The translations under genes were made by a program, and so were the position numbers. From a virus (Duplodnaviria > Heunggongvirae > Uroviricota > Caudoviricetes), in the IMG/VR virus record IMGVR_UViG_3300045988_124839: a stretch of 44,051 nt of DNA; one strand, written 5' to 3'. How positions within the stretch are numbered: the first letter of the stretch is position 1; each line of letters opens with the position of its first letter. This document shows, in pieces, positions 1 through 44,051 of this stretch. A model generated the notes under the pieces. It was given only the letters and a program-made list of their open reading frames with translations, was not told where the DNA came from and did not search any database.

Positions 1-1
1 G

Positions 2-2284
2 CTGCAACAGGGTGGTCAGGTTAAGGACTCCTTCGGCGGGATGATCCCCATGTTCAGGGGGCTTGCCGGTGCGATCACCCTGCCGATGGTCGGGGCCACC
101 TCGCTGGCGGTGGCGACCGGTGCGCTGGCGTATGCCTGGTATCAGGGCAACTCAACCCTGTCCGATTTCAACAAAACGCTGGTCCTTTCCGGCAATCAGT
201 CGGGTCTGACGGCAGATCGTATGCTGGTCCTGTCCAGAGCCGGGCAGGCGGCAGGGCTGACGTTTAACCAGACCAGCGAGTCACTCAGCGCACTGGTTAA
301 GGCGGGAGTAAGCGGTGAGGCTCAGATTGCATCCATCAGCCAGAGTGTGGCGCGTTTCTCCTCTGCATCCGGCGTGGAGGTGGACAAGGTTGCTGAAGCC
401 TTCGGGAAGCTGACCACAGACCCGACGTCGGGGCTGACGGCGATGGCGCGCCAGTTCCATAACGTGACGGCGGAGCAGATTGCGTATGTCGCTCAGTTGC
501 AGCGTTCCGGCGATGAAGCCGGGGCATTGCAGGCGGCGAACGAGGCCGCAACGAAAGGGTTTGATGACCAGACCCGACGCCTGAAAGAGAACATGGGCAC
601 GCTGGAAACCTGGGCAGACAGGACAGCACGGGCATTCAAATCCATGTGGGATGCGGTGCTGGATATTGGTCGTCCTGATACCGCTCAGGAGATGCTGATT
701 AAGGCAGAGGCTGCGTTTAAGAAAGCAGACGACATCTGGAATCTGCGCAAGGATGATTATTTTGTTAACGATGAAGCGCGGGCGCGTTACTGGGATGATC
801 GTGAAAAGGCCCGTCTTGCGCTTGAAGCCGCCCGAAAGAAGGCTGAGCAGCAGACTCAACAGGACAAAAATGCGCAGCAGCAGAGCGATACCGAAGCGTC
901 ACGGCTGAAATATACCGAAGAGGCGCAGAAGGCTTACGAACGCCTGCAGACGCCGCTGGAGAAATATACCGCCCGTCAGGAAGAACTGAACAAGGCACTG
1001 AAAGACGGGAAAATCCTGCAGGCAGATTACAACACGCTGATGGCGGCGGCGAAAAAGGATTATGAAGCGACGCTGAAAAAGCCGAAGCAGTCCGGCGTGA
1101 AGGTGTCTGCGGGCGATCGTCAGGAAGACAGTGCTCATGCTGCCCTGCTGACGCTTCAGGCAGAACTCCGGACGCTGGAGAAGCATGCCGGAGCGAATGA
1201 GAAAATCAGCCAGCAGCGCCGGGATTTGTGGAAGGCGGAGAATCAGTTCGCGGTACTGGAGGAGGCGGCGCAACGTCGCCAGCTGTCTGCACAGGAGAAA
1301 TCCCTGCTGGCGCATAAAGATGAGACGCTGGAGTACAAACGCCAGCTGGCTGCACTTGGCGATAAGGTCACGTATCAGGAGCACCTGAATGCGCTGGCGC
1401 AGCAGGCGGATAAATTCGCACAGCAGCAACGGGCAAAACGGGCCGCCATTGATGCGAAAAGCCGGGGGCTGACTGACCGGCAGGCAGCGCGGGAAGCCAC
1501 TGAACAGCGCCTGAAGGAACAGTATGGCGATAATCCGCTGGCGCTGAATAACGTCATGTCAGAGCAGAAAAAGACCTGGGCGGCTGAAGACCAGCTTCGC
1601 GGGAGCTGGATGGCAGGCCTAAAGTCCGGCTGGAGTGAGTGGGAAGAGAGCGCCACGGACAGTATGTCTCAGGTTAAAAGTGCTGCCACGCAGACCTTTG
1701 ATGGTATTGCACAGAATATGGCGGCGATGCTGACCGGCAGTGAACAGAACTGGCGCAGCTTCACCCGTTCCGTGCTGTCCATGATGACAGAAATTCTGCT
1801 TAAGCAGGCAATGGTGGGGATTGTCGGGAGTATCGGCAGCGCCATTGGCGGTGCTGCCAGTGGTGGAGCATCAGCGTCAGGCGGTACAGCCATTCAGGCC
1901 GCTGCGGCGAAATTCCATTTTGCGACCGGGGGATTTACGGGAACCGGCGGCAAATATGAGCCAGCGGGGATTGTTCACCGTGGTGAATTTGTCTTCACAA
2001 AGGAGGCAACCAGCCGGATTGGCGTGGGGAATCTCTATCGGCTGATGCGCGGCTATGCCACCGGTGGTTATGTCGGTACACCGGGCAGTCTGGCTGACAG
2101 CCGGTCGCAGGCGTCCGGGACGTTTGAGCAGAATAACCATGTGGTGATTAACAACGACGGCACGAACGGGCAGATAGGGCCACAGGCACTGAAGGCTGTT
2201 TATGACGTAGCCCGTAAGGCGGCAATGGATGTTGTGACCGGGCAGATGCGCGATGGTGGTCTGTTCTCCGGAGGTGGACGATGA
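2..2284 (+). CDS. H: tail tape measure protein (lambda gpH-like), 5' end outside window
   Basis: Open frame continues to window edge with no upstream stop; Gly/Ala-rich C-terminus typical of gpH; directly precedes M-L-K-I-J in lambda order. Confidence 0.9.
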   Translation: MQQGGQVKDSFGGMIPMFRGLAGAITLPMVGATSLAVATGALAYAWYQGNSTLSDFNKTLVLSGNQSGLTADRMLVLSRAGQAAGLTFNQTSESLSALVKAGVSGEAQIASISQSVARFSSASGVEVDKVAEAFGKLTTDPTSGLTAMARQFHNVTAEQIAYVAQLQRSGDEAGALQAANEAATKGFDDQTRRLKENMGTLETWADRTARAFKSMWDAVLDIGRPDTAQEMLIKAEAAFKKADDIWNLRKDDYFVNDEARARYWDDREKARLALEAARKKAEQQTQQDKNAQQQSDTEASRLKYTEEAQKAYERLQTPLEKYTARQEELNKALKDGKILQADYNTLMAAAKKDYEATLKKPKQSGVKVSAGDRQEDSAHAALLTLQAELRTLEKHAGANEKISQQRRDLWKAENQFAVLEEAAQRRQLSAQEKSLLAHKDETLEYKRQLAALGDKVTYQEHLNALAQQADKFAQQQRAKRAAIDAKSRGLTDRQAAREATEQRLKEQYGDNPLALNNVMSEQKKTWAAEDQLRGSWMAGLKSGWSEWEESATDSMSQVKSAATQTFDGIAQNMAAMLTGSEQNWRSFTRSVLSMMTEILLKQAMVGIVGSIGSAIGGAASGGASASGGTAIQAAAAKFHFATGGFTGTGGKYEPAGIVHRGEFVFTKEATSRIGVGNLYRLMRGYATGGYVGTPGSLADSRSQASGTFEQNNHVVINNDGTNGQIGPQALKAVYDVARKAAMDVVTGQMRDGGLFSGGGR

Positions 2285-2610
2285 AAACCTTCCGCTGGAA
2301 AGTGAAACCCGGTATGGATGTGGCTTCGGCCCCTTCCGTAAGAAAGGTGCGCTTTGGTGATGGCTATTCCCAGCGTGCGCCTGCCGGGCTGAACGCTGAT
2401 CTGAAAACGTACAGCGTGACGCTTTCTGTTCCCCGTTGGGAGGCCACAGCGCTGGAGTCGTTTCTGGCTGAGCACGGGGGCTGGAAAGCCTTTCTGTGGA
2501 CGCCGCCTTATGAGTGGCGGCAGATAAAGGTGACCTGCGCAAAATGGTCGTCGCGGGTCAGTATGCTGCGTGTTGAGTTCAGCGCAGAGTTTGAACAGGT
2601 GGTGAACTGA
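2281..2610 (+). CDS. M: minor tail protein M
   Basis: 109 aa, N-terminus MKTFRWKVKPGMDVAS matches lambda gpM as recalled; ATGA overlap with H stop. Confidence 0.93.
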   Translation: MKTFRWKVKPGMDVASAPSVRKVRFGDGYSQRAPAGLNADLKTYSVTLSVPRWEATALESFLAEHGGWKAFLWTPPYEWRQIKVTCAKWSSRVSMLRVEFSAEFEQVVN

Positions 2611-3308
2611 TGCAGGATATCCAACAGGAAACACTGAATGAATGCACCCGTGCGGAGCAGTCGGCCAGCGTGGTGCTCTGGGAAATCGATCTGACAGAGG
2701 TCGGTGGAGAGCGTTATTTTTTCTGTAATGAGCAGAACGAAAAAGGTGAGCCGGTCACCTGGCAGGGGAGGCAGTATCAGGCGTATCCCATTCAGGGGAG
2801 CGGTTTTGAACTGAATGGCAAAGGCACCAGTACGCGGCCCACGCTGACGGTTTCTAACCTGTACGGTATGGTCACCGGGATGGCGGAAGATCTGCAGAGT
2901 CTGGTCGGCGGAACGGTGGTCCGGCGTAAGGTTTACGCCCGTTTTCTGGATGCGGTGAACTTCGTCAACGGAAACAGAGACGCCGATCCGGAGCAGGAGG
3001 TGATCAGCCGCTGGCGCATCGAGCAGTGCAGCGAACTGAGCGCGGTCAGTGCCTCTTTTGTACTGTCCACACCGACGGAAACGGATGGCTCTGTTTTTCC
3101 GGGGCGTATCATGCTGGCCAACACCTGCACCTGGACCTATCGCGGCGATGAGTGCGGTTATAGCGGTCCGGCGGTCGCGGATGAATATGACCAGCCGACG
3201 TCCGATATCACGAAGGATAAATGCAGCAAATGCCTGAGCGGCTGTAAGTTTCGCAATAACGTCGGCAACTTTGGCGGCTTCCTTTCCATTAACAAACTTT
3301 CGCAGTAA
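2610..3308 (+). CDS. L: minor tail protein L
   Basis: 232 aa, lambda gpL-like; start overlaps M stop (TGATG); conserved position. Confidence 0.93.
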   Translation: MQDIQQETLNECTRAEQSASVVLWEIDLTEVGGERYFFCNEQNEKGEPVTWQGRQYQAYPIQGSGFELNGKGTSTRPTLTVSNLYGMVTGMAEDLQSLVGGTVVRRKVYARFLDAVNFVNGNRDADPEQEVISRWRIEQCSELSAVSASFVLSTPTETDGSVFPGRIMLANTCTWTYRGDECGYSGPAVADEYDQPTSDITKDKCSKCLSGCKFRNNVGNFGGFLSINKLSQ

Positions 3309-3313
3309 ATCCC

Positions 3314-4057
3314 ATGACAGAGACAGAATCAGCGATTCTGGCGCATGCCCGGCGATGTGCGCCAGCGGAGTCGTGCGGCTTCGTGGTGAGAGCGCCGGAG
3401 GGGGAAAGATATTTCCCCTGCGTGAATATCTCCGGTGAGCCGGAGGATTATTTCCGGATGGCTCCGGAGGACTGGCTGCAGGCAGAGATGCAGGGTGAGA
3501 TTGTGGCACTGGTCCACAGTCATCCCGGTGGTCTGCCCTGGCTGAGTGAGGCTGACCGGCGGCTGCAGGTGCAGAGTGATTTGCCGTGGTGGCTGGTCTG
3601 CCGGGGGGCGATTCACAAGTTCCGCTGTGTGCCGCATCTCACCGGGCGGCGCTTTGAGTACGGGGTGACAGACTGTTACACACTGTTCCGGGATGCTTAC
3701 CATCTGGCGGGGATTGAGATGCCGGATTTTCATCGCGGGGATGACTGGTGGCGTCACGGTCAGAATCTCTATCTTGACAATATGGAGGCGACTGGTTTTT
3801 ACCGTGTCGCACTGACAGAGGCGCAGCCTGGCGACGTGCTGCTGTGCTGCTTTGGTTCATCGGTGCCGAATCATGCCGCCATTTACTGTGGTGATGGCGA
3901 GCTGCTGCACCATATTCCTGAACAACTGAGTAAACGAGAGAGGTATACCGACAAATGGCAGCGACGCACACACTCCCTCTGGCGTCACCGGGCATGGCGC
4001 GCATCTGCCTTTACGGGGATTTACAACGATTTGGCCGCCGCATCGACCTTCGTGTGA
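3314..4057 (+). CDS. K: tail tip assembly protein K (JAB/MPN-like HSHPGG motif)
   Basis: Lambda gpK-like sequence with HSHPGG metal-binding motif; start uncertain, an internal Met at 3458 would give a 199-aa product; 3' end overlaps I. Confidence 0.82.
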   Translation: MTETESAILAHARRCAPAESCGFVVRAPEGERYFPCVNISGEPEDYFRMAPEDWLQAEMQGEIVALVHSHPGGLPWLSEADRRLQVQSDLPWWLVCRGAIHKFRCVPHLTGRRFEYGVTDCYTLFRDAYHLAGIEMPDFHRGDDWWRHGQNLYLDNMEATGFYRVALTEAQPGDVLLCCFGSSVPNHAAIYCGDGELLHHIPEQLSKRERYTDKWQRRTHSLWRHRAWRASAFTGIYNDLAAASTFV

Positions 4058-4626
4058 AAACGGGGGCTGAAGCCATCCGCGCACTGGCCACACAGCTCCC
4101 GGCGTTTCGTCAGAAACTGAGCGACGGCTGGTATCAGGTACGGATTGCCGGGCGGGATGTCAGCACGTCCGGATTAACGGCGCAGTTACATGAGACTCTG
4201 CCTGATGGCGCTGTGATTCATATTGTTCCCAGAGTCGCCGGGGCCAAGTCAGGTGGTGTATTCCAGATTGTCCTGGGAGCTGCCGCCATTGCCGGATCAT
4301 TCTTTACTGCCGGAGCCACCCTTGCAGCATGGGGGGCAGCCATTGGGGCCGGTGGTATGACCGGCATCCTGTTTTCTCTCGGTGCCAGTATGGTGCTCGG
4401 TGGTGTGGCGCAGATGCTGGCACCGAAAGCCAGAACTCCCCGTACACAGACAACGGATAACGGCAAACAGAACACCTATTTCTCCTCACTGGATAACATG
4501 GTTGCCCAGGGCAATGTTTTGCCTGTTCTGTACGGTGAAATGCGTGTGGGGTCGCGGGTAGTTTCTCAGGAGATCAGCACGGCAGACGAAGGGGACGGTG
4601 GTCAGGTTGTGGTGATTGGTCGCTGA
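3955..4626 (+). CDS. I: tail assembly protein I
   Basis: 223 aa, begins MAATHTLPLASPGMARICLYGDLQRFGRRIDL as lambda gpI; Gly/Ala-rich hydrophobic C-terminus. Confidence 0.9.
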   Translation: MAATHTLPLASPGMARICLYGDLQRFGRRIDLRVKTGAEAIRALATQLPAFRQKLSDGWYQVRIAGRDVSTSGLTAQLHETLPDGAVIHIVPRVAGAKSGGVFQIVLGAAAIAGSFFTAGATLAAWGAAIGAGGMTGILFSLGASMVLGGVAQMLAPKARTPRTQTTDNGKQNTYFSSLDNMVAQGNVLPVLYGEMRVGSRVVSQEISTADEGDGGQVVVIGR

Positions 4627-4686
4627 TGCAAAATGTTTTATGTGAAACCGCCTCCGGGCGGTTTTGTCGTTTATGGAGCATGACGA

Positions 4687-7600
4687 ATGGGTAAAGGCAG
4701 CAGTAAGGGGCATACCCCGCGCGAAGCGAAGGATAACCTGAAATCCACGCAGTTACTGAGTGTGATCGATGCCATCAGCGAAGGGCCGATTGAAGGTCCG
4801 GTGGATGGATTAAAAAGCGTGCTGCTGAACAGTACGCCGGTGCTGGACAGTGAGGGGAATACCAATATATCCGGTGTCACGGTGGTGTTCCGGGCAGGTG
4901 AGCAGGAGCAGACACCGCCGGAGGGATTTGAATCCTCCGGTTCCGAGACGGTGCTGGGTACGGAAGTGAAATATGACACGCCGATCACCCGGACCATCAC
5001 GTCGGCAAACATCGACCGTCTGCGCTTTACCTTCGGTGTGCAGGCACTGGTGGAAACCACCTCAAAGGGGGACAGGAATCCATCGGAAGTCCGCCTGCTG
5101 GTTCAGATACAGCGTAACGGTGGCTGGGTGACAGAAAAAGACATCACCATTAAGGGCAAAACCACCTCGCAGTATCTGGCCTCGGTGGTGGTGGATAACC
5201 TGCCGCCGCGCCCGTTTAATATCCGGATGCGCAGGATGACGCCGGACAGCACCACAGACCAGCTGCAGAACAAAACGCTCTGGTCGTCATACACCGAAAT
5301 CATCGATGTGAAACAGGGCTACCCGAACACGGCACTGGTCGGCGTACAGGTGGATTCGGAGCAGTTCGGCAGCCAGCAGGTGAGCCGTAATTATCATCTT
5401 CGCGGGCGCATTCTGCAGGTGCCGTCGAACTATAACCCGCAGACGCGGCAATACAGCGGTATCTGGGACGGGACGTTTAAACCGGCATACAGCAACAACA
5501 TGGCCTGGTGTCTGTGGGATATGCTGACCCATCCGCGCTACGGCATGGGGAAACGTCTTGGTGCGGCGGATGTGGATAAATGGGCGCTGTATGTCATCGG
5601 CCAGAATTGCGACCAGTCGGTGCCGGACGGCTTTGGCGGCACGGAGCCGCGCATCACCTGTAACGCTTACCTGACCACACAGCGCAAGGCGTGGGATGTG
5701 CTCAGTGATTTCTGCTCGGCGATGCGCTGTATGCCGGTATGGAACGGGCAGACGCTGACGTTCGTGCAGGACCGGCCGTCGGATAAGGTGTGGACCTATA
5801 ACCGCAGTAATGTGGTGATGCCGGATGATGGCGCGCCGTTCCGCTACAGTTTCAGCGCCCTGAAGGACCGCCATAATGCCGTTGAGGTGAACTGGATTGA
5901 CCCGAACAACGGCTGGGAGACGGCGACAGAGCTTGTTGAAGATACGCAGGCCATTCTCCGTTACGGTCGTAACGTCACGAAGATGGACGCCTTTGGCTGT
6001 ACCAGCCGGGGGCAGGCACACCGCGCCGGGCTGTGGCTGATTAAAACAGAACTGCTGGAAACGCAGACCGTGGATTTCAGCGTCGGCGCAGAAGGGCTTC
6101 GCCATGTGCCGGGCGATGTCATTGAAATCTGTGATGATGACTATGCCGGTATCAGCACCGGTGGTCGCGTGCTGGCGGTGAACAGCCAGACCCGGACGCT
6201 GACGCTCGACCGTGAAATCACGCTGCCATCCTCCGGTACCACGCTGATAAGCCTGGTTGACGGAAGTGGCAATCCGGTCAGCGTGGAGGTTCAGTCCGTC
6301 ACCGACGGCGTGAAGGTAAAAGTGAGCCGTGTTCCTGACGGTGTTGCTGAATACAGCGTATGGGGGCTGAAGCTGCCGACGCTGCGCCAGCGACTGTTCC
6401 GCTGCGTGAGTATCCGTGAGAACGACGACGGCACGTATGCCATCACCGCCGTGCAGCATGTGCCGGAAAAAGAGGCCATCGTGGATAACGGGGCGCACTT
6501 TGACGGCGAACAGAGTGGCACGGTGAACGGTGTCACGCCGCCAGCGGTGCAGCACCTGACCGCAGAAGTCACTGCAGACAGCGGGGAATATCAGGTGCTG
6601 GCGCGATGGGACACACCGAAGGTGGTGAAGGGCGTGAGCTTCCTGCTCCGTCTGACCGTAACAGCGGACGACGGCAGTGAGCGGCTGGTCAGCACGGCCC
6701 GGACGACGGAAACCACATACCGCTTCACGCAACTGGCGCTGGGGAACTACAGGCTGACAGTCCGGGCGGTAAATGCGTGGGGGCAGCAGGGAGATCCGGC
6801 GTCGGTATCGTTCCGGATTGCCGCACCGGCAGCACCGTCGCGGATTGAGCTGACGCCGGGCTATTTTCAGATAACCGCAACGCCGCATCTTGCCGTTTAT
6901 GATCCGACGGTACAGTTTGAGTTCTGGTTCTCGGAAAAGCGGATTACGGATATCAGGCAGGTTGAAACCAGCGCACGTTATCTTGGTACGGCGCTGTACT
7001 GGATAGCCGCCAGTATCAATATCAAGCCGGGCCATGATTATTATTTTTACATCCGCAGTGTGAACACCGTTGGCAAATCGGCATTCGTGGAGGCTGTCGG
7101 TCGGGCGAGCGATGATGCAGAAGGTTACCTGGATTTTTTCAAAGGCCAGATAACCGAATCCCATCTCGGCAAGGAGCTGCTGGAAAAAGTCGACCTGACG
7201 GAGGATAACGCCAGCAGACTGGATGAGTTTTCGAAAGAGTGGAAAGATGCCAACGATAAATGGAATGCCATGTGGGGCGTCAAAATTGAGCAGACCAAAG
7301 ACGGCAAACATTATGTCGCGGGGCTTGGCCTCAGCATGGAGGATACGGAGGAAGGCAAACTGAGTCAGTTCCTGGTTGCCGCTAACCGTATCGCGTTTAT
7401 TGACCCGGCAAACGGGAATGAAACGCCGATGTTTGTGGCGCAGGGCAACCAGATATTCATGAATGAAGTGTTCCTGAAATATCTGACGGCTCCCACCATT
7501 ACCAGCGGCGGTAATCCTCCGGCATTTTCCCTGACACCGGACGGGCGGCTGACGGCAAAAAATGCCGATATCAGCGGTAACGTGAATGCGAACTCCGGGA

Positions 7601-8082
7601 CGCTCAACAACGTCACGATTAACGAGAACTGCCGGGTTCTGGGAAAACTGTCCGCGAACCAGATTGAAGGCGATCTCGTTAAAACAGTGGGCAAAGCTTT
7701 CCCCCGGGACTCCCGTGCACCGGAACGGTGGCCATCAGGGACCATTACCGTCAGGGTTTATGACGATCAGCCGTTTGACCGGCAAATTGTTATTCCAGCG
7801 GTGGCTTTCAGCGGTGCCAGACATGAACGGGAGAATAGCGATACTTATTCGTCATGCCGCCTGATAGTGAAGAAAAACGGGGCTGAAATTTATAACCGAA
7901 CGGCTCTGGATAATACTCTGATTTACACGGGTGTTATTGATATGCCTGCAGGCAGTGGCGTAATGACACTGGAGTTTTCGGTATCAGCATGGTGGGTAAA
8001 TGGCTGGTATCCCACAGCAAGTATCAGCGATTTGCTGGTTGTGGTGATGAAGAAAGCCACCGCAGGCATCAGTATCAGCTGA
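4687..8082 (+). CDS. J: host specificity / central tail fiber protein J
   Basis: 1131 aa, lambda gpJ-like over most of its length; C-terminal ~150 aa diverged from lambda J. Confidence 0.95.
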
Positions 8083-8101
8083 ATTTTATAACCCCAATAC
8101 G

Positions 8102-8128
8102 GGCGTCAGAAATGACGCCTTTTTTATT
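8102..8128 (+). terminator. rho-independent terminator after J
   Basis: Hairpin GGCGTCAGAAATGACGCC followed by TTTTTTATT. Confidence 0.7.
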
Positions 8129-8149
8129 GCAGAAAAGCGAGAGGTAATT

Positions 8150-8749
8150 ATGCGTAAATTATGTGCTGTTATTCTGTCCGCAGTAGTCTGGCTGGTTGCC
8201 GTTGGTACGCCAGCGAGCGCAGCAGAGCATCAGTCCACACTAAGCGCCGGGTATCTTCAGGCCCATACTGATATGCCAGGCAGTGATGACCTGAAGGGCA
8301 TTAACGTGAAATACCGTTATGAATTTACGGACACGCTGGGGCTGGTGACGTCATTCAGTTATGCCAATGCCAAAGATGAGCAAAAAACGCATTACAGCGA
8401 TACCCGCTGGCATGAAGATTCAGTGCGTAACCGCTGGTTCAGCATGATGGCGGGGCCATCTGTACGCGTGAATGAATGGTTCAGTGCTTATGCGATGGCA
8501 GGTGTGGCTTACAGCCGTGTTTCGACGTTCTCCGGGGATTATCTCCGCGTAACTGACAACAAGGGGAAAACGCACGATGTGCTGACCGGAAGTGATGACG
8601 ATCGCCACAGCAACACGTCTCTGGCGTGGGGAGCTGGCGTGCAGTTTAACCCGACCGAATCCGTGGCCATTGATATTGCTTATGAAGGCTCCGGCAGTGG
8701 CGACTGGCGCACTGACGGTTTCATCGTGGGTGTCGGTTATAAGTTCTGA
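8150..8749 (+). CDS. lom: Lom/Ail family outer membrane protein
   Basis: 199 aa with signal peptide (MRKLCAVILSAVVWLVAVGTPASA), beta-barrel-like alternating pattern, C-terminal ...GYKF; lambda lom position after J. Confidence 0.9.
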   Translation: MRKLCAVILSAVVWLVAVGTPASAAEHQSTLSAGYLQAHTDMPGSDDLKGINVKYRYEFTDTLGLVTSFSYANAKDEQKTHYSDTRWHEDSVRNRWFSMMAGPSVRVNEWFSAYAMAGVAYSRVSTFSGDYLRVTDNKGKTHDVLTGSDDDRHSNTSLAWGAGVQFNPTESVAIDIAYEGSGSGDWRTDGFIVGVGYKF

Positions 8750-8776
8750 TTAGCCAGGTAACACAGTGTTATGACA

Positions 8777-8802
8777 GCCCGCCGGTTCAGGCGGGCTTTT
8801 TT
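8777..8802 (+). terminator. rho-independent terminator after lom
   Basis: GCCCGCC-GGTTCAG-GGCGGGC hairpin followed by TTTTTT. Confidence 0.7.
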
Positions 8803-8813
8803 GTGGAGTGGAT

Positions 8814-11189
8814 ATGGCAGCAGTAAAAATCTCAGGTGTGCTGAAAGATGGTGCGGGAAAACCAATACAGAACTGCACTATTCAACTGAAGGCAAAGCGT
8901 AACAGCACCACGGTACTGGTGAACACGGTTGCCTCTGAAAATCCTGATGAAGCCGGGCGTTACAGTATGGACGTTGAGTATGGTCAGTACAGCGTCATCC
9001 TGTGGATTGAGGGTTCTCAGCCATCACATGTTGGGACCATTACCGTCTATGAAGGTTCCAGTCCGGGGACGCTGAATGATTTTCTCGGTGCCATGACGGA
9101 AGATGATGTCATGCCGGAGGCATTGCGCCGTTTTCAGGAAATGGTGGAAGAAGCGGCACGCAACGCCGAAGCCGCTTCTCAGAGCGCAGCGGCGGCAAAG
9201 AAATCCGAAACTGCAGCGGCATCATCGAAGAACGCGGCGAAAACCTCAGAAACGAATGCAGCTAACAGCGCACAGGCGGCAGCGACCTCACAGACTGCAT
9301 CGGCAAACTCCGCGACAGCAGCTAAAAAATCAGAAACCAACGCGAAAAATAGCGAGACAGCCGCAAAGACGAGCGAAACCAATGCAAAGTCCAGCCAGAC
9401 GGCAGCGAAGACCAGCGAAACGAATGCTAAAGCCAGTGAAACTGCGGCAAAAAACAGCCAGGTTGCAGCAGCCCAAAGCGAGAGCGCGGCAGCCGGTTCT
9501 GCGACTTCAGCAACTGGATCAGCAACTGCTGCGGCTAACAGCCAGAAAGCTGCGAAGACGAGTGAAACTAACGCAAAGTCCAGCCAGACGGCAGCGAAGA
9601 CCAGCGAAACGAATGCCAAAGCCAGCGAAACTGCGGCGAAAAACAGTCAGGATGCAGCAGCCCAAAGCGAGAGTGCTGCAGCTGGTTCTGCAAGCGCGGC
9701 GGCTGCTTCTGCCACTGCATCAGCCAACAGTCAAAAAGCAGCAAAAACCAGTGAAACCAATGCAAAGACAAGCGAGACTGCAGCGGCGAACTCGGCGAAA
9801 GCATCGGCAGCAAGCCAGACAGCAGCTAAAGCAAGTGAAGACGCAGCCAGAGAGTATGCAAGTCAGGCAGCAGAGCCGTATAAATATGTCTTACAGCCGC
9901 TGCCTGATGTGTGGATACCATTTAACGATTCGCTGGATATGATTACGGGCTTTTCGCCATCATATAAAAAAATTGTTATTGGTGACGATGAAATAACGAT
10001 GCCTGGCGACAAGATTGTTAAGTTTAAACGTGCATCGAAAGCAACCTATATTAACAAATCTGGTGTGCTGACAGAGGCTGCCATTGACGAGCCACGATTT
10101 GAACGTGATGGTCTGCTTATTGAGGGGCAAAGAACAAACTACATGCTCAATTCGGAAAGCCCTGCCAGTTGGGGGCGATCGTCAAATATGGATGTGCCCG
10201 AAACAGGGACGGATAATTTTGGTTTTACCTATGGAAAGTTTGTCTGCAACGATTCTCTGATTGGGCAAACCTCAGCCATTAATATGGCATCAATTGCTGC
10301 AACAAAGTCAGTTGATGTCTCAGGCGATAATAAATATGTGACAACCTCATGTCGTTTTAAAACAGAACTGCAGGTAAGGTTGCGTATCCGGTTTGATAAA
10401 TATGACGGTAGCGCAACAACTTTTCTTGGTGATGCGTATATTGATACACAAACGCTTGAAATTAATATGACAGGCGGTGCTGCCTCAAGGATTACAGCGA
10501 GAGTCAGAAAGGACGAAGCTACCGGATGGATTTTTGCAGAGGCAACAATTCAGGCAATTGATGGGGAGTTAAAAATAGGTTCTCAGATACAGTATTCTCC
10601 TAAGCAGGGCGGGGCAACCGTATCTGGTGACTATATTTATCTGGCCACCCCACAAGTAGAAAATGGGCCTTGTGTATCATCTTTTATTATATCAGGAACG
10701 ACGGCGGCGACCCGCGCAAGCGATATAGTTACAGTTCCCATTAAGAATAATCTTTATAATCTTCCTTTTACGGTTCTTTGTGAGGTACATAAGAACTGGT
10801 ATAAAACGCCAAATGCAGCGCCGCGTGTTTTTGATACCGGCGGTCATCAAACCGGAGCGGCTATTATTCTTGGCTTCGGTTCTTCAGCAGATTACGACGG
10901 ATTTCCTTATTGCGATATTGGAGGAGCTAACAGACGGGTAAACGAAAACGCATCGCTTGAAAAAATGGTTATGGGGATGCGTGTAAAGTCAGATCAGTCT
11001 ACGTGCTCAGTAAGTAACGGGCGTATATCCAGCGAAACAAAAACCACATGGTCCTGTATTCAGAACACCGCAATTATCCGTATTGGAGGCCAGACTACAG
11101 CCGGGTTACGTCATTTATTTGGTCATGTCAGGAATTTCAGAATATGGCACAAGGCATTGACTGATGCTCAGGTGGGGGAGTCAATCTAA
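8814..11189 (+). CDS. stf: side tail fiber protein (Stf-like N-terminus, Ala/Ser/Thr-rich repeats, divergent AT-rich C-terminal domain)
   Basis: N-terminus MAAVKISGVLKDG... matches lambda Stf as recalled; GGAG RBS before the ATG at 8814 (ORF track starts at GTG 8808); repetitive KTSETNAK tract; C-terminal half lower in GC. Confidence 0.8.
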   Translation: MAAVKISGVLKDGAGKPIQNCTIQLKAKRNSTTVLVNTVASENPDEAGRYSMDVEYGQYSVILWIEGSQPSHVGTITVYEGSSPGTLNDFLGAMTEDDVMPEALRRFQEMVEEAARNAEAASQSAAAAKKSETAAASSKNAAKTSETNAANSAQAAATSQTASANSATAAKKSETNAKNSETAAKTSETNAKSSQTAAKTSETNAKASETAAKNSQVAAAQSESAAAGSATSATGSATAAANSQKAAKTSETNAKSSQTAAKTSETNAKASETAAKNSQDAAAQSESAAAGSASAAAASATASANSQKAAKTSETNAKTSETAAANSAKASAASQTAAKASEDAAREYASQAAEPYKYVLQPLPDVWIPFNDSLDMITGFSPSYKKIVIGDDEITMPGDKIVKFKRASKATYINKSGVLTEAAIDEPRFERDGLLIEGQRTNYMLNSESPASWGRSSNMDVPETGTDNFGFTYGKFVCNDSLIGQTSAINMASIAATKSVDVSGDNKYVTTSCRFKTELQVRLRIRFDKYDGSATTFLGDAYIDTQTLEINMTGGAASRITARVRKDEATGWIFAEATIQAIDGELKIGSQIQYSPKQGGATVSGDYIYLATPQVENGPCVSSFIISGTTAATRASDIVTVPIKNNLYNLPFTVLCEVHKNWYKTPNAAPRVFDTGGHQTGAAIILGFGSSADYDGFPYCDIGGANRRVNENASLEKMVMGMRVKSDQSTCSVSNGRISSETKTTWSCIQNTAIIRIGGQTTAGLRHLFGHVRNFRIWHKALTDAQVGESI
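9366..9767 (+). repeat. tandem direct repeat inside stf (189-bp unit, about 2.1 copies)
   Basis: Two near-identical in-frame 189-bp units encoding KTSETNAKSSQTAAKTSETNAKASETAAKNSQ(V/D)AAAQSESAAAGSA..., then a partial third unit. Confidence 0.8.
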
Positions 11190-11470
11190 TGAAAGATTTA
11201 ACACTCAAATTTGCCGACAGGGCCGACTTTTCGGCCTTTATGGAGAGTATTGGCTATTATGATGACGAGTCGATGCAGGATGATATTCTTATTGACGTGA
11301 TAGGTAACGTGTACAAAGAAACCGGAGAACTGAATGAAGATGGCGAACCGGTATGTGTTAAGGAAGACGGATATTTTGTAAACGTGCGCATCATTAATGA
11401 TGTGAAAACACCGTCAATATTCGATGAATACGTGGTTGCTGTTGAGCATCAACTTCGTGGCTGGATGTGA
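11189..11470 (+). CDS. hypothetical protein (acidic, 93 aa) between the two fiber genes
   Basis: ATG overlaps stf stop (TAATG); no recognisable motif; position suggests fiber accessory role. Confidence 0.4.
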   Translation: MKDLTLKFADRADFSAFMESIGYYDDESMQDDILIDVIGNVYKETGELNEDGEPVCVKEDGYFVNVRIINDVKTPSIFDEYVVAVEHQLRGWM

Positions 11471-11479
11471 GGAAGAATA

Positions 11480-12520
11480 ATGGCTACATCGACAGTAATT
11501 CCTGATGACATCAAAACGCTAAAATCCGATGTTAGCAAATTAAAAAACGATCAAGGGAGCTACGCAACAAAATCATATGTAGACAATAAAACAACATGGA
11601 ATAGTTATTGCAATGTAATCTATGATCAAAAGACATTGCCGACCACTGGAACTATATTTAGCGGTAAGATTCACTTGTCAAATAAGACAGGAGAAACCGA
11701 AAACGCTTATAGTGAGATGTACACCAGAAAAAATATTGACGGTACAAAAGATACAATGACAAGGATTGTCACACACAATGGAACAAAAGGTATCTTTTGG
11801 GATTTTAGCGATCTTTACGGCGGAACATTAATTTTTCCAGGCAGTGATGGTTACCTTAAGATGGGGAACTGTCTCATGTCGTATGGTGTGCGGGGAAGTA
11901 ACGCGCTTATTAAGTTTGACTGCACAGACACATTACAAATCAAATATGCCAATCATGGGTCAACCATGACATTAAACACACAGGGGACCGCTCATTCTGG
12001 CGCTACTACTAGTTTGTGGGGTAACTCTACCCGTCCGGTTGTATATGAAGTTGGTGCTGATGGTGGCGCGTATATGTTCTATGCGCAGAAAAATACCGAT
12101 AACACCTATATGTTAAGCGTTAATGGTGCATGTCATGCCACCGCATTTAACCAGCATTCCGACCGGGATCTGAAAGACAACATTCAGGTGATCGATAATG
12201 CAACCGACCGCATCCGTAAAATGAACGGCTATACATACACGCTTAAAGAAAACGGTATGCCCTATGCAGGTGTCATTGCACAGGAAGCTCTGGAAGCAAT
12301 CCCAGAAGTTGTAGGTTCCGCAATGAAATATCAGGACGGTGCAAGCGGATCGGAAGGTGAAGAAGGTGAACGTTATTACACAGTAGATTATTCTGGTGTT
12401 ACTGGCTTGCTTGTTCAGGTAGCCAGAGAGTCAGACGACAGAATAACAGTACTGGAAGAAGAAAACGCAGAATTAAGGCAAAGATTATCTGCAATTGAGG
12501 CGACGCTTGCGTCTAAATAA
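11480..12520 (+). CDS. tail fiber / tail spike protein with C-terminal intramolecular chaperone (peptidase S74-like) domain
   Basis: C-terminal motif SDRDLKDNIQVIDNATDRIRKMNGYTY...YAGVIAQEALEAIPEVV typical of the autoproteolytic chaperone-of-endosialidase domain, followed by a coiled-coil tail; RBS GAGGAAGAATA before ATG. Confidence 0.72.
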   Translation: MATSTVIPDDIKTLKSDVSKLKNDQGSYATKSYVDNKTTWNSYCNVIYDQKTLPTTGTIFSGKIHLSNKTGETENAYSEMYTRKNIDGTKDTMTRIVTHNGTKGIFWDFSDLYGGTLIFPGSDGYLKMGNCLMSYGVRGSNALIKFDCTDTLQIKYANHGSTMTLNTQGTAHSGATTSLWGNSTRPVVYEVGADGGAYMFYAQKNTDNTYMLSVNGACHATAFNQHSDRDLKDNIQVIDNATDRIRKMNGYTYTLKENGMPYAGVIAQEALEAIPEVVGSAMKYQDGASGSEGEEGERYYTVDYSGVTGLLVQVARESDDRITVLEEENAELRQRLSAIEATLASK

Positions 12521-12526
12521 TATTAA

Positions 12527-12548
12527 GGGGCCGAGCGCCCCGTTTTAT
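12527..12548 (+). terminator. putative rho-independent terminator after fiber gene
   Basis: GC-rich hairpin GGGGCCGAGCGCCCC followed by GTTTTATT. Confidence 0.5.
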
Positions 12549-12562
12549 TGGGTAGGATGAAA

Positions 12563-12856
12563 ATGGATATAACACCTTTCCTTCATGCTCTTTGTGCTGT
12601 GGCTGCGCAGCTACTGATTGGTCTTTTTACCGGGAACTGGGCTTACGGAGCGATAGCCGGTTGTACGTTCTTCATTGCGCGTGAACACACCCAGGCAGAA
12701 TATCGCTGGATTGAAATGTTCGGGCATGGCAAGCGGATTAACATGCCGTGGTGGGGCGGTTTTGATCCGCGCGTGTGGGATGTGGCAAGCCTGATGGATT
12801 TTGCTGTGCCGGTGGTGGCGTGTCTGCTGGTCTGGCTGTTGGTTTATCGTGGGTGA
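12563..12856 (+). CDS. small hydrophobic membrane protein
   Basis: About 97 aa with two hydrophobic segments; AGGA RBS 6 nt before the ATG at 12563 (ORF track begins at TTG 12548). Confidence 0.4.
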   Translation: MDITPFLHALCAVAAQLLIGLFTGNWAYGAIAGCTFFIAREHTQAEYRWIEMFGHGKRINMPWWGGFDPRVWDVASLMDFAVPVVACLLVWLLVYRG

Positions 12857-12990
12857 AAAAAGGTGAGCTGTATATGCAACGGAGGAAGAAACCCCGTTGC
12901 TGGAAGCCTGGAAAAAGTATCGGGTGTTGTTGAATCGTGTTGATACATCACTATCTCCAGATATCGAGTGGCCAAGTCAACCATAAATCA

Positions 12991-13015
12991 ATATCCCCTG
13001 CAATGCAGGGGATAT
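12991..13015. terminator. bidirectional hairpin terminator at the 3' end of the sop operon
   Basis: Perfect inverted repeat ATATCCCCTGC-AAT-GCAGGGGATAT with T-rich flanks on both strands, 4 nt from the sopB stop. Confidence 0.65.
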
Positions 13016-13018
13016 TTC

Positions 13019-13984
13019 TTAATTATCAGTAGATTGTTCCTCTAGTAACAACTCAATTCTGCTTAGTATTTCTTTAGATATTTTTCGGCTATCAATTTTT
13101 ATAGTTACAAAATTACCTTTATATCTAGCCGTGATCCCTTCCCCATATTTTTTCTCGTCTTTTGTTTTTTCCTCGTCGCCAACCAGAACAGAGTCAGATA
13201 ATATTTGTATAATCCGTGAAGCTTCTAAATCCTCGCCGTTTTTTTTAATTGCCAGAAGATGATGAGCAGCATTGCTCATGGCAGCCATGTTTTTTTTGTA
13301 GACCTTAAACAAAGAATCTCCAGCACGAGCTGACAGTTCTCCTGGATGATTGAAGATAGCTAATATATCTTTTGGTAGACCAGCTGTATTAATACAGCGA
13401 GTGATAATATTTCTGTCTATATTTTCAGCCTCGGCTAATGCTTTAACGTTACCATCAAAGTCATTTAGCTTGCGTAAGTATCTCTTTCCTCTTTCGTATG
13501 CACTAATAGGCCTATAATCGTTACCAATTTGGGATAACCAATGCATCTGTTCATCGTCGAGATCACCTATTAAGACGCGATAGTCACATCCTGTTAATAT
13601 CGCTGCTTTTCTTCTACGTGAGCCGTCAGCGACTTCAACGATTCCAGACACTTTTCTGGCGAAAGCTGGATTTTGTTGTCCAGACGTTAGAAAAGATGGG
13701 ATTAAATCGGCTAGAGAGGATTCATTTAATAAATCTTGATCGCGTTCATTACCTAGCCATACCATTGTTGCCATTTCAACTTTATCTGCGGGAATTGTCT
13801 CTAACTTAAAGTTAACATTACGTCCGCATACTGGCAAAGTTATGCTGTTACCGGTTAATGAACTCAGTTGACGTTTTAAATCACCAACCATAGGTGATAC
13901 GGGCTGATGTTCAGGGGCATGATGATTATTACTCATAATGCGATTAATATCTGGAGCATTTTTTAGAAGAGAGCGCTGTTTCAT
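13019..13984 (-). CDS. sopB: partition protein SopB (ParB-type centromere-binding protein)
   Basis: 321 aa; immediately downstream of and overlapping (ATGA) the ParA-type ATPase gene; size and arrangement as F/N15 sopAB. Confidence 0.85.
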   Translation of the reverse strand: MKQRSLLKNAPDINRIMSNNHHAPEHQPVSPMVGDLKRQLSSLTGNSITLPVCGRNVNFKLETIPADKVEMATMVWLGNERDQDLLNESSLADLIPSFLTSGQQNPAFARKVSGIVEVADGSRRRKAAILTGCDYRVLIGDLDDEQMHWLSQIGNDYRPISAYERGKRYLRKLNDFDGNVKALAEAENIDRNIITRCINTAGLPKDILAIFNHPGELSARAGDSLFKVYKKNMAAMSNAAHHLLAIKKNGEDLEASRIIQILSDSVLVGDEEKTKDEKKYGEGITARYKGNFVTIKIDSRKISKEILSRIELLLEEQSTDN

Positions 13985-15150
13985 TATTCGTTCTCCCAGC
14001 GAGGTTTTATTAGATCATCAAAAATTTCTCGGCAAACAGGGTCCCATATAGAAACAGCATTTCTCCATGCATTCAATGTTGAACGTTGGTTTGCTGCTTG
14101 TTCAAATACTGTTCTCATTTTTATCTGGCCTTTACCTACTTCATCGGTAACGCGTACAACCTGACGTAATACCATTGATCCCCATGTATTTCTTATTTGT
14201 TCTTCCATCCATCGTGATTGATTCCCTGTAGTGAGACTATATTTAGTCAGAAGTAAGCGAACGGTTGGCTCAAATCCACCTAGGTCAACGCTTTCCAATA
14301 GATCGAGAAGCATTGTGAAAAACTGTAGAACAGAAGCGTAATCAAATAATTCTGCAGGTGTAGCAACAACAATAACGTCAGCGGCACAAACAACGTTAAT
14401 GGTTCCTGTACCGAGGTTCGGAGCACTATCTATAACGATAACATCGTAGTTATCCCAAACTGATTCAATAGCTGCGCGCAGCATAAGGTGTGGAGGATGA
14501 GGCAATTTACCCTGAGCATGATATTGCATGAGATCTGTTTCTATACGATGTAAAGCTAGGCAGCTAGGGATAATGTCTAGCCCAGGCCAACATGTTGGCT
14601 TTATAGCATATTCAGCGTTATCGCGTTCTCCTAAGTAAAATGGCAGTAAAGTATCCTCGGCATGGATATGTAAATCAGGAACATAACCGTGATACATAGA
14701 GGCCGTGCCTTGAGGATCGTTACCTTCAACCAAAAGAACACGATGACCTTGTAATGCTAACCATTGAGCTTGATGTACCGCAGACGATGTTTTATAAACG
14801 CCGCCTTTGTGTGACATAACGGCAAGCACAACAGGGTTTTTATCTTGTGGTCGTTGGTTTGGGTTGCCAAAAACTGCTCGCATACTGTTGATTTGATCTA
14901 TGGTATAACCAGCACGACGTTCAATTCTTCCTCTCATTTCAAAGTCAGGTGCAGGTAAACGCCCGCTCTTCTCAGCATCTCTAATTGCTTGAGGAGTTAC
15001 ACCAATTAAATCTGCTACTTCAGTTATACCCCATCGGCGGGTGATACGCCGAGCTTCAGGACTATCATCACCGAATTGAGCGATAGCAATTGCTTGGGTC
15101 ATTTCTTGACCTCTCGTAACACAATCTTGCAATAACTTTTTCAAAGACAT
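13984..15150 (-). CDS. sopA: partition ATPase SopA (ParA, type Ia with N-terminal HTH extension)
   Basis: 388 aa; deviant Walker A MSHKGGVYKTSS; long N-terminal extension typical of type Ia ParA. Confidence 0.9.
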   Translation of the reverse strand: MSLKKLLQDCVTRGQEMTQAIAIAQFGDDSPEARRITRRWGITEVADLIGVTPQAIRDAEKSGRLPAPDFEMRGRIERRAGYTIDQINSMRAVFGNPNQRPQDKNPVVLAVMSHKGGVYKTSSAVHQAQWLALQGHRVLLVEGNDPQGTASMYHGYVPDLHIHAEDTLLPFYLGERDNAEYAIKPTCWPGLDIIPSCLALHRIETDLMQYHAQGKLPHPPHLMLRAAIESVWDNYDVIVIDSAPNLGTGTINVVCAADVIVVATPAELFDYASVLQFFTMLLDLLESVDLGGFEPTVRLLLTKYSLTTGNQSRWMEEQIRNTWGSMVLRQVVRVTDEVGKGQIKMRTVFEQAANQRSTLNAWRNAVSIWDPVCREIFDDLIKPRWENE

Positions 15151-15164
15151 ACTGTCATCTCCAG

Positions 15165-15250
15165 CTTGTAACTTTGCTTAATAATTAAATCTTTGCTTAT
15201 TTCTAGCAAATTTGCATGAAAAAGGCAAAGCAAAACGAAAAACGCAAAGG
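15165..15250 (-). promoter_or_regulatory. sop operon promoter/operator region with CTTTGC/GCAAAG motifs
   Basis: CTTTGC at 15172 and 15191, GCAAAG at 15225 and 15244, palindrome GCAAATTTGC at 15206-15215, directly upstream of sopA. Confidence 0.5.
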
Positions 15251-15434
15251 TGAATATTTGAGCTAAATCATCTTTTGTTCCCCTCCCGAAATGCATAAAA
15301 CGAACAACGATATAATCATAACTAATTGATATTTATTATCTTTTTTAAAGAAAGGAAATCATGTAAAACTAGGGAAACATGATAAGAATCATCAATGAGA
15401 TACGTTTTCTCTATTAGTTCTCCCAATCTTACCA

Positions 15435-15585
15435 ATACGAGAACATAAACAGAGAACATAAAAATCAAGTAATGATACAAACACAACAAAGAACATAAAT
15501 AAAGAATTAAAACCAATGCTAAATAAAGCAGTACATAATATGAGAACATTACACCAAATGAGAACATTAATCAAGAACACAACGA
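15435..15585. repeat. array of (G/A)AGAACAT direct repeats left of the telomere-resolution palindrome
   Basis: GAGAACAT at 15439, 15452, 15542, 15560; AAGAACAT at 15489; AAGAACAC at 15574; AT-rich region without plausible coding. Confidence 0.7.
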
Positions 15586-15586
15586 A

Positions 15587-15628
15587 ACATAATTCCCCAT
15601 TATACGCGCGTATAATGGGGAATTATGT
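15587..15628. other. telRL: telRL-like telomere resolution site (42-bp perfect palindrome, protelomerase target)
   Basis: ACATAATTCCCCATTATACGCGCGTATAATGGGGAATTATGT is a perfect palindrome; core CCATTATACGCGCGTATAATGG matches the N15 telO core as recalled; 170 bp upstream of telN. Confidence 0.88.
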
Positions 15629-15798
15629 GCTGATCTTTAGAACAGAGTCAAGGAACAAATTTTGACGTTCCGATATTGTGTTTTTGTTTATTATCCGTTA
15701 TTATGTTCTGTTAGTTTATGACTAAGTTAACGCGTTATTAGTTATCTTATTCTCAAATTGTGTTACGATAATCCGAGCGGACAATCAGGAGAGGAAAG

Positions 15799-17706
15799 AT
15801 GAGCAAAGTAAAAATCGGTGAATTAATAAACTCACTTGTTAGCGATGTTGAGTCAATAGATAACTCTGACCGTCCTCAAGGGGAAAAAACAAAAAAAATA
15901 AAAGCTGTTGCATTAAAATTTAAAAATGCATTATTTAATGACAAGCGAAAGTTTAGGGGGAAAGGATTAGAAAAAAGAATTACAGCCAACACATTCAATG
16001 CCTATATGAGCAGGGCCAGAAAACGGTTTGATGATAAACTTCATCATAGCTTTGAAAAAAATATACATCGCCTATCTGAAAAGTATCCTTTATATAATGA
16101 GGAGCTATTATCATGGCTTTCTCTACCTGCTGCCGATATTCGCCAGAGAATGTCAGCTTTACAGGCAAAATTAAAATTAATTCTCCCTTTATCAGAAGAT
16201 TTATCTAATATCAGAATTGGTGATAACAAAAGTCATAATAAGTTATTAAAATTATCAAATAAATATAAAGAGTGGCAATTCGCCATTTCTGATTTAACTA
16301 GCGATAACTGGAAAGATAAGCGCGATTATTTATATAAATTACTACAGCAAGGATCTGCCTTACTTGAGGAGTTGAATCAGCTAAAAGTTAACCATGAGAT
16401 TCTCTATCATCTTCAACTAAGCCCTGCCGAACGCGCATCTATCCAGCAACGATGGGCAGACGTTCTGCACAATAAGAAACGTAACGTGGTGGTCATTGAT
16501 TACCCTAAATATATGCAAGCTATTTACGATATTATAAATAGCCCTGCTACATTAAATAATCTAAACACTCGTTCAGGTATGGCTCCTTTGGCATTTGCAC
16601 TTGCTGCATTGTCAGGAAGACGAATGATTGAGATTATGTATCAAGGTACATTTACTGTTTCTGGTAAGTATACCGTTGATTTTTTAGGCCAAGCAAAAAA
16701 AAGAACTTCTGATGATATAACCAGAAAAATATATACATTATGCGAAGCAAAAACATTTGTTTATTTAATAAATGTACTTCGCTCATGCCCAGCAGCATCT
16801 GATTTTGATGATGTCGTTAAAGGTTATGGAGATAACGACACACGCTCTGAAAACGGACGGATTAATGCCATATTAGCAAAGGCTTTTAACCCGTGGGTTA
16901 AATCATTTTTCAAAGATGACCGCCGTGTTTATAAAGATAGTCGTGCTATTTATGCCCGTATTGCGTATGAAATGTTTTTCCGCGTAGATCCTCGTTGGAA
17001 AAACGTAGATGAGGATGTTTTCTTTATGGAAATTTTAGGCCATGACGATGAAAACACTCAATTACACTATAAGCAATTCAAGCTGGCCAACTTCTCAAAG
17101 ACATGGAGGCCAAATACTGGAAACGAAAATACCAGGCTGGAAGCATTGCAGCAGCTTGATGACGAAATGCCAGGATTCGCCAGAGGAGATGCCGGAGTTC
17201 GTCTGCATAACACAGTTAAGCAGCTGGTAGAGCAGGACCCCTCTATAAAAATCACGAACAGCACTCTAAGAGCATTCAAATTTAGCCCTACAATGATTAG
17301 TCGATACCTGGAATTTGCTGCTGATGCTCTGGGGCAATTTGTTGGCGAAAATGGACAATGGCAGCTGAAAATAGATTCTCCAGAAATCGTTATGCCTGAC
17401 GAAGAAGAGCTGGAAGCAATACCTGAACAGACGGATGAATTATCAGAGGATGACGATCTGGATGACGACGAAATTGAGATAGAGGAAGAGGAAGAGGAAG
17501 AGGAAGAGGAAGAGAGCGTAGAAGAACAGCAACCGCCCGCGCCTTCTTCACCTGTATCTAAGCCGGTATTTAAGCCTGTGAGAAATATTGGTGATGGCTC
17601 ATACGTTGTTGAGTTTCATTATAATGGCCAGAATTATGCTTGGTCCGGCAGTGCAAACAGCCCTATATCAGCAATGCAGTTAGCATGGCTGACATATTTC
17701 GGATAA
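15799..17706 (+). CDS. telN: protelomerase TelN
   Basis: 635 aa; N-terminus MSKVKIGELIN...RPQG.KTK.IKA...KNALFNDKRKFRGKGL.KRITANTFNAYMSRARKRFDDKLHHSF and much of the body match N15 TelN as recalled; acidic Glu/Asp-rich C-terminal tract; RBS AGGAGAGGAAAG. Confidence 0.95.
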   Translation: MSKVKIGELINSLVSDVESIDNSDRPQGEKTKKIKAVALKFKNALFNDKRKFRGKGLEKRITANTFNAYMSRARKRFDDKLHHSFEKNIHRLSEKYPLYNEELLSWLSLPAADIRQRMSALQAKLKLILPLSEDLSNIRIGDNKSHNKLLKLSNKYKEWQFAISDLTSDNWKDKRDYLYKLLQQGSALLEELNQLKVNHEILYHLQLSPAERASIQQRWADVLHNKKRNVVVIDYPKYMQAIYDIINSPATLNNLNTRSGMAPLAFALAALSGRRMIEIMYQGTFTVSGKYTVDFLGQAKKRTSDDITRKIYTLCEAKTFVYLINVLRSCPAASDFDDVVKGYGDNDTRSENGRINAILAKAFNPWVKSFFKDDRRVYKDSRAIYARIAYEMFFRVDPRWKNVDEDVFFMEILGHDDENTQLHYKQFKLANFSKTWRPNTGNENTRLEALQQLDDEMPGFARGDAGVRLHNTVKQLVEQDPSIKITNSTLRAFKFSPTMISRYLEFAADALGQFVGENGQWQLKIDSPEIVMPDEEELEAIPEQTDELSEDDDLDDDEIEIEEEEEEEEEEESVEEQQPPAPSSPVSKPVFKPVRNIGDGSYVVEFHYNGQNYAWSGSANSPISAMQLAWLTYFG

Positions 17707-17717
17707 AGCATACGGTA

Positions 17718-17741
17718 AAGGCACCGAATTATCGGTGCCTT
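17718..17741. terminator. hairpin terminator between telN and the leftward genes
   Basis: AAGGCACCGA-ATTA-TCGGTGCCTT (10-bp stem) followed by GTTGTGTGG on the + strand. Confidence 0.6.
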
Positions 17742-17751
17742 GTTGTGTGGT

Positions 17752-17916
17752 CTACCTCGCCTGCCCCTTTTCGTCCTCATCCAACTTTCTGATGGCCGTA
17801 GAATCAATACCCGCCGCCATACACACATCAGATGCAACAAACCACGGTTCGCCGTTGATCATCACTACACGAACCTGATGCTCTTCCTGAAAGGAAAATA
17901 CTGCTAACGCGCTCAT
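17752..17916 (-). CDS. short BRO-N-like ORF (possible antirepressor N-terminal fragment, 54 aa)
   Basis: Hand translation MSALAVFSFQEEHQVRVVMINGEPWFVASDVCMAAGIDSTAIRKLDEDEKGQAR; GEPWFVA.DV core resembles BRO-N domains; GGAGG 4 nt before ATG; not in the ORF track because it is under 60 aa. Confidence 0.4.
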   Translation of the reverse strand: MSALAVFSFQEEHQVRVVMINGEPWFVASDVCMAAGIDSTAIRKLDEDEKGQAR

Positions 17917-18146
17917 TCAGCCTCCTTATCGTGCAGCAATTGCGACGAGAGCGATGCTGAATAACCCTGTGCTTCGTGTGTTAGCTCACACGCAATTTGA
18001 AGGAGTTTCCCTGCTTCTGAGAGATAAATCGACGCCTCACAACTGGAGATTGTTCGATGGGCTGATGATACGAGCGCATAGACCTGAGCCAGACGTTCAT
18101 CCAACGATTCCAGCAGGCCAACAGTGTTCATTTTTACCTGATTCAT
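17913..18146 (-). CDS. hypothetical protein (77 aa)
   Basis: ORF with GAGGTGG RBS; stop overlaps the start of the next ORF (ATGA). Confidence 0.4.
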   Translation of the reverse strand: MNQVKMNTVGLLESLDERLAQVYALVSSAHRTISSCEASIYLSEAGKLLQIACELTHEAQGYSASLSSQLLHDKEAE

Positions 18147-18683
18147 GCAGCCACCTCGCGCACCGGAATACGGGCAGACAATACCAGGACAAACCGGCTG
18201 GCAAACTGGCGACGAGCTTCCCGTTCAGATGACGCGATGGTGGAAAGATGATGGATGTGTGACTTTTTGTCTGTGCGAACGATTGCCGCAAATTTGAATT
18301 TGAACATGGTATGCACTCCGTTTAATTGGTCGTGCTACCACCAGAGTTCCTACGCTCTATATGGCGGTAGCCCAGACGGGGGTAGGAATACCGGTAAACG
18401 AAGAAACCGGCCAGCTAAAAGCTGCCCCATCTGAGCCACCATAAATTTGGTGTACGCAGATTTTACACACAAAAAAACACGCTGGCGCGTGTTGTGCGCT
18501 TCATTTACTCGGGTTCCTACGCCCGGCTACGGGATTTACCGTAGCGGAGTAAACTTTACCGTCAAAACGACGCGCACGTCAATAATTTGCAAAGACATTT
18601 TACCCCGTGACCAGTCACGGGGACAGGTGTTTTTATAGTTTGCTTGAACGAGTGATCAGAAGTTGATCGTTAATCAAAGGCCA

Positions 18684-18995
18684 TTACTGATTAAGAGATT
18701 GGAAATACCTAACTAACTTACCGGCATCATCACATTTTTCTTTATCTTCGTCCTTAACATAGCCGCGACAAAAGGCTGAATAAAATTTTGCATTTTCAGA
18801 AGCAAAAGCAGCCGTCGAAAGGAGCAGCTCTTTGCATGACTCTTTTGATGCAGCATCGGGATTATTTTTACATGCAAGCTCCGCTGATGAGTTAATAACA
18901 GAAATGCTATCTTCCTGGGCATAAACCGCAGCAGAAAAGGCAAAACATAAAACAAAAATAAAACTCTTCACTTTATCTCCTGTAACAGTCATCAC
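18684..18995 (-). CDS. small secreted cysteine-containing protein (signal peptide)
   Basis: N-terminal KVKSFIFVLCFAFSAAVYA-QED signal-peptidase I type signal; four Cys in the mature part; AT-rich gene. Confidence 0.5.
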   Translation of the reverse strand: MMTVTGDKVKSFIFVLCFAFSAAVYAQEDSISVINSSAELACKNNPDAASKESCKELLLSTAAFASENAKFYSAFCRGYVKDEDKEKCDDAGKLVRYFQSLNQ

Positions 18996-18998
18996 AAT

Positions 18999-19406
18999 TC
19001 AATCAACTTTTTTAGCATCAGCCATACGATTCAACCAGGAATCAACAATCGGTTGCTCATCTACAGAATGTTTACCAGGTATAACTCGCCAGCTATCTTG
19101 CGAAAATCTGCCGTACTTATGCGGGAATAGGCCTTTCTTTATCTCCCACCATGTACTAGGAAAACCATCCACAAAAGTACCAATTAACAGGAGAGGGACA
19201 AAAATCAGAGCTACAAACCATCGTGCAAGAAAGTGTTCAACAACAACATTTTCACCGTTGTAGTAATACGCATACGCATCCAATATGCGAATTTTCCTTA
19301 CCTTAAAAATAGCCTTATGCTGAGAACGACTTAACTTGATACGAATATATCCCTTATCCAAAGGGGATTCGTATTTGTATGATTGAACAGCCATTTTTAA
19401 CCCCAC
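18999..19406 (-). CDS. membrane protein (one transmembrane segment)
   Basis: 135 aa with hydrophobic segment WFVALIFVPLLLIGTFV; contiguous with neighbours on the - strand. Confidence 0.45.
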   Translation of the reverse strand: MGLKMAVQSYKYESPLDKGYIRIKLSRSQHKAIFKVRKIRILDAYAYYYNGENVVVEHFLARWFVALIFVPLLLIGTFVDGFPSTWWEIKKGLFPHKYGRFSQDSWRVIPGKHSVDEQPIVDSWLNRMADAKKVD

Positions 19407-19723
19407 TCACCATCAGCAAACAAAGCGTTATACTCTGACAATGGTAGACGGTTGCCCTCGATGTAGAGATTCAGTTCATACTTCGTCTCCGGGTTTTCCT
19501 TGTCGGCTCGTTCCCAACGCTCAGCAGCCTTACGCGCCAATAATTCCACTGCTTTCAGATAATCCTCCGTACGGAACCAGCCAAAGATAAGGCCACGATC
19601 TGTTACAGCCCAGGCGACCTTTTTTTCTTCCTCCTGGATAGCCCTAATGCGTCGTTCGCATTCATCCCGGCAGAACTGCAGCTGACGGTAATCAAGTTTG
19701 TCCAAAAATGCAGTAGTAGACAT
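19397..19723 (-). CDS. hypothetical protein (108 aa)
   Basis: Compact ORF overlapping its neighbours, downstream of repA on the same strand. Confidence 0.45.
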   Translation of the reverse strand: MSTTAFLDKLDYRQLQFCRDECERRIRAIQEEEKKVAWAVTDRGLIFGWFRTEDYLKAVELLARKAAERWERADKENPETKYELNLYIEGNRLPLSEYNALFADGEWG

Positions 19724-19727
19724 ATTT

Positions 19728-19919
19728 TTACTCCCCGTTCACCGAAAATTCACGATAGAAACGTTTCCACATACGATAAGTCTGCGCAAATTGTTCACCA
19801 CGAAACATCGCCTTCCTGGCCTTCATGTTTTCCTTGTGAGACTTTCGGTCTATGAACCAAAACCATAGATGGAACACACAAAGCAAGAGACACAAAGATA
19901 ATATCCAATCATTACCCAT
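19728..19919 (-). CDS. small hydrophobic protein (63 aa)
   Basis: Internal ATG at 19919 overlapping the repA stop; hydrophobic segment LSLCLLLCVFHLWFWFI. Confidence 0.35.
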   Translation of the reverse strand: MGNDWILSLCLLLCVFHLWFWFIDRKSHKENMKARKAMFRGEQFAQTYRMWKRFYREFSVNGE

Positions 19920-22900
19920 AGAAAGCGCCCTGCTCTTCGTAGCTGCATGAGCTATTCCCCGTAATGTATTCACGTAACCGCCGCAGCTCATTGCTGGAAA
20001 GGTGATCCATGAACTCTGTGAGGTACAGGGATGCAAACGTCATAGCTATGCTGGCTGATGACCATGATGACATAGTGGCCAACTCCTCACTGGAAAGCGC
20101 ACTCATCGCCCAGGACTCAGGTACAGCCACTGGCAACACGGCCAAAGCCTCAGAAATTACTGAATGAGGGGCGTTTTGAACCTGCTCGTTTGTGGATCGC
20201 GTTTTATCATCCATATATATATTGAGATCCAAATCGCGATCCATTTCGATGGCTGTCTTCTCGGCTTTACGCGTTTTTAGGGTTAGGCCATCTTTCTGAC
20301 GCTGAACAAGAATATCCAGCATAAATGCCGCTGATTCAGGCTCAACAAAACGCAAGGTTGGACGCTTATCGCCGTCTCTGCCGCGACGTTTACCTGTTTT
20401 AAGGCCAAGAGAGTCGCAAATGTTTTTAAACAACGCTTCCGGCACTTTAGGCTTCCCTTTTGGCGTCATAAAACCACCAATGTGCAGAACGTTATTCAAC
20501 AGGTCACGGCGTTCGGCTGTCATGAGGTTATCTCGAGCGAATTTGAGACGCTCCTGAGTCGCCTCGCCGGTCATAGTCTCAGGGTTGATACCGCAGTCGA
20601 TAAAGTACTGCCGGAGAGTTGCTGATTTAAGCGCATAGAAACCGCGCGCCCCGACTTCAACAGTAGGAGTAGCTTTTACCTTGTGATCGATTATTCCAGG
20701 GAATTTAGTTTTAAAGACATCATCAGCCTGCTCGCGAGTCATCGCGGTCACTACAAAATATTGCCACTGTCCCGCCTGACGGTATGCGTAGGTAAAATTG
20801 ATGGCTGCTTCTTCCCGGTCGTAACGACGAGCTGTTACCTCATCTAAAAGCATTGTTTCATAGCGGCGAATTTTGTCTCGAGCACCATCGAAATAGAATT
20901 TTAGCGTGCCTTCTTCAACCGGTAGTTTCAGTTCGTTTTCAATATCCCAGCGGACAAGTTTTGCCTGTTCTTCAAGCGTCAGCGCGCGTTTTTTTAGCAG
21001 TTCTTCACGCTCTGATTCTTGTGGAGTTTCTGTATTGAGGTGCAGATCCAGTGTCTGTTCCCACACAATATCCCGCGCTTCTTTACGCAGATCTTTACCG
21101 ATATCATTCGCAGCATAATCGGTGGCCAGCGGCGATACCTTATAACCGTCGCTGTGCATGATGCAGATCATGTTGCTGGCGTAGTCGTTACGCGCAGTCG
21201 CTTCAATTGCGGCTGCTTTAATTTTCATCCTGGTAAAGTCGGTATTGGCCACCCCCATTGATATACGGTCGCCATCGAAAACGACATCCGTCAGTTCACC
21301 GTTCATACCTGCGGTAGCAAGCAATGCCTGGGCGAATGCTCGTTCTATTTTTTGCGGGTCAGTTTCACGTTTTGCACGAGCTTTATCAAAGCCGATAATA
21401 AATTCTTTCGCTGTACGGTCGCGGCGTAGCATTTGCACTGCGTCGCTGGGTACAACTTCACCACAGAACATGCCGAAATGACGGTCAAAATGTTTTTGCT
21501 CAATCGACACGCCGGATGAAATAGACGGGCTATAAATCAGGCCGTCGTATTTTTTGACCATCTTTTTCGGTTGATTGGTAAATGCTTCAACTTCTGGCTC
21601 TGGTTTGTTTTTCTGGTTTACACACAGAAATTTCTTACCAGGAAAATGCATTCTCAGGGTGGCTGTCACATCTTCTGCAAAGGTGGAGCTGTCGGTGGCC
21701 AACATGATTTTTTCCCCATCCGATACAGCTTTCACCACCTCGGTCATGATGCGATCTTTTTCTGTATAAAAAACCCGGATTGGCTCACCTGTTTCGCGGT
21801 TGCGAACATCAACAGGTAATTCAATTACGTGGATCTGCAGCCATGCCGGTAAACCTAGTTCTTCACGGCGTTTCATAGCCAGTTCAGCCAGGTCAACCAG
21901 CAGATCGTTCGCATCAGCATCTACCATGATTGGGTGTTGTTCCGTTCTGGCCAGCGCGTCAATTAGCGTATTGAATACAGCCACCGGGTTTTCCATAGCC
22001 CGACCGGAAAGAACGGCACGTAGCCCTTGTGTGGCCTCGTCAAAGCCAAAATAGTCGTGCTGGCGCATCAACGGTTGCCAGCAGTTTTTAACAATCGAGT
22101 TTATGCAGATGGTCAGTTTACTGGCGTATGGAGCCATTTCCTGATAGCCAGGATCCTGATAGTGCAGGATATCGGCTTTTACACCTTTTCCTTCTGTCAT
22201 CATTTCCCACAGGCCACCAATAAGGGAGACACGGTGAGCAACAGAGATACCACGTTCTGAGCTATGCATTAACGGTCGTAACAATCCAGTAGATTTGCCG
22301 GAACCCATACCAGCACGGACGATGACTATCCCCTGTAGTGATTGCACGTACTTCAGGACATCATCGGTCATTACCGAAGTTTCAAAACGCTTATAGGTGA
22401 TATGTTGAGGGCGTTTATTGGGATCAGTTATGCGTTCGCTGAAAGAGCGCGGAGCCTGGGCAATACGGCACTTTTTATTCAGGCGACGGGCAATGTGGTC
22501 TTTTACCGTAGCGCGATAGATATTTTCCAGTCCCATTTCACGCAGAACGATGCAGAACATGTTAAATAAATCTGACGGACTGTTAGGAACCGGACAGGTT
22601 AGCATGCCAATATCAACCGCTCTCAGCAGCTCTTTGGCAAAAGTACGACGGTTATCCCGCTTAATTGTCTTCAGGCGGTTGAGCGTCAGAGATAGCAAAT
22701 CAGTACCGGTTTTCAGGCGGTTTGCTGTTGCAAATAGTTGACGTGCTGTTTCACGAAGTCCACGTAGTTTGTGCAGGTCGTTGAAGTCACTGCACTCCAT
22801 TTGCGGATCGTCTTCAAAAGTTGGATAGACGCAGCGGACATCGTTGAATTTCGATAAGATTTCATAGCCAGTCCGCAGGCCTGTATTCCCTTTTCCTTCT

Positions 22901-23907
22901 GTGGCAGATTTCCGGTCATTATCCAGTGCGCAGGTGATTTTTGCCGCCGGGTACATGTTTACCAGTTGTTCCACAACATGAACCATGTTGTTAGCGGATA
23001 CAGCGACAACCACAGCGTCAAAGCGTTTATCTTTTTTCGTGGCAAGCCAGATGGATGCACCAGTAGCAAAACCTTCTGTAACAGCGATGTTTTGCGCCCC
23101 TTTCAGCTCACCGATAACAAAGCAGGCACCGACGAAATCGCCGCTGGTTACTGCGCTGGTCTGGTATTTCCCACCTTGTTTGTCGATTCGCTGCCAACCC
23201 ACAATACGACCATCATAACGACCGTCCAGGTGAGCCAGAGGGATAGCCATATATGTGGTTGGCCCCCGGCTCCATTTCGCACTGTCGTGACTGGTCACGC
23301 GACGCACATCACATGAACTAAAAACGTCACGAATACCTTTTTTAATCGCATATGGCCATGAGCCGTCTTCAGCCGGAGCATGTTCCCACGCGCTGTGGAA
23401 TGCCAGCCATCCCAGCAAACGTTCATGGTCCATTTGGTTGTTTTTCAGGTCATTAATTCGTTTTTGTTCTTCACGGCGACGACGTGCTTCGGCCTGACGT
23501 TCTATTCTTTCCCGTTCTTCTTCCGGTTGTGCGACCACGGTCGCATTATTCCGTTGTTGCTCACGGCGATATTCAGAAAACAGGAAGGAGAAACCGCTCC
23601 ATGAGCCAGCATCGCTGCCTTTATGGACGAAGTTAATGAACGGGTAATCAATCCCTTTGCTGTGTTCCAGCCTGGAGTAAATTTCTACGCGTCCTTTCAG
23701 GCTCTTTTCGAGAGCTTCTGGAGATGTTTTATTGTATGAAGAGTAACGCTCACCCCCCCCGCGAGGGTTGAGTTGGATGTTGTCGGAACAGGCAGGCCAG
23801 TTGATACCAGCCATCTGTGCCAGCTCGGTTAGTTCATCCCGTGCTGCTTCAATTAGCGAGAACGGATCGCTGCCAAAGCGATCCGCATAGAAATCGTTTA
23901 ATGTCAT
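19912..23907 (-). CDS. repA: replication protein RepA (primase-helicase)
   Basis: 1331 aa; Walker A GMGSGKST; size and position (leftward, between telN and cB) as N15 RepA (about 1320 aa). Confidence 0.85.
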   Translation of the reverse strand: MTLNDFYADRFGSDPFSLIEAARDELTELAQMAGINWPACSDNIQLNPRGGGERYSSYNKTSPEALEKSLKGRVEIYSRLEHSKGIDYPFINFVHKGSDAGSWSGFSFLFSEYRREQQRNNATVVAQPEEERERIERQAEARRRREEQKRINDLKNNQMDHERLLGWLAFHSAWEHAPAEDGSWPYAIKKGIRDVFSSCDVRRVTSHDSAKWSRGPTTYMAIPLAHLDGRYDGRIVGWQRIDKQGGKYQTSAVTSGDFVGACFVIGELKGAQNIAVTEGFATGASIWLATKKDKRFDAVVVAVSANNMVHVVEQLVNMYPAAKITCALDNDRKSATEGKGNTGLRTGYEILSKFNDVRCVYPTFEDDPQMECSDFNDLHKLRGLRETARQLFATANRLKTGTDLLSLTLNRLKTIKRDNRRTFAKELLRAVDIGMLTCPVPNSPSDLFNMFCIVLREMGLENIYRATVKDHIARRLNKKCRIAQAPRSFSERITDPNKRPQHITYKRFETSVMTDDVLKYVQSLQGIVIVRAGMGSGKSTGLLRPLMHSSERGISVAHRVSLIGGLWEMMTEGKGVKADILHYQDPGYQEMAPYASKLTICINSIVKNCWQPLMRQHDYFGFDEATQGLRAVLSGRAMENPVAVFNTLIDALARTEQHPIMVDADANDLLVDLAELAMKRREELGLPAWLQIHVIELPVDVRNRETGEPIRVFYTEKDRIMTEVVKAVSDGEKIMLATDSSTFAEDVTATLRMHFPGKKFLCVNQKNKPEPEVEAFTNQPKKMVKKYDGLIYSPSISSGVSIEQKHFDRHFGMFCGEVVPSDAVQMLRRDRTAKEFIIGFDKARAKRETDPQKIERAFAQALLATAGMNGELTDVVFDGDRISMGVANTDFTRMKIKAAAIEATARNDYASNMICIMHSDGYKVSPLATDYAANDIGKDLRKEARDIVWEQTLDLHLNTETPQESEREELLKKRALTLEEQAKLVRWDIENELKLPVEEGTLKFYFDGARDKIRRYETMLLDEVTARRYDREEAAINFTYAYRQAGQWQYFVVTAMTREQADDVFKTKFPGIIDHKVKATPTVEVGARGFYALKSATLRQYFIDCGINPETMTGEATQERLKFARDNLMTAERRDLLNNVLHIGGFMTPKGKPKVPEALFKNICDSLGLKTGKRRGRDGDKRPTLRFVEPESAAFMLDILVQRQKDGLTLKTRKAEKTAIEMDRDLDLNIYMDDKTRSTNEQVQNAPHSVISEALAVLPVAVPESWAMSALSSEELATMSSWSSASIAMTFASLYLTEFMDHLSSNELRRLREYITGNSSCSYEEQGAFYG

Positions 23908-24030
23908 TTTTTAGCCATTCCATGCGAATTATGTTTTTTCGGGTTGAAAAAATCCGCAGGAGCAGCCACAATAAACGCATCTTGAATTGACGGAATCCGT
24001 CGCGTTACTGTGGCTGCTTCCTGAAAAGGA

Positions 24031-24058
24031 CCCGAGTTTGCCGACTCGGGTTTTTTTT
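24031..24058. terminator. hairpin plus T-tract between cB and repA
   Basis: CCCGAGTTTGCCGACTCGGG followed by TTTTTTTT on the + strand (weaker U-tract on the - strand); flanked by inverted repeat GCAGCCACA...TGTGGCTGC (23962-24017). Confidence 0.5.
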
Positions 24059-24152
24059 CGTCTTTTTTCTGCTGCTGTAACCTGAGTCAACCCACAGAAC
24101 ATATGCCCTGCATTAAACCAGATTTACAGCAAACAATAAACCCCGTATTAAG

Positions 24153-24749
24153 TCATCTACCCTCAACCATGAATGATTTGATCGTTCCGACTATTTGGTG
24201 AACAAATTCAAGATCGCTTTTCCTGAAGATGGCGCGTTGTGAGTTTGTTCCATCCAGATAGTAATTTTCATCATCAAAACGGGCCAGGCGCTGGATAGTG
24301 ATATTTCCTGCAGTATCACGAACCAGAACATCCTCGCCGGGGACCAGTTCCAGCGCAGAATCGACCAGGAGAAAATCGCCTGGCTGATAGTTTCCCTGCG
24401 TAAGATTGCTGATAGTTAACGCATACACAGTATTGCGCTGGCTGATGAATGGCAGGAATCGCTCAGTATTTGGAACCTGTCCCGGCTTCCACTCTTCATC
24501 CGGCCCACTTTCAGTTGTGCCAATAACAGGAATGCGATCAGGATCATATTCTGTCCCATATAGCACCCAATGCACTGGCTTGCGTAAGCACTTAGCCAGG
24601 GCAATACCTATCTCCAGTGACGGCATTACGTCGCCACGTTCTAAGTTTTGGACGCCTGCTATAGAGATATCGACAGCCTCAGCAACTTCTCGCAACGTCA
24701 GCTTCATCTCTAAACGGCGTGCTTTCAGTCGTTCGCCTCGTGTTTTCAT
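24153..24749 (-). CDS. cB: CI-like prophage repressor (N-terminal HTH, C-terminal S24/LexA-like domain)
   Basis: 198 aa; N-terminal HTH (LTLREVAEAVDISIAGVQNLERG); C-terminal region resembles LexA/CI S24 fold; divergent from a cro-like gene across an operator-like spacer. Confidence 0.75.
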   Translation of the reverse strand: MKTRGERLKARRLEMKLTLREVAEAVDISIAGVQNLERGDVMPSLEIGIALAKCLRKPVHWVLYGTEYDPDRIPVIGTTESGPDEEWKPGQVPNTERFLPFISQRNTVYALTISNLTQGNYQPGDFLLVDSALELVPGEDVLVRDTAGNITIQRLARFDDENYYLDGTNSQRAIFRKSDLEFVHQIVGTIKSFMVEGR

Positions 24750-24771
24750 ACTGTAATCATAAATGATCTTC

Positions 24772-24813
24772 TTATAGCTGGCTATAAAATTTATTTATTA
24801 TAGCTGGCTTTAA
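24772..24813. promoter_or_regulatory. putative operator repeats in the cB-cro intergenic region
   Basis: TTATAGCTGGCT occurs twice (24772-24783, 24798-24809); the first copy is part of the imperfect palindrome TTATAGCTGGCTATAA; TATAAT-like hexamer just upstream of the cro ATG. Confidence 0.5.
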
Positions 24814-24840
24814 TTGTTGTTTATTGTTTATAATAACAAC

Positions 24841-25062
24841 ATGAAACCAGAAGAACTTATTCGCCACTTTGGCAGTGTAGAAAAAGCAGCGGCAGGGGTA
24901 GGTGTAACACCCGGAGCTGTTTACCAATGGTTAACCGCTGGAGAGATTCCTTCATTGCGGCAAAGCGATATTGAAGTTCGTACTGCTTATAAGCTGAAGA
25001 GTGACTTTACAACTCGGCGGGTAAAGCAGTCGATTAAGGAGAGTCGTCAGCGTGGAGCTTGA
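24841..25062 (+). CDS. cro: Cro-like HTH regulator
   Basis: 73 aa from the internal ATG at 24841 (ORF track starts at 24814); HTH GSVEKAAAGVGVTPGAVYQW; divergent from the repressor gene. Confidence 0.6.
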   Translation: MKPEELIRHFGSVEKAAAGVGVTPGAVYQWLTAGEIPSLRQSDIEVRTAYKLKSDFTTRRVKQSIKESRQRGA

Positions 25063-25762
25063 GTATATACGCAGCTGCGTCTCTACGGCATTGGCTGATG
25101 TTCATTATCGCCAGCGTGGCATTCTGGAGGTCCAGCTTGAGCAGATGCGTCTCGGTAGGTCAGGACGGTTTAACAATAAACCAGTCCGGTCAATCAGTGT
25201 GGGGGATGATAACTCATACGAAGTGTCCGTTCCTGCTGAGCCGGTTAGATTCCACCAGGGGAAAACATTTAAACAATCATCAATGTTGCTCACTGATATT
25301 GATTTTCAGAGCGCCAGCTGGCGCAGGGCTATTGGTCAGTTGAATAACGAGGAATCAGCCTGGCTTTATTATTGCTACGGATGCAAGCCTGATTACAACA
25401 ATGATGTGATTGTTTGTCAGTGGTTATGGCTTGATTTTCTGGTTGCTCATTCGGGGGGCGGCTTAAAAAAAATGAAGGCCTCCACGAAAAAAGCCATGCG
25501 GAAATTGATTTATTACGCGGCACAGCAGGTTAAATCAGAACTTACGTGTGCTGAGGCAGTTGATGAGAGAGAACAGGACAGGCATCTGAGTTTTCTACTG
25601 AATATATCTATTGATAGCTGGAGACAAGATTATAAAGAACGTTGGCTTTTAATTAAGTCGCGATGTCTGAGCTTAAATCGAACTGCATTATTAAATGCGG
25701 CGGAGAAGCGCAGTGAAATCATCAAACGCCATCGGGCAGGAAGTGCCATTCTGCCTTTGTAA
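25052..25762 (+). CDS. hypothetical protein (236 aa), candidate regulator downstream of cro
   Basis: GTG start overlapping the cro 3' end; no recognisable motif; any Q-like antiterminator role is inferred from position only. Confidence 0.45.
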   Translation: MELEYIRSCVSTALADVHYRQRGILEVQLEQMRLGRSGRFNNKPVRSISVGDDNSYEVSVPAEPVRFHQGKTFKQSSMLLTDIDFQSASWRRAIGQLNNEESAWLYYCYGCKPDYNNDVIVCQWLWLDFLVAHSGGGLKKMKASTKKAMRKLIYYAAQQVKSELTCAEAVDEREQDRHLSFLLNISIDSWRQDYKERWLLIKSRCLSLNRTALLNAAEKRSEIIKRHRAGSAILPL

Positions 25763-25769
25763 ACAAGTT

Positions 25770-26015
25770 ATGTTCAGGAAACCGTCGAAGCCAGAATTAA
25801 GGTATTCGGGGGTAAGAAATGAATATGTTATCTGGTGTCCAACTTGTGGTTACAGGACACGACCAGATAGTAATAAGCAGTCTGTAATTGCCGATTGGTA
25901 TTTATCAAATCAGCCAGGTAATAAGCATATAGAAAATCTTTGGATTAAGCGTTACTTGGAAATCAGAGAGGGTGCGACCGTGGTCGCACAAGAAAATGAA
26001 AATAACGCCATTTAA
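25770..26015 (+). CDS. small zinc-ribbon-like protein
   Basis: From the internal ATG at 25770; CPTCGY motif; the 3' end contains centromere-like palindrome 1. Confidence 0.35.
   Translation: MFRKPSKPELRYSGVRNEYVIWCPTCGYRTRPDSNKQSVIADWYLSNQPGNKHIENLWIKRYLEIREGATVVAQENENNAI
25972..25989. other. SopB-binding-like centromere palindrome 1 (GTGCGACC-GT-GGTCGCAC)
   Basis: 8-bp inverted arms around a 2-bp centre, same architecture as the F sopC core TGGGACC-AC-GGTCCCA; one of four copies in the window. Confidence 0.7.
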
Positions 26016-26025
26016 GCAGGGGCCG

Positions 26026-26199
26026 ATGACGCATGATGAAGCAGAGCGTCTTTCAGATACTTATCGGCGGCGTGGTAAGAAAGTTCTGGTTGTTCGTTCT
26101 GATTTTTTAGGTGATGGATATTGCGTTTATGTTCATTTACCTGAATCAGAAAGAACGCCAAAACCATCCAGAACATATCAACAGAAAATTTGGGTATAG
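26026..26199 (+). CDS. hypothetical protein (about 57 aa)
   Basis: ORF fills the gap between neighbouring genes; start uncertain (ATG 25996 or 26026). Confidence 0.3.
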   Translation: MTHDEAERLSDTYRRRGKKVLVVRSDFLGDGYCVYVHLPESERTPKPSRTYQQKIWV

Positions 26200-26222
26200 A
26201 TAAACGTTGAGGAGAATTATTC

Positions 26223-26822
26223 GTGACTAATCAGATTATTTACGACAGGAAACGGTCTGATGTAATGATTGACCTTGAAACAATGGGTACTAACACATGT
26301 GCTCCAATTGTTTCTATCGGGGCAGTGTTTTTTTCTCCAGAAAGTGAGGAATTAGGTCCTACTTTTTATGTGCCAGTGAATCTCAGAAGCTCGATGTTGA
26401 ATGGTGGTATCGCCGATGGTGATACCATTTTATGGTGGTTGAAACAGAGCAAGGAAGCCAGAGCAGCTATTTGTACTAATGATGCCCTTGATATTAAGGA
26501 TGCACTTTTTGAATTATCACACTTTATTACTTGCCATGCATGTAATTTAAAAAAGTTGAAAGTATGGGGAAATGGAGCAACGTTCGATAATGTAATTTTA
26601 CGCGGTGCTTATGAGCGCGTTGGCTTAGCCTGTCCGTGGGAATATTTTAATGATCAGGATGTTCGAACAATCGTTAATCTTGGTCAGTTTATTGGTTTTA
26701 ATCCTAAAAAAGATATGCCATTTGATGGCGAACGACACAATGCCCTGGCTGATGCTATTCATCAGGCTAAATATGTATCCGCAATTTTCTCCCGTCTTGT
26801 AAAAGGGCAAGGAGAATCGTAA
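26223..26822 (+). CDS. DEDDh-type 3'-5' exonuclease
   Basis: Motif I MIDLETMG near the N-terminus and motif III H-x4-D (ERHNALADAIH) near the C-terminus; GAGGAG RBS before GTG start. Confidence 0.7.
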   Translation: MTNQIIYDRKRSDVMIDLETMGTNTCAPIVSIGAVFFSPESEELGPTFYVPVNLRSSMLNGGIADGDTILWWLKQSKEARAAICTNDALDIKDALFELSHFITCHACNLKKLKVWGNGATFDNVILRGAYERVGLACPWEYFNDQDVRTIVNLGQFIGFNPKKDMPFDGERHNALADAIHQAKYVSAIFSRLVKGQGES

Positions 26823-27244
26823 TGGCAAAGGCTTTTACACCAGAACAGAGGGAAGAACTGAATAAACAAATTGTGGAACTCGTGCGCCTGAATGGACGAG
26901 GAACGGTTAGGCAACTTGCGGATGAAACTGGTATTAGCCGGTGTGCTGTTAGTCGTTTATCAAGAGAGCTTGCTGCCAGTGGTGATTTGTATATCTCTGG
27001 CTCCGGGATATTTCTGTCTGCACAAGCACGCAAGGACTGGCAAAACGCCCGTAAAAAACTATCAAGAGTAAAGCCGAAGAAATCGGTAGTGGTTGATCCA
27101 GACCTTATCTGGTCATTACCTGACGGAGAAATACGTCGTTACGACAGGCGCTTGAACATGATTTGTCACGATTGCCAGAAGAGCGAAGTTATGCAGCGTG
27201 TGCTGGCGTTTTATCAGGGAAATCTTCAGGAGGTAGTACTGTGA
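26822..27244 (+). CDS. HTH / winged-helix DNA-binding protein
   Basis: 140 aa; HTH-like VRQLADETGISRCAVSRLSREL; AGGAG RBS; TAATG overlap with the upstream gene. Confidence 0.5.
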   Translation: MAKAFTPEQREELNKQIVELVRLNGRGTVRQLADETGISRCAVSRLSRELAASGDLYISGSGIFLSAQARKDWQNARKKLSRVKPKKSVVVDPDLIWSLPDGEIRRYDRRLNMICHDCQKSEVMQRVLAFYQGNLQEVVL

Positions 27245-27954
27245 GTGAAATCAATTATCAGGTACTGCGTGAAGCAGCTGAGAGCGCCAGTAAAATTAAC
27301 TGGACAGGCCTTGAAGATGATTTGAACGCTGATGGATATATGCGCACACTGACGCGGTATATCCAATGCCATTCACCGATTATTACGCTATCTCTGTTGG
27401 ATGAGCGAAATGCATTGAACGAACGCATAGCCGAACTGGAGGCTAATTTAGCGGCGATGACTGAAGACCACCAGAGAGCGATTGAGTCAATTAAGCAGGC
27501 TGATGCGGCTGTTAAGTTGGCACATGAGAAGTTTTCGGCGCTGGCAGCGGAGAATGCGGGGCTTAAGGCCTTCAAAACCGCCGTTTATCAGCAGATGGGC
27601 GTCGGATGTGATGCTCCTGAATTCTCCATTACGACAGGTTTGAGTAACTTACGTCGTTTTGCTGACACACTCCACGCCATTGAACGTGAGTTCTTTACCA
27701 AAGAGCTACCTGATGAAGAGCACGAAGGCGAAACATTCAATGAATGTCCACTTAGCTGGGGAATGAGCGTCGAACAGTACGTTTCCGAGTTTCGCAAATG
27801 CCTGGCTGAAGTGCGGGCGCAGGGATTGGAGATGTTTGCACAGAAATGTAACTCAAAATCCGAACAGTCGCTTGCATCTGATATACGCGATAACTGGAAA
27901 CTACTCGGTGAGCATGCGACTGACTTTGCCGCAGAGCTTCGCAAAGGAGAGTGA
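27241..27954 (+). CDS. Ead/Ea22-like protein (coiled-coil)
   Basis: GTG start with AGGAGG RBS overlapping the upstream stop; N-terminus VSEINYQVLREAAESA resembles ead/Ea22-like proteins as recalled; central coiled-coil. Confidence 0.45.
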   Translation: MSEINYQVLREAAESASKINWTGLEDDLNADGYMRTLTRYIQCHSPIITLSLLDERNALNERIAELEANLAAMTEDHQRAIESIKQADAAVKLAHEKFSALAAENAGLKAFKTAVYQQMGVGCDAPEFSITTGLSNLRRFADTLHAIEREFFTKELPDEEHEGETFNECPLSWGMSVEQYVSEFRKCLAEVRAQGLEMFAQKCNSKSEQSLASDIRDNWKLLGEHATDFAAELRKGE

Positions 27955-27955
27955 T

Positions 27956-28405
27956 ATGACCACTATTACCAGAGAAAGCTCGAAGATTAAATCATTCATC
28001 AATGGCTTCCTGAGCGACCCGGCGCACGATAATCAATCTTTAGACAGTCTGCTTGCTGATGTGTTTCGTATCGCACTGGCATCGTTGGAAGCAGAGCCAG
28101 TTGCGTGGCGATATTGCTACGTGAAAAAAGGCGTTACGGACTCTCAGGGGGAGTCGTGGGTTGGTGACTGGAAATATGTACCGACAAAAGAGGATTGCAA
28201 CGACAGACCGAACTATGAAATTCAGGCGTTATTCACGGCTCAGCCTGTGCCACTGACACAAGAAGGATTGATTAAAGCAGTGCGTTTCTATGAACAGGTA
28301 AAGCGCGAGAATCCGCCAGTCGAAACCGGAGCATGGAAAGACGCTGTTGACTGGGTGCTCAAAGAGGCTTGCCAGGCTGTAAACATTGGTACTAAAGGAG
28401 ATTGA
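27956..28405 (+). CDS. hypothetical protein (shares IALASLEAEPVAW motif with the next gene)
   Basis: AGGAG RBS; 149 aa; conserved 13-aa motif shared with the adjacent paralogue. Confidence 0.5.
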   Translation: MTTITRESSKIKSFINGFLSDPAHDNQSLDSLLADVFRIALASLEAEPVAWRYCYVKKGVTDSQGESWVGDWKYVPTKEDCNDRPNYEIQALFTAQPVPLTQEGLIKAVRFYEQVKRENPPVETGAWKDAVDWVLKEACQAVNIGTKGD

Positions 28406-28406
28406 T

Positions 28407-28820
28407 ATGAGCACTTTTACCGACAAAGAACTGATTAAAGAAATCAAAGAGCGCATAGGCAGCTTGGACGTGCGAGACAATATTGAGCGCCGGGCTTATG
28501 AAATAGCGTTAGCCTCGCTGGAAGCAGAACCGGTGGCATGGCTGCATTTAGACAATGGCTTAGGTATTCCGGCAATAACCCGGAGTAAAAACATTGCTGA
28601 CAGTTGGTTATCAAAGGGCTGGTATGTTCAGTCACTATATGTAGCCCAGCCACTGCCGGTGGTGCCGGATGATAATCGTATTCAGTTTTCTGTTTCACTT
28701 CCTGCAGCGTTTGGTGGAGATAAATATTTTATTGATGGTGTATTTCAACCTTTGAGATATGAGCGTGACTGTGAAAGGGCGGTTGTGGCCGCTGGCGGTG
28801 TAGTTAATTGGGTTAAGTAA
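28407..28820 (+). CDS. hypothetical protein (paralogous N-terminal module)
   Basis: AGGAG RBS; 137 aa; EIALASLEAEPVAW motif conserved despite synonymous DNA divergence. Confidence 0.5.
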   Translation: MSTFTDKELIKEIKERIGSLDVRDNIERRAYEIALASLEAEPVAWLHLDNGLGIPAITRSKNIADSWLSKGWYVQSLYVAQPLPVVPDDNRIQFSVSLPAAFGGDKYFIDGVFQPLRYERDCERAVVAAGGVVNWVK

Positions 28821-28835
28821 TTTTCAGGAGGATTT

Positions 28836-29162
28836 ATGGCGCTGACACCGGCAGAACGGCAAAGGAGACGCAGGGAACGGTTGAAGAAGGAAGGCACATC
28901 AAGACGGGACTGGATTCTAGAACCTGACGAGTTACGTATGTTGGGGGAAATTTGTGTATTGCGTAGACCAGGGCGAGTTCCATATTCGGAGAACGAAGTC
29001 ATTGGTTTGCTGATCAGGAAAAACTATAAGGAGCTGCAGAAGCAGCTATCCACTACTTGCCCGCGATGTGGTCAAAAAATGCCTGTTTCAGAATGCATTT
29101 TTGATGGCGAAGGGTCATGCCACCTTACAACCACGAGGCTGAAACTTGCGCTCAAAGCGTGA
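28836..29162 (+). CDS. hypothetical protein with C-terminal zinc-ribbon-like Cys cluster
   Basis: 108 aa; basic N-terminus (RQRRRRERLKK); CPRCGQ...C...C. Confidence 0.4.
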   Translation: MALTPAERQRRRRERLKKEGTSRRDWILEPDELRMLGEICVLRRPGRVPYSENEVIGLLIRKNYKELQKQLSTTCPRCGQKMPVSECIFDGEGSCHLTTTRLKLALKA

Positions 29163-29180
29163 CTGGTCACGGAGGGATAA

Positions 29181-29423
29181 ATGGATAAAAAGGCATTGCT
29201 TTTTGAAATGATACGAAAACGGAGCGAAAAGAGCTTTTCTGATGGTGGTGATGGGTTTGTTTTCGCTTCGATGCTTGCTTTTGATGTTGGGTTAAATAGC
29301 AGAATTGTTAAAAGGATGCTTGATTCTGCTGTCCGTACTGGACTTCTTGAGAAAGTTGATCGTGGCATAGGGAGAGAGCATAAGTATCGGGCCACACAGC
29401 AGTTTACGCAGTTAATTCATTGA
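29181..29423 (+). CDS. hypothetical protein (80 aa)
   Basis: ORF with GGAGGG upstream; no recognisable motif. Confidence 0.4.
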   Translation: MDKKALLFEMIRKRSEKSFSDGGDGFVFASMLAFDVGLNSRIVKRMLDSAVRTGLLEKVDRGIGREHKYRATQQFTQLIH

Positions 29424-29505
29424 AAATTGACCGTAAAGTTTGAGTTTTACCCTGTAATTTTATACAGTATAAATAACCTTTTTTAGTTAAATGGTATGAG
29501 ATTTA

Positions 29506-29709
29506 ATGTCTGAAGCAGCCGTATCAACTCTTGAACAACTCGATTCAAATTTAAGAGATATTGACGCCGTTCTGGATCTGGTTAGCGTCACCCTGGCTTC
29601 TCCAGAAGCCAGCCTACATATTGGTGAGGTTTCACGACTCATCAACATGTCGCGAGAGATTGCCCAGCATTGTCAGAAAACTATCGCTGTTGAGCGTTCA
29701 CATCATTGA
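29506..29709 (+). CDS. hypothetical protein (67 aa)
   Basis: ORF with weak RBS; AT-rich upstream region. Confidence 0.3.
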   Translation: MSEAAVSTLEQLDSNLRDIDAVLDLVSVTLASPEASLHIGEVSRLINMSREIAQHCQKTIAVERSHH

Positions 29710-29751
29710 TGCACACCCCGCCCTTCTGGACGGGGTAGTAAAAGAGTCTAA

Positions 29752-30039
29752 TTAATAAACAGCGCGAATATCGATGGTTGCGCCGCAGGCATGAGCATAT
29801 TTAGCCAAAGTTTTCATACTTGCCCCTAAAGGATTGCTTTCCAGGCGGCTGATGGCTGACGGTCGCAACCCCATTCGTTCAGCCAGAGCTGATTTCGTTA
29901 AACCTGCTCTTTCCCTCATTTCGTATAACATTTCGACCATCTCCAGCTCTTTGTCGGCCTCTTCATATCCTTTGACGGCTTCTGGAGTGTTGAGGAGTTT
30001 TTCTTTTACTTCGTTAAACGGGATGCCTTTCGCTTTCAT
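29752..30039 (-). CDS. HTH (XRE-family) antitoxin, HigA-like
   Basis: 95 aa; HTH LTKSALAERMGLRPSAISRLE; start overlaps the stop of the upstream toxin gene (TGATG); toxin-first order as in HigBA/Tad-Ata modules. Confidence 0.7.
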   Translation of the reverse strand: MKAKGIPFNEVKEKLLNTPEAVKGYEEADKELEMVEMLYEMRERAGLTKSALAERMGLRPSAISRLESNPLGASMKTLAKYAHACGATIDIRAVY

Positions 30040-30350
30040 CAGTTCATCTCCTTCAGGCGAGTTCTGGCGATTTCGATAGCCTTCACCGGTGTTTTCTGTG
30101 TCTTTTTTACAAATGCATGCAATAGATAAATTTCGTTACCAGTCGCGTAGGCGTACAGCGTTCTTGCGATGTTTTTATCCCCTACTCGTAGTTCAAAAAG
30201 CCCTCCACCTATTACACGGCTATGGGGCATCTTCAGTTTGTTGCCTTCTTTCTCCAGTCGCTCAATTAATCTGGTCATGCGACCTCGCAAATCATCTGGT
30301 AGTTCAAGCAGTTCATCCAGTGCTGCAGGGTGGGTTATCACGTTAAACAT
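30039..30350 (-). CDS. RelE/HigB-type toxin (Gp49-like)
   Basis: From the internal ATG at 30350 (GGAGG RBS 7 nt upstream); about 103 aa beginning MFNVITHPAALDELLEL; small basic RelE/ParE-superfamily-like protein. Confidence 0.68.
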   Translation of the reverse strand: MFNVITHPAALDELLELPDDLRGRMTRLIERLEKEGNKLKMPHSRVIGGGLFELRVGDKNIARTLYAYATGNEIYLLHAFVKKTQKTPVKAIEIARTRLKEMN

Positions 30351-30515
30351 ATTATAGCCTCCATATCCATAAAATACACTAAAACAAGAAAACAACGCAA
30401 ATTAAAAATTTCACTAAAAAGCGAAAAATAACACTGGATGTGTTCGTTTGGCAGAGTTACAGTTCGTGTCATTGAGGGGCAATAACCCACTAACTATATG
30501 AATTTGGAGGATATT

Positions 30516-30737
30516 ATGAATTATCAAGGTAACGAAAAAATGCGCGACGACGTTGCGGAGATAGCTAACGAACTGTATGAGTTGTGGCAGAAGGTTGAGC
30601 GTTTCGAAAAGGAATATGGTTTCAACAGTACCAACCTAACAGACCGACTGGCTGGTCGCTTAGTTGGGACTATGGGGCCAAAACTGGCTGAGTTGAACCG
30701 CTTTATGGCTGATGTTGATTTCCAGTTTCAAGATTGA
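30516..30737 (+). CDS. hypothetical protein (73 aa)
   Basis: GGAGG RBS 6 nt before the ATG at 30516 (ORF track starts at 30498). Confidence 0.45.
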   Translation: MNYQGNEKMRDDVAEIANELYELWQKVERFEKEYGFNSTNLTDRLAGRLVGTMGPKLAELNRFMADVDFQFQD

Positions 30738-30750
30738 TTAGAGAGGCGTT

Positions 30751-30978
30751 ATGAATATTAATGAAATTCGTGGAAATATGACTGAAGCGGCCCTGAGTGT
30801 GGAATGTGTTATGCGTGGATACCCACGCATTTCCCTGAAAGAGTTAAGCGAAGCCTGTTTTTTGAGTCAAGCTGCCGTTGAATTTATCATCGAACAGATG
30901 ATCTGTTTTGGGGTTGCAAAGCGTAGCGGATCTGGTCGATATTCTTTGACCGATGAATATAAGCAGGCAACTTTCTAA
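30751..30978 (+). CDS. hypothetical protein (75 aa, possible HTH)
   Basis: AGAGAGG RBS; ends 5 bp before centromere-like palindrome 2. Confidence 0.45.
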   Translation: MNINEIRGNMTEAALSVECVMRGYPRISLKELSEACFLSQAAVEFIIEQMICFGVAKRSGSGRYSLTDEYKQATF

Positions 30979-30983
30979 AAGCT

Positions 30984-31001
30984 GTGCGACCACGGTCGCA
31001 C
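30984..31001. other. SopB-binding-like centromere palindrome 2 (GTGCGACC-AC-GGTCGCAC)
   Basis: Same 8-2-8 palindrome as site 1 with the centre inverted; about 20 bp upstream of a putative promoter. Confidence 0.7.
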
Positions 31002-31020
31002 AGCACAAAAACGAAAAAGC

Positions 31021-31049
31021 TTGGCAAAATGACGGTTTTTAGTTATTGT
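31021..31049 (+). promoter_or_regulatory. putative sigma70 promoter (candidate late promoter, PR'-like)
   Basis: TTGGCA, 17-bp spacer, TATTGT; followed within about 60 nt by a hairpin and an intrinsic terminator, as in lambda PR'-qut-tR'. Confidence 0.3.
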
Positions 31050-31087
31050 TTTGTTAAGTTGGGTTTTTTGTACCCAACAGCCAACAA

Positions 31088-31110
31088 GCCGCCTTTATGG
31101 CGGTTTTTTT
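31088..31110 (+). terminator. rho-independent terminator (tR'-like)
   Basis: GCCGCC-TTTAT-GGCGG followed by TTTTTTT; upstream of the methylase and lysis genes. Confidence 0.6.
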
Positions 31111-31200
31111 GTGCCTGAAAAGTGGGCGCAGGACAAGTTGCAGCTTGTCCTGCGGTCAACCCATGCCAGAGCTATAGGCTGAACCTAAAGCCCACCCGCG

Positions 31201-32322
31201 ATGCGCATCGCCGGGTTAGCTTACCCAGGCAAAAAAATAATAGCTATGTTCAAAACCACTAATATTCATGGCGCACAACTCGTTTGCGCAGATTCTCTGC
31301 AATTTATCAAAACCATCCCTGATAACTCGGTCAATTTGATTGCAACAGACCCACCATACTTCGGCGTAAAAGCTAACGCATGGGATAACCAGTGGGATAG
31401 CGATGCTGACTTTTTGGGGTGGATTGACGAATTTTTGGCAGAATTTTGGCGGATATTGGCCCCTAATGGCAGCCTGTATATGTTTACCGGCTCTCGCCTT
31501 GCGTCAAAAATTGAATTATTAACTCGCGACCGTTTCAATGTTCTGAACCATATCATTTGGGCTAAACCCAGTGGTATGTGGCGCGGTTGTCATAAAGAAA
31601 GTTTAAGGGCTTATTTTCCTGCTACTGAAAGAATATTATTTGCAGAGCATTACGGCGCGTCAGGTTATGCTAAAGGTCAGTCAGGTTATGCTTCAAAATG
31701 TGCAGATTTAAGAAAAAATATTTTTTCTCCACTAATTGATGCTTTTTCGCTGGCTCGCCGTCAGTTAGATATATCAGCCGCAGACATTAATTCAGCGACA
31801 GGAAAGCAGATGTGTTCACACTGGTTTTCTTATTCGCAGTGGCGGCTTCCATCATTAATTGATTTTAATAAACTATGCGAATTATTTCGCAGGAAGGCAG
31901 ATTCACTCGGTGTCCCGTGTCCATATCCTTTTAATGTTGATTATTCAGAACATGAAAAGCGTTATAGCGTTCTGAAATTGCATTATGAGGAAGTAAAGAA
32001 GCAGTATGATGATTTGAAGGCTCAGTATGAAAATTTACGCCGTCCATTTCATGTTACTGCTGATGTACCTTATACCGATGTATGGGAGTTTCCTCCTGTG
32101 CAATATTATCCTGGCAAGCACCCATGTGAAAAACCTGCAGCGATGATGGAACATATTATAAAGAGTAGTTCACGCCCCGGAGATATCGTTGCCGATTTCT
32201 TTATGGGATCAGGCTCAACTATTAAAGCTGCGCTGAAGTTAGGACGTCAGGCAATAGGTATTGAGATTGAGGGCGAACGTTATCTTCAGACAGTTGATGA
32301 AGTGAAAAAGTTATTTGAGTAA
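31201..32322 (+). CDS. DNA N6-adenine methyltransferase (beta class)
   Basis: DPPY catalytic motif (NLIATDPPYFGV) N-terminal to the AdoMet motif FxGxGS (DFFMGSGST); alternative start at ATG 31246. Confidence 0.85.
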   Translation: MRIAGLAYPGKKIIAMFKTTNIHGAQLVCADSLQFIKTIPDNSVNLIATDPPYFGVKANAWDNQWDSDADFLGWIDEFLAEFWRILAPNGSLYMFTGSRLASKIELLTRDRFNVLNHIIWAKPSGMWRGCHKESLRAYFPATERILFAEHYGASGYAKGQSGYASKCADLRKNIFSPLIDAFSLARRQLDISAADINSATGKQMCSHWFSYSQWRLPSLIDFNKLCELFRRKADSLGVPCPYPFNVDYSEHEKRYSVLKLHYEEVKKQYDDLKAQYENLRRPFHVTADVPYTDVWEFPPVQYYPGKHPCEKPAAMMEHIIKSSSRPGDIVADFFMGSGSTIKAALKLGRQAIGIEIEGERYLQTVDEVKKLFE

Positions 32323-32417
32323 CTGGAGAATATATTCCCCTGCCGTTTTTGGTAGGGGTTATTTTCGCCATATAGTTTCCAAGCCGAAACCTCAGCAACT
32401 ATTGCGAGGTAAGAGAT

Positions 32418-32690
32418 ATGAAGATGGATGAACGATACAGCAGTGCATCTTATGGTAGCGCTGGTCTTGCTGCGTTCTTTGCCAGCCTGTCATTGCAGGA
32501 TTGGGGCTTCATTATCGGTGTCGCGTTCAGCATTATCCTCGGTGTGCTTACATACCGGCTCAATAAACGCGAGCAGATGAAGCGCACGAAGATATTGCAG
32601 GACATATTGGATAAAACTAATACCAATAATCTTTCTGCTACAGCGATGGTTATTGGAGAGCTGGGGAAGAGAGCACCGAAGGAAATATGA
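32418..32690 (+). CDS. class II holin (S21-like pinholin) with dual-start motif
   Basis: Begins MKM (two in-frame starts separated by Lys); two transmembrane segments ([12 protein letters not shown] / [18 protein letters not shown]); charged C-terminus; directly upstream of endolysin. Confidence 0.7.
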
Positions 32691-33187
32691 TGCAGTCATC
32701 ATTACGCAAAGCTGTCACAGCTGCTATTGGTGGCGGGGCTATTGCCATAGCGTCTATGCTCATCACTGGCCCAAGTGGTAACGATGGTCTGGAAGGTGTC
32801 AGTTACATACCATACAAAGATATTGTTGGCGTATGGACTGTATGTCACGGACACACCGGAAAAGACATCATGCTCGGTAAAACGTATACCGAAGCAGAAT
32901 GCAAAGCCCTCCTGAATAAAGACCTTGCCACGGTTGCCAGACAAATTAACCCGTACATCAAAGTCGATATACCGGAAACAACGCGCGGCGCTCTTTACTC
33001 GTTCGTCTACAACGTGGGTGCTGGCAATTTCAGAACATCGACGCTTCTTCGCAAAATAAACCAGGGCGATATTAAAGGCGCATGTGACCAGCTACGTCGC
33101 TGGATATACGCTGGCGGTAAGCAATGGAAAGGCCTGATGACTCGTCGTGAGATTGAGCGTGAAGTCTGTTTGTGGGGGCAACAATGA
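32687..33187 (+). CDS. endolysin (T4-lysozyme-like, GH24) with N-terminal SAR signal-anchor
   Basis: Weakly hydrophobic Gly/Ala-rich N-terminus [18 protein letters not shown]; catalytic Glu-8aa-Asp-5aa-Thr pattern ([18 protein letters not shown]); ATGA overlap with holin stop. Confidence 0.88.
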
Positions 33188-33621
33188 GCAGAGTAACCGC
33201 GATTATCTCCGCTCTGGTTATCTGCATCATCGTCTGCCTGTCGTGGGCGGTCAATCATTACCGTGATAACGCCATCGCCTACAAAGAGCAGCGCGATAAA
33301 GCCACATCCACAATCGCTGATATGCAGAAGCGTCAACGTGACGTAGCAGAACTCGATGCCAGATATACAAAGGAGCTTGCTGATGCTAACGCGACTATCG
33401 AAAGCCTCCGTGCTGATGTTTCTGCTGGGCGTAAGCGCCTGCAAGTCGCCGCCACCTGTGCAAAGTCAACGACCGGAGCCAGCGGCATGGGCAATGGAGA
33501 AAGCCCAAGACTTACAGCAGATGCTGAACTCAATTATTACCGTCTCCGAAGTGGGATCGACAGGATAACTGCGCAGGTTAACTACTTGCAGGAATACATC
33601 AAGACGCAATGCCTGAATTAA
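33184..33621 (+). CDS. Rz: i-spanin Rz
   Basis: ATG overlaps the endolysin stop; N-terminal transmembrane segment [23 protein letters not shown] then coiled-coil; lambda Rz-like sequence. Confidence 0.8.
33356..33568 (+). CDS. Rz1: o-spanin Rz1 (lipoprotein embedded in Rz, +1 frame)
   Basis: Embedded ORF with lipobox LLGVSAC followed by a Pro-rich segment ([13 protein letters not shown]); true start may be the internal Met at 33383. Confidence 0.6.
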
Positions 33622-33662
33622 TCCCTCTGTATCAAAAACGAGCTCAATTTGTTGGATAGTGA

Positions 33663-33974
33663 ATGAAAATTTATATTGCCGGGCCAATGACGGGATATGA
33701 GAACTTTAATCGTGACGCCTTTAATAAAGAGGCAGATCGTTTGTCACGACATGGTCACTCTGTCTTGAATCCAGCCACTTTGCCTAATGGTCTGACACAA
33801 CGTGAATACATGGATATTTGCTTTGCAATGCTTCGTTGTGCTGATGCTATTTTGATGCTTCCTGGCTGGAAAGCGTCTGCTGGAGAAACTGCTGAGTATC
33901 ATTACGCATACAAGATGGAGATGCAGGTATTCACTACGCTGAATTACCCGCCAGCTTGTTCCTCTGTAGCATAA
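33663..33974 (+). CDS. DUF4406-family protein (nucleoside 2-deoxyribosyltransferase-like fold)
   Basis: MKIYIAGPMTGYENFNR...NPA...CDAILMLPGWKAS.G pattern characteristic of DUF4406. Confidence 0.6.
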   Translation: MKIYIAGPMTGYENFNRDAFNKEADRLSRHGHSVLNPATLPNGLTQREYMDICFAMLRCADAILMLPGWKASAGETAEYHYAYKMEMQVFTTLNYPPACSSVA

Positions 33975-33993
33975 AAATCTCTTTGTTTCTCGT

Positions 33994-34011
33994 TTGCGAC
34001 CGTGGTCGCAC
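33994..34011. other. SopB-binding-like centromere palindrome 3 (TTGCGACC-GT-GGTCGCAC)
   Basis: 8-2-8 palindrome with one mismatch at the first base. Confidence 0.65.
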
Positions 34012-34021
34012 ATTAAATACC

Positions 34022-34193
34022 GCGCTGCATCGTCGCCGTATTTCCGCATTAACCATGACCGTAGCCCGACGGGGAACTCCTCTGCGCGAGTGTGCGGAAA
34101 TAATCAAAAACGATGCACACCGGGTTTTTACCGCGCTAATGATTCGCGGGTTTGTCCCTCATGCTCGCCAGTCCTGTGCGAGGGTGGAAGAAA
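34022..34193. repeat. 172-bp direct repeat, copy A (conserved lambdoid intergenic element)
   Basis: About 85% identical to copy B at 35807-35978, with shared blocks CCGTAGCCCGACGGGGAACTCC and ATAATCAAAAACGATGCACACCGGGTTTTTACCGCG; lies between palindromes 3 and 4. Confidence 0.8.
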
Positions 34194-34213
34194 CAGGGCA
34201 TGTATTCAGGAGC

Positions 34214-34231
34214 GTGCGACCGTGGTCGCAC
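34214..34231. other. SopB-binding-like centromere palindrome 4 (GTGCGACC-GT-GGTCGCAC)
   Basis: Perfect copy of the site-1 sequence, 23 bp upstream of the cassette gene start. Confidence 0.7.
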
Positions 34232-34254
34232 GGTATCTTTGTCAGGAGGTTTTG

Positions 34255-35115
34255 ATGAAAGAGTTGCAAAAAATTAATTCAATAATGGAAAGGTTAAGTG
34301 CTCTTGAGCGTAAGCTGGACGATTGTGGAAAGCTGTGTGTTGAAAAGCAAAATGAGCTTTACCGGGAATTTTTTACAATCGTAAGTGAGCTGATGCCAAT
34401 TGTTAATAACTGCCTGATGACATCCAGATTTTTTAATGTCGATGCTACTACATCCAGAAAATTTTCTGTGAAAATTCAAGAAAGAGTTTCTGGTAGTGTG
34501 ACAAGAGAGATGGCTGAACAGTTGGTGGCAATGAGCAATAAAACAAAAAGAAAAAAGGCATTGCTTGTAACAGCAAATCAGCTTTCAGGGCGCGTTGACT
34601 TTCAGGTCAGACAGGGTGGGCGTGTACTGGTAAATGATGCGTTCGTTGGACGTAGCTTTAGTCCGTACTCGATGAAATATGATGTTGATGCAGATGATCA
34701 GGATATCAGTATTTCTTGGAAATCTGAGACAGCAGGGATCGTATTAACAGCAGAGTTGTTGAGTGATGATAAAAATGATGTCCGGCATCATTTGGACGAA
34801 AAGAATCATATTTCTGAAATCTGTATGAAACCACGTAGTGGAATGACTTTATTGTCGCGAACTCTTGCTGCTGGCTTTTCTTTACCGGAGAAACGTGTGC
34901 TTCTGGTAGTGCCTGAAGATGCAGATATTCGACCACTGAATGGCTGTGATGTTATTAGTGCAAAAACATTGCATACCAGAATCATGCCTGTACCTGATGT
35001 GGTCATCATTGATGATATTGAGAAATGCAAATCTGTTTCCTCAACTGCCATAATCAAACGAATTTTACGTTGTAGCTCGTCGGCTGTTGTATTCCGGAAG
35101 CAGTTACATAACTAA
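34255..35115 (+). CDS. hypothetical protein (286 aa) of AT-rich accessory cassette
   Basis: Strong RBS AGGAGG 7 nt before ATG at 34255; N-terminal coiled-coil; no recognisable catalytic motif; ORF-track entry 33994-35115 is an upstream TTG extension through palindrome 3. Confidence 0.6.
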   Translation: MKELQKINSIMERLSALERKLDDCGKLCVEKQNELYREFFTIVSELMPIVNNCLMTSRFFNVDATTSRKFSVKIQERVSGSVTREMAEQLVAMSNKTKRKKALLVTANQLSGRVDFQVRQGGRVLVNDAFVGRSFSPYSMKYDVDADDQDISISWKSETAGIVLTAELLSDDKNDVRHHLDEKNHISEICMKPRSGMTLLSRTLAAGFSLPEKRVLLVVPEDADIRPLNGCDVISAKTLHTRIMPVPDVVIIDDIEKCKSVSSTAIIKRILRCSSSAVVFRKQLHN

Positions 35116-35240
35116 CCAGTTTTGTTTTGCAGAACATCCTCAATTAAAAGCTTATAGAAAGAGAGCCTGAGATATTTTTTCTGTCTCTCGTAGTTGTTTA
35201 TTTTTTTTTCGAACAGGCTTACAACTTACAGGATATAAAT

Positions 35241-35690
35241 ATGCAAGAAGAAGCAAATAAAATTCTTGTTGATTTATTGAAGAAGGCCAGCGATGGAATT
35301 GATTCCGCCATTGCATTCAGTCAGGCTCAGATTCCGGATGTTGTTCATCAGTTGCTGGTATGGAATATGGTTGATAGCCTGATTAAAACATTAATAGCCA
35401 TTTCAACAATCCCGCTGGTTTTCTGGTTTATGAAGAAACAGTACCAAAAAGTTGAAATTGGTAAGTTCGATGATGAAGGATGGTCATGGGATAAGGGGAA
35501 GACTAAATACAAACCGACTATGATTTGGGAAAGTAACGGTGAGATTAGTTTTCTAATCTTACCATTAGCTGCAGTTTTTGTTCTGTGGGTAAGTTTTATT
35601 ATTGCTGTAGTAACCAATATGACATGGTTAAAAATTTGGCTGGCACCTAAGTTATATCTAATCGAATACGCAGCATCACTAATTACATAG
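35241..35690 (+). CDS. membrane protein (149 aa, two transmembrane segments) of accessory cassette
   Basis: Hydrophobic segments LIKTLIAISTIPLVFWF and ISFLILPLAAVFVLWVSFIIAVV; AT-rich; follows the 286-aa gene on the same strand. Confidence 0.55.
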   Translation: MQEEANKILVDLLKKASDGIDSAIAFSQAQIPDVVHQLLVWNMVDSLIKTLIAISTIPLVFWFMKKQYQKVEIGKFDDEGWSWDKGKTKYKPTMIWESNGEISFLILPLAAVFVLWVSFIIAVVTNMTWLKIWLAPKLYLIEYAASLIT

Positions 35691-35806
35691 TCCATTACAA
35701 AAGCCATTCGCTACTGAGTGGCTTTGATAATGGCTTATACCCTACACGGGATAACTTAACTGATATCCCTTTTAACGGATAAAGGTATTCAAGCCTGACA
35801 CATCAT

Positions 35807-35978
35807 GCGCTGTATCGTCGCCGTATTCCCGTATTAACAGAGACCGTAGCCCGACGGGGAACTCCTTCTGCGCGAGTGTGCGGGAATAATCAAAAACGAT
35901 GCACACCGGGTTTTTACCGCGTTTATGGTGCGCGATTTTGTCCCTCATAGTCGCCCGTCCGGTGCGATGGTGGAAGAA
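35807..35978. repeat. 172-bp direct repeat, copy B (adjacent to cos)
   Basis: Direct repeat of 34022-34193; ends about 70 bp upstream of the cosN-like sequence. Confidence 0.8.
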
Positions 35979-36009
35979 GCCGGATATTAATGCAAGTGAT
36001 AATTATTCT

Positions 36010-36237
36010 CACCTTTGCGGGTCCTTTCCGGCGATCCGGCAGGCTACGGGGCGGAAGGCGCGCGGGTTTTCGCTATTTATGAAAATTTTCCGGTTTAAGG
36101 CGTTTCCGTTCTTCTTCGCCGTAACTTAATGTTTTTATTTAAAACACCCCCTGAAAAGAAAGGAAACGACAGATGCTGAAAACGGGCTTTTTGGCCTCTG
36201 TCGTTTCCTTTCTCTGTTTTTGTCCGTGGAATGAACA
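36010..36237 (+). other. cos: cos region (cosQ/cosN/cosB-like) upstream of Nu1
   Basis: ...GGGTCCTTTCCGGCGATCCGGCAGGCTACG / GGGCGGAAGGCG / CGCGGGTTTTCGCTATTTATGAAAATTTTCCGG... is near-identical to the lambda right-end/left-end junction as recalled, except inside the 12-nt cosN position (36049-36060). Confidence 0.75.
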
Positions 36238-36757
36238 ATGGAAGTCAACAAAAAGCAGCTGGCTGATATTTTCGGTGCGAGTATCCGTACCATTCAGAAC
36301 TGGCAGGAGCAGGGAATGCCCGTTCTGCGAGGCGGTGGCAAGGGTAATGAGGTGCTTTATGATTCTGCCGCCGTCATAAAATGGTATGCCGAAAGGGATG
36401 CTGAAATTGAGAACGAAAAGCTGCGCCGGGAGGTTGAAGAACTGCGGCTGGCCAGCGAGGCAGATCTTCACCCCGGAACACTTGAATTTGAGCGCCATCG
36501 CCTGACCCGTGCTCAGGCGACGGCGCAGGAACTGAAAAATGCCAAAGAATCGGCTGAAGTGGTGGAAACCGCATTCTGTACTTTCGTGCTGTCGCGTATA
36601 GCAAGGGAAATATCCAGTATTCTCGACGGTATTCCTCTGTCGGTGCAGCGACGTTTTCCTGAGCTGGATAACCGGCATATTGATTTCCTGAAACGGGATA
36701 TCATCAAAGCCATGAACAAAGCAGCCGCGCTGGATGAACTGATACCGGGGTTGCTGA

Positions 36758-36783
<26 letters not shown>
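36238..36783 (+). CDS. Nu1: terminase small subunit Nu1
   Basis: 181 aa; MEVNKKQLADIFGASIRTIQNWQEQGMPV... matches lambda gpNu1 as recalled. Confidence 0.95.
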
Positions 36784-40464
<3,681 letters not shown>

Positions 40465-40484
<20 letters not shown>

Positions 40485-41784
40485 TCTCCCGCATATTGCC
40501 AGCATGGCCTTTAATGAGCCGCTGATGCTTGAACCCGCCTATGCGCGGGTTTTCTTTTGTGCGCTTGCAGGCCAGCTAGGGATCAGCCGCCTGACGGATG
40601 CGGTGTCCGGCGACAGCCTGACTGCCCAGGAGGCACCCGCGACGCTGGCGTTAGCCGGTGATGGTGACGGACCACGACAGGCCCGCAGTTATCAGGTCAT
40701 GAACGGCATCGCCGTGCTGCCGGTGTCCGGTACGCTGGTCAGCCGGACGCGGGCGCTGCAGCCTTATTCGGGGATGACCGGTTACAACGGCATTATCGCC
40801 CGTCTGCAACAGGCTGCCAGTGACCCGATGGTGGACGGCATTCTGCTCGATATGGACACGCCCGGTGGAATGGTGGCAGGGGCATTTGACTGCGCTGACA
40901 TCATCGCCCGTGTGCGTGACATAAAACCTGTATGGGCGCTGGCCAACGACATGAACTGCAGTGCAGGTCAGCTGCTTGCCAGCGCCGCCTCCCGGCGTCT
41001 GGTCACGCAGACCGCCCGGACAGGCTCCATCGGCGTCATGATGGCTCACAGTAATTACGGTGCTGCGCTGGAGAAACAGGGCGTGGAAATCACGCTGATT
41101 TACAGCGGCAGCCATAAGGTGGATGGCAACCCCTACAGCCATCTTCCGGATGACGTCCGGGAGACACTGCAGTCCCGGATGGACGCAACCCGTCAGATGT
41201 TTGCGCAGAAGGTGTCGGCATATACCGGCCTGTCCGTGCAGGCTGTGCTGGATACCGAGGCTGCAGTGTACAGCGGTCAGGAGGCCATTGATGCCGGACT
41301 GGCTGATGAACTTGTTAACAGCACCGATGCGATCACCGTCATGCGTGATGCACTGGATGCACGTAAATCCCGTCTCTCAGGAGGGCGAATGACCAAAGAG
41401 ACTCAATCAACAACTGTTTCAGCCACTGCTTCGCAGGCTGACGTTACTGACGTGGTGCCAGCGACGGAGGGCAAAAACGCCAGCGCGGCGCAGCCGGATG
41501 TGAACGCGCAGATCACCGCAGCGGTTGCGGCAGAAAACAGCCGCATTATGGGGATCCTCAGCTGTGAGGAGGCTCACGGACGCGAAGAACAGGCCCGCGT
41601 GCTGGCAGAAACCCCCGGTATGACCGTGGAAACGGCCCGCCGTATTCTGGCCGCAGCACCACAGAGTGCACAGGCGCGCAGTGACACTGCGCTGGATCGT
41701 CTGATGCAGGGGGCACCGGCACCGCTGGCTGCAGGTAACCCGGCATCTGATGCCGTTAACGATTTGCTGAACACACCAGTGTAA
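40465..41784 (+). CDS. C: head maturation protease / scaffold C
   Basis: GTG start (VTAELRNLPHIASMAFNEP...) gives 439 aa as lambda gpC; the ORF-track entry from 40351 is an upstream extension overlapping B. Confidence 0.88.
41179..41784 (+). CDS. Nu3: scaffolding protein Nu3 (in-frame nested start within C)
   Basis: In-frame ATG at 41179, about 201 codons before the C stop; inferred from the known nested C/Nu3 arrangement in lambda, start not verified. Confidence 0.4.
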   Translation: MDATRQMFAQKVSAYTGLSVQAVLDTEAAVYSGQEAIDAGLADELVNSTDAITVMRDALDARKSRLSGGRMTKETQSTTVSATASQADVTDVVPATEGKNASAAQPDVNAQITAAVAAENSRIMGILSCEEAHGREEQARVLAETPGMTVETARRILAAAPQSAQARSDTALDRLMQGAPAPLAAGNPASDAVNDLLNTPV

Positions 41785-41793
41785 GGGATGTTT

Positions 41794-42126
41794 ATGACGA
41801 GCAAAGAAACCTTTACCCATTACCAGCCGCTGGGCAACAGTGACCCGGCTCATACCGCAACCGCGCCCGGCGGATTGAGTGCGAAAGCGCCTGCAATGAC
41901 CCCGCTGATGCTGGACACCTCCACCCGTAAGCTGGTTGCGTGGGATGGCACCACCGACGGTGCTGCCGTTGGCATTCTGGCGGTTGCTGCTGACCAGACC
42001 AGCACCACGCTGACGTTCTACAAGTCCGGCACGTTCCGTTATGAGGATGTGCTCTGGCCGGAGGCTGCCAGCGACGAGACGAAAAAACGGACCGCGTTTG
42101 CCGGAACGGCAATCAGCATCGTTTAA
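41794..42126 (+). CDS. D: head decoration protein D
   Basis: 110 aa from ATG 41794 ([12 protein letters not shown]...), lambda gpD-like. Confidence 0.9.
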
Positions 42127-42180
42127 CCTGACCCTTCATCACTAAAGGCCGCCTGTGCGGCTTTTTTACGGGATTTTTTT

Positions 42181-43206
42181 ATGTCGATGTACACAACCGC
42201 CCAGCTGCTGGCGGCAAATGAGAAGAAATTTAAGTTTGATCCGCTGTTTCTGCGTCTCTTTTTCCGTGAGAGCTATCCCTTCACCACGGAGAAAGTCTAT
42301 CTCTCACAAATTCCGGGACTGGTAAACATGGCGCTGTACGTTTCGCCGATTGTTTCCGGTGAGGTTATCCGCTCCCGTGGCGGCTCCACCTCCGAATTTA
42401 CGCCGGGATATGTCAAGCCGAAGCATGAGGTGAATCCGCAGATGACCCTGCGTCGCCTGCCGGATGAAGATCCACAGAATCTGGCAGACCCGGCTTACCG
42501 CCGCCGTCGCATCATCATGCAGAACATGCGAGACGAAGAGCTGGCCATTGCTCAGGTCGAAGAGATGCAGGCCGTTTCTGCCGTGCTTAAGGGCAAATAC
42601 ACCATGACCGGTGAAGCCTTCGATCCGGTTGAGGTGGATATGGGCCGCAGTGCGGCGAATAACATCACGCAGTCCGGCGGCACGGAGTGGAGCAAGCGTG
42701 ACAAGTCCACGTATGACCCGACCGACGATATCGAAGCCTACGCGCTGAACGCCAGCGGCGTGGTGAATATCATCGTGTTTGATCCGAAAGGCTGGGCGCT
42801 GTTCCGTTCCTTCAAAGCCGTCAAGGAGAAGCTGGATACCCGTCGCGGCTCTAATTCCGAGCTGGAGACAGCGGTAAAAGACCTGGGCGAAGCGGTGTCC
42901 TATAAGGGGATGTATGGCGATACGGCGATCGTCGTGTATTCCGGACAGTACGTGGAAAACGACGTCAAAAAGAACTTCCTGCCGGACAACACGATGGTGC
43001 TGGGGAACACTCAGGCACGCGGTCTGCGCACCTATGGATGCATTCAGGATGCGGACGCACAGCGCGAAGGTATTAACGCCTCTGCCCGCTACCCGAAAAA
43101 CTGGGTGACCACCGGCGATCCGGCGCGTGAGTTCACCATGATTCAGTCAGCACCGCTGATGCTGCTGGCTGACCCTGATGCGTTCGTGTCCGTACAACTG
43201 GCGTAA
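42181..43206 (+). CDS. E: major capsid protein E
   Basis: 341 aa, lambda gpE-like (MSMYTTAQLLAANE...). Confidence 0.95.
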   Translation: MSMYTTAQLLAANEKKFKFDPLFLRLFFRESYPFTTEKVYLSQIPGLVNMALYVSPIVSGEVIRSRGGSTSEFTPGYVKPKHEVNPQMTLRRLPDEDPQNLADPAYRRRRIIMQNMRDEELAIAQVEEMQAVSAVLKGKYTMTGEAFDPVEVDMGRSAANNITQSGGTEWSKRDKSTYDPTDDIEAYALNASGVVNIIVFDPKGWALFRSFKAVKEKLDTRRGSNSELETAVKDLGEAVSYKGMYGDTAIVVYSGQYVENDVKKNFLPDNTMVLGNTQARGLRTYGCIQDADAQREGINASARYPKNWVTTGDPAREFTMIQSAPLMLLADPDAFVSVQLA

Positions 43207-43210
43207 TCAT

Positions 43211-43236
43211 GGCCCTTCGGGGCCATTGTTTCTCTG
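43211..43236 (+). terminator. hairpin (partial terminator/attenuator) between E and FI
   Basis: GGCCCTTCGGGGCC stem-loop followed by ATTGTTTCTCTG. Confidence 0.4.
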
Positions 43237-43247
43237 TGGAGGAGTCC

Positions 43248-43637
43248 ATGACGAAAGATGAGCTGATTGCCCGTCTCCGCTCGCTGGGTGAACAACTGAA
43301 CCGTGATGTCAGCCTGACGGGGACGAAAGAAGAACTTGCGCTCCGTGTGGCAGAGCTGGAAGAGGAGCTTGATGACACTGTCGATCAGGATACCCCTATC
43401 AGCCCGGAAAATGCGCTGACCGGGCATGAAAATGAGGTGGTATCAGCGCAGCCGGATACCGTGATTCAGGATACTGCTGAACTGGTCACGGTCGTGGCAC
43501 TGGTGACGCTGCATACCGATGCACTTCACGCCACGCGGGATGAACCTGTGGCATTTGTGCTGCCGGGAACGGCGTTTCGTGTCTCTGCCGGTGTGGCAGC
43601 CGAAATGACAGAACGTGGCCTGGCCAGAATGCAATAA
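43248..43637 (+). CDS. FI: DNA packaging protein FI
   Basis: GGAGG RBS before ATG 43248; MTKDELIARLRSLGEQLNRD... lambda gpFI-like; ORF-track entry starts upstream at 43209. Confidence 0.85.
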   Translation: MTKDELIARLRSLGEQLNRDVSLTGTKEELALRVAELEEELDDTVDQDTPISPENALTGHENEVVSAQPDTVIQDTAELVTVVALVTLHTDALHATRDEPVAFVLPGTAFRVSAGVAAEMTERGLARMQ

Positions 43638-43648
43638 CGGGAGGCGCT

Positions 43649-44002
43649 GTGGCTGATTTCGATAACCTGTTCGATGCTGCCATTGCCCGCGCCGATGAAA
43701 CGATACGCGGGTACATGGGAACGTCAGCCACCATGACATCCGGTGAGCAGTCCGGTGCTGTGATACGTGGTGTTTTTGATGACCCTGAAAATATCAGCTA
43801 TGCCGGACAGGGCGTGCGCGTTGAAGGCTCCAGCCCGTCCCTGTTTGTCCGGACTGATGATGTGCGGCAGCTGCGGCGCGGCGACACGCTGACCATCGGT
43901 GAGGAAAACTTCTGGATAGACCGGATTTCGCCGGATGATGGCGGAAGCTGTCATCTCTGGCTTGGGCGTGGCGTGCCGCCTGCCGTTAACCGTCGTCGCT
44001 GA
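43649..44002 (+). CDS. FII: head-tail connector protein FII
   Basis: 117 aa, lambda gpFII size and position. Confidence 0.9.
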   Translation: MADFDNLFDAAIARADETIRGYMGTSATMTSGEQSGAVIRGVFDDPENISYAGQGVRVEGSSPSLFVRTDDVRQLRRGDTLTIGEENFWIDRISPDDGGSCHLWLGRGVPPAVNRRR

Positions 44003-44013
44003 AAGGGGGATGT

Positions 44014-44051
44014 ATGGCCATAAAAGGTCTTGAGCAGGCCGTTGAAAACCT
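44014..44051 (+). CDS. Z: tail protein Z (5' end only, truncated by window)
   Basis: MAIKGLEQAVEN... after GGGGGA RBS; lambda gpZ N-terminus as recalled. Confidence 0.75.
   Translation, partial: MAIKGLEQAVEN

Follow-up and report, generated by a model that had tools for sequence, protein, structure and literature searches.

A probably portable three-gene tail-fibre cassette on the lambda-type side tail fibre of an N15-like Escherichia coli prophage

We analyzed the side tail fibre locus of a 44,051-nucleotide tailed virus sequence (IMG/VR record IMGVR_UViG_3300045988_124839, the whole of which is referred to as the window) and conclude that this region is probably a portable and common three-gene receptor-binding module that recombination has placed on a side tail fibre (Stf) of the lambda type. 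The putative products of the trio are a sugar-binding tip carried by the lambda-type Stf, a small partner protein and a short second fibre predicted to cleave itself. The carrier is an N15-like telomere prophage of E. coli. The cassette is real and mosaic, but it belongs to an ordinary and widespread kind of phage tail-fibre cassette that is already known, and the locus otherwise illustrates the well-known mosaicism of tail fibres and the S74 intramolecular chaperones. What is new here is the homology of the tip to a gene transfer agent (GTA) fibre, the two hypervariable segments, the pairing of the tip with orf93 in all 70 loci, the occurrence of the trio in several contexts and its prevalence in E. 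coli. The domain homologies, mosaic breakpoints, variability pattern and gene linkage of the cassette were observed directly. The genes and the main parts of Stf are the following:

8814-11189, plus strand: stf, side tail fibre gene, 791 amino acids (ORF list; PHROG 1419 'tail protein' over the full length)
8820-9209, plus strand: lambda-type Stf N-terminal virion-attachment domain (Pfam PF08400, residues 5-134, E 6.5e-64)
9210-9893, plus strand: repetitive Ala/Ser/Thr-rich shaft of Stf (36% A, 19% S, 12% T)
9894-11186, plus strand: portable Stf C-terminal module, from QPLPDVW (nucleotide identity to ESCO3 starts at 9894)
11189-11470, plus strand: orf93, 93-residue acidic protein (pI 4.11; 21 D+E versus 8 K+R)
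11480-12520, plus strand: short distal fibre precursor, 346 amino acids (PHROG 4563 'tail fiber protein', E 3e-208)

The start codon of stf is most likely the ATG at 8814, in agreement with the annotation of 2G7b gp22, and not the GTG at 8808 given by the ORF finder. The window shares with lambda the gene order J, lom, stf, a homologous PF08400 domain and an Ala/Ser-rich shaft, and the lambda-like character that a sequence-only reading had attributed to the Stf N-terminus was borne out by BLASTP (57% identity to lambda orf-401 over residues 5-331, E 8e-75). The N-terminal domain is the highly similar stretch, and the likeness of the shaft, up to residue 331, is of low complexity. The shaft also contains a 189-nucleotide tandem repeat at 9351-9785 (TRF: period 189, 2.3 copies). 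The same reading placed the break at about residue 330. This is where similarity to lambda ends, but the true junction lies at nucleotide 9894, residue 361 when numbered from ATG 8814, at the motif QPLPDVW; the start of 9900 that it gave for the region was essentially exact. Beyond the junction, Stf has no similarity to orf-314, the C-terminal half of lambda Stf (best E 14). Lambda carries a T4 gp37-like tip and the chaperone Tfa; in the window the Stf C-terminal half is unrelated to that tip, there is no Tfa/Caudo_TAP gene, and a 93-residue ORF and an additional S74 fibre stand in its place.

The base composition changes at the same place. GC content is 0.574 over 1-8000 and 0.547 over 9200-9890, and drops to 0.440 at 9890-11189, 0.418 in orf93 and 0.420 in the 346-residue fibre gene, so that the AT-rich shift proposed for stf (0.44 versus 0.55-0.57 upstream) is real. 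Comparisons of sliding identity show horizontal exchange directly, and the proposal that the cassette had been acquired horizontally is supported. PhiR46_1, the closest N15-like relative, is 95-100% identical to the window up to nucleotide 9900. Between 9950 and 11100 its identity is down to 38-55%; it recovers to about 90% over orf93 and the first part of the fibre gene, falls again to 54-63% at 11600-11850 and then rises to 74-98%. ESCO3, a virulent Nonagvirus that is not related to the window phage, is unrelated in sequence upstream of 9894, where its nucleotide identity begins, and reaches 97-100% from about 10050 to 11550. The trio is found in the shared order in this phage (vB_EcoS_ESCO3 genes 00078-00080) with 93.7% nucleotide identity over 9894-12448, behind a fibre N-terminus that is unrelated to that of the window (35% identity). 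In L085 the identical module junction lies behind a P2-type N-terminus. Near-identical cassettes with the same gene order are deposited for the lambdoid Escherichia phages 2G7b (gp22-gp24), Tritos, HannyBb and PhiR63_1 (96-98% nucleotide identity over 8000/8798-11585), where the product names go no further than tail fibre, hypothetical or 'endosialidase chaperone'. The deposited relatives differ from the window chiefly in the second hypervariable segment, in the small fibre. Against PhiR46_1, 2G7b and ESCO3, two separate islands of low identity stand amid blocks of about 90-100%. The cassette thus has two hypervariable segments that exchange independently of each other, one in Stf (residues 441-760) and one in the small fibre (residues 31-110).

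The Stf C-terminal module had been described merely as unrelated to lambda. That description stands, but it is incomplete, as the module has a defined composition:

10116-10718, plus strand: GTA head-spike-fibre-like domain (NCBIfam NF048003, E 5.8e-13, 49.8 bits versus a cut-off of 36)
10134-11093, plus strand: hypervariable segment 1, Stf residues 441-760 (conservation profile of 62 distinct Stf sequences)
11016-11174, plus strand: C-terminal strands of a ConA/LamG-like domain, weak match (Pfam Laminin_G_3, PF13385)

A profile built from 10 alleles of the module matched Rcc01080 of the Rhodobacter gene transfer agent (RcGTA) over about 240 residues (E 7.8e-16), and the window Stf alone, as a single sequence, matched PDB 6tb9 chain F3 (E 3.5e-7). 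By these profile matches, the foreign tip is a homologue of the capsule-binding head-spike fibre of this agent. RcGTA Rcc01080 is a single flexible subunit attached to the capsid pentons by an N-terminal Leu-Gly peptide; unlike it, the GTA-like domain of the window caps a tail-fibre shaft to which it is fused, carries a probable LamG-like extension and is paired with orf93. The tip probably ends in a ConA/LamG-like domain. Laminin_G_3 matches the window allele weakly (E 0.0062, 17.1 bits versus a cut-off of 27.6), and 9 of the 10 module alleles match it, with a best E of 1.6e-7. The AF2 model of the module was unusable (pLDDT 41.7), and its fold is therefore read from sequence profiles only. 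Hypervariable segment 1 exists in at least 10 alleles, with pairwise identities of 42-81%, and lies between conserved flanks at residues 361-440 and 761-791.

The third gene of the cassette encodes the putative second fibre, for which 192 homologues were found, nearly all with PF13884. Its parts are:

11480-11569, plus strand: conserved N-terminal anchor and heptad coiled coil, residues 1-30, MATSTVIPDDIKTLKSDVSKLK (92-98% column conservation)
11570-11809, plus strand: hypervariable segment 2, residues 31-110 (conservation 0.63-0.82)
11966-12157, plus strand: T4 gp34-like fibre domain (WGNSTRPVVYEVG...FYAQ...NG), 5' of the predicted cleavage site (T4 gp34 structures 4uxe/5nxf, profile E 1.3e-7)
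12158-12517, plus strand: S74 intramolecular chaperone domain, residues 227-346, which includes Ser227/Lys232 and ends in a heptad helix (PF13884)

The number of N-terminal heptad repeats differs between homologues; this N-terminus matches trimeric Lpp weakly (profile E 0.003). Only within segment 2 does its nucleotide identity to PhiR46_1, 2G7b and ESCO3 fall to 54-63%. The gp34-like domain was also matched by phmmer, with E 0.037. At the C-terminus, PF13884 (Peptidase_S74) aligns with residues 227-278 over model positions 1-57 of 58 (E 6.4e-14, 52.4 bits versus a cut-off of 22), position 1 falling on residue 227, where SDRDLK begins, and the domain matches the C-terminal region of S16 gp37 (6f45, E 1.4e-7). 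Among 27 homologues with identities of 37-93%, S227, D228, R229, D230, L231 and K232 each show conservation of 90% or more. The domain lies C-terminally in a fibre protein and has a helical end, the placement looked for in this family. Over residues 319-344 the sequence follows a heptad pattern in which hydrophobic residues fill 6 of the 7 a/d positions, and coiled-coil structures gave weak profile matches. The S74 motif and the coiled coil noticed in the sequence-only reading are thus both present, as is the small acidic ORF after stf; the S74 profile match, the break in similarity to lambda and the shift in composition, which had been named beforehand as tests, were all found. The Ser-x4-Lys dyad is catalytic in K1F endosialidase. 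K1F endosialidase, T5 pb1 and S16 gp37 share with the window a C-terminal S74 domain with a Ser-x4-Lys start and a helical coiled-coil end; however, the mature part of the window fibre is very short (226 residues) and has, in place of an endosialidase or a T5-type tip, a variable domain and the one that resembles T4 gp34. The 346-residue protein would trimerize with the aid of its chaperone domain and afterwards undergo self-cleavage at Ser227, Lys232 serving as general base, to release a fibre of about 25 kDa bearing the second hypervariable region, residues 31-110.

As for the place of this fibre in the virion, we propose that Stf would be fixed to the tail tip by its lambda-type N-terminal domain, with the Ala/Ser-rich shaft extending outward and, from residue 361, the conserved neck, the GTA head-spike-fibre homologue and the probable ConA/LamG-like domain. 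The conserved coiled coil at its N-terminus would attach the small fibre to the Stf module or to orf93, giving a branched or extended side fibre with two specificities. Such an arrangement resembles the lateral fibres of T5-like phages, which are made of two proteins, the proximal one with an additional lectin-like domain near its C-terminus, as in DT57C LtfA/LtfB and in the BASEL phage IrisVonRoten, which has a proximal galectin-like domain and a distal fibre with an intramolecular chaperone (PMC4728585, PMC11990801). As in the window, the second fibre of these phages, which binds receptors, is encoded separately and has a C-terminal intramolecular chaperone, and the two parts vary and undergo horizontal exchange (PMC4728585, PMC11990801). 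The likeness is one of architecture, with a sequence relationship limited to the S74 domain, and in the window the proximal protein has no intramolecular chaperone of its own, and an obligate 93-residue partner ORF lies between the gene of that protein and the gene of the putatively docked fibre. It is from the N-terminal peptide and the constant adjacency of the genes across unrelated virions that we infer docking of the LtfA/LtfB type. The 346-residue S74 protein may alternatively be an independent short fibre or spike seated on the tail tip (J/baseplate region), its adjacency to stf reflecting shared late expression and co-transfer. Separately anchored fibres are common in phages, and 12 of the 68 loci with at least 700 nucleotides of downstream sequence carry the Stf module and a divergent orf93 with no distal fibre, so the second fibre is dispensable. 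However, the protein has no virion-attachment domain recognisable with Pfam or PHROG, and its N-terminal peptide (MAT.T.IP.DI..LK) is common to lambda-type siphoviruses, Nonagvirus siphoviruses and a myovirus of the P2 type, three settings with unrelated tail tips and baseplates. In these three contexts the trio lies behind different fibre N-termini, the distal-fibre gene in every case directly after the Stf module and orf93. An independent fibre thus seems unlikely to us, and we favour docking on the side fibre.

Between the two fibre genes, the stop codon of stf and the ATG of orf93 share bases (TAATG), and orf93 lies directly 3' of the Stf module in all 70 loci, which were chosen for the presence of that module. 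In two distant metagenomic contigs the module is 30-34% and orf93 36-38% identical to those of the window, the genes still overlap and both have diverged together. The pairing also persists in the loci that have no second fibre, which indicates that orf93 is not simply a connector for that fibre. It remains 87-100% conserved while both adjacent hypervariable segments turn over; in P2-type loci it is 48% identical versus 99% for the Stf neck, and its type does not co-vary with the neck, a point that weighs against our proposal. Searches of Pfam, NCBIfam and Caudo_TAP gave no match for orf93 (PHROG 1361, unknown function), its AF2 model (pLDDT 87.5) gave no informative fold match, and neither sequence nor fold relates it to the known chaperone families (Tfa/Caudo_TAP, gp38, gp57A). 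Gene linkage marks orf93 as an obligate partner of the tip module: a small gene immediately 3' of a fibre C-terminal domain and strictly co-inherited with it, the pattern of an assembly chaperone. Because the pairing holds at about 30% identity and without the second fibre, the orf93 product, which would be translationally coupled to Stf, is probably the cognate assembly or adaptor protein of the C-terminal module. That no family, fold or literature assignment was found, and that the protein shares its small size and acidity with many phage inhibitors, would also suit an unrelated 'moron' (for example an anti-defence or exclusion factor) hitch-hiking between fibre genes. We consider this very unlikely in view of the overlapping codons, the linkage in 70 of 70 loci with the virulent Nonagvirus included, the retention of pairing and overlap at 30-38% identity in distant phages, and the conservation of orf93 next to the two segments that turn over. 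Returning to the assembly or adaptor protein, we tentatively raise the possibility, against which we still lean, that the orf93 family is a previously undescribed class of obligate partners for the GTA-head-spike-fibre-type lectin module, which would either fold the module or form a socket for the N-terminal coiled coil of the second fibre, so that the three genes would encode a 'plug-and-play' adhesin of dual specificity for the tails of siphoviruses and myoviruses.

Whether a coliphage can overcome a given type of O-antigen or capsule is decided by its side or lateral fibres. Variability and homology together suggest a role of the cassette in host range, and the most likely ligand of the hypervariable core of the tip (Stf residues 441-760) is a polysaccharide of the cell surface, either O-antigen or capsule, by analogy with RcGTA Rcc01080, which mediates capsular polysaccharide binding (PMC7296036, PMC10218006). 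A tailspike-like enzyme of the ConA-like superfamily (glycan depolymerase or glucanase) in place of a non-catalytic lectin would agree with the membership of Laminin_G_3 in the 'ConA-like lectin/glucanases' superfamily and with the frequency of enzymatic spikes in O-antigen-dependent coliphages (PMC11990801), but is improbable, as Stf has no GH16-type E-x-D-x(1,2)-E motif, Pfam and NCBIfam searches gave no match to any glycosidase family and the nearest characterised homologue is this capsule-binding fibre.

Parts of the cassette were detected by DNA matches in 1807 of 5426 complete E. coli genomes, a third of them. The boundaries at nucleotides 9894, 10134/11093 and 11570/11809 mark where alleles can be swapped with the conserved joints left intact, and this map should be useful for host-range engineering and prediction in the many E. 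coli prophages that bear the cassette. That the uncharacterised 93-residue protein is strictly paired with a lectin-type tip, even where identity is only about 30%, suggests an assembly or adaptor factor not studied before. Two terminator-like hairpins, both identified by consensus match only, flank the unit:

8776-8797, plus strand: terminator-like hairpin 3' of lom and just 5' of stf (8-bp stem with 7 GC pairs, then a T run)
12527-12541, plus strand: terminator-like hairpin ending the stf-orf93-fibre unit (GGGGCCGAGCGCCCC, then a T-rich tail)

The window represents a telomere phage of the N15-like kind, which resides in E. coli as a linear-plasmid prophage. Its replication region shares 97.6% identity with Escherichia phage PhiR46_1 and about 78% with N15. 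Compared with N15, it carries lambda-type J-lom-stf genes in place of the gene 21-25 set, which means that, with respect to N15, mosaicism extends to the entire tail-tip end. The genes surrounding the fibre cassette are:

4687-8082, J
8150-8749, Lom (Pfam Ail_Lom, E 6.8e-127)
12557-12856, plus strand, predicted membrane protein of 99 aa (PHROG 1443; GC 0.53)
13019-15150, minus strand, ParB/ParA
15799-17706, protelomerase
19912-23907, RepA (1331 aa)

The side tail fibre gene, stf, probably starts at the ATG at 8814, the start also annotated in the lambdoid phage 2G7b, which gives a product of 791 aa. Stf carries a lambda-type attachment domain and a shaft, as the sequence-only reading had noticed: residues 5-134 match PF08400 (E 6.5e-64) and residues 5-331 are 57% identical to lambda orf-401. 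The same reading described an AT-rich continuation unrelated to lambda, and we recovered both features. At about nt 9890 the GC content drops to 0.44 from 0.55-0.57, staying within 0.36-0.47 through 12520, and lambda orf-314, which corresponds to the C-terminal half of Stf in Ur-lambda, gave no alignment to the later part of the protein. The Ala/Ser-rich shaft holds a 189-nt tandem repeat (9351-9785; 2.3 copies, 82% matches) with a very strong AT skew. This repeat gives rise to long ORFs in other frames that are spurious (9103-9942 on the plus strand and 9179-9619 on the minus strand) and probably explains why Stf homologues differ in length (from 727 to 793 aa and more).

Nucleotide comparison with the virulent Nonagvirus vB_EcoS_ESCO3 places the start of homology at nt 9894, which is the first codon of QPLPDVW and Stf residue 361. 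This junction is also used after a P2-type fibre N-terminus (PF12571 and PF03406) in a myovirus prophage. The module that follows (9894-11186) is more than unrelated to lambda. It matches the NCBIfam model NF048003 'GTA_spike_fiber' with 49.8 bits (cut-off 36) and the RcGTA head spike fibre Rcc01080 with an E value of 3.5e-7 as a single sequence and 7.8e-16 as a ten-allele profile. Judged by these matches, Stf ends in a GTA-fibre-like module, and the core of this module is hypervariable. Rcc01080 is a flexible fibre that mediates attachment to capsular polysaccharide (PMC7296036), and its binding to capsule has been measured (PMC10218006). Of 10 alleles, 9 gave Laminin_G_3 (ConA-like) matches to the final ~150 residues of the module, the best with an E value of 1.6e-7 and that of the window's own allele below the Pfam cut-off; no GH16-like catalytic motif was present in the Stf sequence. 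A search recovered more than 2,500 homologues of the module. An AF2 model of the module, built on an alignment of 20 close homologues, was judged unusable (pLDDT 41.7), the homologue search having covered the best 120 matches, all at least 72% identical; the fold assignment therefore comes from sequence profiles.

The cassette contains two separate exchange islands. The conservation profile delimits the first to Stf residues 441-760, between conserved flanks at 361-440 and 761-791, and the second to residues 31-110 of the 346-aa small fibre (11480-12520). Sliding identity to PhiR46_1, the closest N15-like relative, runs at 95-100% up to nt 9900, falls to 38-55% across 9950-11100, recovers to about 90% at 11150-11550, dips to 54-63% at 11600-11850 and then returns to 74-98%. 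Phage 2G7b differs in the second island only, and ESCO3, unrelated before 9894, is 97-100% identical from about 10050 to 11550 and 56-61% identical in the second island. Among 80 viral contigs the first island is represented by at least 10 alleles with pairwise identities of just 42-81%. Hypervariable cores flanked by conserved joints are the pattern expected of receptor-contacting domains swapped by homologous recombination. This supports the earlier proposal of a horizontally acquired host-range cassette, in which host range itself is inferred.

Between the two fibre genes lies the small acidic ORF pointed out earlier, orf93 (11189-11470; 93 aa, pI 4.1), whose ATG overlaps the stf stop codon. 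Its family is small: a search of 1.84 billion proteins yielded 49 representative clusters, whose members always stand alone and are about 90-100 aa long. We found no Pfam or NCBIfam assignment, and the sole PHROG match is to a family of unknown function. A Tfa-like chaperone by homology was rejected for want of any functional match in Pfam, NCBIfam or PHROG, and by these comparisons orf93 fits no known chaperone family. A confident AF2 model (pLDDT 87.5) predicts a small alpha/beta fold with no informative fold relatives.

The genomic behaviour of orf93 is more telling. In loci selected by the Stf C-module alone and having enough downstream sequence, an orf93 homologue stands immediately downstream of the module in 70 out of 70 cases. 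In E. coli phages orf93 keeps 87-100% identity even as the two hypervariable islands turn over. A comparison of orf93 type with the Stf neck and C-tail, taken independently of the first island, showed no tracking of the neck: P2-type loci pair an orf93 of 48% identity with a neck of 99% identity. Two distant metagenomic phage contigs (L162 1-2165 and L163 1-6263) keep the fibre/orf93 gene pair: their orf93 homologues, only 36-38% identical, still overlap the stop codon of the large fibre gene, whose C-terminus is the same GTA-fibre/LamG-like module (30-34% identity; E 7e-52 and 1e-34). A different fibre gene comes after orf93 in both, and the upstream protein in L163 exceeds 1700 aa. The strict linkage, the overlap kept at such low identity and the conservation during island turnover argue against a hitch-hiking accessory gene. 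The pattern instead points to a partner that is cognate to the conserved portions of the module, a putative assembly chaperone or adaptor.

The small fibre bears an S74 domain with an intact dyad, in agreement with the motif recognized in the sequence-only reading: the Peptidase_S74 match covers residues 227-278 (52.4 bits, cut-off 22) and begins exactly at S227 of SDRDLK, with S227 and K232 each conserved at 90% or more in 27 homologues whose overall identity is only 37-93%. The C-terminal coiled coil was likewise found as a heptad pattern at residues 319-344. The mature fibre, residues 1-226, has a computed mass of about 24.8 kDa and consists of a conserved N-terminal peptide with a heptad coiled coil, whose repeat number differs among homologues, the hypervariable domain, and a domain resembling the repeated unit of T4 gp34 (E 1.3e-7), after which comes the S74 domain, itself also matching the C-terminal region of phage S16 gp37 (6f45; E 1.4e-7). 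Of the 80 loci that were selected by orf93, 28 have a downstream gene for an alternative fibre of 229-234 aa (for example 6292-6996 in contig L039; also L027, L066 and others). Its N-terminus is 74% identical over the first 27 residues and is accompanied by a long coiled coil and a different C-terminus resembling an intramolecular chaperone (SSIRYK...GLIAEEV). In the P2-like myovirus prophage L085 (6001-10052), a tail fibre H homologue bears the same C-module from QPLPDVW on, followed by a 92-aa orf93 homologue (48% identity) and a 303-aa distal fibre whose N-terminus shows the motif of the window's small fibre and whose C-terminal end is a Gp34_trimer domain, a separate Caudo_TAP chaperone replacing the S74 domain. 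Across these fibres the N-terminal anchor is therefore what stays constant, and the tip and folding device are interchangeable. The three genes move as a set, joined to fibre N-termini that are unrelated to one another, both in siphoviruses and in a myovirus.

The Stf C-module may bind O-antigen or capsule, and orf93 may help it to fold or form part of the joint. The small fibre would trimerise, cleave at Ser227 and attach to the Stf module or to orf93 through the coiled coil at its N-terminus, yielding a side fibre with two specificities. The case for docking is that one N-terminal peptide serves lambda-type, 9g-type and P2-type virions, which have unrelated baseplates; the site would therefore have to come with the cassette. 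The main caveat to docking is that some phages have a working module and no second fibre. In 12 lambdoid contigs, which belong to the 70 loci selected by the C-module (L128-L132, L135 and L156-L161; e.g. L128 3269-5916), a C-module of 77-87% identity and a divergent orf93 (43-44% identity) are followed directly by the membrane-protein gene, so the second fibre is optional.

The finding of the sequence-only reading is real and was correctly interpreted, and it concerns an ordinary example of a kind of phage locus that is well known. Sequence deposits for 2G7b, Tritos, HannyBb, PhiR63_1 and ESCO3 already include cassettes nearly identical to this one. In T5-like phages, lateral fibres made of two proteins have been described, as have proximal fibres that carry an additional lectin-like domain (PMC4728585, PMC11990801), and variable lateral-fibre loci of one or two genes occur in Dhillonvirus, Nonagvirus and Drexlerviridae (PMC8594841). 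Our literature search found general accounts of such loci only, and no experimental characterisation of the trio or of orf93. The additions made here are exact boundaries for the modules and a strictly linked, unstudied partner protein.

The membrane-protein gene downstream of the cassette, which had no Pfam match, is flanked by terminator-like hairpins (12527-12541 and a bidirectional one at 12990-13016) and may be a moron or lysogenic-conversion gene. Many lambdoid phages conserve it where their late operon ends, also at loci that lack the distal fibre (L128 5623-5916). A promoter scan gave 9 matches against 7.8 ± 2.7 in shuffled sequence and therefore no support for an internal promoter. 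Among complete E. coli genomes, parts of the cassette were matched in 1807 out of 5426, with coverage of at least 80% in 366. In some chromosomal prophages (E. coli NZ_CM151361.1 and NZ_CP097198.1) the cassette is broken by insertions of IS3-family transposases.

Follow-up and report, generated by a model that had tools for sequence, protein, structure and literature searches.

Between positions 13019 and 23907 of the window (the whole stretch of DNA analyzed here, 44,051 nt in length), each of the elements that an earlier note had placed there together, namely sopBA, a telRL-like palindrome, telN and a large leftward repA gene, is indeed present. The region opens with sopB (13019–13984, minus strand), which encodes a 321-aa ParB-type centromere-binding partition protein (Pfam SoPB_HTH, E = 7e-25; NCBIfam NF010252, 407.6 bits, cut-off 274) that is 73% identical to N15 gp27 and only 82% identical to ParB of phage PhiR46_1 (PV340565.1), and continues with sopA (13984–15150, minus strand), whose 388-aa product, a ParA-type partition ATPase, matches the NCBIfam SopA equivalog NF010259 (734.3 bits, cut-off 725) and is 93% identical to N15 gp28 in blastp. 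Just upstream of sopA there are four CTTTGC motifs, two per orientation, within 78 bp (15172–15249), versus 35 copies across the whole 44-kb window; by analogy with the SopA operator of plasmid F, to which we presume it can be likened, this cluster is a probable operator for SopA autoregulation. The sopC-like centromere sites are dispersed, with five matches to GTGCGACCNNGGTCGCAC observed in the window versus 0.21 expected: one within repA (GTGCGACCACGGTCGCAT, 23529–23546), one downstream of Q (25972–25989), and three more at 30984–31001, 33994–34011 and 34214–34231. N15 has four sopC sites at positions collinear with those seen here, and the counterpart absent from it is that of the fourth site (33994–34011), which carries one mismatch.

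Telomere site and protelomerase

The “telRL-like” palindrome is a perfect 42-bp one (15587–15628), the arms of which (15587–15607 and 15608–15628) meet at a dyad between 15607 and 15608 without any spacer, 171 bp upstream of telN. The 22-bp telO core of N15, CCATTATACGCGCGTATAATGG, is found within it exactly (15597–15618) and occurs only once in the window. The arms, as the earlier note had suspected, are unlike those of N15: the inner arm reads AATTCCCC instead of the N15 AATTGCCC / AATAGTCC, and the sop-side outer box (L3) reads AACGAAAC, whereas N15 and most relatives have ATCAGCAC. As 4 of the 8 positions of this box are changed in comparison to the relatives, the symmetry spans only 42 bp, versus 56 bp in N15, and TelN may process and protect this arm less efficiently. 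The variant L3 allele is not unique to the window, as it recurs at six IMG/VR loci, and at two of these (L045 and L022) the sop-side arm repeats past the dyad up to the contig end, which is 32 and 29 nt away, respectively. On either side of the palindrome the outer-arm motif (L3/R3-type) recurs in degenerate form, making up a tos-like sub-telomeric region (15440–15770) with repeat families D1, D2 and D4 and inverted pairs I3–I9, and 6 of the window’s 18 AGAACAT copies fall within 15440–15709. The N15 target has been described as 310 bp long, with degenerate L1/L2/R1/R2 copies (PMC12624138).

The adjoining telN (15799–17706, plus strand) encodes a 635-aa protelomerase (telomere resolvase) with four protelomerase Pfam domains (TelK_N, TelK_muzzle, ResT-TelK_cat and TelK_stirrup; E = 2e-41 to 4.5e-25), and its residues 1–536 are covered by a match to the TelK crystal structure 2V6E (E = 2e-295). 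Tyr424 aligns to residue 445 of the 2V6E chain, which, allowing for a 20-residue tag in the numbering, we take to be the Y425 nucleophile of TelK, and is thus the predicted nucleophile of this TelN. The protein is 77% identical to N15 TelN (blastp), 79% to phiKO2 TelK and 43% to PY54 Tel (tblastn), which, together with the exact 22-bp core, bears out the similarity to N15 that had been noticed from the sequence.

Replication, immunity and virion genes

Downstream of telN and on the opposite strand lies an anti-immunity locus, beginning with a truncated, 54-aa antirepressor (17752–17916, minus strand) in which no more than the first part of a BRO-N domain (Pfam Bro-N) is retained and which matches PHROG anti-repressor families of 150–480 positions over just about 50 residues. 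The antirepressor is full-length in N15 (gp30, 264 codons) and in YDC107_1 (a BRO protein), and its truncation here means that a part of the N15-type anti-immunity circuit may be inactive. Two small anti-immunity genes follow (17913–18306, minus strand), coding for a 77-aa antirepressor-family protein and a 54-aa Icd-like protein; a match to the anti-repressor PHROG 10889 (E = 1e-18) falls here, and the proteins at identical positions in relatives are labeled “host cell division inhibitor Icd-like” in RefSeq. Next to them are a C4-type antisense RNA (18360–18446, minus strand; full-length match to Rfam RF01695, 73.6 bits, gathering score 45), which, judging by its position, is the likely counterpart of the small anti-immunity RNA of N15, and, directly upstream of it, an isrK-like small RNA with a terminator (18472–18545, minus strand; Rfam RF01394, 62.5 bits versus a gathering score of 50; terminator-like stem at 18476–18493). 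Three small genes between this locus and repA (18684–19723, minus strand) belong to PHROGs of “unknown function” (26765, 15458 and 10878) and gave no matches in a Pfam search.

The 1331-aa product of repA (19912–23907, minus strand) is a multifunctional replication protein with primase and helicase domains (Toprim_3, Herpes_ori_bp; NCBIfam CyRepA1, 260.6 bits, cut-off 200) and is 75% identical to N15 gp37, that is, RepA, in blastp. It is followed by the cB prophage repressor gene (24153–24749, minus strand; 198 aa, Pfam HTH_3 and Peptidase_S24), the product of which is 78% identical to N15 gp38, and by cro and the Q antiterminator gene (24814–25762, plus strand; Pfam P22_Cro and Phage_antiter_Q), with Cro being 87% identical to N15 gp39 and Q 66% identical to gp40. 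Further on, a Gp49-like protein and an HTH protein are encoded at 29752–30350 (minus strand; Pfam Gp49, PF05973, and HTH_3); RefSeq annotates N15 gp49 and the homologue in the E. coli plasmid MARGA_3 unnamed2 (NZ_JAUDQL020000005.1) as “RelE/ParE family toxin”, and following this annotation of the relatives, the pair would be a RelE/ParE toxin–antitoxin one.

To call the structural genes lambda-like turned out to be an understatement, as the window is 96.0% (1–7619) and 97.2% (36061–44051) nucleotide-identical to lambda (NC_001416). The tail genes H (cut by the window start), M, L, K, I and J (1–8082, plus strand) encode proteins that are 90–99.6% identical to those of lambda versus 29–59% to those of N15, and the head genes Nu1, A, W, B, C/Nu3, D, E, FI and FII (36238–44051, plus strand) encode ones that are 90–99% identical versus 44–90%. 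A putative cosN cohesive-end 12-mer, GGGCGGAAGGCG (36049–36060, plus strand), placed by alignment to lambda bases 1–12 and to the N15 end junction, precedes a lambda-identical cosB and is common to PhiR46_1 and MARGA_3. The window holds 44 of about 46–47 kb and is thus a nearly whole N15-type telomere phage-plasmid of Escherichia, the tail genes of which are seen only in part, with about 2.8 kb, from lambda Z to the first part of H, lying beyond it.

Given this missing 2.8 kb of tail genes, the truncated antirepressor, the three pseudogenes of the close relative MARGA_3 and the fact that most relatives are known from plasmid records only, one might think of a domesticated phage-plasmid that can no longer form infectious particles and survives solely as a linear (or cryptic) plasmid. 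Such a scenario seems unlikely, however, as all of the structural, lysis, terminase and Q genes in the window are intact ORFs, 90–99% identical to functional lambda proteins, and PhiR46_1, having the same truncated antirepressor, is on record as a phage genome, with ECOR13 named as its host strain.

A lambda-like chromosomal prophage erroneously joined to an unrelated N15-like plasmid during assembly is another conceivable source: the two ends of the window lie within lambda tail genes (Z/H), at which assembly from short reads might be interrupted or wrongly connected by a resident prophage of lambdoid type, and the GC content jumps between the modules (0.33–0.48 versus 0.51–0.61). Yet in independent records one collinear alignment runs straight across each of the two module junctions, the alignments to MARGA_3 covering 8044–27234 and 28676–44051 of the window and those to PhiR46_1 covering 15597–27234 and 28681–44051, and several hosts among Escherichia and Shigella have yielded plasmid records with the same architecture, which has been described in a preprint (10.1101/2025.09.12.675607), all of which leaves such a chimera highly improbable.

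Least plausible of all, to the point of being negligible, is an integrating lambdoid prophage merely carrying N15-like genes, for which the 96–97% identity to lambda across 15.6 kb would speak. The earlier claim that no integrase is visible holds: no integrase or recombinase family came up when 28 ORFs of the window were scanned against Pfam (every ORF of at least 300 aa beyond the lambda-homologous structural genes among them), lambda Int and Xis as tblastn queries gave no match in the window, and an integrase is absent from the annotation of PhiR46_1 and from the PGAP annotation of a 98–99% identical plasmid. Moreover, sopBA-telRL-telN occupies the place of lambda’s b2-att-int, and there is no host DNA in the window. 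The sole chromosomal match is no att-flanked insertion but a fold-back artefact, a 16-kb mirror at 99.65% identity at the start of the YDC107 “chromosome” record.

Probable hairpin ends and a proposed life cycle

Linear elements ending at the palindrome, the search for which had been suggested, were found among relatives. About ten plasmid records start or stop 0–200 bp from the dyad. In relatives that are 95–99% identical over the telN-repA arm, the contig pPEC011-4 terminates exactly at the dyad, three records are mirror-image fold-backs centered exactly on it (with perfect arms of 368 nt in YDC107_1, arms of 275 nt in p13TMH22-2 and the 16-kb mirror of the YDC107 “chromosome” start), and the PhiR46_1 record was deposited as linear, with telL and telR annotated. 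Judging by these related records, hairpin ends at the telRL dyad are supported. Maintenance as a circular plasmid with the palindrome left unprocessed might be read from the “circular” flags of MARGA_3, pPEC011-4, p13TMH22-2 and a Shigella sonnei plasmid record, as well as from telRL being uncut in the window, but the 60–90 kb “circular” records fold back on themselves as mirror images at the dyad, a form for which hairpin read-through, rather than a circle, is the expected source; other records end at the dyad or within 200 bp of it, and an intact, highly conserved protelomerase adjoins the site. Furthermore, telN has been reported in all N15-group elements, which are taken as linear, and the “circular” labels on such elements were judged to be probably erroneous (PMC7969092). 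We therefore regard circular maintenance as very unlikely, and, with both telRL and cos uncut, the window itself represents a circular map and not the linear prophage.

Altogether, the protein matches, the telO core and the fold-back relatives bear out the N15-type linear-plasmid lifestyle in a lambda-like chassis that had been proposed, and no feature of the sequence speaks against it. We would put the probability of the window representing a temperate E. coli phage with a virion almost the same as that of lambda and an N15-style lysogeny as a hairpin-ended linear plasmid at roughly 0.93. Its life cycle can be outlined by taking the gene and site content from the window and the steps from N15 and phiKO2. 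In the virion the DNA would be linear, its cohesive ends lying at cos (about 36049–36060), and would circularize after injection, upon which TelN dimers on telRL (15587–15628) would make staggered cuts around the dyad, with Tyr424 as the nucleophile, and seal each cut strand to its own complement, giving rise to a linear plasmid whose two ends are covalently closed hairpins, one adjoining sopA and the other telN. RepA, by virtue of its primase and helicase domains, would initiate replication internally, and replication through the hairpins would result in palindromic telLL and telRR junctions to be resolved again by TelN, whose binding to the telomere and to the degenerate repeats beside it probably protects the hairpins from SbcCD as well. 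SopA and SopB acting on the five dispersed GTGCGACCnnGGTCGCAC sites would ensure partition of the low-copy plasmid, and the Gp49-like/HTH pair, if its annotated toxin–antitoxin role is correct, would penalize plasmid loss. CB would repress the lytic genes, with the switch being governed by Cro, Q and the C4-RNA/Icd/Ant locus, and upon induction the genome would be packaged from cos by the lambda-type terminase, head and tail genes.

Comparison with lambda and known telomere phages

With lambda, the window shares the head and tail genes and cosB; it differs in being without int, xis and attP, in having RepA in place of lambda-type replication genes, in its N15-type CB, Cro and Q, in 5 of the 12 positions of the cos 12-mer, and in Lom (only 47% identical). 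PhiKO2 (Klebsiella; the source of TelK, PDB 2V6E) and PY54 (Yersinia) have the same telomere-phage lifestyle, and the phiKO2 repA is 73.5% nucleotide-identical to that of the window, but both infect other hosts and have other virion genes. N15 (NC_001901, the Ravinvirus type) shows the same order of modules (sopBA, telRL, telN, anti-immunity locus, repA, cB, cro, Q), the 22-bp telO without any change and an identical sopC consensus, and all seven of the lifestyle proteins tested are 66–93% identical to its own. Its cos 12-mer differs, however, and whole-window alignment to N15 is collinear over the sop-tel-rep-immunity-late region and in the head genes, with only 66–77% nucleotide identity across about 53% of the window (roughly 39% overall), so that “probably a distinct relative” of N15 was the right description.

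The closest relatives are MARGA_3 and PhiR46_1, which share the genome type and gene order, as well as the truncated antirepressor, although the window is identical to neither. Across all of 13019–23907 MARGA_3 shows 99.6% identity, and across most of the window 98–99%, with one mismatch within the telO core. With PhiR46_1 the identity is 97.6% in the telRL-to-repA stretch and 96–98% over most other parts, its TelN, RepA, SopA and CB being 99.3–99.5% identical to those of the window, but, besides its divergent SopB, the 400 bp to the left of the dyad are only 68–81% identical, and its outer arms to the left and right are both the canonical ATCAGCAC, unlike in the window. Two segments, about 7619–8044 (the C-terminus of J) and 27234–28676 (the Ea22-like region), are left unaligned to both. 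The genome type as such is already described, with near-identical genomes deposited and lambda-like structural cassettes reported in N15-like elements in the 2025 preprint (10.1101/2025.09.12.675607).

The sop-tel-rep lifestyle module

That the element works like N15 is supported, since it appears to carry each of the features that define N15-type telomere phage-plasmids and that a sequence allows one to check, while its relatives show assembly signatures of the hairpin type, and the N15/phiKO2/PY54-type interpretation offered in the earlier note is upheld on both grounds. The sopBA genes, telN and the leftward repA gene named there were all seen in the ORF list. An F-like sopAB partition operon, accompanied by dispersed sites of the sopC type, is made up of sopB (13019-13984, minus strand; 321 aa; NCBIfam NF010252, 407.6 bits) and sopA (13984-15150, minus strand; 388 aa; NCBIfam SopA equivalog NF010259, 734.3 bits). 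The protelomerase gene telN (15799-17706, plus strand; 635 aa) encodes a product in which all four protelomerase Pfam domains (TelK_N, TelK_muzzle, ResT-TelK_cat and TelK_stirrup) score above their respective cut-offs, and repA (19912-23907, minus strand; 1331 aa; Toprim_3 and Herpes_ori_bp of Pfam, CyRepA1 of NCBIfam) encodes a single large replication protein with primase and helicase domains in place of lambda O/P. Residues 1-536 of TelN align with the crystal structure of phiKO2 TelK (PDB 2V6E; E = 2e-295), with Tyr424 falling on chain residue 445, which, allowing for a 20-residue tag, we take to be the TelK nucleophile Tyr425; judging by this alignment, TelN is a catalytically plausible protelomerase.

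A palindrome scan returned GTGCGACCnnGGTCGCAC from both the window and N15 (NC_001901), and, with mismatches allowed, five matches were found in the window vs 0.21 expected (at 23529, inside repA, and at 25972, 30984, 33994 and 34214), N15 having four in a collinear arrangement; these are predicted to be dispersed centromere sites of the sopC type. The last two (33994-34011 and 34214-34231) are spaced by 220 bp and both belong to the post-lysis region. A candidate core of the F-plasmid sopC, GGGACCNNGGTCCC, gave no matches in either the window or N15 and was discarded. Upstream of sopA, four copies of CTTTGC are packed within 78 bp (15172-15249), the hexamer showing no enrichment across the window (35 found vs 35.9 expected), and a 27-bp GC-rich hairpin (AATATCCCCTGCAATGCAGGGGATATT, 12990-13016) that looks like a bidirectional terminator separates the convergent tail-fibre genes and sopB.

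The telomere site and the physical form of the molecule

Situated between sopA and telN, 171 bp upstream of the latter, telRL (15587-15628) is a perfect 42-bp palindrome, the arms of which (15587-15607 and 15608-15628) are 100% complementary and have no spacer, and the 22-bp telO of N15 (CCATTATACGCGCGTATAATGG) is found exactly within it, this being its one occurrence in the window, centred on the dyad at 15607/15608. The palindrome had previously been described as matching the core of N15 while differing in its arms, and its arms do indeed differ: the sop-side (left) outer box reads AACGAAAC in the window vs ATCAGCAC in N15, in the Escherichia phage PhiR46_1 (PV340565.1) and in the related record YDC107, which leaves the site with 42 bp of symmetry, vs 56 bp in N15. 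Six of the 18 window copies of AGAACAT fall within 15440-15709, around the palindrome, several of them paired with the outer arm by the repeat finder, and this flanking cluster agrees with the layout of the N15 TelN target, which comprises 310 bp with degenerate L1/L2/R1/R2 copies (PMC12624138).

The variant arm is not confined to the window, as among the 37 loci returned by a scan of IMG/VR for the telO core it was seen again in L010, L022, L023, L038 and L045, and, slightly altered, in L037. In L045 and L022 it flanks the dyad on either side as far as the contig ends, 32 and 29 nt away, respectively, which we read as hairpin read-through. Given such recurrence, the variant sop-side arm would be a standing natural allele and is probably functional.

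When compared with PhiR46_1 in 100-bp bins, the two sides of the dyad behave quite differently, with identity of 68-81% over 400 bp to the left (15200-15607) vs 93-100% to the right (15608-16000), and 68% vs 93% for the 100 bp immediately adjoining the dyad; further left, in sopA, identity is back to 91-97%. The telN-side arm is conserved, in contrast to the variant outer box and hypervariable 400-bp sub-telomere of the sop side. It might be imagined that the two telomeres of this lineage are non-equivalent, either because TelN binds or protects the ends differently or because the tel site is a preferred breakpoint for the exchange of entire genome arms between co-resident telomere phages, but we consider this unlikely. 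SopB is also far more variable than SopA with respect to PhiR46_1 (82% vs 99.5% identical), the divergence of sopB (13019-13700) being concentrated in its 3' half and downstream, with the sopC consensus unchanged.

In the window telRL is uncut, and a linear element ending at the palindrome, which the earlier note had suggested looking for, was sought among the relatives. There, about ten plasmid records start or stop 0-200 bp from the dyad, pPEC011-4 terminating exactly at it (its locus starts with GCGTATAATGG), and PhiR46_1 has been deposited as a linear record with telL and telR annotated. Mirror symmetry about the dyad is seen in three records: YDC107_1 with a perfect arm of 368 nt, p13TMH22-2 with a perfect arm of 275 nt and its annotated gene order mirrored too, and the YDC107 “chromosome” record, which opens with 16 kb of the tail-sop arm mirrored at 99.65%. 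Mirror-image fold-backs are the expected product of reading through a covalently closed hairpin, and these records presumably derive from long-read assembly. Together with the contig that stops at the dyad, they indirectly favour a linear, hairpin-ended prophage.

Integration into a chromosome was at first sight suggested by the match to that same YDC107 chromosome record, and was rejected there, as the match is the 16-kb fold-back with which the record opens, one of its arms being frameshift-rich; the other 444 chromosomal “places” appear to be short hits to the Icd-like gene, ~110 bp at 83-87% identity for each of them among the matches listed, and are not this element. The earlier note had seen neither an integrase nor an attP-like site, and the search for the former was negative throughout: no Pfam family of integrases/recombinases was found in the 28 ORFs scanned (including all ORFs of at least 300 aa outside the lambda-homologous structural genes), lambda Int and Xis had no tblastn match in the window, and no integrase is entered in the annotations of PhiR46_1 or of the 98-99% identical E. 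coli plasmid MARGA_3 unnamed2 (NZ_JAUDQL020000005.1; PGAP). No host DNA is present in the window, and the position held by int/xis/att in lambda is taken by sopBA-telRL-telN.

Extrapolating from the biology of N15 and phiKO2, the infecting molecule would circularise via cos, whereupon TelN would cut and seal it at the dyad to produce hairpin ends; replication would be initiated internally by RepA, the replicated telomeres would be resolved by TelN, which would also shield the ends from SbcCD, and the plasmid would be partitioned by SopAB via the dispersed sopC-type sites, with lysogeny kept by CB.

Fold-back artefacts recur in the public relatives (NZ_CP025707.1, bases 1-32337; NZ_CP019258.1; CP025712.1; loci L009, L007 and L002, respectively), and a number of plasmids of 60-90 kb labelled “circular” turn out to be partial inverted duplications centred on the tel dyad; like the YDC107 chromosome fold-back, these reflect faulty curation of the RefSeq and GenBank entries. 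Pfeifer et al. (PMC7969092), who defined the N15 phage-plasmid group, have already argued that its “circular” records are mislabelled, and telomere phages have been reported to be widespread (PMC12042878).

Immunity genes, virion genes and cos

Immunity is likewise of the N15 type, comprising CB, Cro and Q (the expected Pfam families being found for the latter two) together with an anti-immunity locus containing a C4-type RNA and a truncated antirepressor. Two Rfam families were matched above their gathering scores on the minus strand, a full-length C4 antisense RNA (18360-18446; 73.6 bits) and, adjacent to it, an isrK-like RNA (18472-18545; 62.5 bits), both upstream of the Icd-like, antirepressor-family and BRO-N genes. 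The antirepressor (17752-17916, minus strand) retains no more than 54 aa of BRO-N sequence, whereas gp30 of N15 and the YDC107_1 homologue are both ~260 aa, and several relatives have this short protein (WP_001542490.1) in their annotation; the anti-immunity circuit may have an output arm that is inactive or rewired. Positions 29752-30350 encode a Gp49-like protein together with an HTH protein, the N15 and MARGA_3 homologues being called a RelE/ParE toxin by RefSeq.

The structural genes, which had been called lambda-like in the earlier note, prove to be closer than that wording conveyed, as nucleotide identity to lambda itself (NC_001416) reaches 96.0% over 1-7619 and 97.2% over 36061-44051. 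The Nu1, A, B, C, D, E, FI, FII, H, M, L, K, I and J proteins are 90-99.6% identical to those of lambda, in contrast to 44-90% (heads) and 29-59% (tails) for the N15 counterparts. The joins between the two modules are each crossed by single alignments to independent records and are real, and the element is a true mosaic of a lambda structural cassette and an N15-type lifestyle cassette. Smaller mosaic patches were noted at 7619-8749 (the J C-terminus and lom, Lom being only 47% identical to that of lambda) and at 27234-28676 (an Ea22-like early segment).

The cos region, of the lambda/N15 type, was placed at ~36049-36060, ~20.4 kb from telRL, on the basis of alignments with the N15 end junction and the lambda cosB, and the Nu1 and A terminase genes are present (Pfam). 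A search with the lambda cos 12-mer (GGGCGGCGACCT, two mismatches allowed) returned nothing but chance-level matches elsewhere. The putative cohesive-end 12-mer at 36049-36060, GGGCGGAAGGCG, is common to PhiR46_1 and MARGA_3 and differs from that of lambda at 5/12 positions, despite terminase A being 98.9% identical and cosB identical. The first base of the window falls within lambda H (lambda position 10820) and the last at the beginning of Z (lambda position 8014), so that it lacks ~2.8 kb (Z, U, V, G, T and the first part of H), with both cos and telRL uncut; the contig may have broken at a repeat that also occurs in another lambdoid prophage, and the reads may stem at least partly from virion or circular-form DNA.

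Relationship to N15, lambda and the deposited genomes

The protein comparison proposed in the earlier note bears out the kinship. By blastp against the proteins translated from N15, identity is 77% for TelN, 75% for RepA (gp37), 93% for SopA, 73% for SopB, 78% for CB, 87% for Cro and 66% for Q, and tblastn of TelN against all phage records gave 79% for phiKO2 TelK, 43% for the Tel of the Yersinia phage PY54 and 26-33% for Vibrio and Halomonas protelomerases. At the nucleotide level, collinearity with N15, at identities of 66-77%, extends over sop-tel, repA-cB-cro-Q, the head genes and the late region.

Much closer genomes are public, even if no retrieved record is identical to the window: the stretch from sopB to repA (13019-23907) is 99.6% identical to MARGA_3 unnamed2 at 100% coverage, and that from telRL to repA is 97.6% and 95.3% identical to PhiR46_1 and YDC107_1, respectively, the hosts of the relatives being E. 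coli, E. albertii, E. fergusonii and Shigella sonnei. MARGA_3 and PhiR46_1, otherwise 96-99% identical to the window, do not align with it at ~7619-8044 and 27234-28676. The literature searched yielded no paper describing PhiR46_1 or the PhiR series. In the GenBank entry of PhiR46_1, the protelomerase (203-2104) is annotated as a mere “hypothetical protein”, and the homologue (3086-3373) of window 18684-18995 is labelled “Spackle exclusion protein”, the PHROG matches of the window product being exclusively to families of unknown function.

The kind of element is already known, with near-identical genomes being public and the biochemistry of the family well characterised, and N15-like elements of Escherichia/Shigella have already been described as having a lambda-like structural cassette (10.1101/2025.09.12.675607). 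What is left are small curiosities, i.e., the recurrent, asymmetric variant arm on the sop side, the hypervariable sub-telomere left of the dyad and the truncated antirepressor, along with a usefulness for curation, as many RefSeq relatives are labelled circular or contain fold-back duplications.

By convention, members of a genus share at least ~70% nucleotide identity over the full genome. BLASTN HSPs to N15 cover ~53% of the window and amount to ~39% identity overall (arithmetic from the HSPs), below the ~70% similarity to N15 expected within Ravinvirus, and by whole-genome nucleotide identity N15 and this element would belong in separate genera, although NCBI places its close relative YDC107_1 in Ravinvirus. 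Lambdavirus and integrating lambdoids in general combine the structural genes with int, xis and attP, and Int and Xis are missing here. Useful for teaching and phage taxonomy, the element can be placed neither in Lambdavirus nor, on nucleotide identity, in Ravinvirus, and offers a clean natural case of lifestyle-module swapping, in which N15-type lysogeny and replication replace int/att and O/P behind a lambda virion cassette.

Follow-up and report, generated by a model that had tools for sequence, protein, structure and literature searches.

Repeats flanking the telomere site telRL have reportedly been noted in phage N15 since 2000–2002. The natural target of the N15 protelomerase TelN is about 310 bp long; telRL consists of a core plus the 10-bp motifs L3 and R3, and degenerate copies of L3/R3 (L1, L2, R1 and R2) are found in the DNA neighbouring it (PMC12624138). 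The 2025 study of hairpin protection by TelN only speculates on the function of these flank repeats, suggesting, with reference to the TelK–DNA crystal structure, that they are bound by TelN CTD1, the stirrup (PMC12624138). For resolution, both in vitro and in vivo, the 56-bp telRL is sufficient by itself (PMC3540006), and TelN without CTD1 still protects hairpins (PMC12624138). A flanking inverted repeat was suggested to be important in vivo in PY54, and the repeat of the PY54 relative P840 is dispensable (PMC10612081). From the sufficiency of telRL and the dispensability of CTD1 and of the P840 repeat, it follows that any role of such repeats is accessory.

The window, that is, the whole 44,051-bp stretch of DNA analysed here, is an N15-like telomere phage ('phage-plasmid'), and its relatives were gathered by tblastn against phages and by a search for contigs encoding TelN. 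The sopB (13019–13984, − strand) and sopA (13984–15150, − strand) genes are followed by a 648-bp intergenic region holding the telomere palindrome, beyond which lies the divergent telN gene (15799–17706, + strand), so that the array zone sits between sopA and telN. A RepA-like primase/helicase is encoded further on, at 19912–23907. The telN start is 171 bp past the palindrome, in agreement with the roughly 170 bp given in the preliminary description. Its product, a 635-aa protelomerase, matched TelK (PDB 2V6E) with E=2e-295 and contains all four TelK domains in Pfam (TelK_N, muzzle, ResT-TelK catalytic and stirrup); it is 97.8% identical to TelN of Escherichia phage PhiR46_1, 77% to N15 TelN, 79% to phiKO2 TelK and 43% to PY54 Tel.

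The telRL core was located at 15587–15628 as a perfect 42-bp palindrome (inverted repeat of 21+21 nt, 100% complementary) centred between 15607 and 15608, and its centre contains TACGCGCGTA, which is common to N15, phiKO2 and PY54. The left outer arm, equivalent to N15 L3, is CGAAACATAA (15583–15592, + strand) and the right outer arm, equivalent to N15 R3, is CAGCACATAA (15623–15632, − strand). Because the outer arms are asymmetric, the perfect palindrome is only 42 bp long, compared with 56 bp in N15; the left arm of the window differs from that of N15 in having diverged to a flank-like sequence. At the left arm position the PhiR46_1 clade reads CAGCACATAA and the window's clade CGAAACATAA. 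The arms are thus symmetric in the PhiR46_1 clade and in N15 and asymmetric in the clade of the window, in which the left arm is closer to the flank repeats than the right arm is.

We found eight matches to RAGAACAY on both strands of the window, six of which lie on the + strand within 142 bp (15439–15580). These exact copies start at 15439, 15452, 15489, 15542, 15560 and 15573, 7–148 bp left of the palindrome, and only two further matches occur in the remaining 44 kb. The claim that at least six (G/A)AGAACA(T/C) direct repeats lie within 150 bp left of the palindrome was therefore correct. As the zone is 57% A and 27% G+C, the clustering was tested against local composition. In the left 152-bp region the mean expectation was 0.06 copies from shuffles and 0.15 from a first-order Markov model, the observed number was 6, and the maximum in any trial was 3 (10,000–20,000 trials of shuffle/Markov). 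The array is real and non-random. The surrounding DNA (15435–15770) also shows a strong strand asymmetry that reverses across telRL: on the + strand, A accounts for 57% and T for 16% of the left side, compared with 26% and 44%, respectively, of the right side, at a G+C content of about 27–31% against 49% in the window. By eye, the hairpin-ward strand looks G-poor in other telomere phages examined as well.

The copies are organized in pairs. Degenerate copies at 15502 (AAGAATTA) and 15529 (CAGTACAT) complete four pairs on the left, with 13 bp from start to start, and repeat finding gave the same picture: on the left, a 23-nt unit that comprises two octamers at a 13-bp offset and occurs four times, and on the right, three copies of TTCYnnWATTRTGTT, which are left-type pairs read on the opposite strand. 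Altogether eight pairs extend over about 330 bp (15439–15767), four on the left and, on the right, one direct and three inverted, the right-hand repeats lying 10–139 bp from the palindrome. The zone therefore does not end at 15710, as had been described, since repeats run on to 15767.

The outermost left pair (pair 4, 15439–15459, + strand) reads GAGAACAT-aaaca-GAGAACAT and points toward telRL. It is followed on the same strand by pair 3 (15489–15509, AAGAACAT-aaata-AAGAATTA), the second half-site of which is degenerate, by pair 2 (15529–15549, CAGTACAT-aatat-GAGAACAT) and by the innermost pair 1 (15560–15580, GAGAACAT-taatc-AAGAACAC), 10 bp before the left outer arm. On the right, the proximal pair (15638–15658, + strand, TAGAACAG-agtca-AGGAACAA) is direct and points away from telRL; it includes the AGAACAG that had been listed as an inverted copy at 15640, and which is in fact found at 15639–15645 in direct orientation. 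Beyond it lie three pairs on the − strand, at 15665–15685 (AAAAACAC-aatat-CGGAACGT), 15690–15710 (CAGAACAT-aataa-CGGATAAT) and 15747–15767 (CGTAACAC-aattt-GAGAATAA), the first of which mirrors left pair 2 (+78/+65 versus −78/−65). The other inverted copy described previously, ATGTTCT, was confirmed at 15703–15709: with a weight matrix built from the left copies, CAGAACATAA at 15703–15710 on the − strand was the best non-training match in the window (14.9 bits).

All four left pairs and three right pairs are thus oriented toward the centre. The proximal right pair breaks the mirror symmetry, and N15 behaves likewise at +31/+44. Since this pair points away, resolution would yield two hairpin ends with unlike proximal pairs. 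Another regularity was seen in the successive starts at 15439, 15489, 15529, 15560 and 15583 (the left arm), which are 50, 40, 31 and 23 bp apart, corresponding to about 5, 4, 3 and 2 helical turns and shrinking toward the palindrome. This progression could be due to chance; the spacings are nearly unchanged in PhiR46_1-type relatives, with single-base indels only within the array.

When distances were taken from the telRL centre, RGAACAY was found in the window at −168, −155, −118, −65, −47, −34 and, inverted, +101, and in N15 at −156, −121, −108, −66, −34, +31 and, inverted, +77 and +101, so that −34, −65/−66, −118/−121, −155/−156 and +101 are shared between the two. In a MAFFT alignment six of the eight window copies paired with N15 copies, and most aligned spacer positions were unlike. 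The half-sites of left pair 4 aligned with N15 TGAAACAC and AAGAACAT, and left pair 3 with N15 AAGAACAC-cataa-CAGAACAC; the half-site of left pair 1 at −34 has its N15 counterpart at −34. The N15 equivalent of the right proximal pair is GAGAACAT-aagcg-CAGAACAA at +31 and +44, and an N15 AGAACAT occupies the identical offset, +101, to the pair at 15690–15710. An unbiased self-match scan ranked shift 13 first in the window, N15, pEC12401-3 and Enterobacter phage MStein-2023a, and in all of these but pEC12401-3 the value was above the 95th percentile of shuffles; in phiKO2-type phages, PY54 and VP58.5 shift 13 did not rank first.

The shared motif, the offsets and the MAFFT pairing identify the array of the window as the orthologue of the accessory repeats of N15 tos, and on this comparison its left part is the orthologue of the left half of N15 tos. 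The equivalent zone in N15 is exactly that bracketed by the published tos primers (PMC2847241). The likeness covers the order sopBA, site, telN, the palindrome core, the 13-bp pairing, including a direct pair just right of telRL, and the extent of about 330 bp in the window against about 310 bp reported for N15. The earlier term 'tos-like' is accordingly borne out by motif, offsets, palindrome core and gene order. The accompanying statement that the repeat sequence is different from that of N15 is wrong, as N15 carries RGAACAY at nearly equal distances from the telRL centre. The two arrays do differ in the number of exact left RAGAACAY copies, six in the window and three in N15, which has five under the looser RGAACAY.

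We further compared the flank repeats with the telRL arm, both in the window and across telomere phages. The flank motif RAGAACATAA resembles the arm CAGCACATAA. With up to two mismatches, this 10-mer occurred five times toward the centre and not at all in the opposite orientation in the window flanks (shuffle mean 0.47), and the right arm scored 9.1 bits on the flank-repeat matrix. In other telomere phages the flank motif was different and so was the arm. The PY54 arm AGTAACCTAT occurs in the PY54 flanks five times toward the centre and once away from it, and in N15-type flanks not at all. VP58.5 has ten oriented copies of the flank repeat TGTACATA, with no mismatch to its own arm. The top flank 8-mers of K242 and phiHAP-1 are each one mismatch from the phage's own arm, that of phiHAP-1 in opposite orientation. 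Arm and flanks are both of GTACCAC type in a Salmonella lineage, and in another lineage, with protein P0103, the arm itself is CAGAACACAT. This joint change of flank motif and arm between phages makes the protelomerase the favoured candidate for recognising the repeats, perhaps with its stirrup domain (CTD1). Arm mimicry is not the whole story, because the arm is GCACA in both the N15-type and the phiKO2-type group and the flanks are GAACA in the former and TAACA in the latter. We also considered by eye whether a 21-bp pair mimics a whole telRL half-site, and the spacing was unfit (13 versus 10 bp).

Where in the protelomerase such recognition might reside was examined at the level of domains. 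Stirrup residues 492–502 read AFKFSPTMIS in the N15 group and PFNFSTRLIP in the phiKO2 group; this might explain the GAACA and TAACA flanks and is only a lead, as it is confounded by phylogeny. The end of TelN (about residues 583–635; 17545–17703 in the window) consists of an acidic linker followed by a small, conserved beta-beta-beta-alpha domain, modelled confidently by AlphaFold (pLDDT 85), which weakly resembles dsRNA-binding domains. A word-based homologue search with this C-terminal domain alone gave no match. Two tandem copies of a domain of this type are present in the Salmonella-lineage protein P0089 (695 aa). An arm-binding role of the C-terminal domain, as in lambda Int, is not supported, since flank repeats persist where the domain is absent: they are present in phiHAP-1, the protelomerase of which terminates shortly beyond the stirrup domain, as does that of VP882, so the extra domain is not required for the architecture.

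Conservation was analysed among the relatives. Over ten relatives, 36 of the 48 columns in the AGAACA cores were invariant, compared with 51 of the 100 spacer columns (Fisher p=0.007), a p-value that is only indicative because the sequences are phylogenetically related. The AGAACA core of the first half-site of left pair 4 was invariant in all ten. In left pair 2 the strong and weak half-sites are swapped in the PhiR46_1 clade (GAGAACAC / ATAAATAT), which points to site turnover inside a conserved pair; such swapping between clades is what redundant binding sites undergoing turnover would be expected to show. That cores are kept and spacers diverge quickly is indicative of selection on the repeats. 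The left array as a whole (15435–15586) is the fastest-diverging segment of the intergenic region, being 84–86% identical in close relatives and 66–67% in the PhiR46_1 clade, against 93.5–95% and 78–80%, respectively, for the adjacent segment 15251–15434. Within that segment, a block separating the sop operator from the array (15348–15412) is nearly identical in the two clades of relatives; it holds the short inverted repeats ATCATGT...ACATGAT and ATGAT-aaga-ATCAT and has no obvious N15 counterpart. In the PhiR46_1-type plasmids pEC12401-3 and pS142-3 the DNA left of telRL is 66–86% identical to the window and that on the right 95%. The different nearest relatives on either side suggest that genome arms have been exchanged at the telomere site or close to it.

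Collectively, these data make it probable that the array consists of N15-type tos accessory repeats which, as predicted accessory binding sites of TelN, copy the outer-arm element of telRL. Accessory protelomerase binding sites had also been proposed in the preliminary description, and this proposal is favoured by the likeness to the arm, the change together with the arm and the roughly mirrored orientation. In the mechanism we envisage, the shared core ACAYAA would be recognised by TelN via the stirrup domain, and several TelN molecules could in this way load beside the cleavage site. After resolution each array would form a sub-telomeric platform for TelN, mostly pointing to its own hairpin, that would maintain a high local amount of the enzyme at the ends, where it could resolve replicated telomeres again and possibly also protect the ends. 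The most likely role of the repeats would thus be to concentrate TelN at the site and then at each hairpin end. The outermost right pair, lying over the probable telN promoter, could in addition let TelN limit its own synthesis.

The last point was approached through the sequence upstream of telN. The distal right pair (15747–15767) overlaps TGTTACGAT (15761–15769, + strand), a putative extended −10 element of telN; pair and element are invariant in eight relatives, and TGnTAnnnT is conserved in N15, phiKO2, a Pantoea lineage and a Salmonella lineage. Found by eye and by conservation, TGTTACGAT is the probable −10 of the telN promoter, and the pair over it is a reasonable candidate for telN autoregulation. 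A consensus promoter scan of the zone returned no + strand promoter and two − strand matches, with 4.2 expected by chance. The pair able to regulate telN sits outside the coordinates of the preliminary description, which had proposed the repeats as a regulatory site for telN. For the left array this is unlikely: in the linear prophage it ends up beside sopA, at the end opposite telN, and therefore cannot act on telN in cis.

It could be argued from the position of the distal pair, over a conserved extended −10 that closely precedes the ribosome-binding site of telN, and from the location of the whole region between divergent sopA and telN, that the repeats are purely transcriptional operators of telN and/or sopAB and have no telomere role. 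We regard this as rather unlikely, given that telN and the left array are no longer joined once the prophage is linear, that the scan of the zone gave nothing on the + strand and fewer − strand matches than chance, and that eight pairs in 330 bp far exceed what an operator requires. The sop promoter/operator, moreover, is found 190–270 bp further left (15172–15249). There, upstream of sopA, F-plasmid-type SopA operator motifs occur as CTTTGC at 15172 and 15191 and GCAAAG at about 15225 and 15244; they are 98–100% conserved in close relatives and form an element distinct from the telomere-flank repeats. A 51-aa ORF (15141–15296, − strand), hypothetical in PhiR46_1, overlies these motifs and is probably spurious. 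Binding of the repeats by a protein other than TelN, such as host IHF, Fis or H-NS or another phage protein, which would bend or organise the DNA of the telomere site, also appears unlikely. The composition of the zone (27% G+C against 49% in the window, 57% A on one strand) would suit such a protein, the 13-bp pairs with starts 50, 40 and 31 bp apart suggest an ordered assembly, and the positions before ACAYAA (GA in the N15 type, TA in the phiKO2 type), being unlike the GC of the arm and conserved within each group, could reflect a second reader. On the other hand, the flank motif follows the telRL arm of each phage in hosts as diverse as Yersinia, Vibrio, Halomonas and Salmonella, which is not expected of a host protein; the orientation of the repeats is roughly mirrored about telRL, and inspection by eye for the IHF and TorR consensus revealed no match.

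Given that telRL alone is enough for resolution, that no other part of the intergenic region is as poorly conserved as the left array and that single half-sites have been gained and lost between clades, the repeats might instead be non-functional, decaying duplicates of the arm, left by telomere-associated recombination in a fast-evolving, compositionally skewed spacer. This appears quite improbable in view of the conservation of cores over spacers, the centre offsets kept between the window and N15 despite a TelN identity of 77% and mostly different spacer columns, and the recurrence of the same architecture in unrelated groups of telomere phages. Another plasmid function (SopB centromere or replication iterons) or a small gene or RNA would be conceivable since the array adjoins sopAB and − strand ORFs of 81 and 62 aa cross it; we consider this very improbable. 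Boxes of the sopC type (F sopC, TGGGACCnnGGTCCCA) were found five times elsewhere in the window and none in 15150–15800: the sopC-like palindromes TGCGACC(AC/GT)GGTCGCA, of 16 bp each, lie at 23530, 25973, 30985, 33995 and 34215. They are two mismatches from the F box, shuffles giving 1.35 at three or fewer mismatches, and are probably dispersed N15-type centromere sites. One of them is inside the RepA-like gene, an arrangement that has also been reported for N15. Iterons were rejected because the array is more than 4 kb from the RepA-like gene, and in N15 replication is initiated within repA (PMC2847241). As for coding capacity, the − strand ORFs (15322–15567 and 15392–15580) are broken by one-base indels in relatives of 93% identity, and the 81-aa ORF (15322–15567) had no Pfam match. 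No Rfam match was better than E=0.08, and all were far below the gathering scores.

Building on the reading as accessory TelN sites, a further-reaching possibility, which we put forward tentatively and with some doubt, is that paired, oriented sub-telomeric repeats load several protelomerases to form a protective, self-regulating hairpin cap, a bacterial counterpart of telomere-binding complexes, which would be universal in hairpin-telomere phages and have a motif co-evolving with the resolvase. If so, a functional difference between the ends would be encoded in the 13-bp pairing and in the conserved 'wrong-way' pair next to telL. The array supplies concrete sites to mutate in asking whether protelomerases, besides making bacterial hairpin telomeres, cap them as well. 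It bears, too, on the engineering of TelN/tos linear vectors and linear chromosomes, in which the choice is between the minimal telRL and the full tos.

Beyond N15, two known systems invite comparison. Accessory sites around the core site of a tyrosine-recombinase/topoisomerase IB-like enzyme recall in concept the arm-type sites of lambda attP, which the tyrosine recombinase Int contacts through a separate domain. The likeness is an analogy only, although here too accessory sites could build a higher-order complex; unlike the lambda arm-type sites, the flank motif of the window resembles the arm of the core site, and phages whose protelomerase lacks the extra domain still have flank repeats. 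Closer are the pal site of PY54, with a full target of 142 bp, and that of P840, in which a palindromic resolution site is likewise accompanied by oriented repeats resembling the outer arm (AGTAACCCATTC versus AGTAACCTATTT); PY54 pal differs in having another motif and no 13-bp pairing. The array in the window is a further example of an already described feature, the N15-type tos repeats, to which it adds comparative evidence on selection, 13-bp pairs and kept positions, together with the presence of arm-like flank repeats in distant telomere phages.

Follow-up and report, generated by a model that had tools for sequence, protein, structure and literature searches.

All known protelomerases cut their target with a stagger of 6 bp, and in the site of TelK the bases CGCGCG lie between the scissile positions (PMC3558466). 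TelK was crystallised on a 44-mer, to which it binds as a head-to-head dimer with the DNA bent by 73 degrees (PMC3575837). [quoted passage not shown] The natural target in phage N15 is a region of 310 bp with degenerate copies of the L3/R3 motif, named L1/L2 and R1/R2 (PMC12624138). N15-like phage-plasmids that combine lambda-like structural genes with a phiKO2-like plasmid region are known in Escherichia and Shigella (bioRxiv 10.1101/2025.09.12.675607).

A perfect palindrome of 42 bp was studied in a tailed-phage sequence of 44,051 nucleotides (Caudoviricetes; IMG/VR record IMGVR_UViG_3300045988_124839), referred to below as the window. An initial annotation, made from the sequence alone, had proposed a telomere resolution site with arms distinct from those of N15. 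The palindrome is very probably the telRL of a temperate, lambda-tailed Escherichia phage-plasmid of the N15/phiKO2 type, resolved at 15607/15608. It marks the window as a linear phage-plasmid and provides the coordinates of the prophage ends.

The palindrome and its gene context

The two arms of 21 nt, ACATAATTCCCCATTATACGC and GCGTATAATGGGGAATTATGT, are 100% complementary and meet at the dyad without a spacer, as the initial annotation had described. At the base composition of the window, 9e-9 palindromes with arms of at least 21 nt are expected in 44 kb. The runner-up perfect palindrome in the window has arms of 9 nt, and the maximum found in 200 shuffles was 11. The central features are:

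15587-15628, unstranded: telRL core, the 42-bp perfect palindrome with its dyad between 15607 and 15608
15597-15618, unstranded: telO, 22 bp (CCATTATACGCGCGTATAATGG), the same as telO of N15 and phiKO2
15605-15610, unstranded: CGCGCG, the putative hairpin-turn bases, between the predicted scissile phosphates

The inner 22 bp are identical in the window, N15 and phiKO2. They form a telO-type dyad site with the central CGCGCG, and the match to N15 named in the initial annotation was confirmed against the centre of the annotated N15 telRL repeat. When the 6-bp stagger is applied to this site (PMC3558466), the scissile phosphates would lie at 15604/15605 on the top strand and at 15610/15611 on the bottom strand.

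The palindrome is located between two divergent genes, sopA and tel, as in N15 and phiKO2. The genes of the plasmid region are:

15799-17706, + strand: tel, a 635-aa protelomerase with TelK_N, muzzle, catalytic and stirrup domains and conserved R275, K300 and H415/Y424 motifs
13984-15150, - strand: sopA (ParA ATPase), divergent from tel
13019-13984, - strand: sopB (ParB-type centromere-binding protein)
19912-23907, - strand: repA-like primase/helicase of 1331 aa, belonging to the linear-plasmid replication module and annotated in relatives as 'CyRepA1 family' or 'primase'

The 635-aa ORF matches all four Pfam domains of TelK (E 1e-25 to 1e-50). It was aligned with phiKO2 TelK (PDB 2v6e; E=2e-295) and is 81% identical to it over residues 1-536 and 77% identical to N15 TelN. 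The catalytic motifs are kept, being SGRR at 272-275, K300 and H415...Y424. We take the roles of these residues from TelK and TelN, of which the aligned tyrosine (Y424) is presumably the nucleophile. The C-terminal part of the protein (window 17400-17706) contains a long acidic tract with a run of 14 consecutive Glu, which separates the stirrup domain from a short C-terminal domain.

The distance from the dyad to the ATG of tel is 191 nt in the window, 193 nt in N15 and 190 nt in phiKO2, and 191-193 nt in about 30 other loci. The gene order of the window is that of N15 and phiKO2. Its remaining part carries lambda-like tail, head and terminase genes with 93-97% nucleotide identity to lambdoid phages. 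Upstream of sopA an imperfect palindrome with CTTTGC/GCAAAG repeats was observed at 15191-15230; it resembles what we take to be the SopA operator motif of F and is likely the autoregulatory site (sop operator) of sopAB. A promoter scan of the sopA-tel intergenic region was uninformative, with two sites found and 4.2 expected.

A palindrome in this intergenic region could also be an operator or a bidirectional intrinsic terminator for the divergent sopAB and tel, with no role in cleavage. It is flagged by a terminator scan on both strands and its single-stranded fold is strong (-17.5 kcal/mol, z = -8.1), but sopA and tel are both transcribed away from the site, so that no transcription reads into it, and the T tracts after the stem are poor (tails TTCGTTGTGT and GCTGATCTTT). 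Either role would moreover have to be played by a duplex palindrome that is absent in the prophage, where it is split into two ends, and identity to an experimentally defined cleavage site explains the palindrome fully. We consider this explanation very improbable. Binding of the protelomerase may well also affect the sopAB and tel promoters, as an addition to telomere resolution and not as an alternative to it.

The position beside sopAB, together with the fact that partition sites are often palindromes, would fit a centromere palindrome for partition by the ParB-type SopB. The chance of this appears negligible, as the inverted repeat of the F-sopC-like type (GGGACC..GGTCCC) was not found at the 42-bp site and a separate F-sopC-like palindrome, with which the 42-bp site shares nothing, occurs dispersed in the window:

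23531-23544, 25974-25987, 30986-30999, 33996-34009 and 34216-34229: five perfect 14-bp palindromes GCGACC(AC/GT)GGTCGC, against 0.79 expected at the two-mismatch setting

These five copies are probably the SopB centromere sites, and their spread fits what we take to be the dispersed centromere arrangement of N15.

Half-sites and accessory repeats

To place the telomere resolution site in its family, it was aligned on the dyad with telRL of N15 (NC_001901 24775-24830, annotated 'cut at 24802/3') and of phiKO2 (NC_005857 29121-29170); half-site positions are counted from the dyad outwards. The tel-side half-sites read GCGTATAATGGGGAATTATGTGCTGAT in the window, GCGTATAATGGACTATTGTGTGCTGAT in N15 and GCGTATAATGGGCTATTATGTGCTGAT in phiKO2. 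Further sites were collected by a scan for the exact telO 22-mer, which gave 37 IMG/VR stretches and one GTDB representative genome, a Pseudocitrobacter, the single match among those genomes. This DNA scan was more productive than a protein-based locus search of IMG/VR, which gave three loci, the poly-Glu tract of the protelomerase having saturated the pattern scan. Pooling of the telO scan with phage and plasmid records resulted in 36 distinct half-sites of 30 nt. Among these, the invariance of positions 1-11 is a product of the selection of sites by exact telO. Conservation is strong at positions 12, 15-17 and 19-27, and variation is free at 13, 14 and 18 (with C 18, G 9, A 5 and T 4 at position 13).

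From telO to position 21, the window differs from the left arm of N15 at two of ten positions and from the right arm at four of ten, with all of the differences confined to positions 12-14 and 18. The G of the window at position 12 is the standard base of the family, to which the N15 right arm is the one exception. The window segment GGGGAATTATGT carries common states at every variable position. On the tel side, an outer arm of the L3/R3 type (ATTRTGTGCTGAT) is present: positions 15-27 read ATTATGTGCTGAT and match N15 R3 at 12 of 13. Conservation at these positions reaches 30-36 of the 36 family half-sites, the variable position 18 excepted. The arm continues beyond the palindrome into the following feature:

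15629-15634, + strand: GCTGAT, family-conserved outer part of the R3-like tel-side arm; on the left, 15581-15586 read AACGAA, not ATCAGC

The match to the N15 R3 box (GCTGAT) thus extends past the perfect palindrome on the right flank, with homology over the whole 27 nt. The perfect symmetry ends at 21 nt, giving 42 bp, because the sop-side arm carries TTCGTT at positions 22-27. In this half-site the inner arm (positions 15-21) is present and TTCGTT stands in the place of the outer box GCTGAT; on the top strand the window reads ...AACGAA-ACATAATTCCCC... where the family reads ...ATCAGC-ACAYAAT.... The outer ATCAGC box, which the left half-site of the window does not have, is conserved in 31-32 of the 36 family half-sites. 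The TTCGTT variant was found on the sop side only and in one E. coli sublineage (contigs L007, L019, L020, L035 and L042, and plasmid p2 of E. coli E1), and a near variant, TTCGCT, occupies the same positions in L034. A left half-site of this kind could bind more weakly. The mirrored outer arm on the sop side was not taken as defining for the site, since replication turns each telomere into a perfect palindrome of its own, which is then resolved.

Nine IMG/VR contigs (L007, L011, L013, L016, L020, L035, L036, L037 and L042) and the RefSeq plasmid E. coli E1 p2 share the exact 42-mer. Co-variation of the arms with the protelomerase clade, as a sign of altered specificity, was considered and rejected, the states of positions 13, 14 and 18 being mixed across the TelN-like, TelK-like and E. 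coli clades. Since the states at the variable positions are common and mixed among clades, the 'distinct arms' give no indication of a new specificity. The description of the arms as distinct from N15 is accurate for positions 12-14 and 18, but overstates their novelty, as they are homologous to N15 L3/R3 and to phiKO2 telRL. It also passed over the real peculiarity of the site, a sop-side arm without the conserved outer ATCAGC box.

The closest full-length relative, the MARGA_3 plasmid (L046, NZ_JAUDQL020000005.1 36300-37000; 99.5% identical), differs by one T-to-A change within telO (GCGTAAAATGG), so that the palindrome is interrupted at position 6 of one arm. This position is invariant in all other collected sites, which are those found by exact telO match, and the change is either a sequencing error or a natural variant.

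The palindrome is the centre of a 'tos'-like region of about 320 bp with mirror-oriented repeats (15442-15764):

15442-15592, + strand: left array of eight [AGC]ACAYWA motifs (L-type), starting at 15442, 15455, 15480, 15492, 15545, 15563, 15576 and 15586, the last being the outer arm
15623-15764, - strand: right array of four inverted copies, at 15623-15629 (the arm), 15676-15682, 15701-15707 and 15758-15764

The 7-nt motif [AGC]ACAYWA is the outer arm itself (ACATAAT). Eight copies on the + strand lie within 150 bp to the left of the dyad and four on the - strand within 160 bp to the right, and no copy in the opposite orientation was found in the flanks. Outside the palindrome there are ten copies, seven on the left (+) and three on the right (-), against 2.2 expected from dinucleotide-preserving shuffles of both flanks; none of 2000 shuffles reached ten. 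N15 and phiKO2 keep the right-hand copies at the same offsets (+68/69, +93 and +150), and the mirror layout is also seen in other relatives. These ACAYAAT-like repeats match the L1/L2/R1/R2 copies of the N15 'tos'. They probably function in extra binding of the protelomerase, in protection of the telomeric ends or in regulation of the tel and sop promoters. The left array counts 8-10 copies in the lineage of the window and four in N15.

Physical ends in relatives, the cos site and the state of the window

Plasmid p2 of E. coli E1 (RefSeq, linear, 50,720 bp) contains a perfect inverted duplication of 4065 nt centred on TACGC/GCGTA, which corresponds to 15607/15608 in the window. Its left flank is that of the window in the 60 nt displayed and in 81 of 81 nt in a second comparison. 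This fold-back is the signature of long reads rounding a hairpin, so that a hairpin with the sop-side arm of the window exists in a lysogen. YDC107_1 folds back on the tel side, and pPEC011-4 terminates exactly at ...CCATTATACGC. In many complete-genome records, the sequence begins or stops at a distance of 0-100 nt from the dyad, or the match sets in only at the palindrome's edge, and several IMG/VR contigs end in short fold-backs on one side or the other. The GenBank record of PhiR46_1, a linear prophage with a tel side 98.7% identical to the window, starts with a 'telL site' by the protelomerase gene and ends with sopBA and a 'telR site'. A literature search for PhiR46_1 and for 'telomerase occupancy site' found nothing.

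The mapping of prophage ends proposed in the initial annotation could be made by proxy, in assemblies of close relatives and not in the sample of the window, and places the hairpins at 15607/15608. By the sequences of these near-identical plasmids, the hairpin ends of the prophage would be at the centre of the dyad. The proposal of a telomere resolution site is therefore strongly supported by the sequence, the synteny, the cognate enzyme and the folded-back or terminated assemblies of near-identical plasmids.

Several 'complete' records of the lineage are marked circular or contain artificial inverted duplications of up to several kilobases (L047, NZ_CP104505.1 1-8200; L002, CP025712.1; records of 60-90 kb), because assemblers read through the hairpin telomeres. 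In the fold-back records, sopA and the protelomerase are annotated twice. The coordinates of the prophage ends matter for annotation in this respect, many records of the lineage being 'circular' or carrying such duplications of up to tens of kilobases.

Given these records, the palindrome or its junction might itself have been made by an assembler that read through or joined hairpin ends. Fold-back artefacts are common in the family (YDC107_1, E1 p2, L009, L010, L017, L027, L033 and L037), several RefSeq relatives, for example MARGA_3, were deposited as 'circular' with cos and telRL intact, and a 42-bp palindrome common to both hairpin ends allows a de Bruijn graph to join them. In the window, however, the flanks are different unique sequences, sop side and tel side, and not mirror images, with symmetry ending at 21 nt, which excludes a pure fold-back artefact. 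The sop/tel junction recurs in independent contigs (L020, L035, L036, L028 and L034), in MARGA_3 and in the N15 virion genome, and virion and circularised DNA must hold an uncut telRL. Even if the join were computational, each half would be a genuine telomere half-site. An assembly artefact is thus considered quite improbable. The junction in the window could have been physically sequenced, from virion or circular DNA, or been joined by the assembler through the shared palindrome, and the identification of the site as telRL is unaffected by this.

The second site that bears on the form of the window is cos:

36049-36060, + strand: cosN, predicted 12-nt cohesive end GGGCGGAAGGCG, aligned to the N15 ends and to a lambda-like cosB

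Upstream of the Nu1-like gene (36238-36783), the sequence ...TACG GGGCGGAAGGCG CGCGGGTTTTCGCTATTTATGAAAATTTTCCGG... can be aligned to the ends of N15 (GGGCGGCGTCCG). The lambda sticky end, which we take to be GGGCGGCGACCT, was searched for in the window together with its extended version, and no match was obtained at up to one mismatch. A lambda sticky end shared by N15 was also considered and is wrong, the cosN of N15 being GGGCGGCGTCCG. The segment that follows cosN in the window aligns with what we take to be lambda cosB and is almost identical to it. In this context (35990-36240), the variant cosN and the cosB-like segment are followed by the Nu1-like and A-like terminase genes; a changed cohesive end beside a conserved cosB is unusual.

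Both cos, with its variant cosN, and telRL are intact in the window, and neither is found at a window end. The window is therefore an uncut, circularly permuted representation, in agreement with the initial annotation on both points.

On the model of N15 and phiKO2, virion DNA would circularise via cos after infection, and lysogenisation would proceed from this circle. A dimer of the 635-aa protelomerase would bind both half-sites of 21-27 bp and cut both strands 6 bp apart about the dyad, giving 3'-phosphotyrosyl intermediates. The self-complementary CGCGCG 5' ends would then rejoin to the opposite strand and form a pair of covalently closed hairpins, with telL on the side of tel and telR on the side of sopAB. 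The resulting linear plasmid would replicate from the repA module, and replication would give the ends telLL and telRR, which are perfect palindromes by their origin and would be resolved by the same reaction every generation. With each end regenerated from a perfect palindrome of its own, there would be no need for the two arms to remain identical, which explains a possible drift of the sop side at positions 22-27.

Variation on the sop side and comparison with known systems

When 13019-15607 and 15608-18000 of the window were compared with the same regions in L001/L006 (PhiR46_1), L028 and L036, a mosaic boundary was found at the dyad. The sop side divides into two allele classes that are about 87.7% identical to each other, and the tel sides of both classes keep an identity of at least 98%, with L034, which is more divergent, as the exception. 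Types of partition incompatibility may differ with the sopAB allele.

Of mild interest are the outer box that the sop-side telomere has naturally lost and the abrupt change in divergence at the dyad between the two sop-side classes. A tentative reading, which we rate as rather unlikely, is that the sop-side telomere lost its outer GCTGAT box, elsewhere almost invariant, yet was kept as a hairpin end, a 21-bp half-site sufficing in vivo, perhaps aided by the enlarged array of eight repeats, and that co-resident phage-plasmids exchange arms preferentially at the tel site. Such an exchange could take place by homologous recombination in the conserved core or by protelomerase-mediated fusion of telomeres. 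If this reading is true, the replicated sop-side junction has the degenerate arm on either side of the dyad and needs to be resolved in each generation, which would be natural evidence that a 21-bp half-site suffices in vivo.

The 42-bp site is real and almost certainly functional, and an ordinary member of a well-known family. It is an uncharacterised allele of a well-understood element and reveals no new mechanism, and it adds a natural variant to the TelK and TelN substrates used in biotechnology, for instance for linear closed DNA vectors.

The telRL/tos of N15, target of TelN, has the same 22-bp telO in the same place, 191-193 nt upstream of the protelomerase gene and past the divergent sopA. 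It shares with the window the R3-type arm on the tel side (ATTATGTGCTGAT in the window, ATTGTGTGCTGAT in N15) and the mirror-oriented accessory repeats with their right-hand offsets of +68/69, +93 and +150. N15 telRL is, however, an imperfect palindrome of 56 bp with a perfect core of 22 bp, whereas the perfect core of the window is 42 bp. The two sites differ at positions 12-14 and 18, the window has AACGAA for the left outer ATCAGC, the sop-side repeats number four in N15 and eight in the window, the protelomerase is 77% identical to TelN, and the cosN is GGGCGGAAGGCG in the window and GGGCGGCGTCCG in N15.

The telRL of phiKO2, target of TelK, also has the same telO, and its tel-side half-site differs from that of the window at two of the first 27 positions (13 and 14). 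Its protelomerase is 81% identical over the crystallised residues 1-536 and has the same four domains as that of the window. The annotation of the phiKO2 site covers 50 bp, of which the symmetry is imperfect past 14 nt. phiKO2 further differs from the window in its host (Klebsiella) and in its virion module, the structural genes of the window being lambda-like with 93-96% nucleotide identity.

PhiR46_1 (PV340565), YDC107_1 (CP025712, Ravinvirus) and plasmids of E. coli, Shigella and E. albertii (E1 p2, MARGA_3 unnamed2) belong to the same lineage as the window, with tel sides 98-99.5% identical. In PhiR46_1, telL and telR are annotated at sequence homologous to that of the window, and E1 p2 has the identical 42-mer and left flank. 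PhiR46_1 and YDC107_1 have GGGAAATT where the window has GGGGAATT, a symmetric change on both arms, and carry the canonical ATCAGC box on the left; their sopAB side is of a different allele class, about 87.7% identical.

The pal site of PY54 is also a perfect palindrome of 42 bp upstream of tel, with the same central TACGCGCGTA. Outside these central 10 bp it is unrelated (its half up to the dyad reads ACCTATTTCAGCATACTACGC), and icd lies between spyA and the site. A PY54-type pal was considered for the window and rejected, the shared sequence being TACGCGCGTA only and the arms unrelated; the equal length of 42 bp is a coincidence. ResT of Borrelia and TelA of Agrobacterium belong to the same reaction class, in which a dimeric tyrosine enzyme cuts with a stagger of 6 bp and yields hairpins (PMC3558466), but act on unrelated targets, are without muzzle and stirrup, and maintain chromosomal or plasmid telomeres and not a phage lysogenisation site.

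Follow-up and report, generated by a model that had tools for sequence, protein, structure and literature searches.

Among the closest described counterparts of the gene studied here are N15 gene 30 and phiKO2 gp27, which belong to operons with the layout CA/C4 RNA, icd, antA and antB, with antB encoding a Bro-N N-terminus and converging with the protelomerase gene. The phiKO2 GenBank record labels the three proteins ‘similar to N15 icd’, ‘similar to antirepressor N15 AntA’ (76 aa) and ‘similar to auxiliary anti-repressor N15 AntB’ (260 aa). Two papers describe AntB as a protein of unelucidated function and place the start of N15 induction by SOS at antC, a gene separate from immA (PMC4488713, PMC10612081). 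In work on an N15-derived vector, genes 30-32 are referred to as ‘the antirepressor operon’, and AntA alone raises copy number (PMC2847241).

Bro-N genes that share the C4/isrK-like regulatory module also occur in other enterobacterial prophages, of the P1 immI and Gifsy-1 isrK types. Unlike the gene described below, these lie directly after C4, are full length and encode other C-terminal domains. We take P1 Ant and Gifsy AnrP to be members of this C4/isrK-controlled Bro-N set.

Here we examine a 54-codon open reading frame (ORF) in a 44,051-nucleotide stretch of viral DNA (IMG/VR record IMGVR_UViG_3300045988_124839), hereafter the window. The original prediction described a BRO-N-like ORF at the end of a leftward operon and offered two readings of it, a truncated remnant or a minimal antirepressor-like protein. 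The comparison with N15 that it suggested identifies the ORF as gene 30, that is, antB. We conclude that the allele in the window, antB', is very probably a deletion remnant of antB, the last immA gene of an N15-like telomere phage, and most likely non-functional.

The immA operon of the window

The window represents a telomere phage of E. coli that resembles N15 (Ravinvirus); over the region of interest, its identity is 95.5% to phage PhiR46_1 and 92% to YDC107_1. Its telRL palindrome is intact, so that the window shows the unresolved arrangement (virion or circular assembly) and not a hairpin-ended prophage. The features surrounding antB' are as follows.

15587-15628: telRL palindrome, 42 bp, intact
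15799-17706, plus strand: telN protelomerase gene, convergent with antB'
17752-17916, minus strand: antB', a 54-codon truncated antB (antB codons 1-51 followed by QAR and stop)
17913-18146, minus strand: antA homologue, 77 aa, intact (phrog_6301, E = 1.7e-36; phrog_10889 ‘anti-repressor’); N15 gene 31, phiKO2 gp28
18143-18316, minus strand: icd-like gene; N15 gene 32, phiKO2 gp29 (PGAP calls a 165-nt version; also in PHROG)
18360-18446, minus strand: C4-type antisense RNA, the N15 CA RNA equivalent (73.6 bits against a gathering score of 45)
18472-18545, minus strand: isrK-like leader RNA with an intrinsic terminator (62.5 bits; stem at 18476-18493, then a T run)
18506-18558, minus strand: a1/b1-type C4 target sequences (34.3 bits, below the gathering score of 46.7)
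18553-18582, minus strand: sigma-70-like promoter candidate for immA (TTGACG-18-TAAAGT, a consensus match only)
19912-23907, minus strand: repA

The operon thus runs isrK-like RNA, C4-like RNA, icd, antA, antB, with antB' as its third gene. This is the organisation of P1 immI and N15 immA, in which a C4 RNA with an upstream leader and targets is followed by icd and ant genes. antB' overlaps the antA stop, converges with telN and lies 3' of the C4/CA RNA and icd, in synteny with N15 genes 29-32 and phiKO2 gp26-29; by its position in immA it is the equivalent of N15 gene 30 and phiKO2 gp27. The ORF is therefore the last gene of its operon, as had been proposed, but that operon is a separate immA under C4/CA RNA control and not the repA operon. 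The Bro-N match of the gene is confirmed (below), but antB itself is labelled only ‘auxiliary’ or its function is described as not elucidated, and the experimentally named antirepressor of immA is the upstream 77-aa AntA.

Several neighbouring features may be recorded here. PGAP calls an ‘ash family protein’ in related plasmids just 5' of icd, where the C4, isrK and a1/b1 RNAs lie in the window (18360-18558), and flags it as an incomplete pseudogene in three of them; PGAP may here have read RNA genes as protein-coding. At the position of N15 gene 33 lies an ORF of 103 aa (18684-18995, minus strand) whose N-terminus resembles a signal peptide, and in the nearly identical locus of PhiR46_1 the ORF at this position is annotated ‘Spackle exclusion protein’. 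The 3' end of telN (window ~17480-17560) encodes a poly-glutamate run (EEEEEEEEEEE) in the C-terminus of TelN; telN length varies among related plasmids, where the match to a 751-bp query spans 729-793 bp, and in p13TMH22-2 the gene is annotated as frameshifted. The longest palindrome of the window after telRL is a perfect 27-bp one with 13-bp arms at 12990-13016, AATATCCCCTGCA-A-TGCAGGGGATATT.

A separate LexA-controlled module

The SOS-related features of the window lie away from immA, in a region that also holds a set of dispersed palindromes.

29452-29467, plus strand: canonical LexA box, CTGTAATTTTATACAG
29506-29709, plus strand: antC-like ORF of 67 aa, intact, after the LexA box
25972-25989, 30981-31004 and 34213-34232: dispersed palindromes of the form GTGCGACC-NN-GGTCGCAC

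Canonical LexA boxes occur in the window at 1775 and 29452 only, and none was found at the immA promoter. The 67-aa ORF is homologous to an unannotated N15 ORF located just 3' of the LexA box at 39564-39579. It falls into the same PHROGs as AntA (phrog_6301, E = 1.8e-35; phrog_10889 ‘anti-repressor’), and BLASTP detected no pairwise similarity between the two. Judged by its position, its LexA box and the N15 literature, the ORF at 29506-29709 is probably antC, the SOS-controlled antirepressor (PMC4488713). We also considered the Bro-N protein itself as the SOS antirepressor AntC, in an antA-antB-antC operon, and rejected this assignment because immA consists of icd, antA and antB, and antC is separate (PMC4488713; phiKO2 annotation).

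Similar, though not identical, copies of the dispersed palindromes are present in N15 at 35930, 41123 and 45560. We presume that they are the scattered SopB centromere sites of N15-type plasmids.

A 735-bp deletion from antB into its 3'UTR

On the minus strand, positions 17752-17916 translate as MSALAVFSFQEEHQVRVVMINGEPWFVASDVCMAAGIDSTAIRKLDEDEKGQAR, in exact agreement with the ORF listing and with the earlier hand translation. The translation signals described for it are also present, and the upstream 77-aa ORF ends at 17913.

17916-17914, minus strand: ATG of antB', overlapping the TGA of the upstream 77-codon ORF as ATGA
17921-17925, minus strand: GGAGG ribosome-binding site, 4 nt 5' of the ATG and within the end of antA
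17764-17767, minus strand: deletion junction, with antB codons 50/51 joined at a GGG microhomology to DNA of the former 3'UTR
17752-17763, minus strand: codons 52-54 (Q A R) and TAG stop of antB', DNA that lies ~115 nt past the antB stop in full-length alleles
17718-17741: hairpin in the gap that separates the converging telN and antB' (10-bp stem, AAGGCACCGA-ATTA-TCGGTGCCTT), kept after the deletion

The 4 kb around antB' are overlapped by 47 ORFs of 30 aa or more, so that its length alone is not significant. A search with the Pfam Bro-N profile (PF02498) returned a match above the gathering score (E = 4.8e-7, 30.7 bits against 25.6), in line with the resemblance first noticed in the sequence. 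Residues 14-50 of antB' align with profile positions 1-41 of 96, about half the usual domain length as had been estimated, so that the ~96-position domain is incomplete; full-length AntB proteins match positions 1-96. Ten PHROG ‘anti-repressor’ families also match antB' (best E = 2.6e-18), each through its own N-terminal part. A single-sequence AlphaFold2 model of the peptide has a mean pLDDT of 59, a low confidence that makes it weak evidence. Given that the Bro-N threshold is passed with an incomplete domain, and that the C-terminal region is absent, we file the ORF as an antB remnant and not as a Bro-N family antirepressor.

The truncation can be seen directly against full-length alleles. 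Relative to YDC107_1, the window lacks 735 bp, comprising antB codons 52-258 and ~115 nt of 3'UTR. In BLASTN, window positions 15701-17767 align collinearly with sequence on one side of the missing segment, and positions 17765-18668 with that on the opposite side. Three bases, CCC (plus strand) or GGG (minus strand), are common to both alignments; comparison with pEC12401-3 as well as YDC107_1 served to map the junction. At its downstream end the deletion stops ~115 nt beyond the antB stop codon, leaving ~20 nt up to the hairpin shared with telN, and the Q-A-R-stop of antB' is therefore former 3'UTR. Reading of 15 short-allele loci gave the same junction in all 15, which indicates a single deletion event.

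At the protein level, antB' is continuous with the E. coli full-length AntB proteins (YDC107_1 AUO37525.1, 258 aa; P0034, P0035, P0037), which are encoded at the same locus by genes whose start overlaps antA likewise. Over residues 1-51 the identity is 51/51 to the 258-aa proteins P0034, P0035 and P0037 and 48/51 to the YDC107_1 protein. Beyond residue 51 the sequences part, with QAR* in antB' and LHLMQTPGG... in the full-length proteins, which continue for 207 further residues that complete Bro-N and add a highly conserved C-terminal part of ~155 aa. The full-length E. coli alleles also have a 23-bp palindrome and the ~115 nt of 3'UTR, both of which are absent from the window.

The hairpin at 17718-17741 (RNA fold -24.8 kcal/mol, z = -4.8) begins only 10 nt beyond the end of antB' and is the probable terminator common to telN and antB'; the phiKO2 record annotates the equivalent site as a bidirectional terminator. 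The deletion has thus left the translation signals, this terminator and the neighbouring genes intact. That the ORF might be a chance one with no relation to any gene, a thought invited by the abundance of short ORFs in the region, is refuted by the Pfam score, the PHROG matches and the 51/51 identity to full-length proteins.

Full-length AntB and its intragenic palindromes

Full-length AntB proteins have 257-264 aa. Bro-N occupies residues 14-102, and the C-terminal part beyond it is very conserved and has no Pfam match. PDB sequence searches with AntB as the query retrieved no solved relative. Residues 1-28 and 69-258 are nearly identical among alleles, and residues 29-68, in the middle of Bro-N, are hypervariable (columns ~29-72 of our alignment A1), a pattern that looks like cassette exchange or diversifying selection. 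The conserved residues 69-258, near-identical in N15, phiKO2 and E. coli alleles, are deleted in the window. N15 gp30 has 264 aa, whereas the window product stops at residue 51 plus three, and the N15-type hypervariable segment (residues 29-68) represents a different allele from that of the window.

Full-length Bro-N genes of the antB type contain, immediately 3' of the LDEDEK codons, a perfect 15-27-bp palindrome with TT-N-AA at its centre. It was located at the following positions, all outside the window.

3882-3904 in locus L002 (YDC107_1)
3386-3408 in locus L013
27681-27697 in N15
gene nt ~146-190 in loci L024-L101

The first base of this palindrome in full-length alleles is the upstream endpoint of the window deletion. 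Its sequence is GGGTCTGCATT-T-AATGCAGACCC in YDC107_1, CCTCGGTT-T-AACCGAGG in N15, and, with arms of up to 13 bp, GGGTGTAACTT-T-AAGTTACACCC or GGGTGGGTATT-C-AATACCCACCC in other alleles; in the CTATGTT-T-AACATAG allele the reading frame across the palindrome differs. The palindrome is also present in the Bro-N genes of further prophages, nearly all of these genes lying directly 3' of isrK and C4 RNAs, and almost all Bro-N genes retrieved with an AntB profile lie directly 3' of isrK-like and C4 RNAs.

The two arms covary. In 16 distinct sequences, aligned by the protein motif DEKG.....T[PL]GG alone and not by structure, 94% of cells pair (28-51% in slid controls), 5 of the 11 pairs change on both sides, and the 29 double-change cells are reached by none of 500 shuffles. 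The encoded peptides GLHLMQT, GVTLSYT, GGYSIPT and GLYSIQT correspond to reverse-complement codon pairs, which argues that the DNA symmetry dictates the protein and not the reverse. Arms of at least 7 bp occur at the palindrome site in 23 of 30 unique genes, against 20 of 406 control windows elsewhere in the same genes, and most of those 20 represent two further recurrent palindromes, at codons 12-18 and 235-242. The former has 10-bp arms, AACCACCCGG-T-CCGGGTGGTT, in locus L028 and phiKO2 (antB nt 34-54); the latter, also with 10-bp arms, reads TTTTGAACTG-G-CAGTTCAAAA (nt 705-725 in YDC107_1 antB, nt 711-731 in L024).

Among the sources examined, this palindrome is the sole element of the locus without a match, and no Rfam family matched the intragenic hairpin. 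A SopB centromere site was rejected, since the centromere-like sequences are those of the GTGCGACC..GGTCGCAC type, and the window lacks the antB palindrome, of which N15 has a single copy. An intrinsic terminator acting in the antisense direction was also rejected, as it fits the ...GAAAAG GG alleles only, the SMFNIG-type and AKFNLG-type alleles having no T run. The palindrome could be a hairpin or processing site in the RNA, the target of a dimeric protein co-evolving with Bro-N residues 29-68, or a functionless quasi-palindrome kept perfect by template-switch mutation.

Allele frequencies, lesions and constraint

The 54-aa ORF is already known and annotated in public databases; the term ‘unlisted’ was accurate for the ORF list first consulted, but not beyond it. 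The protein is RefSeq WP_001542490.1 (UniProt A0A8G9HWR4), ‘BRO-N domain-containing protein / BRO family protein’, annotated in every E. coli and Shigella sonnei plasmid opened, and an identical CDS in phage PhiR46_1 is XSB42742.1, ‘putative antirepressor’. The ORF is thus conserved in related phages. Both records have the same sequence at the same telN-antA position, in plasmid prophages of the N15 type from E. coli and Shigella sonnei, and they differ from our account only in that they do not state an origin by deletion from antB.

A homologue search with the 54-aa query returned short proteins only, and allele frequencies were accordingly taken from exact look-ups. The locus is present in 17 complete RefSeq E. 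coli genomes, always on plasmids, in the short form in 13 and the long form in 4; the split in PLSDB is ~17 short to 9 long. By contig count, antB' is the most common single allele of antB: at least 1000 contigs carry the exact 54-aa sequence, and the full-length alleles, of three types, are found on 430, ~350 and 244. A constant 46-nt spacing between telN and antB' would place the differences in match span among short forms inside telN.

Such an abundance counts against a mere remnant, as do the rarity of disrupted derivatives (51 aa on 2 contigs, 66 aa on a single contig, 34 aa on 2) and the retention of a good ribosome-binding site with translational coupling. The abundance would be explained if the stump were a selected, functional micro-protein, either a dominant-negative or decoy against the full-length Bro-N antirepressors of co-resident prophages or a modulator of AntA/CB, a reading that we nevertheless consider unlikely. 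In its favour, the ORF is intact in 15/15 loci read, the ATGA coupling is kept, and an independent truncation of another allele type (L016/L027), caused by a nonsense codon at residue 56 in the palindrome centre, yields a 55-aa product that ends at almost the same point. Two further sequences, P0006 and P0007, have the same QAR* end behind different N-termini, though the contigs concerned measure 537-610 bp, and both sequences may be assembly chimeras.

The wider set of lesions points the other way. A 19-nt deletion in the palindrome of P0009 leaves 59 aa, a 1-nt deletion beside it in P0003 gives 74 aa, and with the nonsense codon and the window deletion these make four independent lesions in or beside the codon-51 palindrome. 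It is plausible that this palindrome is a mutational hot spot, which would explain why truncations cluster near residues 51-58. Elsewhere in the gene, P0011 is an in-frame fusion of residues 1-35 with the last 26 (61 aa, 89 contigs), and there are also forms of 87 and 31 aa in which 28 residues are retained; the junctions of the 61-aa and 87-aa alleles appear to adjoin the codon-235 palindrome. With 28, 31 or 35 residues kept in these other lesions, there is no set length, and only the antB start region, which overlaps the antA stop, is always preserved.

Variation within the stump was examined for signs of constraint. There are five polymorphic DNA sites, all at third codon positions, and four of them also vary in full-length alleles; each of the five is either common to full-length alleles or synonymous, and all four gametes are seen for the pair of sites 18 and 60. 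The variants were thus imported by recombination and are uninformative on selection on the stump, and we rejected the third-position bias (5/5) as evidence of purifying selection for this reason. The density of variable sites is the same in the stump (5 in 165 nt) as in the next 160 nt downstream (6 in 160 nt). Among distinct amino-acid substitutions in the stump, 9/18 fall at positions invariant in full-length AntB, with 51% expected in the absence of constraint, compared with 0/5 over the same 51 residues in the full-length 258-aa cluster; this difference is marginal (Fisher p = 0.06) and rests on rare variants that may include sequencing errors. One stump lineage, on 148 contigs, carries Q10P and L45F. 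Invariant Bro-N positions are therefore substituted at the chance rate, which points, if marginally, to relaxed constraint and speaks against a micro-protein, as do the retention of less than half of the Bro-N domain and the low-confidence structure prediction. The minimal antirepressor-like protein of the original prediction is not supported.

A related proposal is that antB is a contingency locus, in which intragenic palindromes serve as breakpoints that recurrently switch the gene off, and the stump of ~51-55 residues is kept for a regulatory or decoy activity of its own. The centre codon of the palindrome has the form T-N-A, two of whose four variants are stop codons. We regard this proposal, too, as improbable; if true, loss of AntB would tune how readily plasmid prophages leave lysogeny.

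More doubtful still, and in our view very unlikely, is that the stump matters in cis only, its translation up to the terminator guarding the antA mRNA against Rho-dependent termination or decay, or helping to finish antA. The ATGA overlap with antA, the end of antB' 10 nt from the terminator hairpin and the presence of the antB start region in every deletion allele seen would all suit such a role, but the last is equally explained by the need for an intact antA stop, and the occurrence of ORFs of 31-87 codons shows that no specific arrangement is maintained.

Discussion

The remnant reading of antB' that we favour involves one illegitimate recombination at the GGG microhomology, which removed 735 bp, from antB codon 52, exactly at the 5' edge of the 23-bp perfect palindrome, to a point just after another small hairpin. 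What survives is the ribosome-binding site, the start overlapping the antA stop, 51 antB codons, three fortuitous codons with a stop, and the terminator shared with telN. Since these signals are retained, the stump is probably still co-transcribed and translated with antA once CA/C4 control of immA is relieved. Its product would be a peptide of ~6 kDa that, with only ~43% of Bro-N and none of the conserved 190-residue C-terminal part, is most likely inert. As antA and the LexA-boxed antC-like gene are both intact, the antirepressor circuitry known from N15 is independent of the stump. The allele may persist because antB is dispensable or mildly counter-selected in the plasmid-prophage state, the stump being too short and too recent for further decay.

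For annotation, this means that the ‘54-aa BRO-N protein’ found in well over 1000 E. coli and Shigella assemblies is a truncated antB allele and not a minimal antirepressor. For the biology of these elements, antB has been lost repeatedly and independently, and no such damage affects antA, icd, the C4 RNA or the antC-like gene under SOS control; this pattern suggests that a plasmid prophage can dispense with AntB or pays a mild cost for it. Of greater interest is a lead outside the window, in the covarying palindrome of C4-controlled Bro-N genes, which dictates the peptide encoded across it and marks the breakpoint of the deletion.

Follow-up and report, generated by a model that had tools for sequence, protein, structure and literature searches.

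A probable anti-immunity (immA) operon leader with tandem isrK- and C4-type RNAs in an N15-like linear phage-plasmid

Analysis of positions 18147..18683 of the virus record IMGVR_UViG_3300045988_124839 (44,051 nucleotides, the whole of which is referred to as the window) showed that this interval very probably contains the immA (anti-immunity) control leader of an N15-like linear phage-plasmid, on the minus strand, together with the gene that opens the operon. Judged by sequence and gene order it is an ortholog of the phage N15 immA locus, and its switch is of a well-known phage kind and not a new one. The interval contained two full-length Rfam RNAs, one after the other on the minus strand, in agreement with the initial annotation, which had proposed a small-RNA locus. 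The covariance-model search that it had called for returned C4 with 73.6 bits (gathering threshold 45) and isrK with 62.5 bits (gathering threshold 50), both on the minus strand. The resemblance that it had seen to the N15 and P1 anti-immunity loci, where a small RNA precedes the antirepressor genes, was supported by the homology to N15 immA and by the presence of icd, antA and antB downstream. Two of its details, the lack of ORFs and a plus-strand terminator, were wrong, which leaves the small-RNA conclusion unaffected.

Genomic position and genes of the operon

All parts of the locus were on the minus strand in the order promoter, isrK/seqA-type leader RNA, C4-type RNA, icd, antA and truncated antB. 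The locus was flanked by a telN-like gene (15799..17706, plus strand) and a repA-like gene (23907..19912, minus strand). In an N15-type immA operon, leader RNAs followed by icd, antA and antB lie between a protelomerase gene and the repA operon; the arrangement here is the same and agreed with the maps of N15, phiKO2 and YDC107_1. Alignment with the N15 immA locus showed 79% DNA identity, and the N15 locus produced the same two Rfam matches (isrK and C4) in the same order at its annotated immA terminator. The isrK and C4 pair was also found in 11 further relatives, P4 among them. In addition, six RefSeq E. coli plasmid records, of which pCAVP367-48, carried by E. coli CAVp367, is one, were 99.7% identical across the 600-bp locus. 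The promoter and genes were as follows.

18582..18553, minus strand: promoter of the anti-immunity operon (N15 Pa equivalent), sigma-70-like, from promoter scan
18582..18577, minus strand: -35 hexamer TTGACG, with an 18-nt spacer to the -10 hexamer
18558..18553, minus strand: -10 hexamer TAAAGT, with a predicted transcription start near 18545
18307..18143, minus strand: icd, 54-aa Icd-like inhibitor of host cell division (NCBIfam NF033153)
18146..17913, minus strand: antA, 77-aa homologue of the N15 AntA antirepressor (gp31), from protein identity
17916..17752, minus strand: truncated antB, BRO-family auxiliary antirepressor, 54 aa (Pfam Bro-N)

The initial annotation had reported no convincing ORF in the interval. 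The conserved icd at 18307..18143, annotated in the 99.7%-identical RefSeq plasmids (WP_001542488.1), contradicts this, and the part free of protein genes is 18308..18683 only. The operon opens with icd, which scored 66.8 bits with NF033153 (cut-off 25); its product was 92.6% identical to N15 Icd, and its Shine-Dalgarno sequence GGAG was located 8 nt upstream of the ATG. The AntA homologue was 66% identical to N15 gp31 and 93.5% identical to the YDC107_1 homologue, and it matched phrog_10889 'anti-repressor' with an E value of 1e-18; the phiKO2 record names its homologue AntA, antirepressor. The icd stop codon overlaps the antA start and the antA stop codon overlaps the antB start, both as ATGA, and these overlaps are consistent with translational coupling.

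The BRO-N-like ORF noted earlier downstream on the minus strand was identified as the truncated antB, with a Pfam Bro-N score of 30.7 bits over model positions 1-41 of 96. The full-length AntB (~260 aa, BRO family) of an N15-type immA operon was not found at this position, where 54 aa were left. Compared to YDC107_1, a deletion of ~735 bp with its junction at ~17765..17767 (the blastn breakpoints overlap by 3 nt) had removed antB from codon 52 onwards. The same truncation was present in PhiR46_1 and in pCAVP367-48. Operon output may be weakened by the truncation. A search of Pfam, NCBIfam and PHROGs assigned no function to the neighbouring 103-, 135- and 108-aa minus-strand genes.

Leader RNAs, pairing elements and covariation

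Both promoter hexamers were conserved in all N15-like relatives, and the Rfam isrK model started 8 nt downstream of the -10 hexamer. The RNA elements of the leader, all of them on the minus strand, were as follows.

18545..18472, minus strand: leader RNA of isrK / P4 seqA type (Rfam RF01394, 62.5 bits)
18545..18526, minus strand: leader hairpin 1, with 5 compensatory pairs
18525..18510, minus strand: leader hairpin 2, whose loop carries target b1
18520..18514, minus strand: target b1, GUAGGAA, in the loop of leader hairpin 2
18507..18499, minus strand: target a1, UAAAUGAAG, in the linker, shortly before the leader terminator
18493..18471, minus strand: leader intrinsic terminator (N15 Ta equivalent), stem 18493..18476 followed by a U-run, from terminator scan
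18446..18360, minus strand: antisense RNA of C4 / P4 CI / N15 CA type (Rfam RF01695, 73.6 bits)
18403..18395, minus strand: recognition element a', CUUCGUUUA, in the loop of the second internal hairpin (MFE fold)
18388..18382, minus strand: recognition element b', UUCCUAC, in an unpaired junction (MFE fold)
18353..18347, minus strand: target b2, GUAGGAA, in the downstream target region 18353..18316
18324..18316, minus strand: target a2, UAAACGGAG, which contains the icd Shine-Dalgarno sequence GGAG (18319..18316)

The isrK match covered model positions 1-77 of 77 and included two 5' hairpins and an intrinsic terminator. This terminator, reported earlier at ~18470-18495 on the minus strand, is real: the Rfam isrK match ends with it, and the terminator scan called it independently. 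A weaker match to RF03163 'c4-a1b1' was found at 18558..18506 with 34.3 bits (E value of 1e-6), below the gathering threshold of 46.7 that five Klebsiella relatives passed. Complementarity to C4, the functional criterion for c4-a1b1 targets, was present despite this sub-threshold score.

The C4 match covered model positions 1-87 of 87. The RNA formed a 16-bp closing stem around two internal hairpins with an MFE of -44.4 kcal/mol (z -5.6), and the fold was the same as the Rfam consensus. The closing stem was 100% paired in 22 sequences with 4 compensatory pairs, while the first internal hairpin had 3 compensatory pairs. Overall, the intramolecular helices were 96.8% paired with 13 compensatory pairs, and none of 500 shuffles scored as high. 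The stop-codon count over the 87-nt C4 segment was uninformative, this segment being short and G+C-rich; the usable observation on coding was that no conserved frame runs into icd.

Element b' paired with both b1 and b2 on the same transcript over 7 nt each, and in a complementarity search a' formed 9 bp with either of its targets, a1 and a2, one of the nine being G-U in each case. A motif had also been described as occurring twice in the interval. Its first half, the 10-mer GTTCCTACGC, was exact at 18346..18355 and 18513..18522, 167 bp apart, and it marks the b1 and b2 target sites of the UUCCUAC segment. The second half was approximate only (CGGTAGC vs CCGTAGC), and of the two copies of the motif one falls within the C4 closing stem and the other within isrK hairpin 1. 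CGGUAAA in the hairpin-1 loop, complementary to UUUACCG of C4 over 7 nt, was considered as the upstream 'a' target and rejected: ~2 chance 7-mer matches are expected, and the loop had no equivalent in N15 or other relatives. The conserved a1 site is in the linker, shortly before the terminator.

Comparison of 28 distinct related leaders showed that in all 28 b' had at least 7 nt of perfect complementarity to b1 and likewise to b2, with six b sequence types represented. In the 22-sequence alignment, b':b2 had 5 pairs with compensatory changes and a covariation score of 0.498 (0.104 in shuffles), and b1:b' had 6 such pairs and a score of 0.415 (0.09 in shuffles); in both cases 0 of 500 shuffles scored as high. 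When the partner was shifted by 1-3 columns, the b covariation scores fell to 0.04-0.20. For the a elements, a':a1 was complementary over at least 7 nt (G-U allowed) at 28 of 28 loci compared to 35% of non-cognate pairs, and a':a2 at 71% of loci compared to 25% of non-cognate pairs; covariation at a2 was weaker than that of the b elements. RNAduplex separated cognate from non-cognate pairs well for b':b1 (-13.6 vs -6.7 kcal/mol) and weakly for b':b2 and a', because flanking C-runs and G-U pairs give background pairing. Pairing was assessed by exact-complement and column-wise counts in preference to RNAduplex energies. Family membership in sequence and structure, the order of the genes, the unpaired state of the recognition elements in the predicted fold and their covariation with the targets are established here.

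Proposed regulation and alternative explanations

RNA processing, the influence on termination, the block to translation and the phenotype are proposed by analogy with the homologues in N15, P4, P1 and Gifsy-1. Transcription would begin at the sigma-70-type promoter 18582..18553, and most transcripts would end at the leader terminator to give a ~75-nt isrK/seqA-type leader RNA. Read-through transcripts would carry the C4/CI/CA-type RNA 18446..18360, which would then be cut out; for the window we infer cutting by RNase P, with its cut at the 5' end, RNase P being the enzyme that cuts the antisense RNA from the transcript in P1 and P4. The mature RNA would expose a' and b' for pairing with b1/a1 and b2/a2 on further transcripts made from the operon promoter. 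At b1/a1, immediately ahead of the leader terminator, pairing would favour termination, the reported effect of such upstream pairing in N15 and P4. Pairing with b2/a2 would cover the icd Shine-Dalgarno sequence and leave icd and the translationally coupled antA (and antB') untranslated; in P1, the reported effect of such downstream pairing is a translation block. The net outcome in a lysogen would be that the antirepressor and the cell-division inhibitor are kept off. The short leader RNA carries b1/a1 and could therefore also titrate the antisense RNA, in the manner of Gifsy-1 IsrK.

The MFE fold of the read-through leader showed b1/a1 paired with b'/a' in cis. This cis pairing matches the inactive 'structure A' of Gifsy-1 isrK-orf45, which was demonstrated by mutagenesis (PMC4825925). 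IsrK has been described as a structural homologue of P4 seqA, and the downstream STnc1160 RNA has been likened to CI RNA (PMC4825925). The homologous short RNA of Gifsy-1 was shown to activate, not repress (PMC4825925), and whether the net regulation is positive or negative depends on the relative amounts of the RNA species.

Activation of the IsrK type as the main function is possible and rather unlikely. Leader RNA 18545..18472 would then act in trans, pairing with a'/b' of read-through transcripts and opening the icd ribosome-binding site as a positive antirepressor trigger. The isrK score above the gathering threshold, the cis pairing and the exact a'/b'-complementary sequences on the leader RNA all fit this function. 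However, it is compatible with the repressor model, the only difference being the RNA species present in excess. For N15 immA the function recognized first was secondary immunity, a repressing one, with U63086 annotating 'cA: secondary immunity repressor', and in the window a separate icd with its own Shine-Dalgarno sequence, overlapped by a2, follows the C4 RNA, whereas Gifsy-1 orf45 overlaps the C4-like region. Experiments on Hfq binding and trans-activation of read-through mRNA by the IsrK family are from Salmonella only (PMC4825925).

A decaying remnant, in which antB was deleted and the operon and its RNA control no longer work, is improbable. The ~735-bp deletion took 80% of antB. However, icd and antA were intact and close to relatives with full-length antB, every RNA element was full length, b'/b1/b2 matched perfectly and a'/a1/a2 retained 9 bp with one G-U each. 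The allele was also found in phage PhiR46_1 and in pCAVP367-48. AntB is called only an 'auxiliary' antirepressor in the phiKO2 annotation, and a review describes its function as not elucidated (PMC4488713).

An independent sRNA gene between two convergent intrinsic terminators, with the hairpin at 18603..18640 ending a plus-strand transcript, is more improbable still. The sequence in question was as follows.

18603..18622, no strand assigned: CCCCGTGAC-CA-GTCACGGGG, a perfect inverted repeat (9+9) preceding the promoter

The hairpin at 18603..18622 folded with -22.7 kcal/mol on the plus strand (z -4.5) and -16 kcal/mol on the minus strand (z -2.4), was followed on the plus strand by UGUUUUUAU, and had A-tract and T-tract flanks that were conserved in relatives. 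The initial annotation had called it a strong plus-strand intrinsic terminator. A canonical terminator has its T-run 0-2 nt past a G+C-rich stem and closes a transcription unit, and here T5 was at 18630..18634, 7 nt past the stem; the terminator scan of both strands did not call this hairpin because the T-run begins 7 nt after the stem. Both Rfam RNAs were on the minus strand, and 17707..18600 had neither a plus-strand gene nor a plus-strand promoter-like site upstream of the hairpin. Furthermore, the outer stem was not kept in N15, KpLi5 and phiKO2 and had no compensatory change. The description of the two terminators as convergent was misleading, the minus-strand one being a leader-internal attenuator and not a gene end.

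The core of the inverted repeat (18606..18619) is a 14-bp palindrome, CGTGAC-NN-GTCACG, which occurred exactly three times in the window, with the other copies at 23286 and 29158. It also occurred exactly three times in N15 and in the phiKO2 right arm, and the sites were syntenic in all three genomes: one precedes the immA promoter, one is within repA, and one spans the gp46-like stop codon just before the gp47-like gene. In the window, the gp46-like protein is encoded at 28836..29162 and the gp47-like protein at 29181..29423. The copies inside repA and at the gp46/gp47 junction had no T-run. PY54 lacks gp46 and also lacks the palindrome sites. The distribution of these sites suggests that the palindrome is probably a protein-binding site, and the hairpin may also act as a weak bidirectional terminator. 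Tentatively, the palindrome could represent one of three operators of an undescribed DNA-binding protein, and a regulator, for example the gp46-like zinc-ribbon protein, could in that case link its own operon with replication and the anti-immunity promoter. Known sites did not account for it: the published N15 SopB centromere IR sites are GTGCGACC-NN-GGTCGCAC (PMC7205306), five of which were found in the window, elsewhere than the palindrome; N15 CB repressor operators are of the TTATAGCTGGCTATAA type; and by eye there was no fit to the LexA box CTGT-N8-ACAG. A full-text literature search for the palindrome sequence returned only unrelated mammalian papers.

The least probable explanation is a protein regulator encoded between the terminator and icd (the N15 'cA'/gp32 frame, an Ash-family protein or an orf45-like peptide), for which there are GenBank N15 records annotating a 96-100-aa gp32/cA protein over the stretch, an 'ash family protein' pseudogene that RefSeq places there in a related plasmid, a 37-aa ORF at 18470..18357 with a weak Phage_ASH match, and translation of Gifsy-1 orf45 (PMC4825925); against it, the Phage_ASH score of 17.9 bits is below the Pfam cut-off of 26 with no NCBIfam match, just 9 of 27 leaders have a frame that continues uninterrupted from the C4 region to icd, the window's frame upstream of icd is closed 3 codons above the ATG, the 'ash' pseudogene coincides with the Rfam C4 match, and the substitutions obey RNA pairing, both in the compensatory helix pairs and in the coordinated three-site b changes.

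Comparison with known systems and significance

An antisense-RNA-controlled anti-immunity operon, the preferred reading, has its closest counterpart in N15 immA (Pa, CA RNA, Ta, icd-antA-antB). The two share the operon position between telN and repA, the tandem isrK and C4 matches, the terminator, the promoter hexamers and the 14-bp palindrome upstream of the promoter, in addition to the leader, Icd and AntA identities given above (79%, 93% and 66%). They differ in the recognition elements: b' is UUCCUAC here and GUUGAGA in N15, and a' is CUUCGUUUA here and CUUCUUGUA in N15, with the targets changed to match in both cases. A different regulatory specificity is therefore predicted. AntB has 54 aa here compared to 264 aa in N15. 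The N15 mechanism is taken from secondary citations (PMC4488713) and GenBank annotation.

P4 immunity (seqA, CI RNA = seqB, seqC) produced the two Rfam matches in the same order with 77.5% identity over the C4 part. The processed P4 RNA has target sites on both sides of itself in the transcript from which it comes, the logic also predicted for the window, and a/b complementarity was found in both P4 target sets. Unlike the window, P4 has a 107-nt spacer between leader and CI RNA, its RNA controls replication genes and not icd/ant, and its b type is UUCUCAC, which is common to some N15-like Klebsiella phages.

The P1/P7 c4 system with icd-ant1/2 was compared through the RNA family (RF01695), which it shares with the window, and established literature. 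The recognition elements a' and b' of P1 c4 have an upstream target pair, a1/b1, and a downstream one, a2/b2, which overlaps the icd ribosome-binding site, and P1 icd is translationally coupled to the antirepressor gene. Unlike P1, the window has a small AntA and a BRO-family remnant in place of Ant1/2, and its score with the a1/b1 target model RF03163 was below threshold (34.3 vs 46.7).

Salmonella Gifsy-1 (isrK - orf45/STnc1160 - anrP) has a leader RNA of the same Rfam family, and read-through past its leader terminator feeds a downstream antirepressor gene. Pairing of the mid-leader in cis with the C4-like region is predicted here and was demonstrated in Gifsy-1 (PMC4825925). In contrast to the window, where a separate icd follows, the Gifsy-1 short RNA activates translation and orf45 overlaps the C4-like RNA (PMC4825925); furthermore, Gifsy-1 is an integrated lambdoid prophage and not a linear plasmid prophage.

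The a and b elements were found in 17 combinations in 28 leaders, and some b types were common to P4. It is conceivable, as a tentative suggestion separate from the three-operator idea for the palindrome, that the a/b elements recombine freely and form a two-key addressing code that determines cross-regulation among co-resident phage-plasmids and satellites.

Overall, the interval is read as an antisense-RNA gate on an antirepressor operon and not as an orphan sRNA candidate. The 99.7%-identical RefSeq plasmids have no RNA annotation at this locus, and in a relative a spurious 'ash family protein' pseudogene is placed over the RNA gene. The comparative evidence indicates that one switch is made up of two Rfam families, isrK as its target half and C4 as its effector half, with two recognition elements that co-vary at three sites each, and the anti-immunity specificity is predicted to differ from that of N15. 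The current understanding of phage immunity is unchanged by this locus; it is of use for annotation and as a clean natural data set on covariation.

RNAs and genes of the anti-immunity locus

The Rfam scan, which covered the whole window at gathering thresholds, produced exactly two matches, C4 antisense RNA and isrK. Both were full-model, minus-strand matches within 18147..18683, and so the covariance models upheld the small-RNA locus that the initial annotation had proposed there. Directly upstream of isrK was a promoter-like site, from which transcription is predicted to begin exactly where the isrK model does. The terminator within the isrK match was the minus-strand terminator noticed earlier, and it was recovered by the terminator scan. 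RF03163 ("a1, b1 targets of C4") aligned to the leader's 5' half at a relaxed threshold, with 34.3 bits, short of the 46.7 bits of its gathering cut-off. When the C4 RNA was folded (MFE -44.4 kcal/mol, z -5.6), two stretches stayed unpaired, one in the loop of the second internal hairpin (a') and one at the junction preceding the closing stem (b'); these are the recognition elements of the antisense RNA. The features are as follows, with a1/b1 and a2/b2 as the upstream and downstream targets.

Features of the locus and its surroundings
23907..19912, minus: RepA-like primase gene, 1331 aa; heads the long operon whose end is the minus-strand block facing the protelomerase-like ORF
18582..18553, minus: promoter-like site, TTGACG, 18-nt spacer, TAAAGT (promoter scan)
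18545..18472, minus: isrK (RF01394), 62.5 bits (gathering score 50)
18520..18514, minus: b1, GUAGGAA, loop of leader hairpin 2
18507..18499, minus: a1, UAAAUGAAG, leader linker immediately 5' of the terminator; pairs with a'
18493..18476, minus: terminator stem, followed by a U-run
18446..18360, minus: C4 antisense RNA (RF01695), 73.6 bits (gathering score 45)
18403..18395, minus: a', CUUCGUUUA, loop of the second internal hairpin of the C4 RNA
18388..18382, minus: b', UUCCUAC, junction segment of the C4 RNA, unpaired in the MFE fold
18353..18347, minus: b2, GUAGGAA, just 3' of the C4 RNA
18324..18316, minus: a2, UAAACGGAG, includes the icd Shine-Dalgarno; pairs with a'
18307..18143, minus: icd, 54 aa, NCBIfam Icd-like model 66.8 bits (cut-off 25)
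minus strand: AntA homologue, 77 aa, 66% identity to N15 gp31, phrog_10889 'anti-repressor' match
17916..17752, minus: truncated antB (antB'), 54 aa, BRO-N domain
15799..17706, plus: protelomerase-like ORF, 635 aa (ORF map); converges on the minus-strand block

The interval was not free of genes as had been supposed: icd, with GGAG 8 nt upstream, encodes a protein with 93% identity to N15 Icd. The BRO-N ORF predicted downstream was confirmed as an antB gene that, compared with YDC107_1, has lost about 735 bp and is thereby shortened to 54 aa; the deletion joint lies at about 17766 (17765..17767) and shows a 3-nt overlap. The window shares this truncated allele with phage PhiR46_1 and with pCAVP367-48, a plasmid from a set of six RefSeq E. 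coli plasmid records with 99.7% identity over the locus, while a gene of about 260 aa is retained in N15, phiKO2, KpLi5 and YDC107_1.

The window belongs to the N15-like linear phage-plasmids. A 1-kb region showed 92.6% identity to PhiR46_1, 89.6% to YDC107_1 and 78.6% to N15, the last across 64% of the region length. The N15 match spans genes 33|32|31|30, adjoining telN, and takes in both a rho-independent terminator annotated there and the former "cA secondary immunity repressor". The N15 leader gave the same two Rfam matches in the same order, and its isrK terminator coincides with the annotated one. In the phiKO2 record, the three downstream genes are annotated as homologous to icd, the antirepressor AntA and the auxiliary antirepressor AntB of N15. 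The Rfam matches, the orthology with the N15 anti-immunity locus immA and the downstream icd, AntA and AntB genes supported the earlier reading of an N15/P1-type anti-immunity RNA.

Covariation of the pairing elements

The b' element is the exact complement of GUAGGAA at both b1 and b2. These two sites, seen on the opposite strand, are the repeated motif of the initial annotation, found here as an exact 10-mer GTTCCTACGC at 18346..18355 and 18513..18522, 167 bp apart. In each target set b precedes a (5'-b...a-3'), antiparallel to the antisense RNA, where a' precedes b' (5'-a'...b'-3').

The isrK and C4 tandem was present in every phage relative tested, P4 included. A total of 28 distinct leaders were compared, 13 from phage records and the remainder from IMG/VR contigs that were found by a 14-mer and filtered by an nhmmer profile. 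In all 28, b' matched both b1 and b2 by perfect complementarity of 7 nt or more, despite about six b sequence types; in N15 the RNA carries GUUGAGA and each target UCUCAAC, compared to UUCCUAC for b' of the window. Covariation was scored on a 22-sequence MAFFT alignment with 500 shuffles. Five pairs of the b':b2 helix were changed on both sides (score 0.498 against 0.104 shuffled) and six of the b1:b' helix (0.415 against 0.087), and no shuffle scored as high for either (0/500). Sliding the partner by 1-3 columns lowered both scores to 0.04-0.20. The a element had 13 sequence variants in the 28 leaders. With G-U pairs counted, a' paired with its cognate a1 over 7 nt or more at 28/28 loci and with its cognate a2 at 71% of loci; non-cognate combinations did so in 35% and 25% of cases, respectively, so a2 is less strongly supported. 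The a and b types assort independently (17 combinations in 28 leaders), and the combination of the window was also present in five IMG/VR contigs.

The stretch over C4 has also been read as coding for protein: old N15 records translate it as gp32/cA, and in a related plasmid (NZ_CP101200.1) the RefSeq annotation has a partial "ash family protein" pseudogene squarely on the C4 RNA gene (within the locus taken from that record, the pseudogene CDS is at 520..642 and the Rfam C4 match at 555..642). However, the window ORF over C4 matched Phage_ASH at a sub-threshold 17.9 bits (cut-off 26) and had no NCBIfam match, and the frame fails to stay open as far as icd in most relatives. The substitutions instead obey pairing rules, as the internal helices of both RNAs were 96.8% paired with 13 compensatory pairs (0/500 shuffles as high). 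The coding annotation is therefore regarded as an artefact and, given the pseudogene on the C4 gene and the sub-threshold match, a portion of the Ash protein family appears to consist of translated C4 RNA gene sequence. The pCAVP367-48 record, near-identical at the locus, has no ncRNA annotated.

Upstream palindrome and adjoining gene

The perfect inverted repeat reported previously, CCCCGTGAC-CA-GTCACGGGG, was present at 18603..18622. Its interpretation as a plus-strand terminator did not hold, as the terminator scan called nothing there on either strand and the T-run starts 7 nt past the stem. The extended structure had -22.7 kcal/mol (z -4.5) on the plus strand and -16 kcal/mol (z -2.4) on the minus strand, and the hairpin may act as a weak terminator in either direction. 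The outer stem is broken without compensation in N15, KpLi5 and phiKO2, while the 14-bp core CGTGAC-NN-GTCACG is invariant in the N15-like relatives examined, save one mismatch in phiKO2. A sequence search found exactly three copies of this palindrome in the window:

18606..18619: upstream of the immA promoter
23286..23299: inside repA
29158..29171: spanning the stop codon of the gp46-like gene, immediately before the gp47-like gene

The sites are syntenic with the three copies in N15 (28549, 33236 and 39268) and the three in the phiKO2 right arm, and 0.035 matches to the 12-bp core were expected in shuffled windows. Neither palindrome sites nor a gp46 homologue was found in PY54. The palindrome is a probable binding site of a regulator. 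Comparison with the N15 CB operators ruled out a CB operator, and the differing IR sequence published for N15 SopB (PMC7205306) ruled out the SopB centromere repeat. N15-type SopB centromere IRs (GTGCGACC-NN-GGTCGCAC, 0-1 mismatch) were found separately in the window in five copies (23529, 25972, 30984, 33994 and 34214) against 0.21 in shuffled sequence, scattered across the replication and early region like the IR1-4 described in N15.

Just upstream of the locus, a 103-aa gene (18684..18995, minus) has a signal-peptide-like N-terminus. Its sole match was phrog_26765 (unknown function), with none in Pfam or NCBIfam, and its PhiR46_1 homologue is annotated 'Spackle exclusion protein'.

Proposed regulation and distribution

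The anatomy of the window locus matches the schemes of P1 c4 (a1 b1, c4, a2 b2, icd-ant) and P4 (seqA, CI, seqC), and a mechanism is therefore proposed. The analysis shows family membership, anatomy and covariation, and the RNA processing and the effects on termination and translation are inferences from homologous systems. Most transcripts from the promoter would stop at the leader terminator, and the C4-type RNA would be made by processing of read-through transcripts. Pairing of this RNA with b1/a1 on nascent transcripts would favour termination, as in N15 and P4, and pairing with b2/a2 would occlude the icd ribosome-binding site, as in P1. A block of icd should silence the antirepressor too because icd/antA and antA/antB' overlap by ATGA.

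In the whole-leader MFE fold, b1/a1 were paired in cis with b'/a'. This fold prediction for the window corresponds to the translationally inactive "structure A" of Gifsy-1, which was proved there via compensatory mutations (PMC4825925). The same paper describes IsrK as a structural homologue of P4 seqA with an activating effect, and likens the stable RNA STnc1160, downstream of IsrK, to CI (PMC4825925). Since it has b1/a1, the short leader RNA could titrate the antisense RNA, and IsrK's activating effect would be explained in this way.

A search of ecoli_genomes with 18100..18700 (600 bp) matched 464 of 5426 complete E. coli genomes, mostly at 80-90% identity and mostly chromosomal, which indicates that isrK-C4-icd modules are widespread in E. 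coli prophages and satellites. The b type of the P4 satellite, UUCUCAC, is common to some N15-like Klebsiella phages and IMG/VR contigs, and cross-talk between phage-plasmids and P4-like satellites is thus conceivable. Overall, the locus belongs to a well-characterised kind that includes N15 immA, P4 CI, P1 c4 and Gifsy-1 isrK, and in the window it has recognition sequences of its own and a truncated auxiliary antirepressor.

What the first reader, a model, noticed from the sequence alone, without database searches (positions are those of the whole stretch)
18684..19919. Secreted Cys-containing protein and small membrane proteins encoded downstream of repA
Four small AT-rich genes follow repA on the same strand: a 103-aa protein with a cleavable signal peptide and four cysteines, a 135-aa single-pass membrane protein, a 108-aa soluble protein and a 63-aa hydrophobic peptide. 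Envelope-targeted products expressed with the replication gene in the lysogen are typical of superinfection exclusion or lysogenic conversion functions.
Basis: inference. Interest (0 to 1): 0.45.

Follow-up and report, generated by a model that had tools for sequence, protein, structure and literature searches.

The report
Accessory genes behind phage-plasmid repA
Four small genes follow the replication gene of an N15-like linear phage-plasmid of E. coli: two belong to the conserved backbone, and two are swappable cargo, one of them an uncharacterised secreted disulfide-bonded protein that sits where related phages carry bacteriocin-immunity cassettes and probably protects the carrier cell.

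Summary
The four ORFs are real genes, co-oriented and tightly packed behind repA of an N15-like (Ravinvirus) telomere phage-plasmid. They are not one functional cassette.

- **g4** (63 aa) has an N-terminal TM helix and a basic tail. Its ATG overlaps the repA stop codon, and the family is conserved in many telomere phages.
- **g3** (108 aa) is the N15 gp35 family. It was present in every locus surveyed (though the survey was anchored on it), has the same GC as repA, and has no known fold relative.
- **g2** (131 aa, single-pass membrane protein) occupies a position held in other relatives by a gp33-like gene. Relatives of g2 also lie next to replication genes in virulent siphoviruses.
- **g1** is Sec-exported. 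The mature protein is 77 aa, acidic and helical, with four invariant Cys. It occupies the hypervariable slot just before the isrK/C4 RNA locus. In relatives that slot holds lipoproteins or the TelA/ImmA telocin cassette. Distant g1 relatives are morons next to tape-measure and tail-tip genes of other temperate siphoviruses.

A GenBank label calling g1 "Spackle" fails sequence, profile and fold tests. A protective periplasmic role for g1 (superinfection exclusion or bacteriocin immunity) is plausible but unproven. Interest is moderate.

The parts
19912..23907 (-). repA (1331 aa primase/helicase-type replication protein), the upstream gene of the operon
   Evidence: ORF. RefSeq names it 'plasmid replication protein, CyRepA1 family'. 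Syntenic with N15 gene 37.
19728..19919 (-). g4: 63-aa small membrane protein. The TM helix is residues 5-23 (nt 19851-19907), followed by a basic C-terminal tail predicted to be cytoplasmic.
   Evidence: The ATG lies inside TATGGGTAA and overlaps the repA stop by 8 nt; NAR688 has the same overlap as TATGGCTAA. The family alignment shows a conserved motif, ARG.AFA..YR.W..VYREI. The exact sequence occurs on 91 contigs and close variants on 1000 or more. PGAP does not call it. It is absent in p23GD35035_P4.
19397..19723 (-). g3: 108-aa cytoplasmic protein, a homolog of N15 gp35 (phrog_10878)
18999..19394 (-). g2: 131-aa single-pass inner-membrane protein (phrog_15458). The TM helix is about residues 59-78 (nt 19161-19220). 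The N-terminal domain is basic.
   Evidence: The motif W59...G77-F-P-x-T81 is conserved in relatives from telomere phages and virulent siphoviruses.
18684..18971 (-). g1: 95-aa precursor (phrog_26765). The signal peptide is residues 1-18 (nt 18918-18971). The mature periplasmic protein is 77 aa (nt 18687-18917), pI 4.8, with four invariant Cys.
   Evidence: The AF2 model has three helices in the mature part (pLDDT 75.5).
18591..18634 (.). Imperfect palindrome (stem CCCCGTGAC / GTCACGGGG) between g1 and the anti-repressor locus. It may mark the end of the operon. It has no canonical U-tract on the minus strand.
18360..18545 (-). isrK-like RNA (18472-18545) and C4 antisense RNA (18360-18446). 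This is the conserved landmark bounding the variable slot.
   Evidence: Rfam scores of 62.5 and 73.6 bits, both above gathering threshold. A promoter-like site lies at 18582-18553 and a terminator at 18493-18476.

Best explanation
The region is the distal part of the repA operon of an N15-like linear phage-plasmid. It is a mosaic of backbone genes and cargo, not one system.

- g4 and g3 belong to the replication-module backbone. g4 is a small membrane-anchored protein with a basic cytoplasmic tail, translationally coupled to RepA. g3 is the gp35 family, present in every surveyed locus, with an unassigned alpha/beta fold. Their roles are unknown, but they are linked to the replicon rather than to conversion.
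- g2 is one of two mutually exclusive modules at the next position. It is a single-pass inner-membrane protein.
- g1 is cargo in the hypervariable terminal slot. I infer that it is exported by Sec, cleaved after Ala18, and oxidised by DsbA to two loop-stapling disulfides (C34-C46 and C68-C80). The product would be an 8.5-kDa acidic three-helix periplasmic protein.

The most likely role of g1 is protective. It would bind and neutralise a protein that crosses the periplasm of the carrier cell, either part of an incoming phage's DNA-injection machinery (superinfection exclusion) or a periplasm-acting bacteriocin (orphan immunity).

Shown: gene models, conservation, export signal, invariant Cys, slot variability, positions of relatives. 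Inferred: localisation, disulfide pairing, expression pattern, and the protective function.
For: Synteny and mosaicism:
- 45 loci anchored on g3 share the frame repA - [g4-like, gp36-like or nothing] - gp35 - [g2-like or gp33-like] - [variable] - isrK/C4 RNAs, in 20 or more architectures.
- The terminal slot holds g1 (9 loci), a 270-aa lipoprotein (5), a 143-aa lipoprotein (2), ImmA plus TelA (8), or other small ORFs.
- In pPEC1013-3, g1 alone is replaced by the lipoprotein while g2 and g3 stay.
- g1 and g2 have 38-39% GC against 49% for g3 and repA.

g1 family:
- The signal peptide and four Cys are invariant.
- P0018 lies in the same slot of another telomere phage.
- P0021 and P0023 lie immediately upstream of tape-measure genes. 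P0021 has a promoter-like site just before it and a strong terminator just after it.
- P0020 sits with a lipoprotein between tail genes I and J, flanked by terminators.
- Among 50,697 deposited phage genomes the family occurs only in the temperate PhiR46_1.

Precedents:
- TelA/ImmA lie in the same slot and are expressed in lysogens. TelB, TelC and TelD are peptidoglycan-degrading telocins that would need periplasmic immunity (PMC12042878).
- g1 resembles T4 Spackle in size, charge, helicity and disulfide content: 77 aa and pI 4.8 against 75 aa and pI 4.6.
Against: - There is no functional evidence of any kind.
- g1 has no detectable homology to any characterised exclusion or immunity protein.
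- No promoter-like site precedes g1 or g2 in this window, so lysogen expression would depend on read-through from the repressor-controlled repA.
- RepA itself and the two ORFs after it were not among the nine proteins detected in the NAR688 lysogen.
- g2 relatives in virulent phages argue against a purely lysogenic role for g2.
- The AF2 model of g1 is only moderately confident (pLDDT 75.5, six sequences).
Confidence: 0.5

Rival explanations
1. All four genes form one superinfection-exclusion or lysogenic-conversion cassette expressed with repA.
For: The genes are co-oriented and tightly packed, and three of the four products are envelope-targeted.
Against: g3 was present in every surveyed locus (the survey was anchored on it) and has backbone GC. 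g4 is conserved with its start overlapping the repA stop. The genes assort independently: g1 is swapped alone, g2 alternates with gp33-like genes, and g4 is absent in one relative. g2 relatives occur in virulent phages.
Confidence: 0.08
2. g1 is specifically an orphan periplasmic immunity protein. It would protect the carrier against peptidoglycan-targeting bacteriocins or telocins made by competing telomere phages, rather than against phage infection.
For: g1 occupies the same slot as the telocin-immunity cassettes. TelB is pesticin-like and TelC and TelD degrade peptidoglycan, so their immunity proteins must act in the periplasm. E. coli and Shigella N15-like elements carry no telocin homolog (bioRxiv 10.1101/2025.09.12.675607), which fits orphan immunity.
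Against: g1 relatives sit inside tail-gene clusters of integrated prophages with no toxin gene nearby. No similarity to ImmA was found. ImmB, ImmC and ImmD could not be compared because their sequences are not held.
Confidence: 0.17
3. g1 is a true homolog of T4 Spackle, as annotated in GenBank PV340565, and inhibits a tail-associated lysozyme.
For: The PhiR46_1 record labels the ortholog 'Spackle exclusion protein'. Precursor length, mature size, pI, helicity and the presence of a disulfide are similar.
Confidence: 0.03
4. g2 and g4, possibly with g3, are replication-associated membrane proteins. They might tether RepA or the linear replicon to the inner membrane, or modulate RepA. On this reading they are not conversion or exclusion factors.
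For: The g4 start overlaps the repA stop in divergent elements, and its conserved basic tail is predicted to be cytoplasmic. g2 relatives lie directly after a DNA polymerase gene (Proteus phage Isfahan) and after repA (Yersinia P840, Enterobacter MStein-2023a). The g2 N-terminal domain is basic.
Against: g4 is missing in some relatives. g2 is replaced by unrelated gp33-like genes (hhalign probability 0.4%). From my own knowledge, plus the title of Ziegelin et al. 2005 cited in PMC10612081, repA alone is reported to suffice as a minimal replicon in N15 and PY54. No DNA-binding domain was detected.
Confidence: 0.2
5. g1 is a host-interaction or fitness factor of the lysogen, affecting envelope stress tolerance, colonisation or serum resistance as lambda Bor and Lom do, and has no role in defence.
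For: It shows moron behaviour, envelope location and occurrence in gut Enterobacteriaceae. The same phage carries a Lom homolog.
Against: There is no similarity to any known virulence or fitness factor. The repeated placement next to tape-measure and tail-tip genes hints at a phage-related target, though only weakly.
Confidence: 0.12

Closest known systems
N15 genes 33-36, the block between repA (gene 37) and the anti-repressor locus
   Same: Same position, strand and number of genes. g3 is 63.6% identical to gp35.
   Different: g1, g2 and g4 have no BLAST similarity to gp33, gp34 or gp36. g2 against gp33 is not significant by hhalign. N15 genes 33-36 themselves have no assigned function.
TelA/ImmA telocin-immunity cassette of Klebsiella telomere phage NAR688 (PMC12042878)
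   Same: Same genomic slot: after the gp35 homolog and before the isrK/C4 RNAs. The products are envelope-directed, and the slot's products were detected in lysogens.
   Different: This window has no toxin gene. g1 and g2 are unrelated to TelA and ImmA. Both genes here are co-directional with repA, whereas TelA is convergent.
T4 Spackle (gp61.3), a periplasmic inhibitor of the gp5 tail lysozyme (PMC7677548)
   Same: Sec signal peptide. Mature protein of about 75 aa, acidic, all-helical, disulfide-bonded and periplasmic.
   Different: No homology by sequence, profile or fold. Two disulfides are predicted instead of one. Three long helices are predicted instead of a flat five-helix bundle. It is encoded by a temperate phage-plasmid, not a virulent T-even phage.
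HK97 gp15, a moron-encoded superinfection-exclusion protein between the tail chaperone and tape-measure genes (its function is from my own knowledge; the record annotates it 'moron product')
   Same: The g1 relatives P0021 and P0023 occupy the same position, immediately upstream of the tape-measure gene and followed by a terminator. g4 has the same size and layout as gp15, an N-terminal TM helix with a hydrophilic tail.
   Different: No homology of gp15 to g1, g2 or g4. gp15 is membrane-anchored, whereas g1 is soluble and periplasmic.
P1 Sim and Streptococcus phage TP-J34 Ltp (from my own knowledge; not tested here)
   Same: Both are prophage-encoded, signal-peptide-bearing proteins outside the cytoplasm that block DNA entry of superinfecting phage. 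P1 is also a phage-plasmid. Ltp consists of small helical domains reported to target the tape-measure protein.
   Different: No comparison was run. Sim is about 25 kDa and Ltp is a lipoprotein.
Lambda Lom and Bor, classic lysogenic-conversion morons
   Same: Envelope-targeted prophage cargo with deviant GC. A Lom homolog lies in this same window at 8150-8749.
   Different: Unrelated proteins. Lom is an outer-membrane beta-barrel and Bor is a lipoprotein.

Membership tests
T4 Spackle (gp61.3, phrog_1586) | Sequence or profile homology to Spackle | tested here: not met
   BLASTP E=41. hhalign aligns only signal-peptide residues 1-16. g1 is in phrog_26765 and Spackle in phrog_1586. PDB sequence searches do not find Spackle entries.
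T4 Spackle (gp61.3, phrog_1586) | Compact flat helical bundle with a single Cys29-Cys81 disulfide (PMC7677548) | tested here: not met
T4 Spackle (gp61.3, phrog_1586) | Cleavable signal peptide and periplasmic location | tested here: met
   Sequence features only: MKSFIFVLCFAFSAAVYA|QE, with an A/S-x-A site kept in relatives. Localisation was not measured.
T4 Spackle (gp61.3, phrog_1586) | Binds and inhibits the gp5-type tail lysozyme | not testable with these tools
   Needs biochemistry or complex prediction.
N15 gp35 family (phrog_10878) | Full-length homology to gp35 and position immediately downstream of repA, with or without one small ORF between | tested here: met
   g3 is 63.6% identical over residues 2-108. 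phrog_10878 E=2e-52. Syntenic in 45 loci.
Telocin-immunity cassette (TelA-E / ImmA-E) | Located between the gp35 homolog and the anti-repressor RNA locus of a telomere phage | tested here: met
   Layouts of NAR688 and the window compared.
Telocin-immunity cassette (TelA-E / ImmA-E) | A bacteriocin-like toxin gene next to its immunity gene | tested here: not met
   The slot holds only g2 and g1. No ORF of 80 aa or more on the opposite strand and no TelA or ImmA similarity.
Moron (extra gene in a prophage genome, as defined for HK97/HK022; definition from my own knowledge) | Present or absent between otherwise collinear relatives | tested here: met
   g1 is replaced by lipoproteins, telocin cassettes or nothing. 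g2 is replaced by gp33-like genes.
Moron (extra gene in a prophage genome, as defined for HK97/HK022; definition from my own knowledge) | Nucleotide composition different from neighbouring genes | tested here: met
   g1 38.2% and g2 39.4% GC against 48.7-48.9% for repA and g3.
Moron (extra gene in a prophage genome, as defined for HK97/HK022; definition from my own knowledge) | Own promoter and terminator allowing expression from the repressed prophage | tested here: inconclusive
   No promoter-like site lies before g1 or g2 in the window, and only an imperfect hairpin follows g1. The relative P0021 does have a promoter-like site just upstream and a strong terminator just downstream.
HK97 gp15-type superinfection exclusion | Homology to gp15 | tested here: not met
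   hhalign probability is 5.8% for g1, 0.5% for g2 and 0.3% for g4.
Known anti-phage defence systems (PADLOC-DB) | Match to any PADLOC model | tested here: not met
   No hit for any of the four proteins at E up to 1.

The most novel reading that the evidence does not exclude
The g1 family (phrog_26765 and phrog_21025) would be a new class of small, doubly disulfide-stapled periplasmic superinfection-exclusion proteins of lambda-like-tailed temperate siphoviruses. It would block DNA injection by binding the tape-measure or tail-tip proteins as they cross the periplasm. That would explain why relatives are repeatedly inserted next to tape-measure and tail-tip genes. In parallel, the conserved RepA-coupled g4 could be a previously unannotated membrane anchor or regulator of linear-plasmid replication.
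Probability: 0.22. Interest if true: 0.6.

Novelty: new variant of a known kind. Interest (0 to 1): 0.36.

Why it matters
N15-like phage-plasmids are common in E. coli and Shigella. The exact g1 sequence is on at least 1000 contigs. The locus is in 17 of 5426 complete E. coli genomes, always on plasmids, 14 of them of about 46-51 kb. They are prevalent in S. sonnei. In Klebsiella the equivalent slot carries bacteriocins that shape competition between strains. What E. coli and Shigella elements carry there is uncharacterised.

Showing that g1 or g2 excludes phages or neutralises bacteriocins would add a new protein family to the short list of periplasmic exclusion factors. It would also bear on phage-therapy host range. 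The work corrects a misleading 'Spackle' annotation and points out a conserved small gene (g4) that standard pipelines miss.

Tried and rejected
**No informative hits**
- Pfam, NCBIfam and PADLOC scans of all four proteins found nothing significant.
- PDB sequence searches with g1, the g1 profile and the g3 profile gave only chance-level hits. The best were plant invertase inhibitor 2cj4 at E 0.81, DUF2385 at E 0.12 and OspC at E 0.037.

**Hypotheses rejected**
- Spackle homology.
- Homology of g1, g2 or g4 to HK97 gp15.
- Homology of g2 to N15 gp33, suggested by a similar hydrophobic segment and a GF.xT motif in a MAFFT alignment. hhalign gives 0.4% probability.

**Leads that fell through**
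- I first took 'gp35' detected in the NAR688 lysogen proteome to be the g3 homolog. The supplement shows it is a RelE/ParE toxin in that paper's own numbering.
- A scan of genome contigs for gp35 relatives returned one locus only.
- No paper describing PhiR46_1 was found, and none on N15 gp33-36.
- PMC1111997 (PY54 minimal replicon) is not held.
Full report
**Context**

The window is an N15-like (Ravinvirus) linear phage-plasmid. Its landmarks are:
- protelomerase telN at 15799-17706 (+);
- an intact telRL core palindrome at 15597-15618;
- a 1331-aa repA at 19912-23907 (-);
- a CB-type repressor at 24153-24749 (-);
- lambda-like tail genes.

The closest deposited phage is Escherichia phage PhiR46_1 (PV340565), 95.5% identical over the region. 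The locus occurs in 17 of 5426 complete E. coli genomes, always on plasmids, 14 of them of about 46-51 kb. The exact g1 protein is on at least 1000 contigs from E. coli, Shigella sonnei and E. albertii.

**Checking the observation**

Four co-oriented ORFs lie directly behind repA. Start codons were checked against ribosome-binding sites, PHROG profiles and independent annotations. The resulting models are:

| Gene | Coordinates (-) | Length | Start context |
|---|---|---|---|
| g4 | 19728-19919 | 63 aa | ATG inside TATGGGTAA, overlapping the repA stop by 8 nt |
| g3 | 19397-19723 | 108 aa | GGGGAG upstream |
| g2 | 18999-19394 | 131 aa (not 135) | ATG 2 nt after the g3 stop |
| g1 | 18684-18971 | 95 aa (not 103) | GTG after AGGAG |

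- g1 starts MKSFIFVLCFAFSAAVYA|QEDS, a typical Sec signal with no lipobox. The mature protein is 77 aa, 8.5 kDa, pI 4.8, with four Cys.
- g2 has one hydrophobic helix at residues 60-78. Its N-terminal side is more basic (net +6 against +2), which suggests an N-in, C-out topology.
- g4 has a helix at residues 5-23 followed by a tail of net charge +6, suggesting N-out, C-in.
- g3 has no hydrophobic segment.
- Coding is supported by pN/pS of 0.22-0.65 and intact frames in relatives, and by homologous families.
- 'AT-rich' is true of g1, g2 and g4 (38-42% GC). It is not true of g3 (48.9%), which equals repA.

**What each gene is**

*g4* is not called by PGAP. Even so, it belongs to a conserved family found directly after repA in Klebsiella NAR688, Pseudocitrobacter and several IMG/VR telomere phages. 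Members share an N-terminal TM helix and a motif, ARG.AFA..YR.W..VYREI. The ATG/stop overlap with repA is kept in NAR688. The gene is absent from some relatives and replaced by gp36-like genes in N15.

*g2* (phrog_15458) has relatives downstream of repA in Yersinia phage P840 (ORF32) and Enterobacter phage MStein-2023a. It also has relatives in non-telomere siphoviruses of other genera. One lies directly after the DNA polymerase gene of Proteus phage Isfahan (Gorganvirus). Another is in Salmonella phage CF-SP1 (Swiduovirus). W59 and a G-F-P-x-T motif just after the TM helix are conserved.

*g1* (phrog_26765) is a very small family. An exhaustive HMMER search of 1.84 billion representative proteins found 13 hits, several of them frameshifted copies. 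Four genuine distant relatives (32-43% identity) keep the signal peptide and all four Cys. The AF2 model (pLDDT 75.5) predicts three helices in the mature part. C34/C46 and C68/C80 lie on either side of the two inter-helix loops. From this I infer two loop-stapling disulfides.

**The 'Spackle' label**

PhiR46_1 annotates the g1 ortholog as 'Spackle exclusion protein'. I took T4 sp from NC_000866 and tested this.
- BLASTP gives E=41.
- Profile-sequence hhalign aligns only the first 16 signal-peptide residues.
- The two proteins fall in different PHROGs.
- Sequence searches of the PDB, which holds 6X6O, 6XC0 and 6XC1, do not find Spackle.

The resemblance is physical only: precursor length, mature size, acidity, helicity, disulfide bonding. 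g1 may work like Spackle, but it is not a member of that family.

**Comparative anatomy of the locus**

I anchored on g3, fetched 40 IMG/VR loci, and added N15, NAR688, KpLi5 and a Pseudocitrobacter contig. All share this frame:

repA - gap A (15-512 nt) - gp35 - slot B (about 500-2400 nt) - isrK-like/C4 RNAs

- Gap A holds a g4-like gene, a gp36-like gene or nothing.
- The first position of slot B holds a g2-like gene (16 loci) or a gp33-like gene (18 loci), never both. The two are not detectably homologous.
- The last position, just before the RNA locus, is hypervariable. It holds g1 (9 loci), a 270-aa lipoprotein with an LLSGC lipobox (5), a 143-aa lipoprotein (2), ImmA plus convergent TelA (8), or other small ORFs.
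- In plasmid pPEC1013-3, g1 alone is replaced by the 270-aa lipoprotein while g2 and g3 are retained.

In NAR688 this slot is the published telocin locus. TelA and ImmA were detected by proteomics in lysogens. Other telocins (TelB, TelC, TelD) degrade peptidoglycan (PMC12042878). A survey of clinical isolates found no telocin homolog in E. coli and Shigella N15-like elements. What fills the slot there is therefore uncharacterised.

**Where g1 relatives sit**

- P0018 is in the same terminal slot of another telomere phage.
- P0021 and P0023 (the latter in Citrobacter chromosomes) lie immediately upstream of tape-measure genes. P0021 has a promoter-like site 18 nt before its start and a strong terminator after it. 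HK97's moron gp15 occupies the same position but is unrelated.
- P0020 (Pseudescherichia, Leclercia) forms a two-gene unit with a 137-aa lipoprotein between tail genes I and J, bounded by terminators.
- All of these phages have homologous lambda-type tape-measure proteins.
- Among 50,697 deposited phage genomes the family occurs only in PhiR46_1. It is therefore a prophage and phage-plasmid cargo gene, not a feature of isolated virulent phages.

**Interpretation**

The four genes are best read as the distal repA operon, made of two backbone genes (g4, g3) and two low-GC acquired modules (g2, g1).

For g1, four things point to a protective periplasmic binder: export, invariant disulfides, moron behaviour, and a slot shared with lipoproteins and bacteriocin-immunity cassettes. 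It could act as a superinfection-exclusion factor against incoming phage machinery, or as an orphan immunity protein against periplasm-acting bacteriocins. This is inference, and no homology supports it.

For g2 and g4, linkage to replication genes keeps a replication-associated role open. In g4 the linkage is translational coupling; in g2 it extends to virulent phages.

On expression, no internal promoter-like site was found. In N15, repA is under CB control, and the antirepressor raises copy number. I therefore expect low expression in lysogens and high expression after induction. Neither was measured.

**Verdict**

The families are uncharacterised but sit in a known kind of cargo hotspot. 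Interest is moderate.

Noticed in passing
window 8150-8749 (+): A full-length Lom outer-membrane protein homolog (phrog_108, E 1e-107) lies just after the J-like tail gene. Lom is a classic lysogenic-conversion moron.
   Followed up: partly
window 17752-17916 (-): The antirepressor gene is truncated to a 54-aa BRO-N fragment. N15 gp30 Ant is 264 aa, and YDC107_1 and pPEC1013-3 have ORFs of about 260 aa. The same truncation is in PhiR46_1 and pCAVP367-48. This could affect SOS-type induction.
   Followed up: partly
window 18360-18545 (-): An isrK-like RNA (62.5 bits) and a C4 antisense RNA (73.6 bits) lie in tandem. A promoter-like site is at 18582-18553 and a terminator at 18493-18476. This is the N15-type anti-immunity control locus.
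   Followed up: partly
window 15597-15618: The N15 telRL core palindrome CCATTATACGCGCGTATAATGG is intact with zero mismatches. The window is therefore in the uncut (virion or circularly assembled) arrangement, not the linear-prophage one.
   Followed up: partly
window 18713-18955 (-) and proteins P0003, P0005, P0007, P0008, P0010: Several database 'homologs' of g1 are chimeras of the g1 frame and the overlapping 80-aa frame. They are frameshifted copies, probably from homopolymer errors in long-read plasmid assemblies.
   Followed up: partly
PV340565.1 3086-3373 (L001): The GenBank annotation 'Spackle exclusion protein' for the g1 ortholog appears to rest on signal-peptide similarity only. 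It should not be propagated.
   Followed up: yes
window 19728-19919 (-); L023, L024, L025, L027, L028: NCBI PGAP does not annotate the conserved 63-aa g4 gene in any RefSeq plasmid inspected. It leaves a 188-nt 'intergenic' gap after repA.
   Followed up: yes
L011 4937-5723: A g1 relative (P0020) is paired with a 137-aa lipoprotein (LLSGC lipobox, phrog_6823) as a terminator-flanked two-gene moron between lambda-like tail genes I and J.
   Followed up: partly
L019 5708-6297: In Citrobacter prophages a 98-aa FtsK-gamma-domain ORF overlaps the start of the g1 relative P0023, immediately upstream of the tape-measure gene.
   Followed up: no
L027 (E. coli RL465 plasmid III) compared with the window: Sharp mosaic boundaries: g3 is 100% identical but the adjacent g2 only 89%, and g1 is replaced. 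This indicates recent recombination within the operon.
   Followed up: no
window 19397-19723 (-): The g3/gp35 family has a conserved C18-x3-C22 pair in its long helix. It also has distant relatives in roughly 145-150 kb phages of Serratia and Acinetobacter.
   Followed up: no
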